This document shows positions 1 to 64,000 of a stretch of DNA of 64,000 nucleotides, in pieces. Source of the stretch: Spirochaetales bacterium (lineage in GTDB: Bacteria; Spirochaetota; Spirochaetia; JABEVK01); assembly GCA_037142615.1 (NCBI GenBank), contig JBAXAI010000006.1:32001-96000 (forward strand). Reading direction: 5' to 3'. Below the pieces are notes generated by a model, which saw only the letters and a program-made list of their open reading frames with translations, did not search any database and was not told where the DNA came from. Within the stretch, counting starts at the first letter, position 1; each line of letters opens with the position of its first letter. Made by a program: the position numbers and the translations under genes.

Positions 1-508
1 TAAACTTCAGCAACAGGCTGTCGCCGGGTTGGACACCCAAGCGGGTCGCTGTGCTTGAATTGAGCACCACCTGCCCCAGGCCCAAGCTCGAGGGAAGGGT
101 TCCCGCGGTGGCGGTCAGGCCGTCGCGAACGTCGGCCTCCCTTTCCCATTCGAGGCCAATCAAGCGGGTTTGCGACGACTTTGAGCCGAAAATCAGCGTT
201 GTTTCGACGGTGGATCGACGATGGAAGGATTTGACGAGGTCGCCTTGGGTGGCCACAGCGGCCTCGAGCTCAGCGGACGGCGTGAGCGCCGAGACGATCT
301 TCCCATTGGCATTCCACACCTCGGCCTTGATAAACACATGGCCGCCATGCACACGGGACATGTTTTCCTTGAGGCCAGCAGCCATGCCGCCGGTCAGGCC
401 CACCAAAAGGGCGACGGCCGCAAAACCGAGGGCCACGGCGGCGGCCAAGAGACTCGTCCGGCGTTTCTGGCGGACGAGGTTTCGAAAAGCGAGAGCAATC
501 AGGTTCAC
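1..508 (-). CDS. ABC transporter permease, FtsX/LolE-MacB family (partial, runs off window start)
   Basis: Not in the ORF track. GTG at 508 with AAGGAG RBS; translation MNLIALAFRNLVRQKRRTSLLAAAVALG... is the typical 'A.RNL.R..RRT' N-terminus of LolE/FtsX permeases; it directly follows a paralog. Confidence 0.8.
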   Translation of the reverse strand, partial: MNLIALAFRNLVRQKRRTSLLAAAVALGFAAVALLVGLTGGMAAGLKENMSRVHGGHVFIKAEVWNANGKIVSALTPSAELEAAVATQGDLVKSFHRRSTVETTLIFGSKSSQTRLIGLEWEREADVRDGLTATAGTLPSSLGLGQVVLNSSTATRLGVQPGDSLLLKF

Positions 509-523
509 AGGAATCTCCTTGGA

Positions 524-1957
524 TTAGTCACTCTGGATCGCCTTGAGGGGGCTCAGGCGCAGCGCGGTTTGCGCGGGGTACAACCCGGCCATCAGCGCGA
601 CGGCCACCATTTGGGCCCAAGCCAGCAACGAGCCGAGGGGCGAGAGCACCGGTTTGACCTGCTTGCCCGAGAACAGCATCTGCAAAAAGACCGAGTCGAC
701 CGTGAGCCCGACCAGGTTGGTTAACCCCAGCACGAGCCAGGCGAGGGCGACGCCCACGGCCCCAGCGCCCACGCCCAGAAACAGCACTTCGAGCAAAATG
801 AGGTTGCGGATGACCCGTCGCCGCCCGCCCAAGGCCCGCATGGTGCCGATTTCGGAGGTTCGTTCCGACACCGAGATCAGAAGCGCGTTGGTAACGATGA
901 ACACCGCCACCAGAGCGATGATCAGGATCACCAAGCTGAAGGCCGACTTCATGGCTACTACGGGGGTGGCGCTTCTTCCGGCACCCACAAGCCAGTCTTG
1001 CACCTGCACCTCAGCGCCCGCCTGAGCCAACGCTTTCGACAAAATTTGCCGCGCGGCCTCGGAATCCACGCCGTTTTTGAGGCCCACGGTGACGATCTCC
1101 CACGCCTGAGGGTCGGCGGTGAGGGCCACCGGTCGTCCGATACCCCCGGAGGTGATGCTGTCGAGATTGATGCCCGAGGAACCGGCGAGGTCGGGCGAAT
1201 CGCCAGAGAACAACGCGTCCTCGTCGATTATCTCGGCGTTCGCCGTTGTGGCCGAAGCTTCGAGGGTGTAGCCCTTGAGCAACCGAAGGCTGTCGCTGTC
1301 GCACCAACCGATGCGCGACAGTGGCCCCTGCTCCACGGGTTCGGTCGTGATGCCCGTCAGCGGCAGTTCCACGATCTTGCCCCCGGCCACGGCCAGCGAA
1401 ACGTTGAGGGTGTCGCCGATCCCCCGAGTGGTTCCCGCCCGCTTGTTGAGCGACGCGAGGGTGTCGGCGTTCAAAATCAGCCCCCGGTCGCCCGGTTTCC
1501 AGTAACCGCCTTGCTCAAAGGTGAGGGTCTGGGGAAAAGCCGCCTGGTAACGGTCCGGGTCAATCCCGAGCACCTGAATCATGCCGCTGGCCTTTTCGCC
1601 CACGAGGAGCAACACGGGGGCGACGTTTTGCCCGCTCCAATGGGCCACCACGGGCGACGCGTTCAGCACCGTTTCGACGGTGGAAAAACCCGAGAGGGGC
1701 AGCACCGTTTCGGCATCAGGCCCGGGGTCGGACCCAAAGACGGTGATGGAAGCCTTGGTGGGCGCCGCCAGAAACAGGTCGCCGGTGTACTTGTCGCGGT
1801 ACGACTGGCGCAAGCCTTCGGTGGCCGCGTCGAGAAAGCCATTGCCCACGATGACCAGGGCCAGACCCAGCGCCATGATGCCACCGACGCTCAGGGTTCG
1901 CCGCCGGTGTTCGGCCAGGTTCCGGTGGGCAACCGTCCACAGCACCGGCCATTTCAT
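524..1957 (-). CDS. ABC transporter permease, FtsX/LolE-MacB family
   Basis: N-terminal 'AHRNLAEHRRRT' plus TM helix, large periplasmic domain, C-terminal 'ERTSEIGTMRALG' FtsX motif and 3 TMs. Confidence 0.9.
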   Translation of the reverse strand: MKWPVLWTVAHRNLAEHRRRTLSVGGIMALGLALVIVGNGFLDAATEGLRQSYRDKYTGDLFLAAPTKASITVFGSDPGPDAETVLPLSGFSTVETVLNASPVVAHWSGQNVAPVLLLVGEKASGMIQVLGIDPDRYQAAFPQTLTFEQGGYWKPGDRGLILNADTLASLNKRAGTTRGIGDTLNVSLAVAGGKIVELPLTGITTEPVEQGPLSRIGWCDSDSLRLLKGYTLEASATTANAEIIDEDALFSGDSPDLAGSSGINLDSITSGGIGRPVALTADPQAWEIVTVGLKNGVDSEAARQILSKALAQAGAEVQVQDWLVGAGRSATPVVAMKSAFSLVILIIALVAVFIVTNALLISVSERTSEIGTMRALGGRRRVIRNLILLEVLFLGVGAGAVGVALAWLVLGLTNLVGLTVDSVFLQMLFSGKQVKPVLSPLGSLLAWAQMVAVALMAGLYPAQTALRLSPLKAIQSD

Positions 1958-2664
1958 CGCACGAATCCCGGGACGAGGGAGTTTTCGACCACCACGCCGT
2001 CGAGGATGCGGATCACGTGGTCGGCCACGTCGACGATCCGCTGGTCGTGGGTCGAGAAGATGAAGGTGGTCCCCAGCTCATGGCTGATCCGTTTCATCAG
2101 GTCGATGATGGCCTCGCCGGTCTTGGAGTCGAGGTTGGCGGTGGGTTCGTCGGCCATGACGATGCGGGGCCGGTTCACCAGCGAGCGGGCGATGGCGACC
2201 CGCTGGCGCTGGCCACCGGAAAGCTCGTTGGGCCTGTGCAGCCGCCAGTCGGACAGCCCCACCGCCTCGATCAGATGGTCGATCCATTGCTGGTCGGGTG
2301 CGGGCCGTCGGCCGGTGCCAATCAGAAGCGGAAACTCCACGTTTTCGCGCACCGAGAGCACCGGAATCAGGTTGAACGACTGGAAGATGAACCCGATGAC
2401 CTGGTGGCGCAGGTCGGTGATCTGGTCGTCGCCCAGGCTGCGGGTCGACACGCCTTCGAGGAACACTTCGCCCTCGGTGGGGGTGTCGAGGCAGCCCAGC
2501 AGGTTGAGCAGCGTGGTCTTTCCGGAGCCCGAAGGCCCCGCGATCGAGATAAAATCGCCCCGGCTCAGGTCAAAATCGATGCCCCGCAGGGCCCAGACTT
2601 CGGTCTTGCCAAGAGGGTACATCTTTTTGACCCCCCGGACGGAAACGACAGGTTCAGTATTCAT
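1954..2664 (-). CDS. ABC transporter ATP-binding protein (LolD/MacB-like)
   Basis: Walker A GPSGSGKT, signature LSGGQRQR, Walker B IVMADEPTANLD; ATG 2664 preceded by GGAGGT. Confidence 0.95.
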   Translation of the reverse strand: MNTEPVVSVRGVKKMYPLGKTEVWALRGIDFDLSRGDFISIAGPSGSGKTTLLNLLGCLDTPTEGEVFLEGVSTRSLGDDQITDLRHQVIGFIFQSFNLIPVLSVRENVEFPLLIGTGRRPAPDQQWIDHLIEAVGLSDWRLHRPNELSGGQRQRVAIARSLVNRPRIVMADEPTANLDSKTGEAIIDLMKRISHELGTTFIFSTHDQRIVDVADHVIRILDGVVVENSLVPGFVR

Positions 2665-2687
2665 GTCACCTCCCGTGTACAGGAAGG

Positions 2688-2740
2688 ACATTACTGCCAG
2701 AAAACGGTGCGATCGACCGCCCCGCTCCGTTCGGACGCTT
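2688..2740 (-). promoter_or_regulatory. Putative AraC-activated promoter: 27-bp box (2714-2740) with -10 TAATGT 20 nt downstream
   Basis: Box is 23/27 identical to the one at 4326-4352, with identical 20-nt spacing to a -10-like hexamer. Confidence 0.6.
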
Positions 2741-4282
2741 CTACCGGGTCAGCCTCAAGTACGGGCCGTCGTGCACCACCTCCCTGAGGGTCTCAGTTGG
2801 CCTTGGCGGCGCACCGGGTGGCCGGGCACCGGGTGGCGGTTCCCCAGGCGGCTGTCCACCCGGCGGTGGCCCTCCGGGCGGTGGTCCTCCTGCCTGTGGC
2901 CCACCGCGTCCGACCAGCTCGGTCCGTCCGGTTTTGACGTCGAGGAACAGGTAGTCTTCGCCCTCTTCCCGGTCTTCCGGGAGGAACGACTCGGCCTGGG
3001 CAATGTGAACCCGCAGCCACCAGGCACTCCACCATTCGGTGCCGTGTTCGGTGACGATGGTCGTGTGTGCCGGGTCCTTCAACAGCGGAGCCAGACTCTT
3101 GAGTTCCGCCATGGCCGGAGCATCGAGCACGGGTTGGCCACCTTGGGTGATCACGGGCAAGCTGGTCACCAGGCCAGCCGCAATTGCAACACCCAAAAGG
3201 GTTCGGCGCCACCAGGCGCGCGCCAGGTGGAGAACGGCAAAACCCAGCAACACCAGTGTGGGCAAGAGCGCGATCAGGCTGAACCGAAGTTCCTTGTCGG
3301 ACCCGAACCACGGCCCGGTGATCAGAAGAACCGTGACCGCTGACCCGACCACCAACGCCAGGTCGGCGGGCTCAAGTTCGCGTCGTCGCTTCCAGACAAG
3401 GACAAGCGCAGGCAACACGGCCAACGAAAACGCCGCGAAGGTCCACCAGGTTTCCAGAAAGGATTTGCCGCTGGGCACCGTGGGACCTTGCCTCCCGTCG
3501 GAAGCGAACGACGAGGGATTGCTGAAGGCCGTTACGAGGCGCTCGATGCGGTCCGGGTCGAACTTCCAGGCCACCAGGGCCGAAGTGGCCGCGAGGATTA
3601 CCAGGCCTGCCAGAATCCACGGCAGGTAGTTCCCGAGTTTCAACTGGCGGCCTTGGCGGATACCAAACACCAGCAAGGTGGCACCGATCAGCACCACCGC
3701 GACGCCCAGTACCCCGATGTGAGTCAGCCCCAGCGGCACCAGGCACACCAGCAAGGCTGCACGCCGTCGGCGCGTGGGCGTGTGCAGCCAGTCCCGCAAC
3801 AGCAGCATCAACAGCGCCAAAAACACCAGCGCCAGCGAGTTTTTTTGCAGCTCACCGACGATGAGCAGCCACGGGAGGGCCAGCACCGACAACGCCGCAC
3901 CGACGAGCGGCACCCCGTCGCCCCGACCCAGGCTTGGCGCCCAGCGCCGAAGCAGAAAAAACACCGGCAGCGCCACCAGAACGGGCAGGACGGCATCGCA
4001 CAGTTTGACGGCCAGCAGGATGGCGTCGGAACTGGTCATCCAACCCGGCAAGGGCAGAACGCCGGCGAGGGCCGCCTGCACGCCGAAGGTGAGCGGCATA
4101 TCGGGCAGACCCAAGGTTCCCCGCTCCAGCAGCGCCCGCGTCTGGATCAAATAGTAGGCGCCGTTCACGCCGGGCATATCGGGCGTGCTGAACAGCAGCC
4201 ACGCCCGCGCGGCCACGGCGAGCAACAGAAGGGCGGTCAGAATCACCGGGGTCAGGTTCACGTTCGGATGGTGGGATTTCAT
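2741..4282 (-). CDS. Polytopic membrane protein (possibly GT-C/PMT-like glycosyltransferase) with Pro/Gly-rich C-terminal repeats
   Basis: About 12 hydrophobic segments; first loop 'PGVNGAYY' after TM1 as in GT-C-fold proteins; soluble C-terminal domain; ATG 4282 with GGAG RBS. Confidence 0.55.
   Translation of the reverse strand: MKSHHPNVNLTPVILTALLLLAVAARAWLLFSTPDMPGVNGAYYLIQTRALLERGTLGLPDMPLTFGVQAALAGVLPLPGWMTSSDAILLAVKLCDAVLPVLVALPVFFLLRRWAPSLGRGDGVPLVGAALSVLALPWLLIVGELQKNSLALVFLALLMLLLRDWLHTPTRRRRAALLVCLVPLGLTHIGVLGVAVVLIGATLLVFGIRQGRQLKLGNYLPWILAGLVILAATSALVAWKFDPDRIERLVTAFSNPSSFASDGRQGPTVPSGKSFLETWWTFAAFSLAVLPALVLVWKRRRELEPADLALVVGSAVTVLLITGPWFGSDKELRFSLIALLPTLVLLGFAVLHLARAWWRRTLLGVAIAAGLVTSLPVITQGGQPVLDAPAMAELKSLAPLLKDPAHTTIVTEHGTEWWSAWWLRVHIAQAESFLPEDREEGEDYLFLDVKTGRTELVGRGGPQAGGPPPGGPPPGGQPPGEPPPGARPPGAPPRPTETLREVVHDGPYLRLTR
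2803..2905 (-). repeat. Degenerate 15-bp tandem repeat encoding (G/P) pentapeptides GGPQA-GGPPP-GGPPP-GGQPP-GEPPP-GARPP-GAPPR
   Basis: Visible in the DNA and in the translation of the 2741-4282 CDS. Confidence 0.8.
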
Positions 4283-4299
4283 GGTCAACTCCAGGTCCG

Positions 4300-4352
4300 A
4301 CTGTACCAACAAGCGGTGGAGCCCGCGACCGCCCCGCTAAGGTCGGACTCTT
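4300..4352 (-). promoter_or_regulatory. Putative AraC-activated promoter: 27-bp box (4326-4352) with -10 TACAGT
   Basis: Second copy of the box at 2714-2740; overlaps the stop codon of the upstream CDS. Confidence 0.6.
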
Positions 4353-5101
4353 TCGCGCTCGAGTTCGGCGGCCTTTCGCAGCGATACAGCGCCGACCCGG
4401 GTCAGGCGGGAACCGTCGGGCACTTTGGTGCCGCGCCGAACGTAGCTGCCAAGGCCGATGACGCAGTTGCGGCCGATGGAGACGCCGGGGGCAATGTAGC
4501 AGTTCGCACCGATCAACGTTCCGGAACCGATCACGATCCGGTCGAGAATAAGGTGGTCCTGTTCCCAAAGGTGGCAGGAAATCTCGGCTCCGCCACCGAT
4601 CGTAACGTTGTCGCCCAGTTCCAGCAGGTACGCATCGTTGAGCATGAACGCATTCAAATAGCAGTTCTTCCCCATGCGGCAACCGGTCAGCAAGAAGAAC
4701 ATGTTGCTGAACCAACTGACGGGAATCAGGGGCAAAACCAAGCGGTAGGCCATGGTCGTGATGCCCGAAGCGATGAGCCAGCGCACAGTCGTGAGTGAGG
4801 CCTTGGGGTACTTGCCGGGCTTGAACCCGAGGGTCAAAAGCCTCACCAGGCTACCCATGATCACCGTCGAGGCCATCAGAAACACGAAGTACGCGGCGCC
4901 GAGACTCAAGCCGACCAGCAAGACCCTTCCGACTTCCACGGGCGCACCCAAGGGCAACCAGGTCTGCCAGGCCCAAAGAGCCACGGCCAGCGGCGGTGTG
5001 AAGCAGAGCCCCAAAACGACCGCGTAGACGGCGTAGACCACGATGGCCAAAACCAACTGAACAGGTTGAGAGGCGGCAATACGCTCCAGAAGTGTGCTCA
5101 T
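4337..5101 (-). CDS. Membrane-anchored hexapeptide-repeat (left-handed beta-helix) acyltransferase
   Basis: Two to three N-terminal TM helices, then hexapeptide repeats (GCRMGKNCY, LELGDNVTIGG, IGSGTLIGANCYIAPGVSIGRNCVIG). Confidence 0.8.
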   Translation of the reverse strand: MSTLLERIAASQPVQLVLAIVVYAVYAVVLGLCFTPPLAVALWAWQTWLPLGAPVEVGRVLLVGLSLGAAYFVFLMASTVIMGSLVRLLTLGFKPGKYPKASLTTVRWLIASGITTMAYRLVLPLIPVSWFSNMFFLLTGCRMGKNCYLNAFMLNDAYLLELGDNVTIGGGAEISCHLWEQDHLILDRIVIGSGTLIGANCYIAPGVSIGRNCVIGLGSYVRRGTKVPDGSRLTRVGAVSLRKAAELERERVRP

Positions 5102-5121
5102 CTGTCCAGTCTAGGTCCGAC

Positions 5122-6342
5122 TCAAGGCCAAAGCAAGCACGGTAGCGGCTCCAGCCCTTCGGCCCCCAGCCTCTCCAGAAGCGACGTTTCGAGAGCATCG
5201 CTCACCAGAACGCTGCCGAAAGAGAGGACGAGGCGCCCCTGGTAGCTGACGACCCCGACGTTGGTGCCGGTCCGCTGGGAAGCCCCTGGCAGAAAGGCCA
5301 AGGAACGCACAAAAGAGGCCACGCCCGGTGGCAGCTCAACGGCGCCGAGATTGGAAAGGTGCGAGGTGATGGCCGACTCCCCGAAAACGCCATAGAACAC
5401 CCGCCGAAGCGGGTTGAGCAGAACGCGTGGGAGCAGGTGAAAGCCGATAAACCGGGCCGCCCAGACGTTCCGTGCCACCTGCCGGGACAGCTGATCCGGA
5501 GACTTCTGAGTTTGGAGGGCAAGCCTGACGCGGCTGCAAATCACGTCGAAAGGCGTGGGCTCCTGAGACCAAGGCAGCGACGCGAGAAGCACGCCACTGA
5601 AGTTTCGCAGCGAGATCGAAGGGAACGACCGCCTGAGGTCAGCGGGAACCATCAGCGTGAGAGGTAGCCGCCGTGACTTCGCCTCGCGCCCGAGGGCCAA
5701 CCGAAGGTCTTCCAGGGCCCCCAGTTGCACCGAGGCCAAGTACTCGGTGATGCTCAAGCCAAACCGCGAGGCGCACTCGCGAACCTTCTCGGCAGACATG
5801 CTGACTCCGGAAGCACGGTAGTCAGGACCCGGCAAGCGTTCGCCAGGAACTCGCCAGGCTTTGGCGTAGGGTTCGGGCCACGCCACGCCGGGGCGGTAGT
5901 TCCGCACATAGGAGTCGACCCATTCCTCGGGACGGTAAGGCTCGTTCGGACTCAGAAGCAGGTACTCGGCGAGAACGTCCTTGAGCAACACGAGCGCTCC
6001 AAACCCGTCGCTGAGCACGTGCGACATTTCGAGGGCCAGAACAGCTCCCCGGACACGAAAACGGACCAAAGGCGTGCCCGGAACGTGGATGTCGGCGCCC
6101 TTGCAGGGAACGGGGCCGTCGTCCTCGACGAGCGGTGGCCTGGGCAGGGGCTGCAGGGTCCAGCCCGACCAGGTCTTGGCGAGCTGAACGTAAAACTGAG
6201 AATAGCGCGTGGACAACCGGTCGACCGCCCGTTGAAGCAGCGACCTCTCGAGGACATCAGTAAGCTCGGCGGTCAACCGGAAGAAGGTCGTGTTGTGGTG
6301 GTCAGTGACCGCGGGCATGATGGTTCCAGCTGTGTCGAGCAC
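5122..6342 (-). CDS. CoA-dependent acyltransferase (alcohol acetyltransferase / condensation-like fold)
   Basis: HxxxDG catalytic motif (HVLSDGFG), 'PADLRRSFPSISLRNF' and 'SNLG' motifs; GTG start with GAGGAGG RBS. Confidence 0.8.
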   Translation of the reverse strand: MLDTAGTIMPAVTDHHNTTFFRLTAELTDVLERSLLQRAVDRLSTRYSQFYVQLAKTWSGWTLQPLPRPPLVEDDGPVPCKGADIHVPGTPLVRFRVRGAVLALEMSHVLSDGFGALVLLKDVLAEYLLLSPNEPYRPEEWVDSYVRNYRPGVAWPEPYAKAWRVPGERLPGPDYRASGVSMSAEKVRECASRFGLSITEYLASVQLGALEDLRLALGREAKSRRLPLTLMVPADLRRSFPSISLRNFSGVLLASLPWSQEPTPFDVICSRVRLALQTQKSPDQLSRQVARNVWAARFIGFHLLPRVLLNPLRRVFYGVFGESAITSHLSNLGAVELPPGVASFVRSLAFLPGASQRTGTNVGVVSYQGRLVLSFGSVLVSDALETSLLERLGAEGLEPLPCLLWP

Positions 6343-6376
6343 GGTGACCTCCTCGCCTAAGCATAGTGCTGATTCC

Positions 6377-7480
6377 CTAAGTTCGGACGCTTTTGCGGTA
6401 CGCGGAGGGCGTGGTGCCCAAAATGCTCTTGAACGCCTCGTTGAACGTAGACTTCGAGTTGAAGCCCGCGTCGAGAGCGACCCCCAAGAGCGACAGCCGG
6501 TCGGCCTCGCCCTCGGCGATCTTGCGTTTCACTTCTTCGATGCGGTACTCGTTGACGAAGCGGTAGAAATTTTTGCCCAGCGTCTCGTTGATCACCTGGG
6601 TGACGTGGTGCCGCGAAACGGCGAGCGCTGCCGACAGGTTCTCGATGGTGAGCTCGGGGTCGAGCCACGGTTGGGCCGTGCGCATGTGCGCCTCCAGGCG
6701 GGCCAGCAGCACCGGGCTTTCCTGACCGCCCAGGCCGGAGCGTTCGTACTTTTTGGGTGGTGGCCCGGTGTTTTCCGCGCGGAACAGGGCGGGCTGTTTG
6801 ATCGCCCCGAAGCCGAAAACCACTGCGAAAAACAGCGTGCCGACATCGCGCAGGTACGACAGATCGGTCGGGACGGCGGCCCGAGGGATAAGTGCGAGTT
6901 CCCCGAGAATCGCCAACGCATAGGCCACGAAAAACCCCAGGGTGATCCAACCCAACCACTTGAGGTTGGTGTCGAGGGAGTCGTGCGAAAAGTAGTCTTT
7001 GACGCCTTGGCGGTAGTGCCGCAGCTTGACGGCGATCCACAACGTGTAGGCAAGAAACGAGCCGACCAAGACCACGCTGACAATCGCACCCAGAACGTCG
7101 AAGGCGGGGACGCCCGACGTTGCCGGAAACGACTCGGGCGGAGGACCCGGCGGTGCCAGCGCCAAGAAGGCCACGGAGCCGACAAACGGAACAAAGTGCC
7201 CCACCGTCTGCGCGGCCCCCAGACGGTGGGGCTCAATCACGCTGCGCGCGTACAGGTACAGCAGCGGACCAAAGGCCAACGGTGCGCCGGAAAGCACGGC
7301 CCTTTGAAGGTGCGGTAGCGGTAAGGTGCCGCTGAGAACGAGCTTTTCCAGCATCGGCAGGACCAAGGCCGCCAGGAGTCCCACGGCGATGGTCTCGGAA
7401 CTCGTCAGCGGCCGTTTGGCCAGCAACAGCAGGCACGAGAACAGGGCGATGGAACTGCCGGCGACAATCACGAACTCCAT
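6377..7480 (-). CDS. Membrane-anchored AraC-family transcriptional regulator
   Basis: About 7 TM helices followed by AraC HTH (NFYRFVNEYRIEE...AGFNSKSTFNEAFK...GTTPSAYR). Confidence 0.9.
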   Translation of the reverse strand: MEFVIVAGSSIALFSCLLLLAKRPLTSSETIAVGLLAALVLPMLEKLVLSGTLPLPHLQRAVLSGAPLAFGPLLYLYARSVIEPHRLGAAQTVGHFVPFVGSVAFLALAPPGPPPESFPATSGVPAFDVLGAIVSVVLVGSFLAYTLWIAVKLRHYRQGVKDYFSHDSLDTNLKWLGWITLGFFVAYALAILGELALIPRAAVPTDLSYLRDVGTLFFAVVFGFGAIKQPALFRAENTGPPPKKYERSGLGGQESPVLLARLEAHMRTAQPWLDPELTIENLSAALAVSRHHVTQVINETLGKNFYRFVNEYRIEEVKRKIAEGEADRLSLLGVALDAGFNSKSTFNEAFKSILGTTPSAYRKSVRT

Positions 7481-7492
7481 GGGTTCGACCAG

Positions 7493-8629
7493 CTAACTCC
7501 TCTTCGGCAGAAACGGCAAGAGCAGCTCGGTCACTCGCCGGCCCATCAGCGCCTGGCCTTCAGAATTGGGATGCAGGCCGTCGGGCAACAGCGCCACGTC
7601 GCCGGGTCCAAACACCTCGAGGCCGTTCAGGTAATGCAGATGGGGATCCTCTCGCCGCACAACAATCCGCTGCAACAGTTCACGGATCATCTCCAGCGTC
7701 AGGTTGCCCACCCAAGGCTCGTCGCGGTCGGGCAGACTGCCGATTTTGCCGTTGATTCCGCCTTGCGTGGGGCCAGGATTCGTCTCGTGGGCGGGGCAGT
7801 AAATGGGCGAAATCACGACAAGCGGGATCGTGGGGTGCGTGATCCTGAGAGCGTCGAGGAACGAGTGCACGGCGGGGATGAACACCCGCCTGGTCAGATG
7901 GCTGCCGTTCACCGTGTTGATGCCCAGTTTGAGCGTGATCAGGTCGGCGGGCAACCCGGCCATCACCTGCGCCACAAACAGTTCCAGATTCGCCGACCCG
8001 GCAAGCCCGAGGCTGAACAGGTCCAGCCCCAGGTTGCGCGCCACCACCGCAGGCCACGTGCCGATGGGCTGGTCTGCCTCGGCGCCATGGCTGATCGACG
8101 AGCCGTAGTGCACCCACTTCGGCTGCGAGCGGGGAGCTGCCATCAAGGGCGCGTCGGCTTCCAGATTGATGATTTCGATGACGCAGTTGTGGGGCAGCCA
8201 CAGTTCCACCACTCGGGGTGTCGCGGTGGGTTCCAACGTGAAGACCGCCACCGAGTCTTGGCCTTTGGTGGTGCTCACGTGCACGTCCCCGTTCCACAGG
8301 CGCAGGTCGCCGTTGTCGGCGCTGACGGCTTGCGGTTCACCCGCTCCCGTCAACACGACCACACTGGGGGAACTCCGCCAGCTTCCGTCGATGAGCGCGT
8401 CGCGGGTGGAGCGGTAAGTCAGGGTGATTGTGGTGGCCCGCGTTATCAGCGCGAGGCGTGCCCCCGACGCCTGGTCGGCGACCTTTTGCGTCATCGCATC
8501 GTGGTCATGGTAATGGGCCGTGCTGTCGGGTAGACGGTGAAGCGTGAGGCCCCGGTCGCTCTGTTTGATTTGTGCGACTCCGCGCACGGCGGACTCGATC
8601 AGGTCTTGGGTAGCCGGCGACATGGTCAT
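7493..8629 (-). CDS. SGNH/GDSL-family esterase/lipase
   Basis: Block I HYGSSISHG, block II LGLAGSA, block III LGIN, block V DGLHPN. Confidence 0.9.
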   Translation of the reverse strand: MTMSPATQDLIESAVRGVAQIKQSDRGLTLHRLPDSTAHYHDHDAMTQKVADQASGARLALITRATTITLTYRSTRDALIDGSWRSSPSVVVLTGAGEPQAVSADNGDLRLWNGDVHVSTTKGQDSVAVFTLEPTATPRVVELWLPHNCVIEIINLEADAPLMAAPRSQPKWVHYGSSISHGAEADQPIGTWPAVVARNLGLDLFSLGLAGSANLELFVAQVMAGLPADLITLKLGINTVNGSHLTRRVFIPAVHSFLDALRITHPTIPLVVISPIYCPAHETNPGPTQGGINGKIGSLPDRDEPWVGNLTLEMIRELLQRIVVRREDPHLHYLNGLEVFGPGDVALLPDGLHPNSEGQALMGRRVTELLLPFLPKRS

Positions 8630-8670
8630 GCGGTTTCCTCTCTTTTTGTCTTATTTCCCGGGGCCGGTTC

Positions 8671-9567
8671 TCAACGCGACACGGCCTTCAGGTCGAAGTC
8701 AGTGCCCTCTTTTTCGCCCACCGGGGTGCCGTCGAGGGCCCACATTTTGTCAAAGCTCCCCTTGGTCTTCACCTGAAGGGTCCAGGTGTCTTTTTCGGCC
8801 CACAGCAAGCCGATCCAGAAGCCGTTGGCCACCCGGGTCAGCGGAAAGCCGTTCTTGTTCCAGTTGGAATAGTCACCGGTAACGTCGAGCTGGACGTTGT
8901 CGGCCAGGCCAGCTTTCTTGCCGTCGAAGACGATGAGTTGGGGCAAAGAGGCAGGGGAGGCGTCGATGGTGAGCTTGGAGGTGCCAGTACCGCCGGTCAG
9001 GGACCACGACCGGGCGCTGCCTTTTCCTGCGACCTTGACGTCGTAGGTTCCAGGGTCACCGTGAGCCAGACCGACCCAAAACTTCGGCGCGATTCGGTAC
9101 AGTGGCGCAGGGCTGCCAGGAATCCCCTGGAGCTCCAGCTTGGTGGCATCGGTCAGGCCCGAGACGTTGTTTCCGTCAAAGAAGACCAGCTTTGCGGCCT
9201 TCGCCTCGGCCGCCGTCCCGACGATGGTCGATCCGGTCATGGCCACAGCGAGCCCTTCGAGATCCCATTTCAGATCCCAGGTTCCCTTGGACTTGACCTG
9301 CACGCCGTTCCAACTGCCTTCGTACACGCGCAAAAAGCCGAGCCAGATTTTCGGGCTCACTTCGTACAAGGGCTCGGCCTGCACCTTCCAGTCGTTGAAC
9401 GATCCAGCGATATCCAGGGCCATCCCCGAAGTGATGCCTTCGGAATCAGTGCCATTGAACACGATGAGCTTCGAGGTGATGGGGGCCGCCTTCGGAGGGG
9501 CATCCTGCGCCAGAACGGGAACCGTGGCCAAAAAGGCCACAGCCAAAAAAACCATGAGATACTTCAT
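8671..9567 (-). CDS. Secreted protein with three tandem CBM48/Ig-like repeats (putative starch-binding)
   Basis: Signal peptide (VLA-Q); three ~85-aa repeats L(I/V)(V/F)F(N/D)G...L(D/E)...G...W...PL.....(I/F)W.G...W.L; follows the GH13 gene in the maltodextrin operon. Confidence 0.55.
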   Translation of the reverse strand: MKYLMVFLAVAFLATVPVLAQDAPPKAAPITSKLIVFNGTDSEGITSGMALDIAGSFNDWKVQAEPLYEVSPKIWLGFLRVYEGSWNGVQVKSKGTWDLKWDLEGLAVAMTGSTIVGTAAEAKAAKLVFFDGNNVSGLTDATKLELQGIPGSPAPLYRIAPKFWVGLAHGDPGTYDVKVAGKGSARSWSLTGGTGTSKLTIDASPASLPQLIVFDGKKAGLADNVQLDVTGDYSNWNKNGFPLTRVANGFWIGLLWAEKDTWTLQVKTKGSFDKMWALDGTPVGEKEGTDFDLKAVSR

Positions 9568-11393
9568 ACAAACTCCTTTTGAGAAACATTCGAATTGTCA
9601 TTCATAAGCCAGAGGGCCGACCAGGGTCGCAAAACTCCACCCAAGGTCGGGCGGTCGTGGTCGAACAAGTCGATCCACTGCGGCGACCCGGCGGGCCAAA
9701 CCCATGCGACGGGTTGGTCGGTCGGATTGAGCAAAACCCGCACCGTTTGGCCGCCAAGCCTCCGTTCGAAGGCGACAAGGCCATCGTGAGCGTCGATCCA
9801 ACGAAAGTCACCGTGCCGCAGTACCGGCAGACGGTTGCGAAGCCGAAGGAGGAAGGCTACCTCGGTGCGGAAGCCGGTGGCGCTAGCCCCGTCGTCCCAA
9901 GGCATGCACCGGCGGTTGTCCGGATCGGCGCCGCCCTCGAGGGCGGCCTCCTGCCCGTAATACAGCATGGGACTCCCCGGGTAGGCCAAGAGGAAACTCA
10001 AGGCCACCAGGTGCCGACCAGCGTGGTTGCCGCAGCGGGTCATGAAGCGCGAGGTGTCGTGCGACTCGAGCATGTTCATCATCACCGAGTTGACCTGGTC
10101 GGTATGGCGGACCAGAAGTTCGGTCACGCCGTCGCGGAAGGCCTCGAACGAAAGCTCGGACCTCGCGAAAAATTGGTCGCAAAGCCACGTGAGGTTGTAG
10201 TTCATTACACCGTCGTGCTGGTCACCCTGCAGCCACGGGCTGGCGTTCTGACCGATTTCCCCCACGATGAAGGCCTCGGGGTTTGCTCCGCGCACCGTCT
10301 TTCGGAACTCGCGCCAAAAGCCGTGGTCCACCTCGTCGGCCACGTCGAGGCGCCAGCCGTCGATTCCTGTCTTCTCGATCCAGTAACGGGCCGCGCCTAG
10401 CAGGTAATCCTGCACCGGTGGATGGGCGGTATTGAGCTTGGGCATGGTGGGGACGTAGCCGAAGGTCTCGTAGGTGCGGTAGTCCTCGCCCTTGGGCCCG
10501 ACAAACCAGGAACTCCAGTGGCCTTCCTGGGACCGGCGGACCTGTTCGTCGTAATTCAGCGGAAAAAGCCGAAGGTGAAACCAGTCCTTATACTTCGAGC
10601 GTTCTCCGTTCTCTCGGACCTCCCGGAACGGGGCGAACTCGGGCCCAGAATGGTTGAAGACCGCGTCCAAAAGGACGCGGATCCCTTTCTTGTGGGCCTC
10701 ACTCACCAGCTGCCTCAAGTCTTCTTCAGTCCCAAAGTCAGAATCGATGGCCAAGTAGTCGGTCGTATCGTACTTGTGGTTGCTCACGGCCTGGAACACC
10801 GGGGTCAGGTAAAGAGCTCCGATACCCAACTCGGCCAGGTAGTCCAGCTTCTTGGTGATGCCCCTCAGGTTGCCACCCATCAGCGAATCGGGTCGAGGGG
10901 AGCTGCCCCAGGGGTCGAACGACTTCTGGTTGCGAGAAGACGAGCCTTCGGAATCCCGGAAGAACCGGTCGACAAAGATCTGATAGAACACGGTTCCCGG
11001 AACCCAGGAGGGAACCCGGTGGACCTCGTTCTCGTGGAGGAAAGGTAACTGGAAGAACCCCTTCCAAGCCTTCTCGGGAGGAATCCTTGCTTCGAAAAAG
11101 CCGGTTTCCAGAAAGTCAGTCGTCGTGCCGTCAGAGGTCAGGCGAAAGTAATAGGCCAACCGGCGGTCGGTGACTTCGACCTCGGCTACCCAGTACTCGA
11201 ACAGTTGGGTCGAATGCTCCAGAACCAACTCGCTGGTCCGAAACGCCTCGGCAGCGAATTTGTCGCCGAACAGTATCTGCACACTTTGGCAATTGCCACG
11301 GGCGGTTCGAAGGCGTACGCGGGCCGCGCGAGCCGAGACACTGTAGCTTGAACTCGATTGGACCTGGTGGAAGACAGCGTGGCGGTTGAGCAT
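9564..11393 (-). CDS. GH13 neopullulanase/cyclomaltodextrinase
   Basis: CBM34-like N-terminus; FYQIFVDRF, SNHKYDT, LDAVFNH, GWRLDVADE, GEI, ESHDT conserved regions; ATG 11393. Confidence 0.95.
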   Translation of the reverse strand: MLNRHAVFHQVQSSSSYSVSARAARVRLRTARGNCQSVQILFGDKFAAEAFRTSELVLEHSTQLFEYWVAEVEVTDRRLAYYFRLTSDGTTTDFLETGFFEARIPPEKAWKGFFQLPFLHENEVHRVPSWVPGTVFYQIFVDRFFRDSEGSSSRNQKSFDPWGSSPRPDSLMGGNLRGITKKLDYLAELGIGALYLTPVFQAVSNHKYDTTDYLAIDSDFGTEEDLRQLVSEAHKKGIRVLLDAVFNHSGPEFAPFREVRENGERSKYKDWFHLRLFPLNYDEQVRRSQEGHWSSWFVGPKGEDYRTYETFGYVPTMPKLNTAHPPVQDYLLGAARYWIEKTGIDGWRLDVADEVDHGFWREFRKTVRGANPEAFIVGEIGQNASPWLQGDQHDGVMNYNLTWLCDQFFARSELSFEAFRDGVTELLVRHTDQVNSVMMNMLESHDTSRFMTRCGNHAGRHLVALSFLLAYPGSPMLYYGQEAALEGGADPDNRRCMPWDDGASATGFRTEVAFLLRLRNRLPVLRHGDFRWIDAHDGLVAFERRLGGQTVRVLLNPTDQPVAWVWPAGSPQWIDLFDHDRPTLGGVLRPWSALWLMNDNSNVSQKEFV

Positions 11394-11395
11394 GG

Positions 11396-12244
11396 TCAGC
11401 CCTTCACGCCGCCAGCCGCCAAGCCGCTCACGATGTACTTTTGCAGGTAGGCGAACAAAGCGACGGCCGGAACGGCAACCAGAATCGAGGCCGCCGCGAA
11501 AAGCGTGAACTGGTCGCTGGCCCGGTACTGAATCCACTCAAAGATCCCCACCGCCAAGGTCGTGTTCCCTCCCCGCAGAATCAGCTTCGGAAAGATGAAA
11601 TCAAACCACGGCATCATGAACGCTCCCAACGCCACAAGGACCAGAATCGGCCGAGCCAAGGGCAGCAGGACTCTCCAGAAGATGGTGAACTCGTCGGCGC
11701 CGTCGATGCGGGCGGCCTCGTCGAGGCTGACGGAAATCCCGTCGAAGTACCCCTTCACCAGCCACGCGTTGTAGGGCAGTTGTGCCGAGGCGTAAATCAA
11801 GATCAGGCCCCAGTACGTGTCCAGCAACCCCAGTTTGTCCAGGATGATGAAGATGGCAATCATGGTCAGGAACGACGGGAACATCTGGAGCACCAGGACA
11901 ATCAGCATGGCGCCTTTCTTGGCCTTGAACTGCCAGCGCGAAAAGCTGTACCCGGTAATGGCCGTGAAGAGAAGGCAGACCACGGTATTCAACACGGCGA
12001 TTCGGAACGAGTTGCCAAACCAAAGCGGAAAATCGGTCTTGGTAAACAGTTGCACGTAGTTGTCGAGGGTCAGTTCCTTCGGAAAGAAGTTCGAGCTGTA
12101 AAGGCCGGAGCCCGCCTTGAACGAGGCCATCACGATCCACAGAACGGGCAAGAGGATCACGAACGAGATCAGAACCAACAGGGTGTAGACCAAAACCGTT
12201 GAGGCGTCGAATTGCGCCGGCTTGCGTAGAGTCTTGGCGTTCAT
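11396..12244 (-). CDS. malG: Maltodextrin ABC transporter permease (MalG-like)
   Basis: EAA loop 'SLDEAARIDGA', LQMFPSF motif, C-terminal GLAAGGVKG; real start ATG 12244 overlaps the malF stop. Confidence 0.9.
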   Translation of the reverse strand: MNAKTLRKPAQFDASTVLVYTLLVLISFVILLPVLWIVMASFKAGSGLYSSNFFPKELTLDNYVQLFTKTDFPLWFGNSFRIAVLNTVVCLLFTAITGYSFSRWQFKAKKGAMLIVLVLQMFPSFLTMIAIFIILDKLGLLDTYWGLILIYASAQLPYNAWLVKGYFDGISVSLDEAARIDGADEFTIFWRVLLPLARPILVLVALGAFMMPWFDFIFPKLILRGGNTTLAVGIFEWIQYRASDQFTLFAAASILVAVPAVALFAYLQKYIVSGLAAGGVKG

Positions 12245-13596
12245 GACAGGGCACTCCCTTCTTGGAAGGACTTGGTTCGGGTGAAATAGAAAATGCAGAT
12301 CGTGGCCACGAAGGCGAAAAGCAGAATCGTGATCGCCGCCGCCATGGCAAACTGCTGGTTGTTGAGGGTCAGCTTGTACACCCAACTGATAAAGATGTCG
12401 GTGTCGCCGGCGTACGACAGCGAACTGTTGTCGGGACGCCCATCGGTCAGCAGATAGATTGCCCCGAAGTTGTTGAAGTTCATCGAAAACGTGAGCACTA
12501 CGGCCGGCATCAATTGCGTGAGAACCAGGGGCAGAGTGATCTGCCTGAACTGGAGCCACGGGCTGGCCCCGTCGATGTCGGCGGCCTCGTACAGATCGGC
12601 GCTGATGTTGGTCATGGCGCTCGAACAAAGGATCATGAAGTAGGGTGCGCTTACCCAGACGGCCACCCCGAGGATGACGAACTTGGCGATCAAGGAGTCG
12701 GTCAGGAAGGGCACCTTGTCGAGGCCCCAGTCCGACAAAAGATTGTTCATCGCTCCGGCGCCGTTGAACAGCACGCGCATCACCAGAAGGCTGATGAAGC
12801 TGGGAATGGCGTAGGGAAGGATGAAGATCACCCTCCAGAGGCCTCGGAACCGAATCTTCTTGTGGGCGGTCAACAAGGCCAGACCCAGACCGGCGGCGAA
12901 GTTCAGGAACGTGATGGAGACCGTCCAGATGATGTTCCAAACGCCGACGGTGGCCATGGTTTCACCCCAAATCGAGGCGCTGAACAGATCGCTGAAGTTC
13001 TGAAAACCGACCCATTGAACCAGATTTCGCGGTGGAAGGTGGTCGGGGGCGCGGTAGTTGGTGAAGGCCACGCAGATCGTGACGATCATGGGCAGAAGCG
13101 TGAAGAAAAGGATGGCCAGAAACCCGGGGGTGAGCGACAGGGGAAAGAAGTTGTCGTTCAGCATGCGACGCACGCTCACCGGCTTGCCCTTTTCGCGCTC
13201 CTGGGCGCAGCGCCGGGCCGACCGGATGTTGACCACGTACAGCAGGGCAAAGACCCCAAGAACCAGCAGCAGGACCAAACCGTTAACCAGCAGAAAGACG
13301 GAATGGTCGCCCTGGATCACGTCGAAGCCGTCCGAGGTCTGCTCCTTTTCCCCGAGGGTGAAAAGACCTTTGACCGTGGCGAGGGCGTTGGGAAAGTTCG
13401 TGTAGTCCCAGACCGAAAGGGCAGGAGCGTCGGGTGGCAGCGGTCCTTCCAACGAAGTGACGATCTGGCCGACGTTGAAAATGAGGGCCAGCTCGATCAG
13501 GAGGAACAGCAGACCCTTGAGCACGGCTCCGTTGTAGAACTGGCCCAGACCCATCAAGCAGGTCGATAGGAGAGCTGAATGTTGAACGCGGTTCAC
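12241..13596 (-). CDS. malF: Maltodextrin ABC transporter permease (MalF-like)
   Basis: 'GLGQFYN' N-terminus, AFTNY, ILPYAIPSFIS, EAA loop LYEAADIDGAS, NFNNF. Confidence 0.9.
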   Translation of the reverse strand: MNRVQHSALLSTCLMGLGQFYNGAVLKGLLFLLIELALIFNVGQIVTSLEGPLPPDAPALSVWDYTNFPNALATVKGLFTLGEKEQTSDGFDVIQGDHSVFLLVNGLVLLLVLGVFALLYVVNIRSARRCAQEREKGKPVSVRRMLNDNFFPLSLTPGFLAILFFTLLPMIVTICVAFTNYRAPDHLPPRNLVQWVGFQNFSDLFSASIWGETMATVGVWNIIWTVSITFLNFAAGLGLALLTAHKKIRFRGLWRVIFILPYAIPSFISLLVMRVLFNGAGAMNNLLSDWGLDKVPFLTDSLIAKFVILGVAVWVSAPYFMILCSSAMTNISADLYEAADIDGASPWLQFRQITLPLVLTQLMPAVVLTFSMNFNNFGAIYLLTDGRPDNSSLSYAGDTDIFISWVYKLTLNNQQFAMAAAITILLFAFVATICIFYFTRTKSFQEGSALS

Positions 13597-13603
13597 AAAG
13601 GCC

Positions 13604-14833
13604 TCACTTTCTGTTCTGAATGGCGATCTGGTCTTGGATGGTCTTGGAAGCGGTGGCCATGGCGGTCTTCACGTCGATTTTTCCCGACCAAGCGTCGCTC
13701 ATGGCGGTCTGGAACGGAGCCCACACCAGGTTGATTTCGGGAATAGCGGGCATCGGGTCGCTGTTCTTCAGTTGTGCGACAAACGCCTGATTGAAACTGG
13801 ATTTGGTGACCTCTGAGTTGGTGAGCAAGACCGAGACCGGGGGAATCTGGTCGGTGAGTCGAAATCGTTCCAGCAGCATCTCATCGCTCGTGAGGAACTT
13901 GGCAAAGAGTTGAGCGGCCGTGGGATACTTGCTGTAGGTACTGGTGCCGTACACCTGCACGCCTGAAAAGGGCCTAGGCGTGATTCCGGCGAGCGTCGGG
14001 AGGGGCACGATGCCGAAGTTCACACCGGCCTTTTGCAAGCCGTAGATGTTCCAGGGGCCGCCGATGATCGCCGAGGCCTTGCCTTCCGAAAACAAGCCGC
14101 TGACGACATCGCCGGTGATGTCTTGGGCTTTCTGCAGCATCGCCGGACGAAGGCCGACAACCGCCGTCAGTGCCTTCACCGTGGCGGAGTTGTTCAGCCC
14201 GAGGTCGGTGGCGTCGGTTCCATTCTTGCCGAACACGTAACCACCCGCGCCCGCCATAAAACCGTAGTCGATGTAGAGGTTGTCTGGCTGGAACACAAGG
14301 GCATACTTGTTCTTCTTCGGGTTGTTCCACGTCTTGCCGAACTCCACGATCTCCTCGAAGGTTTTGGGGGGAGCCTTCCAGAGGTCCTTGTTGTAGAACA
14401 GGGCAGTGGTTTCCATGGCGCACGGGAACCCGTAGACCTTGCCGTTGTAGGTGACCGCTTGGACGACCATGGGAACAAAGTCCTTCTTGATCCGGCTGGT
14501 GGACACCAGGTTTTCCATGAGCAGGCCGGCGGCCACACCGTCGCCAATGCTGTTGTGAGGCATGACGAACACATCGGCCCCACGGCCGGCAGGCCCGTCG
14601 GTCGACAGCTTGTTCATGGCCACCATGCCCCCCACCTCTTCCACCGTAACGGGGACCCCGGTGGCTTCAGTGAACTTTTTGGCGGCGGCGCGCAGAAAGT
14701 CCGCCCCGACCCCCTGGCCTTCCCAAGCGATCAGTTTGGCGCCTTTTTCGGGCTGGACGTCCCGATCTTGAGCGTGAAGGAGGCCAGCTCCGAGCAGGGT
14801 AAAGACGATCAGGCCAGCTAGTGCGTTTTTCAT
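13604..14833 (-). CDS. malE: Maltose/maltodextrin-binding periplasmic protein
   Basis: Signal peptide; DGPAGRGADVF, ETTALFYNKDL, GPW, PMPAIPE motifs of MalE/MdxE; GGAGGAG RBS. Confidence 0.9.
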   Translation of the reverse strand: MKNALAGLIVFTLLGAGLLHAQDRDVQPEKGAKLIAWEGQGVGADFLRAAAKKFTEATGVPVTVEEVGGMVAMNKLSTDGPAGRGADVFVMPHNSIGDGVAAGLLMENLVSTSRIKKDFVPMVVQAVTYNGKVYGFPCAMETTALFYNKDLWKAPPKTFEEIVEFGKTWNNPKKNKYALVFQPDNLYIDYGFMAGAGGYVFGKNGTDATDLGLNNSATVKALTAVVGLRPAMLQKAQDITGDVVSGLFSEGKASAIIGGPWNIYGLQKAGVNFGIVPLPTLAGITPRPFSGVQVYGTSTYSKYPTAAQLFAKFLTSDEMLLERFRLTDQIPPVSVLLTNSEVTKSSFNQAFVAQLKNSDPMPAIPEINLVWAPFQTAMSDAWSGKIDVKTAMATASKTIQDQIAIQNRK

Positions 14834-14891
14834 CGAACTCTCCTCCCCGCCCAAGCGGGACGTTTCAGTTTCAGTATAGGTGAGGGAATCC

Positions 14892-16037
14892 TCAGGGCAG
14901 GGCGGTAAACTTCACTGTCAGGGCAACCGGGTTGAAGGTCACGAGGTAGCTTCCGGTCGCGGCAATGGCCACACTTTCGTTGGCCATGTGGGCGGCGGCG
15001 AGTTTTCCCTCGGTCCCGACAGCAAGCGCCTTGGCACCCGTCCACGCCGTAGCCCAGTCGCTGGTGGCGAACTGGAAGTCGGGGGCCTTCTCGGAAGTGC
15101 CCTTGATCACCTTGATCACCTTGCTGTAGTTGTTGCCGCCGTCATAGACCATCAGGTTGGGCAGCGTCCCGGTGTTCCAGTCGCCAGCTTCCCACGACAG
15201 AATGTGGCCCACCAGGTAGTACGCCTTCGCGACCTGCACCTTGTTGCCCTTGGTGTCGATGCGGAGGGTGTAGTTGCCCGCAGCCAGGCCGGTGATGTTC
15301 TTGTTGGCCATGCCGGCGGGAACCAGCGCGGCGTCGGTGCCATCCGAAGGCACGTCGGCGGCGCCGGTGAACGTGGTACCGGCCGCAAAGCCGTTCCCGG
15401 TGAACTGGAAGCTCAAGCCGCCGGCCAGCGCCGCTGCGGCCGCATCCACGGTGTAGGTCTTTTCGTACACGCCGTTGCCGGCGTAGGTCGCGACACTTGC
15501 CGCGTCGGTGGTCCAGCTCCCCTTGCCGCCGGCCGAGCCGAAAGCTCCGACCACGTAGCGGGCCGGAACGACCACGACGCTTTGGTTGGCCAGGTCGAAG
15601 TGGAAGGTGTAGAAGCCTGCCGTCGCGATGACCACGTTGCCGCCTTCCATGGCGACGGGCTTGAGGCCGGCGGCGGCTCCGCCGGGGACCAGGTCTGCCG
15701 TCCCGACAAACTTGTCGGTCCAGGTGGTATCGGCGAACTGGTAGTTCCAGGTGCCGGCCTCGAGGGAGACCGTTCTCTCGTAGACGGCGTCACTGAGCTT
15801 GGTCATCAGGTTGGTGGCGGTGGCACCGTTGTCCCACCTCGTGGCCTCGGGATTGATGGTCCCCACCAAGTAGAAGGTCGACGCGCTCCAAGTCAGGGCC
15901 GCCTTGGCCACCGGCTTGGCTACAACCGGCGTGGCTGTAACCGGTTTGTCTGCAATCGGCGCGTTGGTGGTGGTACAACTGACCAGCAGTAGTCCGACGA
16001 GGGCGGCCACACAGGCAGCCAGACTGAACTTCTTCAT
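14892..16037 (-). CDS. Lipoprotein with three SusE/SusF-like starch-binding beta-sandwich repeats
   Basis: Lipobox LLVSC; Ala/Pro/Val linker; three ~105-aa repeats beginning (F/Y)Y(L/V)VG...W...Y(E/S)...QF...G.Y...; first gene of the mal operon. Confidence 0.65.
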   Translation of the reverse strand: MKKFSLAACVAALVGLLLVSCTTTNAPIADKPVTATPVVAKPVAKAALTWSASTFYLVGTINPEATRWDNGATATNLMTKLSDAVYERTVSLEAGTWNYQFADTTWTDKFVGTADLVPGGAAAGLKPVAMEGGNVVIATAGFYTFHFDLANQSVVVVPARYVVGAFGSAGGKGSWTTDAASVATYAGNGVYEKTYTVDAAAAALAGGLSFQFTGNGFAAGTTFTGAADVPSDGTDAALVPAGMANKNITGLAAGNYTLRIDTKGNKVQVAKAYYLVGHILSWEAGDWNTGTLPNLMVYDGGNNYSKVIKVIKGTSEKAPDFQFATSDWATAWTGAKALAVGTEGKLAAAHMANESVAIAATGSYLVTFNPVALTVKFTALP

Positions 16038-16049
16038 AAACTTCTCCTT

Positions 16050-16065
16050 GGGAAAACGTTTTCCC
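16050..16065. promoter_or_regulatory. LacI-family operator GGGAAAACGTTTTCCC
   Basis: Perfect 16-bp palindrome with central CG between the promoter and the RBS; LacI gene adjacent. Confidence 0.85.
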
Positions 16066-16076
16066 TAACAAGCGGA

Positions 16077-16105
16077 ATGCTAGGCCCAGATTTTCCAGTT
16101 GTCAA
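16077..16105 (-). promoter_or_regulatory. Sigma70 promoter of the mal operon, TTGACA-N17-TAGCAT
   Basis: Consensus -35 at 16105-16100, 17-nt spacer, -10 at 16082-16077. Confidence 0.8.
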
Positions 16106-16107
16106 CC

Positions 16108-16125
16108 ACAATTTCATGAAATTGT
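16108..16125. promoter_or_regulatory. Perfect 18-bp palindrome ACAATTTCATGAAATTGT abutting the -35
   Basis: Perfect inverted repeat 2 bp upstream of -35; does not match the LacI site. Confidence 0.6.
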
Positions 16126-16167
16126 ACCCAAAGACCGTATGGATGGGATCTCTCGGTGAAATCGATC

Positions 16168-16183
16168 GGGAAATTGCTTTCCC
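16168..16183. promoter_or_regulatory. Putative auxiliary LacI operator GGGAAATTGCTTTCCC
   Basis: Same GGGAAA-N4-TTTCCC arms as 16050, 118 bp upstream. Confidence 0.55.
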
Positions 16184-16227
16184 TTTTCGAAGTGCGACTC
16201 GTCGAAGTGCCCTTCGCTAGGCCCGAG

Positions 16228-17244
16228 CTAGCAACTTTCCCGGATGATCAATTCGGGCCGTCCCACCAACGAGTGGACAGGAGTCGGCACGTCGCGAAGG
16301 GTCGCGAGGAGAGTTCGTGCCGCCATGGAACCGAGACCATAGAGGTCGGTGGTCACGACCGTCAGGCCAGGCGTGAGAAACGGCGCCAGCGGGTAGTTGT
16401 CGAAGGCAACCACCCCGAGGTCCTCGGGGATACGAAGGCCCAGGTGCAACGCGACCCGGTACACAAGGGCAGCGACAAAGTTGCTGGTGCAGACAACGCC
16501 GTCGGGCCGAACGCCGACGGGCCGCCCGAGCACGGCCTCCAGGGCCTCGAACGAACCGGTTTGGTCGGCAATGGGGAAGCCGACGATCAGATCTTCCCGA
16601 AACGGTACGTGGGAGGCCTTCAGTTCCGTGCGGTAGCCTTCGCAGCGATTTTGTGAGATTGGATCGTCGGCCGGGCCCCCGAAGAACCCCGGATTCGTCA
16701 TTCCCCGGACGACCAGGTGGCTGGTCGCCAGCCGGCCAGCGGCGACGTCATCCACGTCAACGGTGCAAAAGTTGCCTCCGCCCTGGTGATTTCCGATGAC
16801 CACTACCGGCAGATGGTGCGTCTGGGCGTAGGGGATCACCTTGGTCTCGATGGCTGAGGAATGGATGATCAGCCCGTCGACTTTCTTGGTCTGCACCAAC
16901 CGTTCGACCGTGCCCTCGAGGTCGCGATCGTCGTCGACGGTGAGCACGCTCACCATGTAGCCTTCGCGCTGGAGCACCTGCTCGATGCCGCCGAGGATTT
17001 CGAAGTAGTACGGCCCCTGAAAAATGCTGTTCTTCTGGAACTGCATGACAACCGCAATGTTGTTGCTCGACTGCAGGACGAAGTTGCGGGCAATCTGGCT
17101 CGGGTGGTAGTCGAGGTCCTTCATCACCTTGCGGACCCGCTTGGCCGTCTCTTCCGAGATACGACCCGTCCCGTTGATCACCTTGCTGACCGTGGATATG
17201 GCAACGCCGGACTGCCGGGCGACCTCTTGGATGTTCACTGCCAT
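16228..17244 (-). CDS. LacI-family transcriptional regulator (MalR-like)
   Basis: HTH 'NIQEVARQSGVAISTVSKVIN', C-terminal 'GLRIPEDLGVVAFD...LTVV'. Confidence 0.95.
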   Translation of the reverse strand: MAVNIQEVARQSGVAISTVSKVINGTGRISEETAKRVRKVMKDLDYHPSQIARNFVLQSSNNIAVVMQFQKNSIFQGPYYFEILGGIEQVLQREGYMVSVLTVDDDRDLEGTVERLVQTKKVDGLIIHSSAIETKVIPYAQTHHLPVVVIGNHQGGGNFCTVDVDDVAAGRLATSHLVVRGMTNPGFFGGPADDPISQNRCEGYRTELKASHVPFREDLIVGFPIADQTGSFEALEAVLGRPVGVRPDGVVCTSNFVAALVYRVALHLGLRIPEDLGVVAFDNYPLAPFLTPGLTVVTTDLYGLGSMAARTLLATLRDVPTPVHSLVGRPELIIRESC

Positions 17245-17301
17245 AGTGACTGAACCATAGAACATCGGTGGGGACTTGCCAAGGCAGGGTATGGTTCCCC
17301 G

Positions 17302-17994
17302 CTAAGTCAGCTTTCCATTGAGCCGTGCGGTCCAAACGGTCAAAAAGGCCCCGCCGCCGATGCTGAAGGCTTCCAGCAAGAACTGAGCTGGAGTCTGAAA
17401 CACGGGGCCGAAGAACAGAAACACGGCGGTGTACCAGGTGATGAGCATGCAAGTGAACGCTCCCCACAGAAGGGCCGACTGTCCTGTGGCGTTGCCGCGA
17501 GTCGCCGTACGTCGGATTCCGTACGCAACGCCCAGCGAAGCCACTCCGCCGAAGGTGAAGATGTAGATCGGGTCGCCCAGCATTTCTTTGGCGGCATACC
17601 AGATAATCAGCCCGGCCACGACCGACCCTACCAAGAGCCAGGCATATTGCGCTCGGGTACCGCTGGGGAAAATTTCGTCCTTGCCGTATTTCCAAACCTG
17701 CCAGATAAACAGCAGTTCGAAGGCCGAAGTCGGGATCAAGGCGACCCAGAACAACTCGACGTACCAGTGCTGGTAGGTACCAAACCACTCCCCGCCGCGG
17801 AAGACAAACGAGATGTCATGGGCAAACCAAGCCGTCGAGACGGTCAGAGGAAGGGCAAAGGCCTTGTCACGCCGACCAGCGCGGATCGCTTCGGCAAAAA
17901 AGGAGTAGTTGAAGACCATGGCGAAGGCTCCGAGAGCCAGAAACAGAACCGGGTTCGTGTCGACCGACGCCAGCAAGGCGCGAGGATCATACAT
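17302..17994 (-). CDS. Integral membrane protein of the Pyr4/PaxB transmembrane terpene-cyclase-like family
   Basis: About 7 TM, 230 aa; motifs 'AIRAGRRDKAFALP', 'WFAHD', 'ELLFIWQVWKYGKDE', 'RGNATGQSALLW'. Confidence 0.6.
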   Translation of the reverse strand: MYDPRALLASVDTNPVLFLALGAFAMVFNYSFFAEAIRAGRRDKAFALPLTVSTAWFAHDISFVFRGGEWFGTYQHWYVELFWVALIPTSAFELLFIWQVWKYGKDEIFPSGTRAQYAWLLVGSVVAGLIIWYAAKEMLGDPIYIFTFGGVASLGVAYGIRRTATRGNATGQSALLWGAFTCMLITWYTAVFLFFGPVFQTPAQFLLEAFSIGGGAFLTVWTARLNGKLT

Positions 17995-18051
17995 GGGTCA
18001 CCTCCAAAGGCTTACATGATCGATCCAGTTAGGAATGCCGTCAAGGCACGT

Positions 18052-19941
18052 TTACGTCTTCAGGGCAGCAACCCGGACTTCAAGGTCGCGGCCTTGCTCG
18101 TACGAAGCCGCTTCTTCTCTTTCGAGCTGGGCCATGTTCCGGTCGAGGACTTCCACGGTGGACTCAATCTGCCTTAGTTCGTCCAGGGCAGTTTGACCCA
18201 GGGTGACCGTTTCGGCCAGAACCGCCTCGATCTCGTGCACGAGCAGCCCCGACTGGGCCGTTTCGGACTGCAGGACCCGGCTTCCTCCAACCACGGCATC
18301 GAGCTCCGAGGTGGCCTGCCGGCTGGTGGAAGCCGAATCGGCGAGGCGCCTTTCGAGAACCTCGAGCATCCCGGTGACCGTAGCCACCGAAGAGACCAGC
18401 GAGCGGATGCTCTGGGTGGTGCGGTCGGCCGAGACCCTCGCATCGACAAGCAGAGTCGTTACCTCTTGAATATTGGCCGTGATCTTGACCGCGCTGGTGC
18501 GGGACCCTTCGGCAAGTTTTCGGATTTCGGTGGCAACAACCGAGAAACCCCGGCCCGCCGAGCCCGCATGCGCCGCTTCGATCGACGCGTTCATCGCAAG
18601 CAGATTGGTCTGATCGCCCAAGTTTTGGATCACTTGAACAGCTTCCTGGATCACCTCGGTCGAGGCTCCCACCTTGCGGATCACGTCGAGGAGGTGATCG
18701 AGATCCCCCTCGCCGGTGGCGGCCAACGAGCGCATGGCGGTGCCGTCGTTCGCACCGGTCTGCGCTTCTTGGGCCAGAGTCCTGAGCGTTGCAGCCAGTT
18801 CCTGCACGGTTGCCCCGCTGGTACCCACTTTTTCGGCCTGGGCATTCACCTGGGCAACTGTCTGGTCGAGAAACACCGCGATGGACCTTCCGGACTCACT
18901 GGCGAGTACCAGCTTGCCCTGCAGGGTGCCAAACTCGGTCGACAACTTGCGGGACCTCTCCCGAAGCGCAGCCAGCTGTTCATGATTGGTTTCCCCGGCC
19001 TGTCGAAGGTTGGCATGCGAGTCCGAATTGCGCTTGACGTTAGCTTTGATCTCCGAGACCAACTGGGCGAGGCTCCCCAAAAACACGTTGAAGTCCGACG
19101 CAAGGTAACCCAACTCGTCGCGGGCGGGACTTTGAGCGATTCTGGTGAGGTCGGCCTTGCCTGCACGGAAGTCAGCGAAGAGTGCTTTGAGCGTGCCACT
19201 GAGGTTGCGAACCGGTGCGGTCACTTGCCGGGCCATCAGCATCAGGTTCAGACTTGCGACAATGGCGACGACCGCTGTCGTCCACAACAGCCTAACGAAC
19301 AAGTCGTCAATGTGGACTTCTCCCTTGTGGACAGTGGCCAGCGCAACCAGCCCCATCGTGAGGGCGGCGCCCACCAGGTTGAAGACGAAGCTGATGGTCA
19401 GTTTGCCGGTCAGGCTCAGAAAACGGTGCTTCAGCGACAGAGGAATATCCGAGGCAAACTCTTCCAGTCGCATCATCATCAGAATGAGGAAAGGAATCGA
19501 GAACAGGAGGATGAGCGGGATACCCAGGAGTTCGGCGATCAGGTAGCCCCAGCCATCGAGAAAGGGGTGATCCAGGGTTTGACCCAGCAGCGCCACGTTG
19601 GGCCCTGCAACGCAATAGATCGCCATGGCGACGATGGAAAACACCGGCAGGAACGCCACGCCCTTTTGCGCGGCCTCCAGCTTTTCAGGAGAAGGCGCCT
19701 TTCGGTAGTCCTCCAGCCGGGCCAGCCGCCTTTGAGCCAGGAACAAGATGGCCCCGATAAACACAGCGCAATACGCCCAGATGTAAGGCGTGAGGATGAT
19801 CTTCGTCAGAAGTTGCTCGAAGTTCCAGACCCCGACGAGAAGTCCACCGACCATCCAGAGCGCCGGCGGCCCCAGGAAGGCCAAGGTAAGCCAAGTGAGG
19901 ACCTGCAACGCTGTTGCGGGTTTGGGTTCGGAACTTTTCAT
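18052..19941 (-). CDS. Methyl-accepting chemotaxis protein with 6-TM sensor and HAMP domain
   Basis: Signalling hairpin [35 protein letters not shown]; HAMP '[12 protein letters not shown]'; six hydrophobic helices. Confidence 0.92.
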
Positions 19942-20016
19942 CGATGAAACTCCTGCTACGACAAGCATCGTAGAGGCTTTGTCCGGCCGCAAGCCCCACC
20001 CAAGGCCCTGCCTGAA

Positions 20017-20739
20017 TCAGGCCCGGGCCGGCCAAGCCGCCTTGCGTTCGGCGACGAACGCCTCAAAACGCTCGAGCGTCGCGTTGATCACCAGCGCTTC
20101 GGACGCGCCCACGGTGTCGAGGAGTTCGAGGGCCGTGGTGAAGTTGCCGACATCGCCATGGAAGTGCGCGTCGCTTCCGACCACCATGCGGGTGCCGGTC
20201 TGGGCACACAGGCGGGCGATGGCAAGGCAGTTGTCGTAGCACCCGTGCCGGACGACAAACGACGAGTTGTTGATCTCGAGGGCCTTGCCGTGAACCCGTG
20301 CAGCTTCGACGACGGTTTCGAAATCAATGGGAAACGCCGGGTTGCCCGGGTGCGAGATGGCGGCCGTCCAGGGGTTGGCGAGGGCGGCCACCAGGGTGGC
20401 GGTATTCTCGGCCCGCGAGCGGGGGGCGAAGCTCACGTCGTGAAAGCCCGCAAGGATGAAGTCCAGCCGAGCCAACTCGCCGCCAAGGTCGAGCTCGCCG
20501 CCCGCCAGGATGTTGGCCTCGATGCCCTTGAAAAAGCGCACGCCGCGCAACGTCGAGGGAATAACGCGCAAATTGCCAAAGTGCCACGGATGCGACTCGC
20601 CGGGCATGGAGGGTCCGTGGTCGGTGAGTACGAAGCCCGCCAAGCCGCGCTCGAAGGCGGCCTGCGCCAGTTCAGTGACGGTGGAATAGGCGTGGCTCGA
20701 GGCTACGGAATGGGTGTGCGTGTCGACGGCGATGCGCAT
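20017..20739 (-). CDS. PHP-family phosphatase (YcdX-like)
   Basis: DTHTHS..HAYST, TDHGP, GIEAN, SHPGNP, EINNSS, GSDAH. Confidence 0.9.
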   Translation of the reverse strand: MRIAVDTHTHSVASSHAYSTVTELAQAAFERGLAGFVLTDHGPSMPGESHPWHFGNLRVIPSTLRGVRFFKGIEANILAGGELDLGGELARLDFILAGFHDVSFAPRSRAENTATLVAALANPWTAAISHPGNPAFPIDFETVVEAARVHGKALEINNSSFVVRHGCYDNCLAIARLCAQTGTRMVVGSDAHFHGDVGNFTTALELLDTVGASEALVINATLERFEAFVAERKAAWPARA

Positions 20740-20742
20740 GGC

Positions 20743-21390
20743 TTACAGACCCCACCAAAGCGCCAACTGCTCGAAGTCGTCGACGGCGTGGACGCAGCCG
20801 GCCGCCAGCAATTCGGCTGCGGTGTACGACGTTGTCAGGCCCACGACGGCGGCCCCGGCGGCCCGTGCGCCCTGCACGCCGCCCAGCGTGTCCTCGACCA
20901 CCACGGCGTGGAGCGGGGCCACGCCCAACTTGGCCAGCGTGGCCAGAAACACCTCGGGGTCGGGCTTCCCCCGCGAAACCTGATGGCCGCCGGTCACGGC
21001 ATCGAAGGCAGTGGCCAGACCGAGGCCGCCAAGCGTGTAGTCGATGTTGGTCTGGTCGCCCATGGTCGCCAAGCCCAGCTTGAGACCCGAGCGCCGCAGC
21101 GCATCCAACAGGGCGCTCAGGCCCCGCACCTCGCTCAGGTGGGGACGGTACAGCTCGCGGTAGGTGGTCTCCTTGAGCTGACCGACCCGCAGCACCTCGT
21201 CGGCGGGGGTGTCCTGGCCCAAAAAGGCGCGCACCACTTCCTCGAGGCTGCCATGATTTTGCGACTTGATGCGTTCGGCGCTCAGCGGCCGCCCAACACG
21301 CTCGAGCACCACCTGCCACGCTTGCAGGTGGTACGGGATGTTATCGACCAACGTCCCGTCCATGTCGAAGACGACCGCTTGAGGAAGCAC
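20743..21390 (-). CDS. HAD-superfamily sugar-phosphate phosphatase (beta-PGM/YniC-like)
   Basis: FDMDGTLVD, GKPDPEVF, VEDTLGGV motifs. Confidence 0.9.
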   Translation of the reverse strand: MLPQAVVFDMDGTLVDNIPYHLQAWQVVLERVGRPLSAERIKSQNHGSLEEVVRAFLGQDTPADEVLRVGQLKETTYRELYRPHLSEVRGLSALLDALRRSGLKLGLATMGDQTNIDYTLGGLGLATAFDAVTGGHQVSRGKPDPEVFLATLAKLGVAPLHAVVVEDTLGGVQGARAAGAAVVGLTTSYTAAELLAAGCVHAVDDFEQLALWWGL

Positions 21391-21402
21391 GCGAATCAGA
21401 AC

Positions 21403-22392
21403 CTACACCAGTTCGCGCTTGCGCTTTTGTGTGTAGCTGTCGAGCCACAAAATGGCCACAATGACAGTTCCCTTGAGCATCATCTGGTACCACGACGGGA
21501 TGTTGAGCACGTTCATCGCGTTGTCGAGCAAGCCGAACAGCAGCAGGCCCAGCACCGACTGCCAGATGCCGCCCACGCCACCGGCGAACGACGTGCCGCC
21601 CACGACGACACCGCAGTTGACTACCAGCGCGGTGAAGTCACCGTAGATGGCCGAGCCGGTGTTGAGCTTCGACGAAAGGAGCACGCCGCCCAAAGCCGCC
21701 ATGGTGCCACTGATGACCAGCGTCATCCACTTGTTCTTGATGACGTCGATACCCGAGTACCGCGCCACGTCGTAGTCGCCGCCGATGGCGTAGAGGTTGC
21801 GACCAAACGCCGTGTACCGGATCAACCACGCGAAGAAGATGAAGCACACGACCATGATGATCACGAGGTTGGGGATGCCCGGAAAGTGCCCCGGGGTGAA
21901 TTGCCCGTCGCCCAACTGGTAGCCGTTGGCGATGTTCATGAAGTCGGGGTTGCTGGCGGGCACGGGGTGCGCGTCCGACAATTGCTGGGCCACGCCTGTG
22001 AGCAACAGGCCTACGCCGAGAGTGATGATGAACGGCTCGGTCTTCTGTTGCACCACGAGGAACCCGTTCACAAAGCCCACCAAGGTGCCAAACAGAACGG
22101 CCACCAAGAGGGCCAGCGGCATGGGCATGAAGTCCTGCAGCTTGATCGACAAGATGCCCGAAACCACTAAAATGCCGCCGATGGACAGGTCGCAACCGCC
22201 GGCAATGATGGTGAGGGTGACGCCCAAGCCCAGGATGACAAGGATGGTGGACGAATTGAGCATGTCGAGCAGGTTGTAGGAACTGAAGAAAATGCGACTG
22301 GGGTCGCCCCCGGCGAGGATCATGACAACCACGATCACCGCGATGGCCACCAGCGCCTTTTGCTGCGTGAAAAGACGATAGACTCTGTTCAT
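21403..22392 (-). CDS. Monosaccharide ABC transporter permease (RbsC family)
   Basis: GGCDLSIG, PFIITLG, FGRNLYAIGG, VVGGTSFAGG; ATG 22392. Confidence 0.9.
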   Translation of the reverse strand: MNRVYRLFTQQKALVAIAVIVVVMILAGGDPSRIFFSSYNLLDMLNSSTILVILGLGVTLTIIAGGCDLSIGGILVVSGILSIKLQDFMPMPLALLVAVLFGTLVGFVNGFLVVQQKTEPFIITLGVGLLLTGVAQQLSDAHPVPASNPDFMNIANGYQLGDGQFTPGHFPGIPNLVIIMVVCFIFFAWLIRYTAFGRNLYAIGGDYDVARYSGIDVIKNKWMTLVISGTMAALGGVLLSSKLNTGSAIYGDFTALVVNCGVVVGGTSFAGGVGGIWQSVLGLLLFGLLDNAMNVLNIPSWYQMMLKGTVIVAILWLDSYTQKRKRELV

Positions 22393-23357
22393 AGCTGGTT
22401 CCCCTGCACTTCTTTGCGGTTGTCGAGCCAGATGGCGAAGACGAGGATGGCGCCGCGCGCGGCCCACTGCATGTACGAAGACACGCCCAAGAGGTTCAGA
22501 CAGTTGTTCAGAAGGATGACCAGCAGAACGCCCATGACGGTGCGCAACACGCTGCCCTTGCCACCCTTGAGCGTGGTGCCGCCCACCACGACGGCCAGAA
22601 TCGCGTTCGTCTCGAAGCCGGCGCCAATGACCGGAGCGGCCGTCGTGATTCGGCTGAACAACACGATGGCGCCCATGGCCGCCATGAAGCCGGCAATGGT
22701 GTAGATGAGCACAATGGAGCGGTTGGTGGGTACACCCGACAGACGCGCCGCCGTTTTGTTACCACCTGTGAGCGAGATGGCCCGGCCCGCAGCCGTCTTG
22801 GTGTGGAACACCCACAGCACCGCGAGCGCAAACAGGAAGATGACAAACGAAATGGAAAGGGGTCCCAGGCTCCCGGCACCGATAGCCTCGAAGATGTCCG
22901 GCGGTGCTTTGAGGTCCCAAAAGTGGAACGTAGACCCGCCCGAATAGATGAGCGCCACCGACGAGTACACGGTGCTCATACCGAAGGTGATGAATAACGC
23001 CTCGGCTTGTGTGGTGGCACCGCCGGTCAGGATGAGCACCGCGTTGAGCGCGCCGCAGATGCTGCCGAGCACCAGACCGGTGGCCAAAGCCCCCACCTGA
23101 CCCAGTGGATCAATCAGCGAAATCGTCACCACGGCGACCAGGTTGATGGTGCCGGCCACCGAAAGGTCGATGAACCCGCCGACGATGACGAAGGTCATGC
23201 CCAGCGACACCAAGATGAGCGGACCAAACTGCCGCATGATGTTCACCAGGTTGGCCGGCGAAATGAACTTCGGCTGGATGATGGCCGTGACCAACGCCAG
23301 CCCGAGGATCATGACGAACACGAGGTAGTCTTTGAGAAAGGAACCGATCTTGTTCAT
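22389..23357 (-). CDS. Monosaccharide ABC transporter permease (RbsC family)
   Basis: GMTFVIVGGFIDLSV, GGNKTAARLSGV, AVVVGGTTLKGG; ATG 23357. Confidence 0.9.
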   Translation of the reverse strand: MNKIGSFLKDYLVFVMILGLALVTAIIQPKFISPANLVNIMRQFGPLILVSLGMTFVIVGGFIDLSVAGTINLVAVVTISLIDPLGQVGALATGLVLGSICGALNAVLILTGGATTQAEALFITFGMSTVYSSVALIYSGGSTFHFWDLKAPPDIFEAIGAGSLGPLSISFVIFLFALAVLWVFHTKTAAGRAISLTGGNKTAARLSGVPTNRSIVLIYTIAGFMAAMGAIVLFSRITTAAPVIGAGFETNAILAVVVGGTTLKGGKGSVLRTVMGVLLVILLNNCLNLLGVSSYMQWAARGAILVFAIWLDNRKEVQGNQL

Positions 23358-24853
23358 GAAGCGTCTCCGGCTAGGCCCAGTGCGGCCCGCATGATGATGT
23401 CCGCCGGAACGTGCTCGGGTTCGAACTCGCCGGTGATATGGCCGTCGTAGATCGTGAGCACGCGGTTGCTCATGTTGAGCACTTCGGGCAGTTCGGACGA
23501 AATGAGAATGACCGCACCCCCCTTCTCGGCGATTTCTTTCATCAGCACGTAGATTTCGTACTTGGCGCCGACGTCGATTCCCTTGGTCGGTTCGTCCATG
23601 ATGAAGATACTGGGCCCGATTTCGAGCCACCGGCCCACGATGCACTTCTGCTGATTACCACCCGACAGGTTCTTGATGGCCACCCTGGTGTTGGGAGTCT
23701 TGACGCGCAGCGATTGAACCTGCCGCGCGCCGATGCCCCTTTCGAGTGACTTGCGGATGAACCCGAACCGCGTGAAGCGTTCGAGCGAGGCCATCGAGAT
23801 GTTTTGCTCCACCGAGAAGGGCAACACGAGGCCCTGCAGCTTTCGGTCCTCGGGGATGAGCCCAAGCCCGGCATCTTTGGCTTGCTTGGGGTTGTGGATG
23901 GTCACGGGCTTGCCGTTGATGGTGGTGGTGTGGCCTCGGACCCGGTCTGCGCCGAAAATGGCGCGCACGATTTCGGTGCGACCGGCGCCCACGAGGCCCA
24001 CGAGGCCGAGAATCTCGCCCTTGCGAAGTCGGAAGTTGACGTCGTGCAACTTGCGGGTATTGAGCCCCTTCACTTCCATGAGGGTTTCCCCCACGTTGCG
24101 CGAACGCTGCGGGTACTCGTTCTCGATGGTACGTCCGACCATCTTGGTGATGAGCTCGTCGCGGGTGAACTCGCTCTTGGGTTTGGTGTCGATGACATTG
24201 CCGTCGCGCATGACCGTGACGATGTCGCAGAAGTCAAAGATTTCTTCCAGTTTATGGCTGATGTAGATGATGGAGATGCCGCGGGCTTTGAGCTGGTGGA
24301 TGATTTTGACCAGCAGGGTCATTTCCTCGTTGGTCAGGCTCGTGCTGGGCTCATCCATGATGATGAGCTTGGACTGGAACGAGAGCGCCTTGGAAATCTC
24401 GACCATCTGCTTGGTCGAGACGCTCAGTTCTGAAACGAGCTTGGTCGTACTGACCTTGCAGCCGATGCTGTCGAGCAACTCGCGGGCCTTGGCGTGGGTG
24501 CCGCGCATGCCTTTCATTTCTTTGAAACGGCCGAGGAAGATGTTCTCGCCGACGCTCATGGCGCTCACCAGGTTGAGTTCCTGGTAGATGATGGCCAAGC
24601 CCCGGTGCATGGACTCGTGGGGGGTTGTGGTTTCGATGGTCTGGCCATCGAAAATGATGGTCCCGGTGTCTTTTTTGTAGACGCCGGAGAGGATTTTCAT
24701 TAGGGTGGATTTGCCGGCACCATTTTCGCCGACCACGCCGTGTACGGTGCCGCGCTGAACATCAATGGAGACGCCGTTTAGGGCCCGGACGCCCGGGAAT
24801 GACTTGGTGACGTCCCTGATGGACAAAATGTAATCGGTGGTTGGTGTGTCCAT
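23354..24853 (-). CDS. Monosaccharide ABC transporter ATP-binding protein (RbsA/MglA type)
   Basis: GENGAGKST, two ABC domains, LSGGNQQK, DEPTKGIDVGAK. Confidence 0.95.
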   Translation of the reverse strand: MDTPTTDYILSIRDVTKSFPGVRALNGVSIDVQRGTVHGVVGENGAGKSTLMKILSGVYKKDTGTIIFDGQTIETTTPHESMHRGLAIIYQELNLVSAMSVGENIFLGRFKEMKGMRGTHAKARELLDSIGCKVSTTKLVSELSVSTKQMVEISKALSFQSKLIIMDEPSTSLTNEEMTLLVKIIHQLKARGISIIYISHKLEEIFDFCDIVTVMRDGNVIDTKPKSEFTRDELITKMVGRTIENEYPQRSRNVGETLMEVKGLNTRKLHDVNFRLRKGEILGLVGLVGAGRTEIVRAIFGADRVRGHTTTINGKPVTIHNPKQAKDAGLGLIPEDRKLQGLVLPFSVEQNISMASLERFTRFGFIRKSLERGIGARQVQSLRVKTPNTRVAIKNLSGGNQQKCIVGRWLEIGPSIFIMDEPTKGIDVGAKYEIYVLMKEIAEKGGAVILISSELPEVLNMSNRVLTIYDGHITGEFEPEHVPADIIMRAALGLAGDAS

Positions 24854-24883
24854 AAGTCCTTACCTGCAGTGGATTCGATACCG

Positions 24884-24921
24884 AAAAAGAAGGCCCGCCC
24901 CACCTTGCGGCGGAACGGGCC
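24884..24921 (-). terminator. Hairpin plus U-tract after the substrate-binding gene
   Basis: GGCCCGTTCCGCC-GCAA-GGTGGGGCGGGCC followed by TTCTTTTT on the minus strand. Confidence 0.7.
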
Positions 24922-24937
24922 CGGTCTCAACGACCTT

Positions 24938-25879
24938 CTACCACTGGGGCAGCGGGTAGTTGTTGACGGTGGTCTTGTCGTAGATGATCTGGGGGATGAC
25001 GTTGAAGGGAGTAACCTTCTTGCCAGCCAGAACATCCTTGGCGAGGCTCAGTTCCTTCTTCGCCATGGCGGTGAAGTCCTGAGCAATCGACACGGCCTGA
25101 TCGCCGCTCTTGACCTGAACGTAGCCGGCCTTGTTGCCGTCAACGCCCACGATGAACAGGTTCTTCAACCCGGCAGCCTTGGCAGCCTGGATGACGCCCG
25201 TGGCACCGTTGTCCCAATGCACGAACACGCCTTGGATCTTGTCACCGTACTTGACGATGTCGTCTTCCATGATGGCCTGAGCTTGGTCGGTCGCCCACTG
25301 CTGGCAAGCCTTGAAGTCCAGAACGGTGATCTTCGAGCCCTTGATGCCCTTGTCGCCGTTGAAGCCGTCGTGGCGGCTCAGCTGAGCGTTGTGGCCGGCC
25401 TGACCGCCGATTTCGACAATCGTGGCACCCTTGGGGAAGGCCTTGATCATCTGCTGAGCGGCCAGCTGACCACCGAGCACGTCGTCGCTCGAAGCGGCAA
25501 AGTCACGGTATTGCACGTCGGTGCCGACGAGTTCAGACGAGAACATACCGACGACGACCTTGGCATCGTGAGCCTTCTTGAGGGCGGGGACGATGGCATG
25601 GATGTCGTTCGGGTTGACGAAGATCGCCTTGAAGCCCTGGGCGATACAAGTCGTCACGATCTGCGATTCGGCCTGGGTATCACCCTTGGCGTCGAACGTG
25701 GATACGTCGAAACCGTAGTCAGGACCATACTTGACGAATTCCTTCGCCGAGAAGGCCTGCGACTCATTGGCCTGATTGGACACAATGAACGCGACTTTGA
25801 CGTTAGCAGCCGACGCGCCCATTGCGAGTCCAACCATCAGCACGAGCCCGATAGCCAATGCCTTGGAAAACCTTACCAT
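24938..25879 (-). CDS. Monosaccharide ABC transporter substrate-binding protein (RbsB-like)
   Basis: Signal peptide (ASA-A), periplasmic-binding-protein type I motifs (R..GF, IVGVDG); GGAGG RBS. Confidence 0.9.
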   Translation of the reverse strand: MVRFSKALAIGLVLMVGLAMGASAANVKVAFIVSNQANESQAFSAKEFVKYGPDYGFDVSTFDAKGDTQAESQIVTTCIAQGFKAIFVNPNDIHAIVPALKKAHDAKVVVGMFSSELVGTDVQYRDFAASSDDVLGGQLAAQQMIKAFPKGATIVEIGGQAGHNAQLSRHDGFNGDKGIKGSKITVLDFKACQQWATDQAQAIMEDDIVKYGDKIQGVFVHWDNGATGVIQAAKAAGLKNLFIVGVDGNKAGYVQVKSGDQAVSIAQDFTAMAKKELSLAKDVLAGKKVTPFNVIPQIIYDKTTVNNYPLPQW

Positions 25880-25957
25880 AGAATACCTCCATGAAAACAT
25901 TCAGCGAAGCACAAAAGCGCCCGCAATTCTCTAGATCCTCAGCCCAAAACAGTCACA

Positions 25958-25984
25958 TGTCAACAACATTCTTTCATAAGAAAG
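25958..25984 (-). promoter_or_regulatory. -35 TTGACA with upstream CTTTCATAAGAAAG box (putative DeoR site)
   Basis: 14-bp near-palindrome 7 bp from the -35, same geometry as at 36349 and 42204. Confidence 0.55.
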
Positions 25985-26027
25985 CCAAATCACTTCACAC
26001 GCGTGAAATCTGAATCCACTTTGGGTT

Positions 26028-27599
26028 CTACAACGCCTTTAGGTGGTCGGCCAAGCGGAGTGCCAAGGCCACGATGGTGAGGGTTGGATTCGTGAACCCG
26101 CTGGTAGGGAATTGTCCGCACCCGGCTGTGTAGAGGTTATCTACACTGTAGAACCGCGAGTCAACATTCACAAGACCTTCTTCGGAAGTTGCTCCCATTC
26201 GCAGGGCGCCCATGTGGTGGTCGCCGGTGGCGAGCGCGGTCTCGGCGCGGCCAAAGGTCCACTCGTCGGCACCACCGCGAAGATCGCACAGCAGTTGAAA
26301 GTCAGAGGCCCCGTGGCGCGTCAGGTAGTGACCGGCGAGGTCGAGGGCACGGACGGCCGTCTTTTTATCTTCATCGGCGAGGCGCCAGTCCAAATGCGTG
26401 GTGGGCTGCCCGAACACCGGATCGACCTCGGTTGCGCTCAGGGTGAGCCGGCTGTCTTCGTTGGGCACCTGTTCCCAATTGAGGTTGAGCTCGGCCTTGT
26501 CGCCTTCGGGGTTAAAGCGGACGATGACCCGGAAGTTGCCGATCTTTTCGGCGTCGAGGGTTTCGGGCTTGGGCGCCAGCACACCCCAGGCATTGAACAC
26601 GTGGTGCTTGAACAGCAACCGCGGGTCGACCAGCGGCGCCGTGTCGTGAACGTAGGGCCCTCCCGGCGTTTCGGGACTGCGCAAACGCACTTGCTGGTCG
26701 CGGTACAGATTGCGGATCTCGGCGGGCACGGGTTGGGCAAAAGTCACTTTGGCGGCGGTGGTGATTAACGGGTGCACCATGAACCCCCGGCCCAGGTGAT
26801 CGCGGCGGTTATTGCCCAGGTCGCCCGACAACTTGAGAACCCTCACCGTTTCGATGCCACCCAAAGCCAACACATAACGGTCTGCCTTCACGCGGAACCG
26901 ATGACCCGCCTGGCCTTTTTTGATGCTCGCACATTCCAGCGCTGTCACGTGGCCCTTGTCGGGGGTCGAGTCCAGGCGCAGCAGGTGGGCGTTGAACAGC
27001 ACGGTGACGTTGGAGGAGGCCTTGAGGTCATCGGCGACCCGCAGCTGGAAGTCGTGGTAGCGTTCCTCGTACTGCGCGTGCATGATGGCCACGCCCAGCT
27101 CGTCGCCCGGCTTGGGCGGAAAGCTCTTGCCGAATAGGGTCGTCTCCCAAAAAGGCAGGTCGTCGAAGTTGAACGGACCGTAGCGACCGTAGTCCATGGC
27201 GTCTTGGTAGTACGGAGTGAGGCTCGAAAGCGGGATCGGCCACGAGGCGTCGCGGTAGCCCGGGCGGGCGCGAAAGTCGGCGTCGTCGAGCGGGCGTGAC
27301 CAAAACCCGAAGTGGTTGGTGGTGCCGCCAAACATATGCAGCCGCGAGCGCCGCAAAAACAGCGGGTCCACTTTGGTCAAAAAATCCCCCGTGGTGCCTC
27401 CATAGATCTTTTGGCGGTAGCTGGGCGGCAGTCCCTTTTCGTCGGGAAGCCCGGCAACGAGAACAAGGACCTTTTTGGACGACCCGGCCAACCGCTTCGC
27501 CAGGGGCAAGCCAGCCGCGCCGGCGCCGACGATGCAAACGTCGTAGTCCTGCAGGGTGGAACCCGCCGGGAGTTCTTCACTCGAAAGGAACATGCTCAT
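26028..27599 (-). CDS. GMC-family flavin oxidoreductase
   Basis: DVCIVGAGAAG FAD motif, GGTTNH, HHMGALRMG, NPTLTIVALALRLADHL. Confidence 0.9.
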   Translation of the reverse strand: MSMFLSSEELPAGSTLQDYDVCIVGAGAAGLPLAKRLAGSSKKVLVLVAGLPDEKGLPPSYRQKIYGGTTGDFLTKVDPLFLRRSRLHMFGGTTNHFGFWSRPLDDADFRARPGYRDASWPIPLSSLTPYYQDAMDYGRYGPFNFDDLPFWETTLFGKSFPPKPGDELGVAIMHAQYEERYHDFQLRVADDLKASSNVTVLFNAHLLRLDSTPDKGHVTALECASIKKGQAGHRFRVKADRYVLALGGIETVRVLKLSGDLGNNRRDHLGRGFMVHPLITTAAKVTFAQPVPAEIRNLYRDQQVRLRSPETPGGPYVHDTAPLVDPRLLFKHHVFNAWGVLAPKPETLDAEKIGNFRVIVRFNPEGDKAELNLNWEQVPNEDSRLTLSATEVDPVFGQPTTHLDWRLADEDKKTAVRALDLAGHYLTRHGASDFQLLCDLRGGADEWTFGRAETALATGDHHMGALRMGATSEEGLVNVDSRFYSVDNLYTAGCGQFPTSGFTNPTLTIVALALRLADHLKAL

Positions 27600-27643
27600 A
27601 GTGTCATCGTAAGGGCATTTTCGAGCAAGCGAAACGCCCAAAG

Positions 27644-27671
27644 ACTGCCCGAAAGGTGGACAAAACTGAAC
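27644..27671 (-). promoter_or_regulatory. Putative AraC binding site upstream of the GMC gene
   Basis: GTTCAGTTTTGTCCACCTTTCGGGCAGT, 24/28 identical to the 28535 site, 60 nt upstream of -10 TACGAT. Confidence 0.7.
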
Positions 27672-27694
27672 AAGGCCCGGCTATACTGGCCGGT

Positions 27695-28519
27695 ATGAGC
27701 GGCTTTGGTTCGGCGGCCAGCCGAGAAACAGCGGATTACCTCGCGTCGCTGCGGCCCGAACGGGTCGAGGTGAAGTTCTGTGAGCGCTTCGACGGGCAGA
27801 GCCGAATCTGGAACCTCGAGAGGCATTCGCACAACGTCTTCGAGCTCCTGTATTTTTTGGATGGCGGCGCCAAGATTCACGCCGGTGATGGCGAACTGTC
27901 GGCGGGGCTGTTCGACCTGGTGCTGTACCCTCCAGGGGTGGTCCACGAAGAGCAGTTGGTTGAGGGCTTCCGCAACGAGGTCTTCTGCTTTTGGCTCGAT
28001 CTGGGCCCGACCGCTACTTTTCATCAGGGTATCACGGTGCCCGACCGGACCGGCGAGATCCGCGTGCTCGTCGAGGCCTTGTTTCAGGAAGCCATTGCCC
28101 GCCGACCGCTCGCTGCCGAGATGGTGGCCCTGTACGTGGGGGGAATCCTCACGCTGGCCCGCCGCTGGTTGGAAGAGCCGCCCAAGGACGACCAAGGGCT
28201 GGTCGCCCGGTGTTTGAGCTATATCCACGAGCACTACACTGAGGATTTTGAGGTCGAGACCATGGCGCGCGCGGTGGCCGTCAGCCCTTCGTACCTCTTC
28301 CGGTCGTTCAAAAAGAAGCTGGGAATGACCCCCATGCACTATCGCAACGAGGTACGCATCGAGAAGTCGAAGCTTCTGCTGTGCCAAAGCAACCGCCGGC
28401 TCGACCTGATTGCCCAGGAGTTGGGCATCACCGACGTGAAGTACTTTTCGTCGCTGTTCAAGCAAGTGACTGGCCAGACTCCGGGGGCCTTCCGCAAGCT
28501 CAATCGTCACTCGGAGTGA
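27695..28519 (+). CDS. AraC-family regulator with N-terminal cupin domain
   Basis: 'HSHNVFELLYFLDG' cupin; C-terminal HTH 'SPSYLFRSFKKKLG...YFSSLFKQVTGQTPGAFR'. Confidence 0.92.
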   Translation: MSGFGSAASRETADYLASLRPERVEVKFCERFDGQSRIWNLERHSHNVFELLYFLDGGAKIHAGDGELSAGLFDLVLYPPGVVHEEQLVEGFRNEVFCFWLDLGPTATFHQGITVPDRTGEIRVLVEALFQEAIARRPLAAEMVALYVGGILTLARRWLEEPPKDDQGLVARCLSYIHEHYTEDFEVETMARAVAVSPSYLFRSFKKKLGMTPMHYRNEVRIEKSKLLLCQSNRRLDLIAQELGITDVKYFSSLFKQVTGQTPGAFRKLNRHSE

Positions 28520-28534
28520 AGTGAAAAACCGGGA

Positions 28535-28562
28535 GTTCAGTTCTGCCCACCTTCCGGCCAGT
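28535..28562 (+). promoter_or_regulatory. Putative AraC binding site upstream of the pflD-like gene
   Basis: GTTCAGTTCTGCCCACCTTCCGGCCAGT, 59 nt upstream of -10 TAGTCT (28594-28599); weak -35 as expected for an activated promoter. Confidence 0.7.
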
Positions 28563-28606
28563 TCTCTGCGTTTTCATCCGGGCACGCCGGGTTTAGTCTT
28601 ATCCCT

Positions 28607-30976
28607 ATGAAGACACCCGCGTCGTTCCCCATCCCCGGCCTTACGCTGCGCATCGCGTCGCTCAAAGCCAAAATGCAGGCCGAGCCCCGCTACCTGTCGC
28701 TCGAGCAGGCGCTCCTCGTGACCAAGACCTACCAGGCCAACGAGGGGGCTTCGATGGCCCGCAAACGGGCGCTGTCGCTGGCGGCGGCCTTGAGGGAAAT
28801 CGCCATTGCCATCGATCCCGAAGAGCTGATCGTGGGCAACCGGACGGCCGGGGTGCGCGCCGGAGTGGTCTTCCCCGAAGCAGGAATCTCGTGGATCGAC
28901 AAGGAGCTGGAAACCCTGCCGACGCGCCCGCAAGACAAGTTCGGCGTGCGCCGTGAGGATATCGATGACTTTCGCCGCGTCGTTGCCCCCTATTGGAAAG
29001 GCAAGTCGCTCGAGGACACCATCCGCGCCGAAGCCGGAACCATCGTCGACGCCATCGGCCGGGTGGTGAAAATCAACCAGAAGGACCACGCGCAAGGGCA
29101 CATTTGCCCCGATACCGAAAAGTGGCTCCGCGTGGGGGCTGGCGGCCTTCAGCGCGAGGCCGAAGCCAAACTCGCCAGCGAAACCGACCCCGAGAAGCGC
29201 GAGTTTTATGAGTCGGTGGTCACGGTCCTGTCGGCGTCCCGCGATTTCATGCTCCGCTACGCCGTGCTGGCCGAAGAACTGGGCCTGCGCGAAGTGGCGC
29301 GGATTTGCCGCAAACTGGCGGCAGACGCGGGCTCGTGCGGCGCCGAAACCTTCCACGAGGCGTTGCAGGCGCTGTGGTTCCTGTTCGTCGTGCTGCACCT
29401 GGAAAGCAACGCCTCGTCGTTTTCGCCCGGGCGCGCCGACCAGTACCTGCTGCCGTACTTTCTGGCCGACAAAAAGGCCGGTCGCCTCGACGACTCGCGC
29501 GCCTTGGAGCTCATTGAGGCACTCTGGCTCAAGTTCAACCAGATCGTCTACCTGCGCAACTCGCACAGCGCGTCGTTCTTCGCCGGCTTCCCCATCGGAT
29601 TCAACGTGGCCTTGGGCGGACGAAACGCCGATGGCTCCGACGCGACCAATGAGCTGAGTTACCTGTTCCTGCAAGCGCAGGGTGCATTGGGGTTGCCGCA
29701 GCCCAACCTGTCGGCCCGGTTGCACGAAGGATCGCCGCAAGAGTTCCTCGACGCCTGCTCGACCGTGGTGGGCCGAGGCAGCGGCATGCCGCAGGTGTTC
29801 AACGACGAGAGCATTGTTCCCGCGCTGACAGCCCAGGGGATCAGCCGCGACGACGCCGAAAACTACGCCATCGTGGGTTGCGTGGAGCTGACCACTCACG
29901 GTAACAACTTGGGTTGGAGCGACGCGGCCATGTTCAACCTGCCCAAGGCTCTGGAATTGGCGCTCAACAACGGCGTCGACCTGATCACCGGCCAGCATCT
30001 GTCGCCCGGAACCGGAGCCCTGAGCGACTTCGCCACCTATCAGGACGTTGAAAAGGCTTTTGCCGCGCAGATCGACTACTTTTTTGAGGGGATGCTCGAG
30101 GCTTGTGTCAAAGTCGAGGCCGTCCACAAGCGGCTGATGCCGACGGCGTTCCTTTCGGCGGTGATCAACGACTGCCTCGACAAGGGGCTCGACGTGGTCG
30201 CCGGAGGGGCCCACTACAACCTTTCGGGCATTCAAGCCATCCAGATGGCCAACGTGGCCGACTCGCTGGCGGCCCTCAAAGTGCTGGTGTACGGAGACGG
30301 CGGCGAGAAGGGGCACAGACCTCTCGACCGGAGGGTTCTGCTCCAGGCCCTGCGCGACAACTTTGAGGGCAACGACGAGCTTCGCAAAACCCTGCTCGCC
30401 TCGCCCAAGTACGGCAACGACATCGCCTGGGTCGATGAGCTGGCCAACCAGTGGGTCACGTACTTTGCCAAAAAGTTCGACGGACGGACCAACTTCCGCG
30501 GAGGGCGCTACCACACTGGCATGTACACTGTCAGCGCCCACGTGCCGATGGGGGCCAACGTCGGTGCCTCGCCCGACGGCCGCCTGGCGAAAACCCCGCT
30601 CGCCGATGGGGGCATGTCGGCCGTGTACGGGCGCGACCTCAAGGGCCCGACCGCCGTGCTCAAGTCGGTATCGCGCATCAATTCGGCGCTCGGGAGCAAC
30701 GGGACGCTGCTGAACCTCAAGTTTCTGCCGAGTTTCTTTTCGACCTTTGAGGGCATTCAGAAGTTTTCGAGCCTGCTCAAGGCTTTTGTGCGGCTGCGGA
30801 TCAACCACGCGCAGTTCAACGTCGTCCGGGGGGAAGACCTGCTCGACGCACAGCTGCATCCCGAAAATCACCGGGGGCTGACCATCCGGGTGGCCGGCTA
30901 CACGGCCTACTTCACCGAGTTGGCCACCGACCTGCAGAACGAGATCATCGCCCGCACCGCCTATGATCATCTTTGA
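28607..30976 (+). CDS. pflD: Glycyl radical enzyme, PflD-like (1,5-anhydrohexitol-6-phosphate isomerase subfamily)
   Basis: Cys loop GCVE, Gly loop RVAGY; PflD-type segments TRPQDKF, INQKDHAQGHI, ESNASS, FAGFP, YTVSAHVP, SNGTLLNLKF. Confidence 0.85.
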   Translation: MKTPASFPIPGLTLRIASLKAKMQAEPRYLSLEQALLVTKTYQANEGASMARKRALSLAAALREIAIAIDPEELIVGNRTAGVRAGVVFPEAGISWIDKELETLPTRPQDKFGVRREDIDDFRRVVAPYWKGKSLEDTIRAEAGTIVDAIGRVVKINQKDHAQGHICPDTEKWLRVGAGGLQREAEAKLASETDPEKREFYESVVTVLSASRDFMLRYAVLAEELGLREVARICRKLAADAGSCGAETFHEALQALWFLFVVLHLESNASSFSPGRADQYLLPYFLADKKAGRLDDSRALELIEALWLKFNQIVYLRNSHSASFFAGFPIGFNVALGGRNADGSDATNELSYLFLQAQGALGLPQPNLSARLHEGSPQEFLDACSTVVGRGSGMPQVFNDESIVPALTAQGISRDDAENYAIVGCVELTTHGNNLGWSDAAMFNLPKALELALNNGVDLITGQHLSPGTGALSDFATYQDVEKAFAAQIDYFFEGMLEACVKVEAVHKRLMPTAFLSAVINDCLDKGLDVVAGGAHYNLSGIQAIQMANVADSLAALKVLVYGDGGEKGHRPLDRRVLLQALRDNFEGNDELRKTLLASPKYGNDIAWVDELANQWVTYFAKKFDGRTNFRGGRYHTGMYTVSAHVPMGANVGASPDGRLAKTPLADGGMSAVYGRDLKGPTAVLKSVSRINSALGSNGTLLNLKFLPSFFSTFEGIQKFSSLLKAFVRLRINHAQFNVVRGEDLLDAQLHPENHRGLTIRVAGYTAYFTELATDLQNEIIARTAYDHL

Positions 30977-33635
30977 CCTGCAGCGGTTCTCGGTGCACGA
31001 CGGGCCGGGAATCCGCACCACGGTTTTTTTGAAGGGTTGCCCCCTGCGTTGCCTGTGGTGCCAGAATCCCGAGGGCCTGGAGTTCGGGTTGGGCGATGCG
31101 GGAGACGCCGGAAAGGTGCGCGAAATTTCGCCCGCCGACTTGGCCGAGGAACTTTTGGCCGACGAAGTGTTCTTTGAAACCTCGGGCGGTGGCGTCACGT
31201 TTTCGGGTGGCGAACCGCTGGCGCAGGTCGACGAGCTGATCCAGACGGCCCGGCTTTTGCGGTCGCGCGGCATCCACGTAGCGGTTGAGACCTCGCTCTA
31301 CGTTCCGGCCGCCTTTGTGCGGAAAGTCTTGGGCGAGGTCGACCTGATACACGCTGACCTCAAGGCGTGGAACCCGGACGACCACAAGGCCTGGACTGGT
31401 CGGAGCAACACGCGGATTTTGGCAAACTTCCGGTTGGTAGCCGACGCGGCGCAGCAGGGCGGCCCCACGTTGATCGTTCGCACCCCGTTGGTCCCCGAAC
31501 ATACCGCCTCCGAGGCCAATCTGGGTCAGCTCCGCGAGTTCTTGTCGGGCTGGTCGCCGGCACCGGCGTGGGAACTGATGGACTTCAATGCGCTCGCCCG
31601 ATCGAAGTATCAGGGGATGGGCCGTAACAACTACCCGTTCGAGCACCTGAGCACCGGCTTGGGGGCCGAGCAGTTGCAGCACTTTCACGTGGTCGCCGGT
31701 CTGGCGGACCCACCCGTCAAGGAGACTTCCACCATGGTCAACTGCATCCGCGACTTTGTCACCCGCGCCCAAGCCGGGAACACGGTGTACATCACCGACG
31801 TTCGGCAGGCGTTTGAACGCCTTTCGGCGAGCGATTCGTTCCGGTTCGGTTTGGACCTCACCCTTCCCGACAAGAGCCATCGGAAGTTCGTGTTGCGGCT
31901 TCCCCACTTTGCGACCGCCGACGACACCCCCGAGCGGACCTTCGTGGTCGAGTACTTCCTGGCCGAGCTGTACAACCGGCTTTCGGCGCTGGGACCCCGC
32001 CGACTCGAGTTCCTTGCCGAGGAAGGCGTGGCAGAGGCTCCTTGGTTGCACCGGCGTTTCGAAAAGGACTTTGGTCTGTCGCTGAGCCGCAAAGACCGGC
32101 GAGGCTACGGCCGCGCGGTCAACGTGCTCGAACGCATGGTCGACTCGCTCGAGCACACGCACGGTTCGCGCATGACGTGCTCGTTCATGGTGGGCCCGGT
32201 TCAGGCGGCGAGCCCAACGGAGTCCGCGCCTCGGGGTGCGGTGGCAACAATGGCCAAGCGCGCCCTCGAAGGTGTCGAGGGCCGCACGCTCCTGGGCATC
32301 GACGTGGGGGGCAGCGACATCAAGCTGGCCTTGTCGCTGAAGGGGCGCTTGGCCGCGCTCAAGGAATACGACTGGTTCCCGGCCAAGTTCACCCGAATCA
32401 GCTCGCTGACCGATCCGTTGGAAGACCTCGTCAAACTGATGACGTGGCAGGCGATGGCACTGGGTGCGGCGGGAAAGCCCGACCCGGAGCTCGAGGCGGC
32501 TCTCGCACCTGCCTTCGCTCACGGAGCCGACGACGCAGCTTTGCAAAAGGCCCTGCGAGCGGCGGCCCCGCTGGTGGCCCGGCATCCGGCGTTTCAGCTC
32601 GACGGCATCGGGCACTCGTTCCCGGATGTCGTGGTGCGCGATAAAATTGTCGGCGGCGAGGTGTACAAAACGCGGGGCATCCGCGACAACGGCGCGCTCG
32701 ACTACGAAGCCGAGTTTCAGGGCCTGACCAACCTCGACGTCCGGTTGCGGCCGTACGTGAGGCCTGAGGGCCTCATCGCCACGGTCAACGACGGTCCGAT
32801 GGCCGCGTTCACGGCGCTGGTGGAGCAAGGGGCCGAGAATCCGCGCAGCGTGGCCGACGGGATCTTTGCGCACACGCTGGGCACCGAGTTGGGCACCGGT
32901 TGGGTCACCGAAAACGGCGTCATCCCCGACGTGCCGCTCGAAGTGTACAACTTCATCATCGACCTGGGCTCGTACCCCGAGCGCGAGTTTGCGTGCGACG
33001 ATCCGCGCAGCAACCGCAACTTCAACACCGACTTGCCCGGAACCCTCCAAAAGTACACCAGCCAGAGTGGGGCGTTCCGGCTGGCCCTCAAGTACTTCCC
33101 GGGCGAACGAAAAGACCTGATGGCCGAACTCGCCGAAAAGGGTTTCGTGGTGCCCGTCGGCGCCTCCGGGATGAAGATTCCCCCGGCGTTCCGGATTCCC
33201 ACCGAACCCAAGGACTTGCGCAAGCCCTTCCTCGAGTACCTGATGAGCCTGCCCGACCGCGACGGGCACCCGACGGTCGAAAAGATCTTCACCGAAATCG
33301 GGGAGTTCTTGGCGGTGGCGACGCTGGAATGCAATCAGATTCTCGGCCCGGCAGCCCAATCGCGCATCCTGTTCGGTCGCATGGTGAAAAACGCTGCGTG
33401 CTTCCGGTTGATGCAGAAGGGGGCCCGGTCGATCAGCAAGACCATCGAACTCGTGCCAGCCGCCGACGACTTGGCCGTGACCAAGCTGATGAAAGAGCTC
33501 AAGGCCGATCCGGACCACACCGTCGCGCAGTTTGCGCAAGCCGTCGGCGCCATCTACTACGCGGCGAGCCGACTTGGGGTTGAACAGGGCGCGCAATTGG
33601 TTCTTAATGAAAGTGATCATGACAAAACGCCTTGA
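30963..33635 (+). CDS. Glycyl-radical activating enzyme (radical SAM) fused in frame to an atypical ROK/sugar-kinase domain
   Basis: N-terminal QRFSVHDGPGIRTTVFLKGCPLRCLWCQNPE, GGVTFSGGEP; C-terminal GIDVGGSDIK, VNDGPMAA, HTLGTELGTG; internal AAGGAG RBS plus ATG at 31734. Confidence 0.8.
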   Translation: MIIFDLQRFSVHDGPGIRTTVFLKGCPLRCLWCQNPEGLEFGLGDAGDAGKVREISPADLAEELLADEVFFETSGGGVTFSGGEPLAQVDELIQTARLLRSRGIHVAVETSLYVPAAFVRKVLGEVDLIHADLKAWNPDDHKAWTGRSNTRILANFRLVADAAQQGGPTLIVRTPLVPEHTASEANLGQLREFLSGWSPAPAWELMDFNALARSKYQGMGRNNYPFEHLSTGLGAEQLQHFHVVAGLADPPVKETSTMVNCIRDFVTRAQAGNTVYITDVRQAFERLSASDSFRFGLDLTLPDKSHRKFVLRLPHFATADDTPERTFVVEYFLAELYNRLSALGPRRLEFLAEEGVAEAPWLHRRFEKDFGLSLSRKDRRGYGRAVNVLERMVDSLEHTHGSRMTCSFMVGPVQAASPTESAPRGAVATMAKRALEGVEGRTLLGIDVGGSDIKLALSLKGRLAALKEYDWFPAKFTRISSLTDPLEDLVKLMTWQAMALGAAGKPDPELEAALAPAFAHGADDAALQKALRAAAPLVARHPAFQLDGIGHSFPDVVVRDKIVGGEVYKTRGIRDNGALDYEAEFQGLTNLDVRLRPYVRPEGLIATVNDGPMAAFTALVEQGAENPRSVADGIFAHTLGTELGTGWVTENGVIPDVPLEVYNFIIDLGSYPEREFACDDPRSNRNFNTDLPGTLQKYTSQSGAFRLALKYFPGERKDLMAELAEKGFVVPVGASGMKIPPAFRIPTEPKDLRKPFLEYLMSLPDRDGHPTVEKIFTEIGEFLAVATLECNQILGPAAQSRILFGRMVKNAACFRLMQKGARSISKTIELVPAADDLAVTKLMKELKADPDHTVAQFAQAVGAIYYAASRLGVEQGAQLVLNESDHDKTP

Positions 33636-34374
33636 CCAAATACTGAAACTTCTTTCCGAACAACACAAAATAACTGTCATTCAGCTATCGGAAGAGCTTC
33701 ATGTGTCACCCGCTACCATCCGGCAGGATCTCACGGTGCTGGAGCAGGAAGGGCTTTTGGTGCGAACCCACGGCGGCGCTGAGCTCCGTGAGACCGACGA
33801 TTTGGCGCACCGCATGGCCATCAACTACGAGGACAAGCTCAAAATCGCGCGCCGCGCCGTCGAGTTCGTCAACGAGGGCGACACGATTTTCGTCGAGTCA
33901 GGCTCGACCAACGCCATCTTCGTCAAGGAACTGACCTCGCGCAAACGGGTCACGGTGATCACGTCGAACGCCTTCATCGCTCGTACGGTCGACCAGTCGC
34001 GCGGCGGCAGTGTCATCCTCATTGGCGGCGTCTACCAGCGCGAAAGCGAAAGCATAGTCGGCAACCTGGCCAAGTCGAACATCGACCAGTTGAACTTCAA
34101 ACAGGCCTTTTTGGGCGTCGATGGCTTTACCGTCGAAACCGGCTTTACCGGCCGCGACATGATGCGCGCCGAGATCGTGGCCTACATCGTGAAAAAGGCC
34201 CGCGAAGTGTTCATCCTGACCGACTCGTCGAAGTTCGGGCAGATCCACCTTTCGCAATACTGTCGGCTCGAAGACGTCGACCGCGTCGTGACCGACCAGG
34301 GGCTGGGCGCCGAGTTTCAGCAGGCGCTCGCCGGTCTGGTCGATCTCATCGTGGTCCCCAAAGACGCTTCCTAG
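33619..34374 (+). CDS. DeoR/GlpR-family transcriptional regulator
   Basis: HTH 'VSPATIRQDL...RTHGGA', 'TIFVESGST', 'VITS', 'DSSKFG'. Confidence 0.95.
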   Translation: MTKRLDQILKLLSEQHKITVIQLSEELHVSPATIRQDLTVLEQEGLLVRTHGGAELRETDDLAHRMAINYEDKLKIARRAVEFVNEGDTIFVESGSTNAIFVKELTSRKRVTVITSNAFIARTVDQSRGGSVILIGGVYQRESESIVGNLAKSNIDQLNFKQAFLGVDGFTVETGFTGRDMMRAEIVAYIVKKAREVFILTDSSKFGQIHLSQYCRLEDVDRVVTDQGLGAEFQQALAGLVDLIVVPKDAS

Positions 34375-35495
34375 AGTTCAGCGACCTTCACCCAACGTTG
34401 TTGGTTCACCGACGCATAGGCCGCGTCCATGACCAGGTTGTTGAGAACCCCGTCGCGCAGCCCTGGGCTCGGTTCCCGCTTGTCGAGCACAGCCTTGAGG
34501 AACTGGTACTGGTTTTCGGCGTGGGTACGCTCCCAGCCGATGATGGCGCGGGCCGGCGGCACCAACGCCCCTTCGTAGGTCTGAATCGTCTCCAAACGCG
34601 TCCAGCCCGACTCGCCCGACTTGCGGGTGGCGTCGAAATAGTACAGCCAGTTGGCGTCCATCAGATCGAAGCGAAGCGCGCCCTTGGACCCTTCAATAGT
34701 CAGACGCAGGTCGTCGGCCGAACCGGTGGCAAACCGCGAAACGGTCAGCGTGCCGGTGGCGCCGTTCTTCATCGTCGCCTGAAGCCAGGCCGCGTCGTCC
34801 ACATCGACCGGGCCCATTTCGGACGAACCCTTGGCCACCGGACGTTCCTTGATGTAGGTCCTGGTCGTCGCCGAAATTTGGTCAAACTCACCCACCAAGA
34901 AGCGCACCAGGTCGATGATGTGCGACCCGAGGTCCATGATGGCGCCGCCCCCTGAGTCCTTCATGCGCATGCGCCAACTCAGCGGACGCGAAGCATCCTG
35001 ATACCCGGTATGGAGATACTCAGCATGATAGCGGTACACGTCGCCGATGGCGCCGGCTTCGACGAGCTTGCGCGCCTTTTGGATGGCGGGAACAAACCGG
35101 TAGTTGAAGGTCATCCCCAGGGTACCCTTCGACGCCGCAGCAACCGCCAGAAGTTCCTTGGCCTGCGATCCCGAAAGCGCCAGCGGCTTTTCGCAATAGA
35201 TGCTCTTGCCGGCCTTGAGGACGAGAAGAGCGGCTTCGGCGTGCGCGTCGTTGGGGAGCACGCAATCGATGACATCGACCGCAGGATCGTTCACCAGGTC
35301 GGTGAGGTTGGTGTAGGCCTTTGCAAAGCCACCGTCGGTTTGCGCCTCATGTGCGCTCTTTTCGGACCGGGTACACACCGCCTCGAGCCGGTAGCGGGGA
35401 AAGCTGGGGTAGTAACTGGGAATGCTGCGGTAGGCCAGGGTATGGAGTTTGCCTATTCCCCCATAGCCCAACATTCCGATGCCGAGAATTGCCAT
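34371..35495 (-). CDS. Gfo/Idh/MocA-family NAD(P)-dependent oxidoreductase
   Basis: GYGGIG Rossmann motif, CEKP, GGAIMDLGSHIID. Confidence 0.92.
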   Translation of the reverse strand: MAILGIGMLGYGGIGKLHTLAYRSIPSYYPSFPRYRLEAVCTRSEKSAHEAQTDGGFAKAYTNLTDLVNDPAVDVIDCVLPNDAHAEAALLVLKAGKSIYCEKPLALSGSQAKELLAVAAASKGTLGMTFNYRFVPAIQKARKLVEAGAIGDVYRYHAEYLHTGYQDASRPLSWRMRMKDSGGGAIMDLGSHIIDLVRFLVGEFDQISATTRTYIKERPVAKGSSEMGPVDVDDAAWLQATMKNGATGTLTVSRFATGSADDLRLTIEGSKGALRFDLMDANWLYYFDATRKSGESGWTRLETIQTYEGALVPPARAIIGWERTHAENQYQFLKAVLDKREPSPGLRDGVLNNLVMDAAYASVNQQRWVKVAEL

Positions 35496-35504
35496 GGCTG
35501 CCCC

Positions 35505-36302
35505 TTAGCCCTTGAGGCCCTGGGCCGTCCGGTACTTGGCCGAGGCTTCGTCCATGGTGGCCTTGAGGTCGCGAACGGCCTGGGTGATGCCGCCCGCGCC
35601 GGGTTCAAACCGACCCTGGGGGCCCTTCATCAGCGGCGAAGAGAACTCGCCGACCGTCATGCCCCGGGCGATGAAGTCACCGACGTTCTTGCGGTTGAGG
35701 CCGCCGTCTTCCATCAGGTCGAGGTCGTGCTCGCGGCCGGCTTTGACGATCATTTCGTGCATGCGCGCGATGTTGTCGAGCATGATGGGGTCCATGGTGT
35801 GCGGGCTGGCAGCGCCGGTGGTGGGCTTCCAGAACGGTGCCTTGCTTTCGTATTCGATGATGTCGACAAACGGAATGTACTGTTCGAACGACACGATGGG
35901 AGTGCCCTGCCAGGCCCAAACGCCAACCTTGAGCTCGAGCGTTTCCTTGACGAACAGCACCTGCTGCATCAGCATTTCGCCGGTCGTCTCGATGGGAAGG
36001 CTGATCAGGTTGGCGCCCTGCTCCTTGAGCTGGCGCAGCAGGTCAAAGTTGGGACGCATCATCTGCAGCTGAACTTCGATTTCGAGGTTGGTGTGCCGGC
36101 GAATCCCCTCGAGGATGTCGATGCCACCACGGGGGGCCGAAAAGTCCATGTACTTGCCGTCGCGCATTTCGATGTGGATCCAGTCGGCGCCACCGGCCTC
36201 CAGTTCTTTCACGGTTGCGGCCAGGTTTCCATAGTCGGCCCAGAACAGGCCCGCTGCGATCTTCGTTTCTTTTCCAACAATACCGATTTTGGGAGTACTC
36301 AT
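35505..36302 (-). CDS. Divergent ribulose-phosphate 3-epimerase (RPE/AlsE) family protein
   Basis: AD..L..ELE.GGADWIHIEMRDG, EDGGLN; TIM-barrel pattern of RPE but with altered metal ligands; GGAGGT RBS. Confidence 0.75.
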   Translation of the reverse strand: MSTPKIGIVGKETKIAAGLFWADYGNLAATVKELEAGGADWIHIEMRDGKYMDFSAPRGGIDILEGIRRHTNLEIEVQLQMMRPNFDLLRQLKEQGANLISLPIETTGEMLMQQVLFVKETLELKVGVWAWQGTPIVSFEQYIPFVDIIEYESKAPFWKPTTGAASPHTMDPIMLDNIARMHEMIVKAGREHDLDLMEDGGLNRKNVGDFIARGMTVGEFSSPLMKGPQGRFEPGAGGITQAVRDLKATMDEASAKYRTAQGLKG

Positions 36303-36325
36303 GTGTCTCACCTCCAGATGCGAAA

Positions 36326-36430
36326 AGAGTACCCTGAGTCCTTTCATATGTCAAGAAAAGGTCATCATATGAACGGCAATACGAAAACTATTTGCTTTCA
36401 CCTGAAGTCATGATATTCTTCATATGGAGT
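36326..36430. promoter_or_regulatory. Divergent promoters (TTGACA-N17-TACTCT on -; TTGCTT-N16-TATTCT on +) with four TTTCA-NN-TGAA-like boxes
   Basis: Boxes at 36341, 36362, 36395, 36417 (spacings 21/33/22 bp). Confidence 0.65.
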
Positions 36431-36447
36431 TCCAGGGAGGTTGTTTG

Positions 36448-37392
36448 ATGGAGTCATTTCTTTGCGGGGTGGATATTGGCGGGACAAAGCTCAGCGTGGG
36501 GCTGGTCACCGAGGCCGGCGACTTGGTGGATCAGCTGACCGTCCACGATCACGTCACGAAGACGCCGGACCTCATCATGCAGCAGATCGCCGGCCTCGTG
36601 GGGCAGCTTTTGGAACAAAACTCGCTGAAGCAAGACCGGCTTCGCGGCGTCGGCGTCGCAACGGCCGGGCACCTGCGCTTCCGCGACGGCACGCTGATCA
36701 CGATGAGCAACCTCGAGGGGTTCCGCGGCTATCCTATCCGTGACAAATTGCAGGCGCACTTCTCGGTGCCCGTGGTCGTCGACAACGACGCCAACGCGCA
36801 AGCGTTTGCCGAGTACAAGTTCGGGGCTGGGCGAGGGTACCCCGACCTGGTTTTTTTGACCATCAGCACGCAAATCGGAGCGGGCCTCATCCTCGGCGGC
36901 CAGATGTTCCGCGGCATGACGGGAACAGCGGGCGAGATCGGCCATACCATTGTCGACCCGAACAGCGACCTGGTGTGCCCCTGCGGCAACAAAGGTTGCT
37001 TGATCGCGGTGGCGTCGAGCGTGAACCTCGACAAAGTGTATCGGCGCAAGGTCGCGGGCTTGGGAGTTCAGCCCACCCTGGGCCCGGGCCTCATCGACGG
37101 GCCCTTCATCAAGAGGGGCCTCGACCAGGGCGACCCTGCCTCGCAGCAACTGGTGGCCGAGTACGCCGATTACATTGGCATCGCCCTGTACAACCTGTTT
37201 CAGATCTTCAATCCCAACGCCATCGTGCTCGGCGGCGGCCTGACCGCGTGGGGAGCCCCGTTCTTCGAGGGCATCGAACGCAAGTTCAAGGCTTTGGCCC
37301 GCGACATGCTTTTCGACCCCATGCCTATTTTGAAGGGAACCGTGGCGCACTCCGGTTTGGTGGGGGCCGCCTCGCTGGTGAGCGCCACGTGA
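36448..37392 (+). CDS. ROK-family sugar kinase
   Basis: GVDIGGTK, DNDANA, AGEIGH...CPCGNKGCL Zn motif; no N-terminal HTH. Confidence 0.9.
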   Translation: MESFLCGVDIGGTKLSVGLVTEAGDLVDQLTVHDHVTKTPDLIMQQIAGLVGQLLEQNSLKQDRLRGVGVATAGHLRFRDGTLITMSNLEGFRGYPIRDKLQAHFSVPVVVDNDANAQAFAEYKFGAGRGYPDLVFLTISTQIGAGLILGGQMFRGMTGTAGEIGHTIVDPNSDLVCPCGNKGCLIAVASSVNLDKVYRRKVAGLGVQPTLGPGLIDGPFIKRGLDQGDPASQQLVAEYADYIGIALYNLFQIFNPNAIVLGGGLTAWGAPFFEGIERKFKALARDMLFDPMPILKGTVAHSGLVGAASLVSAT

Positions 37393-38876
37393 GCACGAAG
37401 TTCGACCTTGTAATCATCGGCTCCGGCTTGGGCGGCTCGGCTGCGGCCAAGGTGCTGCAAGCGACGGGCAAGTCGATTCTCATCGTGGAGCGCGGCGACT
37501 ACGTGAAGCAAGAGAAAGAAAACTGGGACGTCAACGAGGTGTCGGTAAAGCGGCGCTACGATTCGCCCGAAAAGTGGCTCGACGGCAAGGGCAAGGAGTT
37601 CAGCCCGCGCACCTATTACAACGTGGGTGGCAGCACCAAGTTCTATGGGGGTACCGCGCTCCGGTTCCGCGAGACCGACTTTCAGGAAAGAGCGGTGGGC
37701 GAAGGCCGCACGGTAGCCTGGCCGTTCGCCTATGCCGAGCTGGCCCCGTGGTACGAAAAGGCCGAGGAACTGCTCGAGGTGCACGGGCAGACCGGCGAAG
37801 ACCCTACCGAGCCCCCGAGGGGCGAGTTCCCCTACCCGGCGCTGGTACATGAGCCGACACTGGCGACGCTGGCCGAAAAGCTGAGCCAGCAGGGGCTGCA
37901 CCCCATCCATTTGCCCATCGCCATCGATCAAGGAGTCAAGGGCAAATGCATCAAAGGGAGTCCCTGCGACGGGTTCCCCTGTATGTACCGGGCCAAGGGA
38001 GACGCCGAGAACCGAATTTTGCGGCCCTTGCTCCTCAAAAAGCACCCCAACGTCACCCTGTGGACGAACGCCTTGGTCGACCGCCTCGAAACCTCGCCCG
38101 ATGGCAAACGGGTGGTCGCCGCGCACGTCGTGAAAAACGGCGAGGTGGTGGTGGTCGAAGGCGAGCATTTTATCGTGGCGGCGGGCGCGGTCAACTCGGC
38201 GGCGCTGCTGCTGAAGTCCAAAAGCCCCGCGCACCCCAAAGGGTTGGCGAACTCTTCCGACCAGGTGGGGCGCAACTTCATGTCGCACAACAACACGGTG
38301 CTTTTGGCCCTGCATCCGTTCCGCAAGAACCCGACCAAGTTCCAAAAGACCCTGACCATCCACGATTTTTACCAGCAAGGCACTTTTCAAGGGCGCGGCA
38401 AAGTTCAGCCCGAAATGCTGCAAGGCAAAAAAGACTGGGCGATGCGGACGTTCCGCAAGTTCATCGCGGCCCGAAGCGTCGACTTCTGGGTGATGTCAGA
38501 AGACCTTCCCACCCCCGACAACCGGGTCACGGTTGATGAAGCGGGGCGCATCCATCTGGCTCGCCGCGCCACCAATACCCTGGCGCACCAAGTGCTGATC
38601 TGGAAGGCGATGAACGCCTTGAGCAAAGCCGGCCTGCCGGTCTGTTTTGTCGACGAGCGTGGCACCTCCGCCATTCAGCACCAGTGCGGCACCGTTCGTT
38701 TTGGCAACGATCCGAAAACTTCGGTGCTGGACCAGTGGTGCCGCACCCACGAGGTCGCCAACCTGTACGTGATGGATGCCAGCTTCTTCCCGTCGTCGGC
38801 AGCCGTGAATCCCGCGCTGACCGTGCTCGCTCAGACCTTGCGGGCCGCCGAGCACCTCAAAGCCTCGTTGCTATAG
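37389..38876 (+). CDS. GMC-family flavin oxidoreductase
   Basis: GTG start overlapping the kinase stop; DLVIIGSGLGG, VGGSTKFYG, CxxxxxCDGFPC, HQCGTVRFG, NPALTV. Confidence 0.9.
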   Translation: MSTKFDLVIIGSGLGGSAAAKVLQATGKSILIVERGDYVKQEKENWDVNEVSVKRRYDSPEKWLDGKGKEFSPRTYYNVGGSTKFYGGTALRFRETDFQERAVGEGRTVAWPFAYAELAPWYEKAEELLEVHGQTGEDPTEPPRGEFPYPALVHEPTLATLAEKLSQQGLHPIHLPIAIDQGVKGKCIKGSPCDGFPCMYRAKGDAENRILRPLLLKKHPNVTLWTNALVDRLETSPDGKRVVAAHVVKNGEVVVVEGEHFIVAAGAVNSAALLLKSKSPAHPKGLANSSDQVGRNFMSHNNTVLLALHPFRKNPTKFQKTLTIHDFYQQGTFQGRGKVQPEMLQGKKDWAMRTFRKFIAARSVDFWVMSEDLPTPDNRVTVDEAGRIHLARRATNTLAHQVLIWKAMNALSKAGLPVCFVDERGTSAIQHQCGTVRFGNDPKTSVLDQWCRTHEVANLYVMDASFFPSSAAVNPALTVLAQTLRAAEHLKASLL

Positions 38877-41258
38877 GGTGTGTTCCGTCCGGGCAATGAT
38901 ATCGTCTTGGGTATCGGGCGCCAGGTCGCGGAAGAACGCCGAATAGCCAGCCACCCGGACGACGAGATCGCGGTACTTCTCGGGGTCTTTTTTGGCGGCC
39001 AGCAGAGTCTCGCGCGACACAATGTTGTACTGCACGTGCCAACCCTTCAGGTCGTCAAAGAACGTGCGGATCATCGCCGCGAGCTTGGCCTTGTCGGCCG
39101 GGGTTTCGAGGGTCTTGGGCGAGAGTTTCTGGTTGAGCAGGATTCCACCGAAAATGCGCTCGGCCGGCAGTTTGCCGATTGACTGGAACACCGCCGTCGG
39201 ACCGAGCAGGTCTGTCCCCGAAGAGGGAGAGCAGCCTTCGGCTAGCGGCGTGCCGGCGTGGCGACCATCGGGCGTGGCGCCCACTTCCGACCCCGAAGGC
39301 ACGTTGGACGAAATGCTCGACGTACCCGGATAGTAGCCGCCGCCGCTGGGCCCACGTCCGTAGCGCGTGTTGTGCAGCTTTTCGATTTCGTCGGTGAAGG
39401 CAGCGTAGGCCTCGACCACCAACTGGTCCACTTCGTCGTCGTCGTTGCCGAACTTCGGCGCGTTGTTGAGCAGGCGCAGGCGCAGGATTTCGCCTTGCGG
39501 CCCGGCAAAGTCATTCGCCAGCGCGTCGAGCAGCTCCTGCCGACCGATCACGCCGTCTTCGAACACCAGCTTTTTGAGCGCAACCAGCGAATTGCCCAGG
39601 TTGGCAATGCCCACCTGCAGGCCCGAGACCCAGTCGTACACCGCGCCGCCTTCCTTGAGGTGCTTGCCGCGGCCAATGCAGTCGTCGGTAAAGGTGGAGC
39701 ACAACACGTCGGGAACCAGGTCTTCGAGGGCGGTGTCGACCGCGACGTCGATGGCGACACTGGCACGGGCATAAAACTGAACTTGCTTGGTCCACGCCGC
39801 CATGAGCGCGCGGAAGTCCTGGAAGGTCGTGAGCGAGCCCGTGCCGGGCAAAAAGGCCTTGCCCGACGCGGGGTCCTGACCGTCTCTCAGGGTTAAAATC
39901 AGCACGCGCATAAAATTAAGGAAGCTCATACCGGTGGTGCGGTAGCCCCATTTGCCCGGAACCGCGACCTCGATGCAACCGATGGCCGAATAGTCGCGCG
40001 CGTCTTCCAGGCTGACGCCCAAGCGGAGCATGCCGGGAATCACCACTTCGTCGTTGTTGAACGCCGGCATGCCAAAACCCTTTTCGATCACGCTGACGGC
40101 GCGGGCCAGGAACTCGGGGCTCATGCCCGAATGGTAGCGCACCGAAAGGTTGGGCTGGGTGAGTTTCATTTCGCCGACCGACTCGAGGATGAGCGAACTG
40201 AGGGCGTTGGTGGCATCGTGGCCCTCGCGGTTGACGCCGCCGATGGTGACGTTCTGGTACAGTGGCCCACCACCCGAGGTGCGGGTGTGACTCGACGAGC
40301 GAACTTTCTTGACGCAGGTGAGCTTGATCCACGTGCTGCACAGCAGCTCCTTCGCGGTTTCGGTGTCGATGGCACCGGTCCGCAGATCGTCGTCGTAGTA
40401 ACGGCCTAGGTACTGGTCGAGGCGGCCAAACGACAGTGAGTGACCGTTCGATTCAACTTGCAGCACCAACTGAAGGAACACGCTGAACTGCAACGCTTCG
40501 CGGAAGCTTTGGGGGCGCTTGGTCGCGATCGCCGCGCAGACTTGGGCCATCAGGGCGAGTTCAGCAGCGCGTTTCGGGTCCATTTCGGCTTTGGCTTGCG
40601 CGTCTGCCAAGTCGGCGTAGCGCTGAATGTAGAGGGTCAAGCCTTCCAGAACGTCGAGCATCGCGAGGTACAACTGGCGTTTCTTGAGGTCAAAGAACGA
40701 AGTGGGGTCGAGCGACGCCAGCGCGGCTTTCACCAAGGAGGTGTAGCCCGCAACGCCCAGGTCGAGCGCCTTGGTCAGGTTGATCGCCACGTGGCCGTCA
40801 CCCGAGGTCATGTTCCCCTCGGCCTTGATGATCTTGGTGGCGTGCAGTTCTTCCAGTTCGGGCGAGAGCAGGGCGTGGGCGTGCTCCTGAAGAGTCTTGC
40901 CTCGCCAGTAGTGGCAGATGGCCTTCAGCTCGGCCTTGACCTCGGGGGTGGCAAAGTAGGCTTCGGCGGTGCGCTGATCGATCTCATCGATTTCTTTTTC
41001 GATCCAACCGATGGCGTATTCCGGGAAGATGGCGGCGGCTTTGGGCCGGGAGGCCGTGTTGCCGAGCACCAGATCCTCGGGTTCGATGTAGAGGGTCATC
41101 TCGGCCAGGGTTTGCTTGAGGGCCAAACCGCGACGGCGGACAACGGGCAAAGGTTCGTTTTCGCGGTACACCCGCGTATAGATGCGGGCGCGTTCGGGGC
41201 AGATCGTCGCTTTGGTCGACAGCATCTTGTCTTTGGCACGTTGCATTCGCTCGGTCAT
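38871..41258 (-). CDS. ybiW: Glycyl radical enzyme, YbiW/PflF-like (1,5-anhydroglucitol-6-phosphate isomerase subfamily)
   Basis: IIKAEGNMTSGD.H, ESNGHS, PLYQNVTIGG, GCIE.AV.GKWGYR.TGMSF, DWVSGLQVG, GTSSIS, RVAGYSAFF, IIARTEH match E. coli YbiW segments as I recall them. Confidence 0.9.
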   Translation of the reverse strand: MTERMQRAKDKMLSTKATICPERARIYTRVYRENEPLPVVRRRGLALKQTLAEMTLYIEPEDLVLGNTASRPKAAAIFPEYAIGWIEKEIDEIDQRTAEAYFATPEVKAELKAICHYWRGKTLQEHAHALLSPELEELHATKIIKAEGNMTSGDGHVAINLTKALDLGVAGYTSLVKAALASLDPTSFFDLKKRQLYLAMLDVLEGLTLYIQRYADLADAQAKAEMDPKRAAELALMAQVCAAIATKRPQSFREALQFSVFLQLVLQVESNGHSLSFGRLDQYLGRYYDDDLRTGAIDTETAKELLCSTWIKLTCVKKVRSSSHTRTSGGGPLYQNVTIGGVNREGHDATNALSSLILESVGEMKLTQPNLSVRYHSGMSPEFLARAVSVIEKGFGMPAFNNDEVVIPGMLRLGVSLEDARDYSAIGCIEVAVPGKWGYRTTGMSFLNFMRVLILTLRDGQDPASGKAFLPGTGSLTTFQDFRALMAAWTKQVQFYARASVAIDVAVDTALEDLVPDVLCSTFTDDCIGRGKHLKEGGAVYDWVSGLQVGIANLGNSLVALKKLVFEDGVIGRQELLDALANDFAGPQGEILRLRLLNNAPKFGNDDDEVDQLVVEAYAAFTDEIEKLHNTRYGRGPSGGGYYPGTSSISSNVPSGSEVGATPDGRHAGTPLAEGCSPSSGTDLLGPTAVFQSIGKLPAERIFGGILLNQKLSPKTLETPADKAKLAAMIRTFFDDLKGWHVQYNIVSRETLLAAKKDPEKYRDLVVRVAGYSAFFRDLAPDTQDDIIARTEHTL

Positions 41259-41262
41259 GGGG

Positions 41263-42174
41263 TCATCCTCCAACGGTCAGGGTCATTGCCAGGCTGCCCG
41301 CCGCCTTCTTCCAGCCTTCCAAAGTTTCTTGTCCGATCCGGTCACGGGTGTAGGGGTTGGGTCGGCCCAACTGGTGGTATTTTCCGGCCGCGAGGTCGTG
41401 GTAGGGCAACACATCGACGCACACCGGGCCCAACGAGCGCCGCTCCAACGAGGCGATGAAGCCCAGGATCCAGTCCCGGTCGGAATCCGAATCGTTGAAC
41501 CCCGGAATGAGGGGAACCCGGTACGCGACGTGGTCCGCCTTGTCCGAAACCAGTCGAACGTTGGAAACCACCGAGGCGACGTCGCCGGCTGTCCGCGTTA
41601 AAAAACGCTGGGGATCGAGGTGTTTCACATCGACCAGCCATTGAATGTTGTGCTCCAGAAACGGGAGCAAGACCGCTGACTCGACCGCGAGGCAAGTCTC
41701 AATCGCCACGGGCACCCCCAGAGCCTCCAGCTTTTCGATGCACTGCAGCAGGAACTCCGGCTGGTCGAGCGGCTCGCCACCCGAAAAAGTCACCCCGCCG
41801 CCGCTCTTGGCAAAGAAGGCTTGATCTTTGACCACCTCGCGGACGAGCGCATCGACCTCGACCTCGCGCCCCGCCACCCGAAGCGCCAACGAGGGGCAAA
41901 CGGCCGCCAGCGCGCGGGGCACGGTCTTGGTCCGGTCGGGCTGAATCTTGCCTTCCACCTCGTGCATCGCTCCGCCAAATTGCGGGTGAAGGCAGGCGCG
42001 GCAGCCCACACATCGGGTAGAATCGAAAAGGATCTCGAGTTCCACTTTTTGGCTTTCGGGATTCGAGCACCAGTCGCAACGAAGCGGACAGCCCTTGAAA
42101 AAAACTACCGTCCGGATGCCGGGACCGTCGTGGGTGGAGTAGCGTTGTACGTCGAAGACCAGCGGTTTCCTCAC
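41263..42174 (-). CDS. ybiY: Glycyl-radical activating enzyme (YbiY/PflE-like)
   Basis: QRYSTHDGPGIRT..FKGCPLRCDWCSNPE, ferredoxin insert CVGCRAC...CP, GGVTFSGGEP, LPYH; GTG 42174 preferred because ATG 42201 lies inside the promoter. Confidence 0.85.
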   Translation of the reverse strand: MRKPLVFDVQRYSTHDGPGIRTVVFFKGCPLRCDWCSNPESQKVELEILFDSTRCVGCRACLHPQFGGAMHEVEGKIQPDRTKTVPRALAAVCPSLALRVAGREVEVDALVREVVKDQAFFAKSGGGVTFSGGEPLDQPEFLLQCIEKLEALGVPVAIETCLAVESAVLLPFLEHNIQWLVDVKHLDPQRFLTRTAGDVASVVSNVRLVSDKADHVAYRVPLIPGFNDSDSDRDWILGFIASLERRSLGPVCVDVLPYHDLAAGKYHQLGRPNPYTRDRIGQETLEGWKKAAGSLAMTLTVGG

Positions 42175-42180
42175 ACCCCC

Positions 42181-42230
42181 AGAATAGTCATTAACTTTCA
42201 TATTGTCAATAAAAGACTTTCATGTGAAAA
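42181..42230 (-). promoter_or_regulatory. Promoter TTGACA-N17-TATTCT with CTTTCATGTGAAAA box
   Basis: -35 at 42209-42204, -10 at 42186-42181; boxes at 42195 and 42217. Confidence 0.7.
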
Positions 42231-42264
42231 TGATACGAAGGATATTTGAAAAAAGGAGTCGAAA

Positions 42265-42594
42265 ATGGAAAAGAAGGTTGGTACGTACCGCCATGTGGTC
42301 CTGTTTGGATTCAAGGACGGAACGCCACAGTCAACGCTCAGGTCGGTCGAAAAGGCCTTTGAGGAGTTTTGCAAAGAACTGCCGTTTGTGAAAGGTTTCG
42401 AGGGTGGCACCAATTCGAGCCCCGAGAAGCTCGACCAAGGGTTCACCCACTGCTTCTTGGTCACCTTTGAAGACGCCGCCGCCCGCGACCTGTACCTGCC
42501 GCATCCGGCCCACCAGCGCTTCATCGCCCAGTGGATCGAGCCCTACCTGGCCAAGGTTTGCGTGCTCGACTACGAACCGGGGAAGTTTGAGTAA
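42265..42594 (+). CDS. Dabb (stress-responsive A/B barrel) family protein
   Basis: RHVVLFGFK, GTNSSPE, GFTHCFLVTFED, YLPHPAH, VLDY; AAGGAG RBS. Confidence 0.9.
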   Translation: MEKKVGTYRHVVLFGFKDGTPQSTLRSVEKAFEEFCKELPFVKGFEGGTNSSPEKLDQGFTHCFLVTFEDAAARDLYLPHPAHQRFIAQWIEPYLAKVCVLDYEPGKFE

Positions 42595-42660
42595 CCGCCC
42601 GTGGCTGTCAAAACCAGCGCAAAGTAGTACGCTTCTGGCAACGACCCAAGGAGAAGATCT

Positions 42661-43125
42661 ATGCCCTACGTCGTCGATTTTGTGACCGTTTCGACGGTCG
42701 GCCTGGAAACGTCGCCCGTTGCCGCCGCTCTGGCGGGCTTGCGGGCCAACGAGGCGCGCTACTACCAGAACAAGTACAAGCATGTGTTCACCACCGTACC
42801 CGCTGCTGAGAGTCAGGAGACTCTCGACTACGTGCATAAAATCCTCAAGGACGAACGCAAAATCGAATTGGGCGCCAAGCCGCTTGAGACCTCGCGCTTC
42901 CAAGTGGAAAACCTGGCCATGGCGTACGTGTTCTACGAAAGTGGACTGGCGGTCAACGTGATGTACACCATCGACGAGGCCAAAAAGCGGGCGGTGGGCT
43001 TCAAGCTTTCCGAAGGAATGGAGGTTCCTGCCGAGCTGGAACCGAAGTTCAAGTTCGCGCGCCAAAAGTCAAAGTTGGCCGGAACGATCCGTGGTTCGTT
43101 TTTCGTCATTAAGGGGCAGTACTAG
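42661..43125 (+). CDS. Conserved hypothetical protein (154 aa)
   Basis: AAGGAG RBS, native codon usage, distinctive 'ALAGLRANEARYY.NKY' and 'KRAVGFKLSEG' motifs; function not recognised. Confidence 0.75.
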   Translation: MPYVVDFVTVSTVGLETSPVAAALAGLRANEARYYQNKYKHVFTTVPAAESQETLDYVHKILKDERKIELGAKPLETSRFQVENLAMAYVFYESGLAVNVMYTIDEAKKRAVGFKLSEGMEVPAELEPKFKFARQKSKLAGTIRGSFFVIKGQY

Positions 43126-43129
43126 CCGA

Positions 43130-44380
43130 CTAGAAGTTCACTGGCTGCGAAAAGAACTCATTGATCACCAGACATGCGCCACCGACCATGCCGCGATTCT
43201 CGTCCATGGTCGAGGCCTCGATGCGGACCCGCTTTTCTACCGCAGGAAGGCCGATGTGATTCATGCCGTCGCGCAGGAGGGTCAGAAAGTACTCGCCCGC
43301 CCGGACGTACTCGCCCTGGATGATAATCAGCTCAGGGTCGTTCACCAGCACCACATTTCCCAGGCCCACGACAAACCAGTGCGCCACATCGCGGATCAGT
43401 TCCCGGGAAAGTGGGTCGCCTACCGAGGCTCCGTCGCTGATTTGGGTCAGCGTGAGCGCTTCGCAGGCCTCGGCCGACGTCACGACGGTCGAAGCGATTG
43501 TGCCTAACAGCGACCTGGCACGGGCTCGCATCCGCTTGGCCGACACGAGGGCTTCGAAGCACCCACGGTTGCCGCAAATGCACTCGGGCCCGTTGAGCGA
43601 ATCCAGCGTCAGGTGCCCGACTTCGCCCGAAAGGCTTTGAGCGCCGTGCTTCACCTTGCCCGCGAGCACGATTCCGGCACCGAGCCCCTCTTCGAGCGCG
43701 TCGATGATCATGAAGTTCTCGATGCCATTGGCGAGCCCGCGGTCGCGTTCGGCGATGGCCTGGAACCGGTTCGTACAATCGACGTAGATCGGAAGGCCAG
43801 CGCTCGTGGGGAGCACGCTGACCAGGCCCTTGCGGAACAGCTCGGCAATCGGCAAGTCGCGGCCCCAGATTGGAAAGTGAGGCGAGAAGATCGAAACCCC
43901 CCGTTGGGAATCGACAAGGCCAGGCAGGGCAATCGCGAAGCCGACCAGCCTGCCGCTCGCCTCACCCCGGCGCCCCACGAGCGAAATCACCATTCCCAGT
44001 AGCTTCTTGAGAATGAAGTCGAAGTCCCGTTCGGCGCCGGTATGGTATTCCTCGCGGTCCAGAATCACGGCGTCGAGATCCATGGTCGCCACGATAATGG
44101 AGTCGGGCGTGATGTGAGCGCTCACCACGTAGCCGTAGGCGGGTCGGAAGCGGTACAGCTCCGGCCGTTTGCCACCCTCGTCGGTGGACTCGCCCTTGCC
44201 GACCGAAACCACGAAACCCCGGGCCAGAAGTTGGTCGATGATCTTCTTGGCCGTGGTCTTGCTGAGGCGGATTTCTTCGGAAATCCCGGCCACCGAAACG
44301 ATCTCGCCGCGCCGGATGATCTCGAGGGCGAGGCGTACGTTGTTATCTTTGAGGCTCTTCGGCTTGGACCCTGTCTTCAT
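43130..44380 (-). CDS. ROK-family transcriptional regulator (XylR/NagC-like)
   Basis: N-terminal wHTH with 'GESTDEGGKRP', ROK domain GEVGH...CICGNRGCFE. Confidence 0.92.
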   Translation of the reverse strand: MKTGSKPKSLKDNNVRLALEIIRRGEIVSVAGISEEIRLSKTTAKKIIDQLLARGFVVSVGKGESTDEGGKRPELYRFRPAYGYVVSAHITPDSIIVATMDLDAVILDREEYHTGAERDFDFILKKLLGMVISLVGRRGEASGRLVGFAIALPGLVDSQRGVSIFSPHFPIWGRDLPIAELFRKGLVSVLPTSAGLPIYVDCTNRFQAIAERDRGLANGIENFMIIDALEEGLGAGIVLAGKVKHGAQSLSGEVGHLTLDSLNGPECICGNRGCFEALVSAKRMRARARSLLGTIASTVVTSAEACEALTLTQISDGASVGDPLSRELIRDVAHWFVVGLGNVVLVNDPELIIIQGEYVRAGEYFLTLLRDGMNHIGLPAVEKRVRIEASTMDENRGMVGGACLVINEFFSQPVNF

Positions 44381-45351
44381 GGTAGTTTCCTTGTTGCATA
44401 GTATTGGCTGGCGGACGCCTCCATCAGAAGATGAAAAGCCTGCCCCTCGCTCGAGGTTCCGATGGACTGAAAGCTGGGGGCACCACAAACACCTTGGACA
44501 AGGCCTTGGGCATCGACCTGGCGGTGACAGACCTCGCGCAGCCGTTCTGCGGTTTGCACAAGCTCCACTGTCGCCGCCCCGAGGTGCGCCAACTGAAAGA
44601 TCGCTGTCGCCAGCATCTGGGCCAGGTTGGCCTCGACGAAGCTCGTGGGGTCGTCGAGCACATCGTGGAACAAGCCGTCGGCTCGCTGGTAGGCAAGACA
44701 CCCCGCAATCACCTCGAGGGCCAAAGTCACCAGGCGCTCGCGCTGGGCTGCCGTCCACGTGGTGCCGTTGACGAGGGTCCTCACCAAACCCGTCGCGGCC
44801 CACCCGTTGCCACATCCCCAAAAGGCCTCCCGCTCCCAACGCTGCCGATCTTCGTCCCAGATGTGCGAGTACAACCGGGCACCCGGGTTCCACAACCGCC
44901 CCTGCAAAAGCTCAACCTGAGCAAAGGCCTCGTCCTCATAACCAGCGGCCGCCAGAAACGGGGGTGCCATGTACAGCGAATCGACCCACACCTGGCGCGG
45001 TCCGACCCGATGCAGCAGAACGCCGCCAGCGCCGTGATGTTCAGGCTTCCTGAGCCATTCGAGAAGCTGACCGACGGCGGCGGTGGCAAGGGGCTCGCCA
45101 GAACGCCGCGCCAAGACCAGGGCCCCTTCGCCATTGGTGGCTGGGTCGACCACGTAGGCGGCGTCGCCCATCACGCCCAACCGCCCATCGGGCAACCGGC
45201 GGACCAAAGCCTCCCGAGCCGCCAGTTCGGCCAAGTCGAGGCGCCCCAAAGCTATCAGGGCGTGCGTCAGCAGACCTTGTTCCCAAGAGTGTCGCTGCAT
45301 CGTCAGCAGTGCAAACAAGACCTTGTCTGTCGAAGCGTCAAAACCAAGCAT
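44377..45351 (-). CDS. GH105/GH88-family unsaturated glycuronyl hydrolase
   Basis: QRHSWEQG, QVWVDSLYMAPPF, FWGCGNGW, GLFHDVLD. Confidence 0.8.
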   Translation of the reverse strand: MLGFDASTDKVLFALLTMQRHSWEQGLLTHALIALGRLDLAELAAREALVRRLPDGRLGVMGDAAYVVDPATNGEGALVLARRSGEPLATAAVGQLLEWLRKPEHHGAGGVLLHRVGPRQVWVDSLYMAPPFLAAAGYEDEAFAQVELLQGRLWNPGARLYSHIWDEDRQRWEREAFWGCGNGWAATGLVRTLVNGTTWTAAQRERLVTLALEVIAGCLAYQRADGLFHDVLDDPTSFVEANLAQMLATAIFQLAHLGAATVELVQTAERLREVCHRQVDAQGLVQGVCGAPSFQSIGTSSEGQAFHLLMEASASQYYATRKLP

Positions 45352-45358
45352 TAGGGAC

Positions 45359-45480
45359 ACTATGCTCCGCTGCGATAGTCCTGTCAATTTGTTTTCCAAG
45401 AGTATTATCTAACCCCGACTTTTCCTAATCTAATTATGTTATCTAACATTATTGCATAATTGGGAGTTTGACCTTACGAT
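45359..45480. promoter_or_regulatory. Divergent promoters with two 23-bp ROK-type operators (45391-45413, 45438-45460)
   Basis: TTGACA-N17-CATAGT (-) and TTGCAT-N17-TACGAT (+); operators GTTTTCCAAGAGTATTATCTAAC and GTTATCTAACATTATTGCATAAT. Confidence 0.7.
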
Positions 45481-45486
45481 AGAGCT

Positions 45487-47856
45487 ATGGAACACTCGCC
45501 TCTTCCCCCGCTGCAACTGTGCGACCAAGACTATTTTGCACTGCCTGGACTCAATGTGCTCCTGGGGCAGGACTACTATCCCGACGGCCACCAGTCGGGT
45601 CTGGTGATTCTCCAGCACGGAAAACGAGTCGCCAGCAACGGAGACCTGAGGCTCGAGACAGCCGGCGGGCAATGGCAACCCATTCCACGTCAGGTCACGC
45701 GGACCGTCAGCGAGGCCAGCCAGACCATCACCGTCACGATGGCGTACCCGGATGCCTCGCGCAACCGCACGGGCTTCAACCCGATCGAATACCCCGACCT
45801 CTCGTTCAGCTATCGCGTGTTGGTCACGGCCGAAGGGCGACGCTTTCGGGTGGGGCTCGAACTGGAAACGCCCCTTCCTTCACCGTGGGACAAGAAGGTG
45901 CGTTTCTGCCTCGAGTTGTTTCCCGGTGCCCTCTTCGGCCGCTCGTTTTGCAGCCCCGGGGGAACCGGAAGCTTCCCGCGTCAGCCGAACGGACCTTTCG
46001 CGCCCGACAGCCAGGGGGAACGGCACCTCTCGCCCCTCGCAAAGGGCGCGTGGCTGGTAGTGGCTCCCGAGACCCCTTGCCAGCGCCTGCGCATCGAAGC
46101 GGTAACGGGAGGGGAACTGACCCTGGTCGATGGCCGCGAACGGCACAACAACGGGTGGTTTGTCGTGCAGGCTGAACTGGCAACGGGGAAGGCCGGTCGC
46201 GTCCTGGAGTGGCTGGTTGACGTTTCGGCCGACCCGAGCTTTCGCGCCCCCGCAACCGTTCAGATCAATCAGGTCGGCTACAAACCCCAGGGAGAAAAAA
46301 GGGTCGTCGTGGAGCTGGATCCTCTGGACCTTCCCCTGCAGCCCGTGCGCGTCGAAAGGGTGCTGCCCTCGGGCGAGCGGCAGGTCGTAGCTCAAGGCGG
46401 GCAAAGTTGGGGAATGTTCCTGCGCAGCCGGTACCTGACCTTCGACTTCAGCGCGGTGAATGAACCCGGAACCTACCTGGCTGCCTACGGAGACACCGAG
46501 GCTGGGCCGTTCCAGATCGGTGACGAGGTGTACGCCAGGCACGTCTGGCAGCCGACGCTGGAATACTTCCTTCCGGTGCAGATGTGCCATATGCGGGTAG
46601 ACGACGGCTATCGCGTTTGGCATGGGGCCTGCCATCGCTCCGATGCCCTGATGGCCCCGCCGGGCCTACAGCACTTCGACGGCTATCGGCAGGGTCCGAC
46701 CACGCTCTGCGCGGCCAAGGGCGGCGAAAAACTCCGCGGACTGAACGAGGGCGGCTGGCACGATGCGGGAGACTTCGACCTGAGGTTGGAAAGTCAGGCC
46801 GAAACGGTCCGTGGCTTGGCGTTGGCCAGGGAACTGTTCGGTGCCGAGCTCGACAGCACGACGGTGGACTGGGCCCACCATGTTGTCACCCTGCGTCGTC
46901 CGGATGGGACGCCCGATATCCTGGAGCAGATCGAGCACGGACTGAAGTCCCTGTTGGGGGGCTGGAAGGCGCTGGGACGACCTTATCGCGGCATCATCGA
47001 AGCCTCCTTGCAGGACTACGTCCTCTTGGGCGACCCGGTGAATCACGAACAACCTCGCTTGGTCTTTACGGAAGAGCAACCTCACCACGAGGCGCTGATG
47101 GGAGCAGCCCTGGCCGCGGCAAGCCGGGTGATGGTTCATCGCCCGGCCTTGGCTCGGGAATGTCTGGACGTCGCCTGGCGTCTGTGGGAGCGCCTGGCCA
47201 CAGCGGAGGCCCAGGCCAAGCTCGTCCTTGCCGTGGAACTCCTGCAGTGCGAGGGGCCAAGTGCCCGGGGACTTCTGCTCGCGAAGTTCCTTTCCGAGCA
47301 GAAGTCCTTGGTCTCGACTTCCTTCGATCAGGTGGGTTGGCTGATGGTCCGTGTTCTGGATCAGGTCGAGCAGGCTGGTTTCGAGTTTCGCCGCTGGGTG
47401 ACCGAGGCGGCCCGCCTTCATCGCGACACGCTAGCCCGGAGTGCCGACACCACCCCGTATGGCATTCCCTACCGTCCGAATATCTGGGGCGCCGGCTGGC
47501 AGATCCAGAACTTCGGCATGCAGCAGGTGTTCCTGCACCTCGCGCTTCCCGAGCTCTTCGATTCCCGAAGTGTGTATCGGGCGCTGGACTTCATCTTGGG
47601 TTGCCATCCGGGTGCCAACAACGCCTCTTTTGTTTCGGGAGTCGGCGCGAAGTCGGTCACCACCGCTTACGGCCTCAACCGCGCCGACGCGGGGTGTATT
47701 CCCGGTGGTGCGGTGTCGGGCACGGCGCTGATCCGGCCCGACTTCCCCGAACTTTTGGACTGGCCCTACCTGTGGCAGCAGACTGAATACGTGCTCGGAG
47801 CCGGCACCACGGACTGGCTGCTGCTGGCGCTGGCGGCCGACAAGCTGGGCCGCTAG
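45487..47856 (+). CDS. GH9 glycoside hydrolase with N-terminal extra domain and Ig-like domain (no signal peptide)
   Basis: INQVGY Ig-like motif, QMCH, GGWHDAGD catalytic motif, C-terminal WQQTEYV. Confidence 0.8.
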   Translation: MEHSPLPPLQLCDQDYFALPGLNVLLGQDYYPDGHQSGLVILQHGKRVASNGDLRLETAGGQWQPIPRQVTRTVSEASQTITVTMAYPDASRNRTGFNPIEYPDLSFSYRVLVTAEGRRFRVGLELETPLPSPWDKKVRFCLELFPGALFGRSFCSPGGTGSFPRQPNGPFAPDSQGERHLSPLAKGAWLVVAPETPCQRLRIEAVTGGELTLVDGRERHNNGWFVVQAELATGKAGRVLEWLVDVSADPSFRAPATVQINQVGYKPQGEKRVVVELDPLDLPLQPVRVERVLPSGERQVVAQGGQSWGMFLRSRYLTFDFSAVNEPGTYLAAYGDTEAGPFQIGDEVYARHVWQPTLEYFLPVQMCHMRVDDGYRVWHGACHRSDALMAPPGLQHFDGYRQGPTTLCAAKGGEKLRGLNEGGWHDAGDFDLRLESQAETVRGLALARELFGAELDSTTVDWAHHVVTLRRPDGTPDILEQIEHGLKSLLGGWKALGRPYRGIIEASLQDYVLLGDPVNHEQPRLVFTEEQPHHEALMGAALAAASRVMVHRPALARECLDVAWRLWERLATAEAQAKLVLAVELLQCEGPSARGLLLAKFLSEQKSLVSTSFDQVGWLMVRVLDQVEQAGFEFRRWVTEAARLHRDTLARSADTTPYGIPYRPNIWGAGWQIQNFGMQQVFLHLALPELFDSRSVYRALDFILGCHPGANNASFVSGVGAKSVTTAYGLNRADAGCIPGGAVSGTALIRPDFPELLDWPYLWQQTEYVLGAGTTDWLLLALAADKLGR

Positions 47857-47869
47857 ACTCGACCTACCG

Positions 47870-49507
47870 CTAGTCGAGCCCGGCGAGAACAAACACCAAA
47901 GGCGTGTTCCAGTAGATGGCGACTTCGTTCGTTGAATAGCTCCCCGCGTCGTCGATCCAACTTCGAGCGGGTGCGGCCCCCGACCGCTGGTCGCGGACCA
48001 AGGAATCTTCCAGGTTCCGGTTGGGCCCCCCCGACACCATTCCGGGAACAGGGCGGAAAACGCCCGCCGCAACCGAAGGGCGGTGGTGCGGGTTGAGCAC
48101 GGGCCAGGCACCAAAGCCGGTCACGAAACTCTGCCCAACCGCGTTCCTCCCAAAAAGGGAATGCAGGTTTTCCAAGGCCGCGTCGAGGGGTTGGCGTGGG
48201 TCCAGCCGATGAGCCACGGCGAGGAGCATGGCGTGGTCCATCAACGTCATGTTGCTGCCCCAATGGAAGTAACCGGGGCTCATCGTGGTCAAGTCGGGGG
48301 CGGAAAGCGAGCCCTGCTGAAGCTCGGCCAGTCGACCGTCAAACAACTTCTGGGCCCTGGTACGCGTCGCGGCATCCAACTTCGTGTCGGCAAGCAGCAC
48401 CCCGACAACGCTGAACAGCCCGGTTTGGGCCCAGCCGAACGCATCGGCGCGCAGCGAGCGGGAACTCACGCCCAAGCGGACAGCCGTGGCGAAGGTCGCC
48501 TCGCCGGTGGCGCGAAACAGCTCGGTGTTCATCCAAAGTCCTTCGTCGCTGCCGTCGCCGTCGCCGTACTCGCCCGTTTGAATCCCGGGCGGGTTCACAA
48601 ACCCTTGGAACGCGTGGGCGCGAGTCCAACGTTCGGCGCTCCGCGCGGCCTTCAAGCAGCGCTCAGCAAAGGCCTTGTCAGTCGCTCGGTAGAGCCGCGA
48701 GCCGGCTGCCATCACGGCGGCAAAATCGGCCGTGGCTGTCCACGACACGGGCGATACGACTTGGGTCGAGAAGTCGAAGTCAGGAGCCACGTCGAGGCCA
48801 GGGAAGTTGCGGCTCGTGAGCTTGTGGTACACCCCGCCGGTGCCGGTGTCTTGCATCTTGAGCAGCCATTCCAGCTCGTAGCGGGCCTCGTCGAGCAAGC
48901 CCGGTGCCTTGCCTGGCCAAAGTTCTTCCGCCAGCAGCAGGTGACCCACGGCAACCGCCCCGGGCACCACGTACCGGCCGTAGTCACCGGCGTCGTGCCA
49001 GCCGCCCTCGGCCAGCAAGGTGCGGTCGCTGCCCAAGATCTCGGCCGGTCCCAAGTGGCAGGCCGCGTGGGCGAAGTCGCCGGCAAAGGCGGCCTCGAGC
49101 TCGGTTCCGCAGCGCTGGTAGTGGAGCATCGCCAAAGCCGCGGCACCCACCTCGCGGTACACGGCAGGGTCGATACGGAAGGGTACCGACCGGTGGCCGC
49201 TGTCGGTCACCAGCACGTAGGTGCCCGGCACCTTTAGCGAACTGAAGTCGAGCCGGCGAAGCGAAGTTTGGCTGTTGGGGTCGTAGGAGGCCACTCCCGC
49301 AGTACCGGTAATGGCCACCTTTCCAGCGGTATCGAGAAGCTGGAAGCTTGAAACGGTTGTTTCCGCCAGCGCGATCTTCGCGTCGCCCGGACGATAACCA
49401 AGCTGATCGACCCAGAGCACGGGGTCGTGTTCGCCCTCCCCGGTCTGCGCCTCACCCCAAGAGCCCGCGAGCAGCAACAAGCCAACCAACCAACACCACT
49501 TCTTCAT
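47870..49507 (-). CDS. Secreted GH9 endoglucanase (CelD-type, Ig-like + catalytic domain)
   Basis: Signal peptide; VDQLGY, YQRCG, GGWHDAGDYGRY, HHRPS, YSTNEVAIYWN. Confidence 0.92.
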   Translation of the reverse strand: MKKWCWLVGLLLLAGSWGEAQTGEGEHDPVLWVDQLGYRPGDAKIALAETTVSSFQLLDTAGKVAITGTAGVASYDPNSQTSLRRLDFSSLKVPGTYVLVTDSGHRSVPFRIDPAVYREVGAAALAMLHYQRCGTELEAAFAGDFAHAACHLGPAEILGSDRTLLAEGGWHDAGDYGRYVVPGAVAVGHLLLAEELWPGKAPGLLDEARYELEWLLKMQDTGTGGVYHKLTSRNFPGLDVAPDFDFSTQVVSPVSWTATADFAAVMAAGSRLYRATDKAFAERCLKAARSAERWTRAHAFQGFVNPPGIQTGEYGDGDGSDEGLWMNTELFRATGEATFATAVRLGVSSRSLRADAFGWAQTGLFSVVGVLLADTKLDAATRTRAQKLFDGRLAELQQGSLSAPDLTTMSPGYFHWGSNMTLMDHAMLLAVAHRLDPRQPLDAALENLHSLFGRNAVGQSFVTGFGAWPVLNPHHRPSVAAGVFRPVPGMVSGGPNRNLEDSLVRDQRSGAAPARSWIDDAGSYSTNEVAIYWNTPLVFVLAGLD

Positions 49508-49522
49508 CAAGGGCCTCCCCAC

Positions 49523-49553
49523 AAAAAAAGTCCCGGGGCGTCTGCCCCGGGAC
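49523..49553 (-). terminator. Intrinsic terminator/stabilising hairpin after the SBP gene
   Basis: GTCCCGGGGC-AGAC-GCCCCGGGAC followed by T7 on the minus strand. Confidence 0.8.
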
Positions 49554-49582
49554 CAACTCAACTCAAATCAACTCACGTGAGC

Positions 49583-51052
49583 TTAGTACTTCACCTTGTT
49601 CGCGGCCAGCCAAGCATCGTACTGCTTCTGGGCCTCGGCCAAAACCTTGTCGATACCCGAAGCCTTGAACTTGGTCAGGGCCTTAGGCAGTTCTACGGCC
49701 GGATCCACCGAACCGGTTTCCAGGCCAGGCATGAACTCGGCCCACACATTCTTGATGGCCGTGACTTCGTTCTTCACCTTCGAGATGTCGAAGTCGAAAC
49801 CCAGGCTCTTGAGGGGCAGCGACTTGGCGTTGTAGTCCAAGAACAACTGGGCCTTCTTCGGATTTTCCGAAATGTCCAGGTAGTTGACGAACGTGTTGCC
49901 GAACATCCAAGGGGTTCCCACGTTGTACTTTTCTTTGTCGGGACCGGCAGTGATCATCGGCACGCCGGTGGCGTCCTTCTTGTCGGACTTGACGTAGTGC
50001 TTGCCCTCAATACCCCAGTTGATCAGGTTGTTGAAGTACGGGTCGGTATTGAACAGCTCCAGAACCTGAAGCGCCATCGCGGGATTCTTCGAGGTACGGC
50101 TGATGGCCTGCAACGAGCCAATGGTCTCGCGGTTGGTCATGACGACGGGGGTGATATCAATCTGAGTCCACTGCTGGCCCGTGCTCATGGTCATTTCGGC
50201 GTCCTTGCCGGGCTTCAGTGACTTGATCGCGGCGAAAATCTTGCCGGCCTTTTCGTCGGCGTTGAAGTCGGTCACAGCGGCCGAGTCCTTGCGGGTGTAC
50301 CCTGCCACGTAGAACTTGTGCATGGTGTTGTACAAGGCCTTGGCTTCGGCGGTTGCGGGCAGGAACACAACGGTCTTCGAACTGTTGTCGTTCTTCAACC
50401 CGACGCCCAGGTTGTCGTCGGCAAAGTTGTCGAGGTCCAAGCCACGGGCAGGGTTTTCACCCACAATGCCTTCCAGCGGATAAACTTGGGGTTCCTTGTC
50501 CTTGATCACCTTGAGCAGGGGTTCGATGTCTTCGAACTTCTTGATCTTGGAAATGTCCAGGTTGTACTTCTTGACCAGGTCGGAGCGGATCAGGAAGCCC
50601 CAGTTGTGGGCCTTTTCCTTGTTGGCGGGGATGCCGTACATCTTGCCGTCAATCGCCGAACCGCTGATGAAGGCGTCACCGAGGGCGGCGACCGTCTTGG
50701 GGGCGTACTGACGCGACAGTTTGGTGATGTCCAAGAAGGCACCGCGCTGGGCATTGAGCCGGAAGTTGTTCGTCCAGCTTGCCGTGAAGCTAATGTCGAA
50801 AGGTTGCTGCGAGGCGATGATCTGCTGCAGCTTTCCGTCGTAGGTTCCCCAGTCAAAGGTGACCAGCTTGAGAGTCGCATCGAGACCTTTCTCGGCGAGG
50901 TACTTGTTGGCGGCCTCGGTAACCGCCTGGATGTCGGGCGGGGTCCCGTTGCCGATGACGTACCACGTCACTTCGTAGGGGGCCGCCACTGCAGGCAGCG
51001 CCATGGTCAGGCTCAACGCGAGCACCGACAGGAGTGTAAGCATCTTCTTCAT
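49583..51052 (-). CDS. Oligosaccharide ABC substrate-binding protein (LplA/DUF3502 type)
   Basis: Signal peptide; NLINWGIEGKHY, LGFDFD, KASGIDKVLAEAQKQYDAW C-terminus. Confidence 0.9.
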   Translation of the reverse strand: MKKMLTLLSVLALSLTMALPAVAAPYEVTWYVIGNGTPPDIQAVTEAANKYLAEKGLDATLKLVTFDWGTYDGKLQQIIASQQPFDISFTASWTNNFRLNAQRGAFLDITKLSRQYAPKTVAALGDAFISGSAIDGKMYGIPANKEKAHNWGFLIRSDLVKKYNLDISKIKKFEDIEPLLKVIKDKEPQVYPLEGIVGENPARGLDLDNFADDNLGVGLKNDNSSKTVVFLPATAEAKALYNTMHKFYVAGYTRKDSAAVTDFNADEKAGKIFAAIKSLKPGKDAEMTMSTGQQWTQIDITPVVMTNRETIGSLQAISRTSKNPAMALQVLELFNTDPYFNNLINWGIEGKHYVKSDKKDATGVPMITAGPDKEKYNVGTPWMFGNTFVNYLDISENPKKAQLFLDYNAKSLPLKSLGFDFDISKVKNEVTAIKNVWAEFMPGLETGSVDPAVELPKALTKFKASGIDKVLAEAQKQYDAWLAANKVKY

Positions 51053-51116
51053 TTCGTTCTCCTCAAAGACTTTTTTTCACACGCAACGCGTGCTGGAAGC
51101 CAAATCAGGGTGCGCT

Positions 51117-52013
51117 CTATTCCTTGAGCGAACCAATCGTGATGCCCTGGACGAAGAACCGTTGAAAGAACGGGTACGCCAGGACAATCGGCCCAATCGC
51201 GATAACGGTCATCGCCATTTGGGCCGAACGGGACGGGAGATTGCGGGCCACTTCGGCCGCAGCGGTTCCCAGGTTGCCGGCGTTGGCCGACAAGTACTGG
51301 ATGTTCGCCTGCACGCGGTACATCAGGAACTGCAGGTTGAACAGGTTGGGGTCGTTGATCAGCGTCATGTTGATCCAGTAGTCGTTCCAGTAAACGATGG
51401 TGTTGAACAAGGCGATGGTGGCCATGCCGGGGGCTGCCAACTGAATCACGATCCGAAAGAAGATCCTCAACTCGCCGGCGCCGTCCATCTTGGCCGACTC
51501 GATGATGGAATCGGGAATGCTGGACTTGAAGAACGTACGCATGATGACCACGTACCAGGGACTCATCAGGTAAGGCAGGATCAGCGCGAGGATGGTGTCG
51601 TTGATGTGAAGGATGTTCACGCACACGATGAACCAGGGAATCAGCCCGCCGCTGAACAGCAAGGTCAGCACAATCGCGCCATTGAACACCTTGCGGGGCC
51701 CAAAGTCTTTTCGCGAAAGGGGATACGCAAACATGGCGATCATCATGGTGCTCAAAATAGTCCCGATGATGGTAACGAAGATCGTGAGCAAGTAGGCGCG
51801 GATCACCGTGTCGGCTGAAGTGAACAGGAACTCGTAGGCCCGGGTGCTGATCTTGGTCGGAAAGATGCTGAAGCCGTTGCGGGCGATTTCCAGTTCATCC
51901 GAAAAAGAGATGCCCAGGACCAGCAAGAGAGGATAGATGCATAGTGCGCAGAGAAAAACAAACAAGCTGTGTTTGAGGATGGTCGGCGGTTCGATCTTCT
52001 TGAAGCTCTTCAT
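51117..52013 (-). CDS. Oligosaccharide ABC permease (LplC type)
   Basis: AYPLSR, LFSGGLIP, ESAKMDGAGE, YPFFQRFFV.GITIGSLKE. Confidence 0.92.
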   Translation of the reverse strand: MKSFKKIEPPTILKHSLFVFLCALCIYPLLLVLGISFSDELEIARNGFSIFPTKISTRAYEFLFTSADTVIRAYLLTIFVTIIGTILSTMMIAMFAYPLSRKDFGPRKVFNGAIVLTLLFSGGLIPWFIVCVNILHINDTILALILPYLMSPWYVVIMRTFFKSSIPDSIIESAKMDGAGELRIFFRIVIQLAAPGMATIALFNTIVYWNDYWINMTLINDPNLFNLQFLMYRVQANIQYLSANAGNLGTAAAEVARNLPSRSAQMAMTVIAIGPIVLAYPFFQRFFVQGITIGSLKE

Positions 52014-52024
52014 AGGTTTTCCTG

Positions 52025-52942
52025 CTAAAAAAGGCTCTTGTCGGGGTCGATGCGCTTGACCACCACGTTGGCAAGGATGACGACCACGCAACCGACAACC
52101 GACTGGTACAAGCCGGCGGCCGAGGACATTCCGATGTCGCCCATGTTCATCAGGGTGCGGTACACATAGGTGTCGATGGTCTGGGTTGTGGGGAACAGCG
52201 AGCCCATGTTGAGCGTGACGTTGTAGAACAGCCCGAAATCCGAGAAGAAGATGCGACCCACCTGCAGCAGGACCATGATGACAACCACGTTGGCAATGAG
52301 CGGCAAGATGATGCGGCGCACGATCTGCAGGCGCGTGGCCCCCTCGAGCGAAGCCGCCTCAATGAAGCCAGGGTCGATGCTCATCATCGCTGCCAAGTAG
52401 ATGACGCTCGTGTAGCCGACGTACTTCCACAGGTTGGCAAAGGTCAGGATGAACGGCCACAATTCCGGGCGCTGATACCACATGATCTCGGGTTGGCCCA
52501 GGGGCTTCATCACTTGAAGATTCAGTACGCCCTGGTCGACCGAAAGCAGGGCAAAAACAAGGTTGCTGATCACGACCCACGACAGGAAGTAGGGAAGAAA
52601 CATCACCGCCTGATAAAACCGGGTGGCCTTGCGGGCCCGAAGCCCCTCCAAACCCAAAGCAACTGCCAGAGCGCAAGCCGTCCCGATGATGATGAACACG
52701 ACGTTGTAGGCAATCGTGTTGAAGGTGATTGTCCAGGCGTCGGGGGTGGTCATGAAGAACTGAAAGTTGTCGAAGCCCGCCCAGTCGCTGCCGAAGATCC
52801 CTTTTTCGTAGTCAATGTTCTTAAAGGCGATGAAAATCCCGAACATCGGCAGAATACTGAACGCGAACAGCGCCAGCGACCCAGGAAGCATCATGACCAT
52901 CAGGCCCCAGTTGACCGGCTTCTTCCGCTTGGTGATTGTCAA
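52025..52942 (-). CDS. Oligosaccharide ABC permease (LplB type)
   Basis: TTG start with AAGGAGG; LPYFLSWV, EAASLEGA, IDTYVYR, AAGLYQSVVG. Confidence 0.92.
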   Translation of the reverse strand: MTITKRKKPVNWGLMVMMLPGSLALFAFSILPMFGIFIAFKNIDYEKGIFGSDWAGFDNFQFFMTTPDAWTITFNTIAYNVVFIIIGTACALAVALGLEGLRARKATRFYQAVMFLPYFLSWVVISNLVFALLSVDQGVLNLQVMKPLGQPEIMWYQRPELWPFILTFANLWKYVGYTSVIYLAAMMSIDPGFIEAASLEGATRLQIVRRIILPLIANVVVIMVLLQVGRIFFSDFGLFYNVTLNMGSLFPTTQTIDTYVYRTLMNMGDIGMSSAAGLYQSVVGCVVVILANVVVKRIDPDKSLF

Positions 52943-52964
52943 ATTGGCCTCCTTCTTCCCGCCC

Positions 52965-53164
52965 AGCTTAGCACGGTCCGGTATATTGTCAATCTGTTTT
53001 CTAAGTTACTTGCAAAACTAAACATCAACACCGTGTCCACTCCATTCGGTCGATCCGCTTTGCACCAGATTTCGAGACCATCCTAGCACGGACTTCCGTA
53101 ATGTCAATAGGTTTTATAAGTTTCTTGCGTAACCGATTGACAAGTCGTCAGACTGGCGTAAGAT
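52965..53164. promoter_or_regulatory. Two tandem leftward promoters and one rightward promoter, with ROK operators at 52996-53018 and 53111-53133
   Basis: (-) TTGACA-N16-TAAGCT and TTGACA-N16-TAGGAT, both with extended TG; (+) TTGACA-N16-TAAGAT; each -35 lies 3 bp from an operator. Confidence 0.75.
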
Positions 53165-53195
53165 GGACACAGCGGGAAACCGCCGAGGAGAAGTA

Positions 53196-53900
53196 ATGGG
53201 AAACTTTCAGGGAAGGCGCATCGTTCTGACAGGTGCGACACGAGGGGTCGGTTTTGAGTCGGCCAAACTGTTCTTGGCGGCGGGTGCCCACGTTTTGGGA
53301 ACCGGCCGTGATGCGGCGCGGCTCGAAAAGTCCACCGCAGAACTGTCAAAGTTGGGGACCTTTCACCCTTGCCTGGCCGACTTCGACGATCCGACCGCAC
53401 CGGAAACCGTCGCCAAGTCGGCCCGCAAGCTGTGGCCAGCGGTCGACCTGCTCATCAACAATGCGGCGGTACAAACCTACAAGGCTGGCTGGGCCGACGA
53501 GGGCCTGGAACTGCTCGACCATCAGTGGCGCTGCAACGTGTTTGCGCCGCACGAGCTGACTTTCCGCCTTGTCGAGCTGCTGGAAAAGGGAGACCAACCC
53601 CGAATTGTCAATGTGAGCTCGGGGGCCGGCACGCTGAGCGCGCTCAAAGCGTCGAAAGATATGCCGACTTACCGGCTTACCAAGTACGCTCTGGGCGGTG
53701 TGACGATTCTGTGGGCCAATCAGCTCCAGGGAAAAGTATCGGTGAACTGCTTGGACCCCGGGTGGTTGAAGACAGACCTGGGTGGTCCGAACGCACCGGG
53801 CGAACCCGCCGATGGGGGCCGAAGGATGTGGGAGGTTTGCTCCCTTCCGTGGTCAACCACCGGACGGTTCTACAGCGGCGACAGGGAGCTCGAGTTTTGA
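53196..53900 (+). CDS. Short-chain dehydrogenase/reductase
   Basis: TGATRGVG, INNAA, NVSS, YRLTK, DPGWLKTDLGG. Confidence 0.92.
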   Translation: MGNFQGRRIVLTGATRGVGFESAKLFLAAGAHVLGTGRDAARLEKSTAELSKLGTFHPCLADFDDPTAPETVAKSARKLWPAVDLLINNAAVQTYKAGWADEGLELLDHQWRCNVFAPHELTFRLVELLEKGDQPRIVNVSSGAGTLSALKASKDMPTYRLTKYALGGVTILWANQLQGKVSVNCLDPGWLKTDLGGPNAPGEPADGGRRMWEVCSLPWSTTGRFYSGDRELEF

Positions 53901-54367
53901 CCGCCCCCTCGACCTTCCTGGCCTGCCTGGCCGAAGAAAACGAACTGCTGCTGGACTCCTTCACGGCCCAGGAGGCCCTCGAGCTGGGGCTGAAGGTGCT
54001 GGACGTCGCCCGTGAAATGACCAGCAAACCGGTGGCCATTCACATCGACAACCTGCAGCATCCACTGTTCACGCACTTCATGGACGGCACCGGCACAGGC
54101 AACTGGGATTGGGTAGGCAAAAAGCGCCGGGTGGTGCGCGAGTTTGGGCACTCGTCGTGGGGCGTGGGGCTGGACTTCCGCGAAAAGGGGCTCACGTTTG
54201 CCACCGAAACGGGCCTGGACCCCGACCGCTACCGTGCCGAAGGCGGCTCGATTCCGCTTCACCTCCGCGACGGAAAGTGCGTGGGGAGCCTGACCATTTC
54301 GGGTCTGGAAGGCTTTGAGGACCATGCCGTGGCCGTGGCAGGGCTGCGCCGCTGGTTGGGAAGGTAG
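53897..54367 (+). CDS. Heme-binding GlcG/HbpS-like (UPF0303) protein
   Basis: TTG overlapping the SDR stop; 'FTAQEALELG', 'N.DW..KK..VV..F.HSS', 'GGSIP', 'ISGL..FEDH'. Confidence 0.8.
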   Translation: MTAPSTFLACLAEENELLLDSFTAQEALELGLKVLDVAREMTSKPVAIHIDNLQHPLFTHFMDGTGTGNWDWVGKKRRVVREFGHSSWGVGLDFREKGLTFATETGLDPDRYRAEGGSIPLHLRDGKCVGSLTISGLEGFEDHAVAVAGLRRWLGR

Positions 54368-54369
54368 CC

Positions 54370-54984
54370 GTGCCTGAACTCCTCATTTTCGGTCGAACCG
54401 AGGGGGCACCCTACCATCCTCTCGAGCCCCTCAAGGACGACCTGCTGTCTCTGTTCGGAGGCAAACAGCAAGCCGAGTGCACAGAGTCACCGGGGCGGCT
54501 CAACGATCTAGCGACCTCGGGCGTGAAAACGTTGGTCGCCCTCGACGACAACTGGAACGAGCCCCTCGACGTGACAGCCCTGTTTTCTGTGGAGCGCTGG
54601 GTCAGAAAAGGGGGGAACCTGCTGGTGATCCACAACGGCATTTGCTGGGCGCGTCACCGTCGCTGGAAGTCCCTTGCTGCGGCGAGCTTTGTGGGCCACG
54701 AACCCGCCAAGCTTCTGACCTTCGGGCGCCCGGACGGCACCCACTTCGAGCTCTTCGAGGAGCCCTACCGCTTTTCGTTTGCCCGCGGGAAAGCCAAGAC
54801 GGTCTTGGCAACCTACCGCGATGAGGGCAAGGACTGGCCCGCCGCGTGGTTCTGCCCCGTCGGCAAAGGAAGAATCACCTACGCGCTGCCTGGCCACTTT
54901 CCAACCGCGTTCCAAGTGCCGCTCTATCGCAACTGGCTGAAGGAGTGGGCAACGCCCGCCCCGGATGAAGGGGCCTCCCTTTGA
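54370..54984 (+). CDS. ThuA-like (class I glutamine-amidotransferase fold) protein
   Basis: YHP, GGNLLVIHNG, FVGH, EEPY, PAAW...GKGRITY..PGH. Confidence 0.75.
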   Translation: MPELLIFGRTEGAPYHPLEPLKDDLLSLFGGKQQAECTESPGRLNDLATSGVKTLVALDDNWNEPLDVTALFSVERWVRKGGNLLVIHNGICWARHRRWKSLAAASFVGHEPAKLLTFGRPDGTHFELFEEPYRFSFARGKAKTVLATYRDEGKDWPAAWFCPVGKGRITYALPGHFPTAFQVPLYRNWLKEWATPAPDEGASL

Positions 54985-56123
54985 AAGCCACGTCAGCGAA
55001 TCCAGACAGCGACCTCTTGCTGCGCACGGTGACCAAACTTCAGCGTACCGCCGAGCGCTTGCAGGACAGCATGCCGTACACCACCGTCGCAGGGCGCTAC
55101 CAAAACTGTGAAAGCGTCGACCCCAGTTGGTGGACCAACAGTTTCTGGGCGGGCCTGCTGTGGCTCCTCTACCGCGAAACCAACGAGGCACGTTACCGCG
55201 TTTGGGCCGAGTCGGTCGAGGCCAAGCTCGACCAGGTGCTGCTGGACTACAACGGCCTCCACCACGACGTGGGCTTCCAATGGTTGCTCACCGCTGTACT
55301 CAGCCACGAAACCACCGGCAACGCCGCCTCGAGATCAAGGGCCCTGTTGGCAGCCTCGGTGTTGGCATCGCGCTTTAACCTTTCGGGGGGCTTTATCCGG
55401 GCCTGGAACTGGGATCAGCCGGGGCTGACCATTATTGACTGCCTGATGAACCTGCCGCTGCTCTATTGGGCCAGTCGGCAAACCGACGACGACCGCTTTG
55501 CCCAAATCGCCCGGGCGCATACCGACAAGGTCGTCGCCCACTACCTTCGCGACGACGGCTCGGTGCCTCACATTGTGGTTTTTGACGCCCCCACGGGTGC
55601 CAAACTCGACACGCCGCGTGGGCAGGGGTTCGCTGCCGGCTCTTCCTGGAGCCGGGGGCAAGCCTGGGCACTTTATGGCCTGGCGCAGGGCCATCGTTGG
55701 ACCGGCCAGGCCACCTACTTGGAGGCCGCGCGGCGCGTGGCAGCGTTCCTGTTGCGGGCCCTGCCAGCCACCGGCTATTTGCCGCCCTGCGACTACGCCC
55801 AGCCGGCCCAACCGGAGCGTTGGGACAGCAGTGCCGGCGCGGTGACGGCGTGTGGGTTTCTGGAGCTCGCGGCGCAGGTACCCGCTTCCGAGGGCCAGAA
55901 GTATGCGAATGCTGCCGAGTGCCTTCTTTCGGCGCTCGAAACCCGTTGCCTGGCAGCGGGCGACGAGGCCCTGCTGACGCTCGGTACTTCGGCCTACCAC
56001 ACCGGCGACAGCCGCTGGGATGTGGTTCACGGAGCTCTTATCTACGGTGACTACTACTTTCTCGAGGCCCTGTTGAAACTGAGGGCCTGGCACACAACTC
56101 AAGGAGCACTTTCCCATGAATGA
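54981..56123 (+). CDS. GH88 unsaturated glucuronyl hydrolase
   Basis: WWTNSFWAG, HHDVGF, IRAWN, IIDCLMNLPLL, WSRGQAWALYG, DSSAG, IYGDYYFLEAL. Confidence 0.92.
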   Translation: MKATSANPDSDLLLRTVTKLQRTAERLQDSMPYTTVAGRYQNCESVDPSWWTNSFWAGLLWLLYRETNEARYRVWAESVEAKLDQVLLDYNGLHHDVGFQWLLTAVLSHETTGNAASRSRALLAASVLASRFNLSGGFIRAWNWDQPGLTIIDCLMNLPLLYWASRQTDDDRFAQIARAHTDKVVAHYLRDDGSVPHIVVFDAPTGAKLDTPRGQGFAAGSSWSRGQAWALYGLAQGHRWTGQATYLEAARRVAAFLLRALPATGYLPPCDYAQPAQPERWDSSAGAVTACGFLELAAQVPASEGQKYANAAECLLSALETRCLAAGDEALLTLGTSAYHTGDSRWDVVHGALIYGDYYFLEALLKLRAWHTTQGALSHE

Positions 56124-57039
56124 CCGCCTTCCCCCCCTCACCCCCTACACCTTTGGCAGCATGTCGCTGGGCCACGACCCGGCCAAGTTCCCAGACGATG
56201 TCCGGGTCGCCCGGCACGCCATGGACCTCGGGCTCTGGGTGCATTCCAGCCGCGCGTACGCAGGAGGCAAAACGTTTGAAGTGCTAAAGAAGGCCTTCGA
56301 CGAGGCGCCGGCAAAACGTCCCCGCACCATGTTCAAGGTCTCGTGCGAGAGCGCGACCGAGCTGGCGGCCGACGTGGAGTTCACGCTGACGTCGCTGGGC
56401 CTCCCCAAAATCGAAATCGCCCAACTGGCGGGCAAGACCCACCAGAAGCGAGACATTGTCGCCGACTTTCTGACGCAAGGACCCATGTACCAGACTTGCA
56501 GCCGGCTCAAGGAACAGGGACTGGTGGATCGCTTTGTGTTCGAGATCTTTTACAGCTACTCGGCGGACGCGCTCAAGGCCGTGCAGAATGACCTGTTCGA
56601 CGGCTACATTTTCTACTACAGCCTTCTGGAGCGACAGGTCAGCAACGAAATCTGGCAGCTTCTCTGGGAGCGCCAACTGCCGGTGCTCGCCCTTCGCCCC
56701 GTCGCCGGGTCCTTCCTCACCGACTCGCCCAAGCTTCGCGAGCGCCGCCAAACCGATCCAAAACATCCAGCTTTCCAGCGGCTTGACGAGCTCGCTCCGG
56801 TGCTGGCCGCGTCGGACTGCCACGACTTGCTCGAGCTCAGCCTCCGCTTTCTGGCCTCGCACCCGAACGTGGTCACGGCCATCGCCGGTACGGGAAGTTT
56901 GGCCCATCTGGACCAGCTCGAGTCGTCGGTACGAACCGCCAAACCGCTGGCGCCAGAACTGGTCGAGAGGATCCGCACTCTCCACCGAACCTGGTGCAGC
57001 CAAGAGGCAACCTACCAGTTCGCGAAGGAACTCTGGTAG
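56116..57039 (+). CDS. Aldo/keto reductase family protein (divergent)
   Basis: GSMSLG, AY..G, YSLLER, ALRPVAG, LRF..SHP.V..AIAG motifs. Confidence 0.75.
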   Translation: MNDRLPPLTPYTFGSMSLGHDPAKFPDDVRVARHAMDLGLWVHSSRAYAGGKTFEVLKKAFDEAPAKRPRTMFKVSCESATELAADVEFTLTSLGLPKIEIAQLAGKTHQKRDIVADFLTQGPMYQTCSRLKEQGLVDRFVFEIFYSYSADALKAVQNDLFDGYIFYYSLLERQVSNEIWQLLWERQLPVLALRPVAGSFLTDSPKLRERRQTDPKHPAFQRLDELAPVLAASDCHDLLELSLRFLASHPNVVTAIAGTGSLAHLDQLESSVRTAKPLAPELVERIRTLHRTWCSQEATYQFAKELW

Positions 57040-57052
57040 GCAACCCTGTGCG

Positions 57053-58507
57053 TCAGCGGGTCCGGAGGAAAAGACTCTTGACCCGCGTGTAGGCGAGCAG
57101 GCTTTCGATGCCACCTTCGCGGCCAAAGCCGCTGAAGCCGATTCCGCCGAACGGAACTTCGATCCCGAAACCGCCAGAGCCGTTAACCGTAACATGGCTG
57201 GAGTTCAGCCGGCGCGCAAAGGCAATCGCCTTCCCCGGATCCTGCGTCCAAAGCTCGGCCGACAAACCATAGACGGTATCGTTGGCGAGGGCCAGCGCGG
57301 CTTCCTCATCCCCGTCGGGATAGGTCAAAATCGCCAACACGGGGCCGAAGATTTCCTGCTGGGCCAACGACATGTGCGTCTCGACGCCCGTGAAGACGGC
57401 GGGAGTGAGAAAACTTCCCTTCGCCAAAGAGGCGTCCACGGGAACTTCGCCTCCAAACTCCAGCCGGGCCCCTTCGTTCTTGCCTCGGGCAATCGCCGCC
57501 AGCACTTCCTCCCGTTGCCGGAAATTGACCAGTGGCCCCATGCGAGCCCCCGAGTGGGAGTGCCCCAACGCGACCTGACGGAAGATCTCTTTGACGACCT
57601 TGGTCACCGCAGCCAGTTGGGAAGCCGGCACAATCAAGCGCGACCGGCAACCACACGATTGCCCTGAGTTGTGGATAATCCCGTTGGCGCAGCCCGAGGC
57701 CGCTCGCAAAGCGTCCCCGTCGGAAAGCACCAGACAGGGCGCCTTTCCACCCAGTTCGAGCGACAAAACCGGTACCAGCGTCGAAGCGGCGGCCTTCAGC
57801 ACGTCTTGGCCCACCTCGGCCGAACCGCAAAAGACCAGCCCGTCCAAGTCGCGGGAATGGATGAGCGCGTCTCCAGCCTCCGATCCGTAGCCAAGAACCA
57901 CGTTGAAGACTCCCGCAGGAAAGCCGGCCTCGGTGGCGAGGCGTGCAATTTCGAGCGACGAAAGGGGGGTGTCGCGAGCAGGTTTGGCGATCACCGTGTT
58001 GCCCGCGGCAAGGCAGGGCGCCGCCCCCCGGAGAAGGATATCGACCGGGTAGTTCCAGGGAATGATGTGAGCCACCACCCCCACGGGTTCGCGGCGGGTC
58101 ACGGCAAACTCCCCGCCCGGGAGAGGAATCTCCCGCCCGTCGAGCTTGTCCGCGTAGCCTGCGAAAAACTCGCAATAGCGGGCAGCGACGCTGATTTCGC
58201 CCTTGGCATCGCCCAAAGGTTTACCGTTTTCGCGGGCCAGCAGCCCGGCCAGGCGGTCTCGGTCTCTCTCGATGAGTTGGCCCAAGCGAAGGAGCCAGCG
58301 CCCCCGCTGAGCCGGGTCGACCCCCGCCCAAGACGGCGCCGTCAGGGCCTTGCGGGCCGCAGCGATCGCAGCCCGAACGTCCTCGGCGCCACCTCGAGCC
58401 GCCTTGCCGACAGGACTCCCGTCCCCGGGATCGAGCACCTCAAACCACTGTCCGTTGGCTGAAGGGCGCTCGTACCCGTCAATCCAGTGTCCCGTCACCT
58501 GTTCCAT
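57053..58507 (-). CDS. NAD(P)-dependent aldehyde dehydrogenase
   Basis: IIPWNYP, GNTVIAKPA, LELGGKAP, catalytic Cys in SGQSC, EIFGPV; AAGGAG RBS. Confidence 0.95.
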   Translation of the reverse strand: MEQVTGHWIDGYERPSANGQWFEVLDPGDGSPVGKAARGGAEDVRAAIAAARKALTAPSWAGVDPAQRGRWLLRLGQLIERDRDRLAGLLARENGKPLGDAKGEISVAARYCEFFAGYADKLDGREIPLPGGEFAVTRREPVGVVAHIIPWNYPVDILLRGAAPCLAAGNTVIAKPARDTPLSSLEIARLATEAGFPAGVFNVVLGYGSEAGDALIHSRDLDGLVFCGSAEVGQDVLKAAASTLVPVLSLELGGKAPCLVLSDGDALRAASGCANGIIHNSGQSCGCRSRLIVPASQLAAVTKVVKEIFRQVALGHSHSGARMGPLVNFRQREEVLAAIARGKNEGARLEFGGEVPVDASLAKGSFLTPAVFTGVETHMSLAQQEIFGPVLAILTYPDGDEEAALALANDTVYGLSAELWTQDPGKAIAFARRLNSSHVTVNGSGGFGIEVPFGGIGFSGFGREGGIESLLAYTRVKSLFLRTR

Positions 58508-58551
58508 AACTTTGCTCCTCTTTACGGACGCCTTGCGGAGTTCCCGCTTGA

Positions 58552-58605
58552 AGTCTAGCACAGACTCTAGTTATGTCAACCTGTTATCTAACGTATTTGT
58601 GTAAC
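58552..58605 (-). promoter_or_regulatory. Promoter TTGACA-N16-TAGACT with ROK-type operator at 58583-58605
   Basis: GTTATCTAACGTATTTGTGTAAC 3 bp upstream of the -35, as at 45391, 52996 and 53111. Confidence 0.7.
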
Positions 58606-58636
58606 GTGACGTGGCAGATTGTCCGGGCGACGTGAC

Positions 58637-60703
58637 TCAGCCCAGCAGGTCACCTGCCTTCAGGAAGGTTTCGAGGTCGGCCGACGCGGCCCGGGTAAAA
58701 ACGGGAATGCGGCCCACGGGCGCCAACACGGTGTAGGTTCGCCCCGGGCCAGTTGCCCCGCCGAACCGCTTGCCCGTCCCGAGTTGAACCCAGTCACCTG
58801 CGGGCAGGTACACCTGGCGACTGCGGTAGCCTTCGCGGACTACCGGCGCGACGAGCAGGTCGGCGCCGAGCATGAACTGGTCTTTGATCGTCCAGCACAC
58901 GTCGTCGCCCTCAAACTCCCAAAACAGAGGGCGCATCACGGCGATTCCGGTGGCGGCGTTTTCAGCGATCAGGCGCCTTCGATACGGTGCCAGCGCCTGG
59001 AACAATTGGCCAAACCGAGCCAGGTGGTCCAGCGTTTCGTCGTCGCTGTCGAACTGCCAGTTGTCGCCGGGCCGGTTGCCTTCGTGCGAGCGCATCAGCA
59101 CCGTGAACGCCGACAACTCCACCCACCGCTGGAACAACTCGCGGGTGCGCTTCATGCCAAACAGCGTGGTGTAACCGCCCATGTCGCTGTGATGCAGGCC
59201 CATGCCGCACACGGCCAGCGACAACGCGGCGGGAATCACCGAGATCAGGCCGTCGTCCTCGGACCAGTCGACGTTCTGGTCGCCGGCCCACGCCATGCCG
59301 CACCACTTTTGGCTCCCGGTGTACCCGGCGCGCATAAAGTACAGAATCTCGTCGCGCGCGCCCACCTCGTCGATGGCTTCGCGGTTGATGCGCGCCCAGA
59401 TGGCCGGCCATTCGTTGTGCGCCAGCTCGGCAGGGGTGCCGTCGTGCAGCACCACGTCGGTGGGCAGGTACTCGCCAAAGTCGGCCATCCACCCGGCCAG
59501 GCCAAACGCGATCAGGTTGGTCTGGATCACCTTTTTGTACCAAACGCAGGCGGCCGGGAGCGTAAAGTCGACAATACCAGCGTCGAACTCGCCAAAATCG
59601 ACAAAATAGTCCTCGCCCTTCCGGTTCTTCACCAGGTAGCCCTTGGCCTGCGCCTCTTGGCACAGCGGTTTGTCTTTCACCACGTAGGGGTTGATGTAGC
59701 CGAGGAACCGAACACCCCGCTGGCGGAGCTTGGGCAGGGCGGCGTCGAGGCCGGGGTAGTGCTTTTCGTCCCATTGCCAGTTCCACATCAGGCGCTTGCC
59801 AAAGCTGGTGATCCGTTGGCCCTGCCAGTCCTGGGCCCAAATGCCCACGACCGGGACCTGGTGCGTTTGCGCGCGTTCCAGCTTGTCGAGGCACACCTGC
59901 GTGCCCCCCTGAATGCCCAGAATCACCCCGTCTTGGGTCCATTCCGGGAGAACAGGCTGGCGGCCCAACAGGTGCGACAGCGATTGGGCACAGGCCTTGA
60001 GGGTGGCCCCGGTTCCCAGCGTCAGGCGCGGGGGAATCTCGTGGAACTCGAGCGCGTGACGGTCGGCCTTCGAAAAGTCGAACACCGCGTAGGCTCGGCT
60101 GTCGGCGTGCAGCCAGTACCGTGCCGACGACACAAACGTGGGCTGGGGGAAGAACGTCCACCAGTAGTCGCCGCCGGCTTTGTCGAGCACGTCGGCCTTC
60201 CACGTGACCCAAGTGCTCTTGTTGCGGCCCACGCCTTGCTCGCTGGTCCACAGGGGAAACCGCCGGCCACGCAGATCGAAGTGCGAGAACTGCTCGCCAC
60301 AACCGTAAATATGCTCGTCGGCACCGGCGTCGAGCTCGAGCCACAACCGGTTCCACCGGGCGTTGGTGCAGCGGGGCAAGACTTCGAGCCGTTGGTGCAC
60401 GGCTTTCCGGTCGGCCACTTCCTGCGGCCGAAACTCCAGGCGCAAGGTGCAGTCGGCAGCGTCGGCGGCAACGCGCGGGAACAGCTCGAGCAGGCCCGTT
60501 GCTGCGGTGAACCGCCAGCCCTCGAGTGGGACCTTCTGAAACAGGTGATCCTGCACCTGAAAGTTGCCCCGGTACATCTGAATGTCGTCCTGGCCTTGGC
60601 CCAAAGCGGCGCAAGGTCGTTGCACACTGTGGCGCAACACAAGCCGACCCTCGAACGACAGTTCGAAGCCTTCGGCGGTTTCGGCGAAATGCAGACCCCT
60701 CAT
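58637..60703 (-). CDS. yihQ: Sulfoquinovosidase (GH31, YihQ family)
   Basis: GIWAQDWQGQRITSFGKRLMWNW (sulfonate-binding Q/R/W), nucleophile WMADFGEY, acid/base WAGDQ, HSDMGGYT. Confidence 0.9.
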   Translation of the reverse strand: MRGLHFAETAEGFELSFEGRLVLRHSVQRPCAALGQGQDDIQMYRGNFQVQDHLFQKVPLEGWRFTAATGLLELFPRVAADAADCTLRLEFRPQEVADRKAVHQRLEVLPRCTNARWNRLWLELDAGADEHIYGCGEQFSHFDLRGRRFPLWTSEQGVGRNKSTWVTWKADVLDKAGGDYWWTFFPQPTFVSSARYWLHADSRAYAVFDFSKADRHALEFHEIPPRLTLGTGATLKACAQSLSHLLGRQPVLPEWTQDGVILGIQGGTQVCLDKLERAQTHQVPVVGIWAQDWQGQRITSFGKRLMWNWQWDEKHYPGLDAALPKLRQRGVRFLGYINPYVVKDKPLCQEAQAKGYLVKNRKGEDYFVDFGEFDAGIVDFTLPAACVWYKKVIQTNLIAFGLAGWMADFGEYLPTDVVLHDGTPAELAHNEWPAIWARINREAIDEVGARDEILYFMRAGYTGSQKWCGMAWAGDQNVDWSEDDGLISVIPAALSLAVCGMGLHHSDMGGYTTLFGMKRTRELFQRWVELSAFTVLMRSHEGNRPGDNWQFDSDDETLDHLARFGQLFQALAPYRRRLIAENAATGIAVMRPLFWEFEGDDVCWTIKDQFMLGADLLVAPVVREGYRSRQVYLPAGDWVQLGTGKRFGGATGPGRTYTVLAPVGRIPVFTRAASADLETFLKAGDLLG

Positions 60704-60705
60704 GG

Positions 60706-61548
60706 TTAGCCCTTGACCCCGCCGGAAGTCAGCCCGGCGATGATTTTGTTGTGCATGAACACATAAACAGCCACGGTGGGCAAAATGGACAACATGATGG
60801 CGGCAAACATCGGACCGTAGTCCGTCAGGAACTGGCTCTGAAAGAACCGGATGCCGAGCTGCACGGTACGGGTCGTCTCGCTCGAGGTGAACAGCATGGC
60901 CAGGATGAACTCATTCCAGGCGTAGATGAAGCAGAAGGTGCCCGCCGTGGCCAAGCCCGACTGGGCGAGCGGTAAAATCACCTTCCAAAAGCGGTCGATG
61001 AAGTTGCAGCCGTCGATGGTGGCCGCCTCTTCCAGTTCCTTGGGAATGGCCTTCATAAACGACGTGAGCAAAAAGATCGACACCGGGATGTTGACCGCCG
61101 AATACACCAAAATGAGGGCCAGCAGATTGTTGTACAGCCCGATGCGGTTGACCAGGATGAAGTACGGCACCAGGAACGAAATGATGGGGATCAGCACTCC
61201 GGCCGTCAGCATCACGTACAGAAAGTCCTTGCCTGGAAACTTTTCACGCGCAAAGACAAACGACGCCAAGGCCGCCACCACGAGGTTGAGCAGCACAGTA
61301 AAGGCGGCCACGAGGATGGAGTTCATGAACAGAACCGGCAGGTTGGCCACCGAAAGCGCGTTCGCGTAGTTGACGAACTGCGGAACCGCCGGCAGCGTGA
61401 ACCCGCTGGTCTCGATCTCGAAGCTGGTCTTGAGCGATGAAACCAACAACCACAGGAAGGGCATCAGCGTCACGATCAAGAAGAACAGCAGGATGGCCCA
61501 CTTGAGCAAAAAGCCGGGGTAGTCGCGAACGGTCAGTTTTGTGGTCAT
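60706..61548 (-). CDS. Carbohydrate ABC permease (MalG-type), SQ locus
   Basis: IPKELEEAATIDG, WNEF, GLTSGGVKG. Confidence 0.92.
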   Translation of the reverse strand: MTTKLTVRDYPGFLLKWAILLFFLIVTLMPFLWLLVSSLKTSFEIETSGFTLPAVPQFVNYANALSVANLPVLFMNSILVAAFTVLLNLVVAALASFVFAREKFPGKDFLYVMLTAGVLIPIISFLVPYFILVNRIGLYNNLLALILVYSAVNIPVSIFLLTSFMKAIPKELEEAATIDGCNFIDRFWKVILPLAQSGLATAGTFCFIYAWNEFILAMLFTSSETTRTVQLGIRFFQSQFLTDYGPMFAAIMLSILPTVAVYVFMHNKIIAGLTSGGVKG

Positions 61549-61557
61549 GGTAGGTTC

Positions 61558-62448
61558 CTATTGGGAGGCGTCGGACATCGGGTCTTTGCTGCCGAAAATG
61601 GCGCGCAGCAGCACAATCATGCCGGTACCGAAGGCAATGAGGATGAGCGCAACCGCGCCCGCCCGCCCGTATTGAAGCTCGTCCATCTGCTGAAACAAAA
61701 CGATACCCATGGTGGTGGTGGAATACGCCGGGCCCCCTCCGGTCATCAGAAAGGTCGCCTCAAAGTGGCGGATTCCATAGGCCATGGCCAGCGTCGCCGA
61801 CGTGACCAGCGTTCCCCGGAGCATGGGAATCGTGATGGCGAACTCCTGTTGCGTGCGCGTGGCCCCGTCGAGCTCGGCGGCCTCGTAGAGTTCGATGGGA
61901 ATGTTCGTGGCGGCGGCCATCAGAATGATCATGAAGTAACCGATGTACAGCACCGACTGGGCAATGATGGCGGCCAAAGCCGTGGCGGGAACTCCCAGCC
62001 AGTGGTAGTGGGCCAAATCGGGAAAAATCGGCGCCAGGAGCGCGTTGAGCAGGCCGTGATTGGGGTTGTACACCTGCGTCCACATCATCGCGATGGCCAC
62101 CGCCGAAATCACGTTCGGCAAAAAGAAGATCGTGCGGAAAGCTCCCCAGCCCTTGGGTTTGCGGTTGAGCAGGATGGCGACCAACAGAGCCAGCGGCACC
62201 TGGATGAACCCCGAGGCCAGCGCCCAGATCAGGTTGTTTCCCAGGGCCATCTGGAACGTGTCGTCGGTAAACAGCCGCTCGAAGTTCCTCAGCCCGATGA
62301 ACTCCATGTCGCCGATGCCTTTCCACTTCATCACGCTGGTTTGCGCGGTGAAGAACAAGGGAAAGACGAAGAACAGGACAAACAGGATCAGCACAGGCAG
62401 AAGAAACAGCACGATGTAGAGTCCGTTCCGGTTGCGGCTTCGGGCCAT
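61558..62448 (-). CDS. Carbohydrate ABC permease (MalF-type), SQ locus
   Basis: FIGLRNF, FFLPNVIS, LYEAAELDGA, MTGGGP. Confidence 0.92.
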   Translation of the reverse strand: MARSRNRNGLYIVLFLLPVLILFVLFFVFPLFFTAQTSVMKWKGIGDMEFIGLRNFERLFTDDTFQMALGNNLIWALASGFIQVPLALLVAILLNRKPKGWGAFRTIFFLPNVISAVAIAMMWTQVYNPNHGLLNALLAPIFPDLAHYHWLGVPATALAAIIAQSVLYIGYFMIILMAAATNIPIELYEAAELDGATRTQQEFAITIPMLRGTLVTSATLAMAYGIRHFEATFLMTGGGPAYSTTTMGIVLFQQMDELQYGRAGAVALILIAFGTGMIVLLRAIFGSKDPMSDASQ

Positions 62449-62463
62449 AGAGTCCTCCTGAAG

Positions 62464-62496
62464 AAAAAAACGGACCGGTCACACGCCTGACCGGTC
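62464..62496 (-). terminator. Hairpin plus U-tract after the SBP gene
   Basis: GACCGGTCA-GGCGTG-TGACCGGTC-CG-T7 on the minus strand. Confidence 0.75.
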
Positions 62497-62514
62497 ACAA
62501 GCTGCGATGAAACT

Positions 62515-63771
62515 CTAGTCTTCGAGCTTCTTGGCGATGGCCTTCAGCATGTCGGCTTCGGTGGTTTCACCGGCAACGTACTTGCTGATCAGCTGGCCAA
62601 ACTCTGCCACGGCGGCGGGTCCGAGCGCCACTTCGAGGTTGGGAACCGTGAAGGAGGCCTTCTGGACCAGGTCCATAAAGCGCTGCATGCCCTTTTCGAC
62701 GGGAGTGGCGGCCTGGAAGGTAAAGGGAACCGTGAACATCGCACCGGAAGCCAGCGAAATCTTCTTCACGCTGTCGGGTGACGTCAGCACCTTGAGGAAG
62801 GTGATGATGGCGGCGCGACGGGCGGGATCCTTGGTTTCGCCAGCGGCGAGCATGGCCTGCAGGAACATGGGAACCGAGTTCTTGTAGGTGCCGAACGACG
62901 GCAGGTAGTCAAACGCCAGGTTGGAGAACACGGCGGGGCCGTCCTTCTCGGAGGGAGCCAAGCGCCACGAACCGTTGGAGTAGATGGCCGACTCTTCCTT
63001 GAGGAAGTGACCGTTGGCAATCGCCGGAGCGGCACCCACCGAGTCAACGTTGGCGTAGCTGAACATCTTCTTCAGGTCCTTGAGCGATTCGACGAACACC
63101 GGGTCGGTGATGGGCTTCGACCAGACATTTTCGCCGCCACGGGTGGCCGCAATCTGGGTGAACCACAGCATGGTGATGTAGGCGTTGGTGCCACCGGTGT
63201 TCTGGGCGATGGGGCTGATGCCCAGCGCCTTGAGCTTGTCGGCAGCGGCCCAGAACTCAGCCGAGGTGGCGGGAACCTTGGTGACGCCGGCCTTCTTGAG
63301 CAGCGCCATGTTGTACCAGACGGGGGTGACGCCCACTTCGAAGGGGAGCGACTTGAGCTGGCCCTTGATGGTGGCCTGCTTGATCGAGGCTGCGGGGAAC
63401 GACTTGGCCCAAGTACCGGTCAGGTCCTTGCTGAAGTCCATCACCAACGGAGATTTGTAGAACTCCGAGGTAGCAGGGTTGAGCTTGAACGTGAAAATGT
63501 CGCCCGGGCTGGTACCGGCGGCCAACGAGGTGCGGATCTTCTGCTCATAGGCGTCGTAGTTGGGTTGGGCCTCAATATCAACACGGATCTTGCCCACATT
63601 GGCGGCATTGAACGCGTCGACAATCTCCTTGACGGGTGCGGCTTTGGCGTCGCCACCGACCCAGATACAGGGCCAGGTGAGCACAATTTCCTGGGCCGCC
63701 GCCTGGGCACCCACGAGCGTCAAGACAACGCCAAGCGTCGTCAGAAACTTCAGAACTTTGCTGGTTCGCAT
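62515..63771 (-). CDS. Carbohydrate ABC substrate-binding protein (putative SQ/SQ-glycerol binding)
   Basis: Signal peptide (AAA-Q), type II SBP motifs (WYNMALLKKAG, NGSW); upstream of the permeases and yihQ. Confidence 0.85.
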   Translation of the reverse strand: MRTSKVLKFLTTLGVVLTLVGAQAAAQEIVLTWPCIWVGGDAKAAPVKEIVDAFNAANVGKIRVDIEAQPNYDAYEQKIRTSLAAGTSPGDIFTFKLNPATSEFYKSPLVMDFSKDLTGTWAKSFPAASIKQATIKGQLKSLPFEVGVTPVWYNMALLKKAGVTKVPATSAEFWAAADKLKALGISPIAQNTGGTNAYITMLWFTQIAATRGGENVWSKPITDPVFVESLKDLKKMFSYANVDSVGAAPAIANGHFLKEESAIYSNGSWRLAPSEKDGPAVFSNLAFDYLPSFGTYKNSVPMFLQAMLAAGETKDPARRAAIITFLKVLTSPDSVKKISLASGAMFTVPFTFQAATPVEKGMQRFMDLVQKASFTVPNLEVALGPAAVAEFGQLISKYVAGETTEADMLKAIAKKLED

Positions 63772-63817
63772 ACTCTTCTCTCCTCTTTTGACTTTTTCCC
63801 TTGCTAGGGATTTAATT

Positions 63818-64000
63818 TCAAACAACCAACATCACGATTCCCGTGACAAACAGCATCGAAAACACGATCTTGGCGAACAGGTCGGAATCGACCCGCCGAT
63901 GCGCAAACTCCCCGGCGATGATGCCGGCAATCAGGAAGGGTGACATCAGGCCCAGTTCGCCCAGCGACTCGGTGGTAAACATGCCCTGCAGGTAAAACTG
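63818..64000 (-). CDS. TauE/SafE-family sulfite/organosulfonate exporter (C-terminal fragment)
   Basis: Not in the ORF track. Open frame ...QFYLQGMFTTESLGELGLMSPFLIAGIIAGEFAHRRVDSDLFAKIVFSMLFVTGIVMLVV* fits the TauE C-terminal pattern; context next to yihQ. Confidence 0.65.
   Translation of the reverse strand, partial: QFYLQGMFTTESLGELGLMSPFLIAGIIAGEFAHRRVDSDLFAKIVFSMLFVTGIVMLVV

What the first reader, a model, noticed from the sequence alone, without database searches (positions are those of the whole stretch)
30963..33635. GRE activase fused to an atypical ROK-like kinase, with an internal RBS and ATG at the junction
Seen: a ~257-aa short activase (CPLRCLWC, no ferredoxin insert) reads without a stop into a ~630-aa protein that has an unrecognised ~180-aa domain plus a ROK fold (GIDVGGSDIK, NDG, TLGTELGTG) lacking the Cys/Zn motif. 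AAGGAG at 31719-31724 precedes an in-frame ATG at 31734. Inference: either a recent fusion by stop-codon loss, or a gene giving two products (fusion plus free kinase). A fusion would tie substrate phosphorylation to radical activation. I know of no such architecture.
Basis: partly seen in the sequence, partly recalled or inferred. Interest (0 to 1): 0.75.

Follow-up and report, generated by a model that had tools for sequence, protein, structure and literature searches.

The report
Radical-enzyme activase fused to ROK-like protein
A real gene joins the activating enzyme of an oxygen-sensitive sugar-cleaving radical enzyme to a large, uncharacterised sugar-kinase-like protein that in almost all other bacteria is the separate next gene, which points to an unstudied third component of this pathway.

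Summary
ORF 30963-33635 (890 aa) reads from a short glycyl-radical-enzyme (GRE) activase straight into a 633-aa protein, with AAGGAG 9 nt before the in-frame ATG at 31734. It is not an assembly error: a contig from an independent study matches across the junction, a sister lineage is also fused, and both halves are under purifying selection.

The C-terminal part ("X615") belongs to an unnamed family of about 600-625 aa with no Pfam or NCBIfam hit. Its AlphaFold model (pLDDT 92) matches ROK sugar kinases best. X615 is normally the separate third gene of a cassette made of a PflD-like GRE, an activase and X615: 47 of 60 loci with enough upstream DNA. Stop and start often overlap as ATGA. Here a 2-nt loss at that overlap fused the two genes. 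Fusion arose at least three times but is rare: 3 of 119 assessable loci.

Best reading, inferred and not shown: X615 is the pathway's sugar kinase, and the fusion is a tolerated by-product of translational coupling.

The parts
28607..30976 (+). GRE1, a PflD-like glycyl radical enzyme of 789 aa. Its last 14 nt overlap the activase start.
   Evidence: Pfam PFL-like and Gly_radical. TIGR01774 scores 711 bits (cut-off 678); the PflD equivalog NF007437 scores 689, below its cut-off of 1109. The nearest solved structures are E. coli PflD, 8yjo and 8id0, at 592 and 582 bits. The Cys loop VGCVEL and the RVAGY glycine motif align.
30963..33635 (+). Fused ORF of 890 aa: activase joined to X615.
   Evidence: Single open frame. 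An identical junction is found in a contig from an independent study. dN/dS against the fused sister (L086) is 0.22 for the activase part and 0.17 for the X615 part.
30963..31655 (+). Activase module, residues 1-231. It is a radical SAM enzyme with the CPLRCLWC motif at 31038-31061 and is the short form without the ferredoxin-like insert.
   Evidence: TIGR02494 scores 208.5 bits, above its cut-off of 174.35. C26, C30 and C33 and the GGE motif are invariant in the 26-activase alignment.
31656..31733 (+). C-terminal tail of the activase, which now serves as the linker (residues 232-257).
   Evidence: It aligns with the tail of the separate activase of L002, which ends ...PPKETSTS followed by a stop. 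In the full-length model, pLDDT is 53-71 over residues about 211-260 and below 50 at 249-255.
31719..31724 (+). AAGGAG, the ribosome-binding site of the formerly separate X615 gene, 9 nt before the ATG.
   Evidence: The same hexamer lies 11 nt before the ATG of the unfused gene in L002 and L085, and 9 nt before it in the fused sister L086. Similar sites precede other genes of the window.
31734..31736 (+). In-frame ATG that corresponds to the start codon of stand-alone X615 proteins.
   Evidence: Stand-alone homologues P0003-P0008 begin at this position in the alignments.
31734..32273 (+). N-terminal alpha/beta domain of X615, about 180 aa, with no recognised family.
   Evidence: No Pfam or NCBIfam hit. 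It is modelled with confidence (pLDDT mostly above 90). Invariant residues include Y80, N81, R122, G126, N130, V131 and R134. Its fold was not searched on its own.
32274..33632 (+). ROK-like / hexokinase-like (ASKHA) domain of X615, carrying DxGG, NDG and TLGTELGTG.
   Evidence: The best Foldseek PDB matches are ROK glucokinase 2qm1 (E 7e-12), Mlc, NanK and other ROK kinases, with target-normalised TM 0.5-0.73. hhalign against 9 ROK proteins gives E 2e-4 and probability 46%. The Atlas finds ROK-named clusters as structural neighbours of homologue P0012.
33607..34374 (+). DeoR-family regulator that overlaps the 3' end of the fused ORF. Its start is either 33607 or 33619.
   Evidence: Pfam DeoRC and HTH_DeoR. 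It follows X615 in L002, L003 and L086, among others.
23354..25900 (-). Sugar ABC transporter: ATPase (23354-24853) and RbsB-like binding protein (24938-25900). This is context for the cassette.
   Evidence: NCBIfam RbsB/XylF-like hits below cut-off. The same transporter genes flank the cassette in 33-40 of the 80 loci.
34371..35495 (-). Gfo/Idh/MocA oxidoreductase (context).
   Evidence: Pfam hit. The best NCBIfam match is levoglucosan dehydrogenase at 262 bits, below its cut-off of 650.
38871..42201 (-). Second GRE, a YbiW-type enzyme (38871-41273), with its own long-form activase (41263-42201). Context.
   Evidence: 939 bits to E. coli YbiW, 8id7. Radical_SAM and Fer4_12 for the activase.

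Best explanation
The ORF is a genuine, expressed-type gene in which a short GRE activase is joined to "X615". X615 is a member of an uncharacterised family of about 615 aa, built from a novel N-terminal domain of about 180 aa and a zinc-less ROK-like ASKHA domain.

In other bacteria X615 is the separate gene that follows a PflD-like GRE and its activase, usually beside a sugar ABC transporter and an NAD(P) dehydrogenase. Its start codon often overlaps the activase stop as ATGA. In this lineage a 2-nt loss in the spacer between the ribosome-binding site and the ATG put the two frames in register. The fusion has been kept under purifying selection since it split from a sister lineage.

The ribosome-binding site and ATG survive inside the ORF, so the locus probably makes both the 890-aa fusion and a free 633-aa X615.

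Most likely X615 is the pathway's ATP-dependent sugar kinase. It would phosphorylate the imported sugar, plausibly a 1,5-anhydrohexitol such as 1,5-anhydromannitol, to give the 6-phosphate that the PflD-like GRE cleaves. This would replace the PTS step of the E. coli PflD pathway. On this reading the fusion is a tolerated consequence of tight translational coupling and not a mechanistic necessity.

Shown: the fusion, its origin, its conservation, the cassette and the fold. Inferred: kinase activity, the substrate and the two products.
For: The fusion is real.
- Single ORF.
- A contig from an independent study is identical across 31661-31793.
- The sister protein P0002 (locus L086) is also fused and shows the same synteny: GRE1 85%, DeoR 92%, GFO 91% and RPE-like 95% identical.
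- P0001 and P0002 are sisters in the tree (SH-aLRT 99, quick tree).
- dN/dS is 0.22 (activase) and 0.17 (X615) at dS of about 1.
- The window protein keeps every invariant column of the 71-sequence family alignment.

Origin of the fusion.
- Two same-genus relatives have AAGGAG, 11 nt, then ATGA with a stop/start overlap (L002, L085).
- The window and L086 have AAGGAG, 9 nt, then an in-frame ATG.
- Of 53 activase-X615 pairs, 17 overlap (11 by -4 nt, which is an ATGA overlap in the two junctions read) and 24 lie 0-30 nt apart.

The family and its cassette.
- 1260 hits at E <= 0.001 in one database. 409 clusters at 50% identity in another. Every source name among the 120 hits listed is 'hypothetical protein'.
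- An activase lies directly upstream in 57 of 73 loci.
- GRE1-like, activase and X615 are colinear in 47 of 60 loci, and 7 more loci hold a GRE1-like gene in another arrangement.
- The typical neighbourhood is a binding protein, ABC ATPase and permeases, then GRE, activase and X615, then a dehydrogenase, with no other kinase.

Kinase-like nature.
- The AlphaFold2 model has pLDDT 92.4 and pTM 0.92.
- The top Foldseek hits are ROK sugar kinases and ROK regulators, followed by hexokinases.
- hhalign aligns NDGPMAAF with DNDANAQAF (the catalytic Asp; its role is recalled from ROK literature), TLGTELGTG with TISTQIGAG, and LEVYN with GEIGH.
- The many invariant polar residues fit an enzyme.

X615 is not strictly tied to a GRE.
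- A glucokinase gene sits directly upstream of X615 in L066, L073 and L078.
- No GRE1 orthologue was found in 5 of 5 such genomes. Only 27-34% identical GREs appeared, in 2 of them, and these are possibly incomplete metagenome-assembled genomes.
- This fits a metabolic enzyme better than a GRE-specific accessory factor.

Pathway frame.
- GRE1 is nearest to PflD, and GRE2 in the window is a YbiW orthologue.
- PflD and YbiW cleave 1,5-anhydromannitol-6-P and 1,5-anhydroglucitol-6-P, and in E. coli the 6-phosphate is made by a PTS (passages read in PMC13450708, and PMC12441222).
Against: - No assay exists, and the substrate is a guess.
- GRE1 scores 689 bits on the PflD equivalog model, below its cut-off of 1109. 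It need not act on anhydromannitol-6-P, or on any phosphorylated sugar.
- X615 fails the Pfam ROK model. The window protein has no hit, and only 2 of 71 family members hit it, at E 0.079.
- X615 lacks the ROK zinc motif. Where hhalign places the ROK GGG adenosine motif, X615 has FGRxVK. ATP use is therefore not assured.
- The window's genome encodes PTS enzyme I and a canonical ROK kinase 2.8 kb downstream. A dedicated extra kinase is not strictly required here.
- At least three independent activase-X615 fusions exist. One of them (L162) trims both termini and leaves no separate start. This hints at a closer link to the activase than a pathway kinase would need.
- The two fused halves evolve faster than the flanking genes: dN/dS 0.17-0.22 against 0.04-0.10.
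- The independent junction check rests on one 151-nt contig at depth 6.
Confidence: 0.55

Rival explanations
1. X615 is a partner of the activase and not a pathway kinase. On this reading it is an ATP- or sugar-binding ASKHA module that assists or gates installation of the glycyl radical, for example by allowing activation only when substrate is present or by holding the GRE glycine loop for the activase. The fusions would then record a physical complex.
For: - X615 almost always lies directly after the activase: 57 of 73 loci. The spacing is often overlapping or within 30 nt.
- Independent fusions in at least three lineages have four different junctions.
- L162 is a tight fusion without an internal start.
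- The ROK fold also serves as a sugar sensor in regulators such as Mlc, which is among the top structural hits.
- The weak sub-threshold sequence hits go to the HgdC and BcrAD_BadFG 'activator' ATPases.
Against: - X615 homologues occur beside a glucokinase with no activase or GRE1 orthologue found, and in G027 with no GRE1-like match at E <= 1e-100.
- The catalytic-type residues of sugar kinases are invariant.
- X615 has only one invariant Cys, so it is not an HgdC-like iron-sulfur electron donor.
- Fusions are rare, 3 of 119 assessable loci, and they are mechanically easy at ATGA overlaps.
- In the full-length model the two modules are joined by a low-confidence linker, and pTM falls from 0.92 to 0.74.
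Confidence: 0.17
2. X615 is a kinase or phosphotransferase that acts at another step. It might phosphorylate the GRE product (for example 1-deoxyfructose) or a different sugar of the locus, or it might use a donor other than ATP.
For: - It has the same fold and motifs as above.
- GRE1 is not a PflD equivalog, so its substrate may be unphosphorylated.
- The FGRxVK motif with invariant Arg and Lys replaces the ROK GGG motif.
- X615 pairs with a glucokinase in three Planctomycetota loci.
Against: - The nearest characterised GREs act on 6-phosphates.
- The typical cassette has no other kinase to make such a substrate.
Confidence: 0.2
3. The fusion is an artefact or a decaying gene, caused by an assembly indel or a recent inactivating frameshift.
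For: - A 2-nt difference is enough to produce it.
- The genome is assembled from metagenomes, in 76 contigs.
- Only contigs, not raw reads, could be laid.
- Both halves evolve faster than their neighbours.
Against: - An independent study's contig has the same junction.
- The same frame relation and the same 9-nt spacer occur in the sister lineage L086, which is 75% identical.
- dN/dS is 0.17-0.22, well below 1.
- All invariant family residues are kept.
- The site is not a homopolymer.
Confidence: 0.03

Closest known systems
E. coli PflD/PflC and YbiW/YbiY 'anhydroglycolysis' systems (GRE C-O lyases acting on 1,5-anhydromannitol-6-P and 1,5-anhydroglucitol-6-P)
   Same: GRE1 is closest to PflD among solved structures (592 bits), with the Cys loop and glycine motif conserved. 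The window also holds a YbiW orthologue at 939 bits. Each GRE is followed by its own activase. The surrounding genes are sugar-related.
   Different: GRE1 is below the PflD equivalog cut-off. Uptake genes here encode an ABC transporter instead of the PTS described for E. coli. An extra gene of about 615 aa follows the activase, and here it is fused to it. In the passages and term counts I saw of the 2026 GRE review, no fused activase or kinase partner appears: 'fusion', 'fused' and 'ROK' each occur 0 times. The primary paper (JACS 2024, doi 10.1021/jacs.4c07718) is not held. It, or its supplements, may describe kinase-containing variants.
ROK-family sugar kinases (for example Enterococcus glucokinase 2qm1, the N-acetylmannosamine kinases, Streptomyces glucokinase 3vgk)
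   Same: They are the best structural matches, with Foldseek E from 7e-12 to 1e-9 and target TM 0.6-0.73. The DxGG phosphate-1 motif, the N-D catalytic pair, the glycine-rich phosphate-2 motif and the Glu of the ExGH motif all align.
   Different: X615 has no Pfam ROK hit. Sequence identity to the structural matches is 11-15%. The CxCGxxGC zinc motif is missing, the His of ExGH is Asn, and the GGG adenosine motif is replaced by FGRxVK. X615 is about twice the size, with an N-terminal domain of about 180 aa and helical inserts.
PFL-activating enzyme PflA and other short-form GRE activases
   Same: The N-terminal 230 aa carry the CxxxCxxC and GGE motifs and lack the ferredoxin-like insert. TIGR02493 PflA scores 143 bits and TIGR02494 scores 208.5, which is over its cut-off.
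   Different: The module carries 633 aa of C-terminal extension. Sequence-wise it is closer to the PFL2-type activases than to PflA.
HgdC and the BcrAD_BadFG ATPase 'activators' of 2-hydroxyacyl-CoA dehydratases
   Same: They belong to the ASKHA superfamily. They give the best, though sub-threshold, sequence-profile hits: 1hux at E 0.17, and PF01869 in 12 of 71 family members with best E 0.004.
   Different: X615 has no conserved pair of Cys ligands for a bridging iron-sulfur cluster; only C556 is invariant. The structural search ranks ROK kinases first.

Membership tests
GRE-activating enzyme (radical SAM, TIGR02494 PFLE_PFLC) | Family HMM score above the curated cut-off | tested here: met
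   208.5 bits against a cut-off of 174.35.
GRE-activating enzyme (radical SAM, TIGR02494 PFLE_PFLC) | CxxxCxxC cluster motif and glycine-rich SAM-binding motif (feature list recalled from the literature) | tested here: met
   C26, C30, C33 and G82-G83-E84 are present. All but E84 are listed as invariant among the 26 aligned activases.
GRE-activating enzyme (radical SAM, TIGR02494 PFLE_PFLC) | Encoded next to a GRE | tested here: met
   Its start overlaps the end of GRE1 by 14 nt.
ROK family (PF00480) | Pfam model hit at the gathering threshold | tested here: not met
   The window protein has no hit at E <= 0.1. Only 2 of 71 family members hit, with best E 0.079.
ROK family (PF00480) | Zinc-binding Cys motif CxCGxxGC (recalled as typical of ROK proteins) | tested here: not met
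   hhalign places FNTDLPGTLQKY opposite the CPCGNKGC segment of the ROK proteins.
ROK family (PF00480) | ROK / hexokinase-type two-lobed fold | tested here: met
   The top Foldseek PDB hits are all ROK kinases or ROK regulators, with probability 1.00 and E down to 7e-12. The Atlas structural neighbours of homologue P0012 agree.
ASKHA sugar kinases | Phosphate-1 DxGG, catalytic Asp and phosphate-2 glycine-rich motifs (recalled definitions) | tested here: met
   D190-x-G192-G193, N352-D353-G354 and T381-G383-T384-E385-G387-G389 are invariant in 71 sequences. They align to the ROK motifs.
ASKHA sugar kinases | Adenosine-binding GGG-type motif | tested here: inconclusive
   The aligned segment is ILFGRMVK, with F547, G548, R549 and K552 invariant.
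ASKHA sugar kinases | Phosphotransfer activity on a sugar | not testable with these tools
   This needs an enzyme assay.
PflD-type 1,5-anhydromannitol-6-P lyase (for the neighbouring GRE1) | Equivalog HMM NF007437 above its cut-off | tested here: not met
   689 bits against a cut-off of 1109.
PflD-type 1,5-anhydromannitol-6-P lyase (for the neighbouring GRE1) | Glycine radical motif and Cys-x-Glu loop | tested here: met
   RVAGY and GCVE align with PflD 8yjo.
PflD-type 1,5-anhydromannitol-6-P lyase (for the neighbouring GRE1) | Conserved phosphate-binding pocket for the 6-phosphate | not tested
   The residues are not named in the passages I could read, and no coordinates were available.

The most novel reading that the evidence does not exclude
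X615 may be a dedicated third component of a widespread GRE system that works with the activase. It would be a nucleotide- and sugar-binding ROK-like module that gates or assists glycyl-radical installation, possibly in addition to phosphorylating the substrate. The repeated activase-X615 fusions, one of them without any internal start, would then be Rosetta-stone records of a physical complex. This would be the first ASKHA-type accessory factor of a GRE activase.
Probability: 0.13. Interest if true: 0.85.

Novelty: new variant of a known kind. Interest (0 to 1): 0.57.

Why it matters
GREs related to PflD and YbiW were assigned a function only recently, as anhydro-sugar phosphate lyases fed by a PTS in E. 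coli.

This locus shows that in Spirochaetota, Chloroflexota, Planctomycetota, Bacillota, Myxococcota and others, a PflD-like GRE travels with an ABC transporter and a conserved, unnamed ROK-like protein of about 615 aa. No curated family covers that protein.

If it is the missing kinase, it defines a PTS-independent version of the pathway and a new zinc-less branch of ROK-like kinases with an extra domain. If it works with the activase, it would be a new kind of GRE accessory factor.

The fused gene gives a natural single-polypeptide construct, and a clear start codon for the free form, with which to test both ideas.

Tried and rejected
Complex prediction of activase and X615. The answer was no verdict: median score 0.20 against a mark of 0.32, runs 0.41, 0.00 and 0.20, and the controls were not folded. 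I do not use it as evidence either way.

Expression. No RNA holder is listed for the stretch, so nothing can be said about expression.

Full-length AlphaFold2 model. pLDDT is 89.3 and pTM 0.74, with a low-confidence linker. No pairwise error map was available, so I draw no conclusion on docking beyond saying that no fixed arrangement is indicated.

X615 as an HgdC-like iron-sulfur electron donor. Rejected. The only support is a sub-threshold hit (E 0.17), and only one Cys is invariant.

The 587-aa ROK-containing ORF at 43130-44893. It is unrelated to X615 (BLASTP E 0.4).

The 454-aa ROK-like ORF of L048. It shows no relation to X615 (hhalign probability 0.3%).

Radical SAM gene next to X615 in G027. 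It is an anaerobic sulfatase maturase type (TIGR03942, 235 bits, below cut-off), not an activase.

'No PTS, hence a kinase is needed' as an argument for this genome. Rejected, because PTS enzyme I is present.

Aldolase for the GRE product. Two FSA/TalC-like genes exist in the genome at about 200 bits, below the cut-off of 246. One lies about 9.6 kb beyond the window's end. This was not pursued.

Promoter and terminator scan of 27400-34600. Nothing above the shuffled expectation.

Literature. Searches for 'glycyl radical' with 'anhydroglucitol', 'anhydromannitol' with 'kinase', pathway names, 'anhydrofructose' with 'glycyl radical', PflD/YbiW/kinase/ABC transporter, kinase and reductase names and 'glycyl radical' with 'ROK family' brought up no paper on this family or this fusion. 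I saw only listings and abstracts, plus passages of PMC13450708 and PMC12441222. The JACS 2024 paper is not held, and supplements are closed.


Full report
**Observation.**
One search lists one open frame at 30963..33635 (+) of 890 aa. One search shows AAGGAG at 31719-31724 and an in-frame ATG at 31734, 9 nt downstream. Residues 1-230 are a GRE-activating radical SAM enzyme. Pfam finds Radical_SAM and Fer4_12, and NCBIfam TIGR02494 scores 208.5 bits against a cut-off of 174.35. An alignment with 25 other activases shows the CxxxCxxC cysteines and the GGE motif in place. The ferredoxin-like insert, present in 23 of the 26, is absent here, in L002 and in L067. Residues 258-890 match no Pfam family, no NCBIfam family and no PDB sequence.

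**Is the junction real?**
One search for public runs and one laying of contigs were allowed. Of the four runs laid, X1 may be the source of this DNA; it spans the whole stretch without a difference. X7 comes from a different study. It has a 151-nt contig (depth 6.1) that covers 31661-31793 with no difference and no gap. X3 and X10 have no contig over the junction. These are contigs, not raw reads, and the independent support is one short contig.

Stronger support comes from relatives. Protein P0002 (854 aa) is 76% identical over the X615 part and is also fused. Its DNA (L086) has the same neighbours as the window: GRE1 85%, DeoR 92%, Gfo/Idh/MocA 91% and RPE-like 95% identical. In a quick maximum-likelihood tree of 59 X615 sequences, P0001 and P0002 are sisters (SH-aLRT 99) inside a clade of unfused proteins. 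The careful tree search did not finish.

Between the window and L086, dS is about 1 for every gene. dN/dS is 0.22 for the activase part and 0.17 for the X615 part, against 0.10 for GRE1 and 0.04-0.07 for the three downstream genes. The fused gene has therefore been maintained by selection, although less tightly than its neighbours.

**How the fusion arose.**
Two genomes of the same genus keep the genes separate.
- In L002 the activase ends ...PPKETSTS followed by a stop, and the DNA reads AAGGAG, 11 nt, then ATGA. The TGA stop overlaps the ATG of the next gene.
- L085 has the same layout.
- The window and L086 both have AAGGAG, 9 nt, then ATG in frame.

A 2-nt shorter spacer in the common ancestor of these two fused genes explains the fusion. 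P0002 later lost about 21 codons of the activase tail.

The internal AAGGAG and ATG are thus the former ribosome-binding site and start codon of X615. Stand-alone homologues begin exactly there. Several other genes of the window use AAGGAG- or GAGGAG-type sites at similar spacing. Internal initiation that gives a free X615 is therefore plausible, but it is not shown.

**What the C-terminal protein is.**
A search with the 633-aa part found 1260 proteins at E <= 0.001. Of the 120 listed, 118 are 447-644 aa long, carry no Pfam domain, and are named 'hypothetical protein' where they are named at all. A profile search of 1.84 billion cluster representatives gave 409 clusters at E <= 0.001 and 172 at E <= 1e-30. 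The family is compact and is spread over many phyla. The record titles name Spirochaetes, Chloroflexi, Planctomycetes, Clostridia, Anaeromyxobacter and Propionivibrio.

An AlphaFold2 model built from 71 sequences is confident, with pLDDT 92.4 and pTM 0.92. Foldseek against the PDB ranks ROK sugar kinases and ROK regulators first: 2qm1 at E 7e-12, then Mlc, NanK, 3vgk and others, with target-normalised TM 0.5-0.73. Hexokinases and glucokinases follow. The ESM Atlas model of homologue P0012 has ROK-labelled clusters of about 460 aa as its nearest named structural neighbours (TM 0.63 by query, 0.82 by target).

Profile-profile alignment to 9 canonical ROK proteins gives E 2e-4 and probability 46%. 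It pairs the following segments:
- NDGPMAAF with DNDANAQAF.
- TLGTELGTG with TISTQIGAG.
- LEVYN with GEIGH.
- FGRMVK with GGGL.

The ROK CxCGxxGC zinc segment has no counterpart. Sequence-only searches stay below threshold: HgdC 1hux at E 0.17 and ROK kinases at E 0.6-3; BcrAD_BadFG in 12, Hydantoinase_A in 3 and ROK in 2 of 71 members. The first 180 residues form a confident alpha/beta domain of no recognised family. I could not search its fold on its own.

**Genomic context.**
Of the 80 genome loci kept from 232, 73 have at least 900 nt upstream of X615, and 57 of those have an activase directly upstream. Of 60 loci with at least 3.3 kb upstream, 47 have GRE1-like (at least 55% identity), activase and X615 in a row. 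Seven hold a GRE1-like gene in another arrangement, and six hold none. Among 53 activase-X615 pairs, 17 overlap (11 by -4 nt, which is an ATGA overlap in the two junctions I read) and 24 are 0-30 nt apart.

The usual neighbourhood is a binding protein, an ABC ATPase and two permeases, then GRE, activase and X615, then a dehydrogenase. The dehydrogenase is shikimate-dehydrogenase-like in 24 loci, and Gfo/Idh/MocA or zinc-ADH in others. No other kinase is present.

GRE1 is closest to E. coli PflD among solved structures but falls below the PflD equivalog cut-off. The window also carries a YbiW orthologue with its own activase.

According to passages of a 2026 review and a 2025 review, PflD and YbiW cleave 1,5-anhydromannitol-6-P and 1,5-anhydroglucitol-6-P. 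In E. coli the phosphate is added by a PTS. A cassette with an ABC transporter needs a cytoplasmic kinase, and X615 is the only kinase-like protein in it. That is the basis of my preferred function. It is an inference.

**Evidence that cuts the other way.**
- X615 is not bound to GREs everywhere. In three Planctomycetota loci it follows a glucokinase gene. In five genomes whose X615 locus lacked a GRE, no GRE1 orthologue was found, only 27-34% identical GREs in two of them; these are possibly incomplete genomes. Among 31 relatives, X615 was found in 4 and a GRE1 orthologue (at least 58% identity) in 4. Three genomes have both. One GRE1-only case sits at a contig edge. This fits a metabolic enzyme.
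- On the other side, fusion with the activase recurs. Besides the window/P0002 clade, there are two more fused forms. P0123 (895 aa) has a long-form activase and is 39% identical overall. L162/P0124 (901 aa) has an X615 part only 28% identical and sits after a GRE that is 54% identical to GRE1. Both have different junctions, and L162 has trimmed termini and no separate start.
- Fusions are nevertheless rare. None of 58 assessable genome loci is fused (22 not assessable). Three of 61 assessable further loci are fused (23 not assessable), and one of those three is the window's own sequence.
- The window's genome has PTS enzyme I and a canonical ROK kinase nearby. The kinase argument is therefore weaker for this particular genome.

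**Verdict.**
The finding is real and more interesting than an ordinary fusion. It exposes an uncharacterised, conserved third gene of a widespread GRE cassette.

I put about 0.55 on the composite reading: a genuine, selected fusion that arose by a 2-nt loss at an ATGA overlap, with X615 as the pathway's sugar kinase. The fusion being real is near 0.95. The kinase-for-substrate role is near 0.5. A role at another step has about 0.2, a role as activase partner about 0.17, and an artefact about 0.03.

In the literature I could search and in the review passages I read, neither this family nor the fused architecture is described.

Noticed in passing
window 38871-42201 (-): A second GRE, a clear YbiW orthologue (939 bits to 8id7), sits with its own long-form activase. 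The window therefore carries both a PflD-like and a YbiW-like system within 13 kb. GMC oxidoreductases (26028-27641 and about 37392-38876), a Gfo/Idh/MocA enzyme, an RPE-like protein and a canonical ROK kinase lie between them.
   Followed up: partly
L019, L025, L051 (genome loci): In these loci a YbiW-like GRE (55-56% identical to GRE2) lies downstream of the GRE1-activase-X615 cassette on the opposite strand (directly after X615 in L019 and L051), and the ORF map shows no activase beside it. One activase and one X615 may serve two GREs there.
   Followed up: no
L066, L073, L078 (Planctomycetota loci): X615 homologues (42-44% identical) lie directly after a glucokinase-family gene (PF02685). 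No GRE or activase is in the locus, and no GRE1 orthologue was found in those genomes.
   Followed up: partly
L161 (metagenome contig): The gene order here is GRE, X615, activase. The GRE is only 28% identical to GRE1, and X615 is 41% identical.
   Followed up: no
window 30963-33635 compared with L086: Both halves of the fused gene evolve two to five times faster at non-synonymous sites than the flanking genes, at equal dS. dN/dS is 0.17-0.22 against 0.04-0.10. Whether unfused pairs of activase and X615 show the same pattern was not checked.
   Followed up: no
window 9567-16037 (-): An alpha-glucan utilisation block lies here: a GH13 alpha-amylase, a maltodextrin-type ABC transporter and a protein with a pullulanase X25 domain. 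It sits a few kb from the anhydro-sugar-like locus. This would fit 1,5-anhydrofructose derived from glucans, but no glucan lyase was found.
   Followed up: no
window 43130-44893 (-) and 45487-49561: A 587-aa ORF has a ROK domain only in residues 265-578. It is probably a ROK regulator whose start is called too far upstream. It is followed by two GH9 glycoside hydrolase genes.
   Followed up: partly
window 53369-54367 (+), and 7 of the 80 loci: HbpS-like / GlcG-type (PF03928) proteins recur next to the GRE cassette. Their function there is unknown.
   Followed up: no
window 998-6342: Three long ORFs (781, 436 and 406 aa) have no Pfam hit at E <= 1e-4.
   Followed up: no
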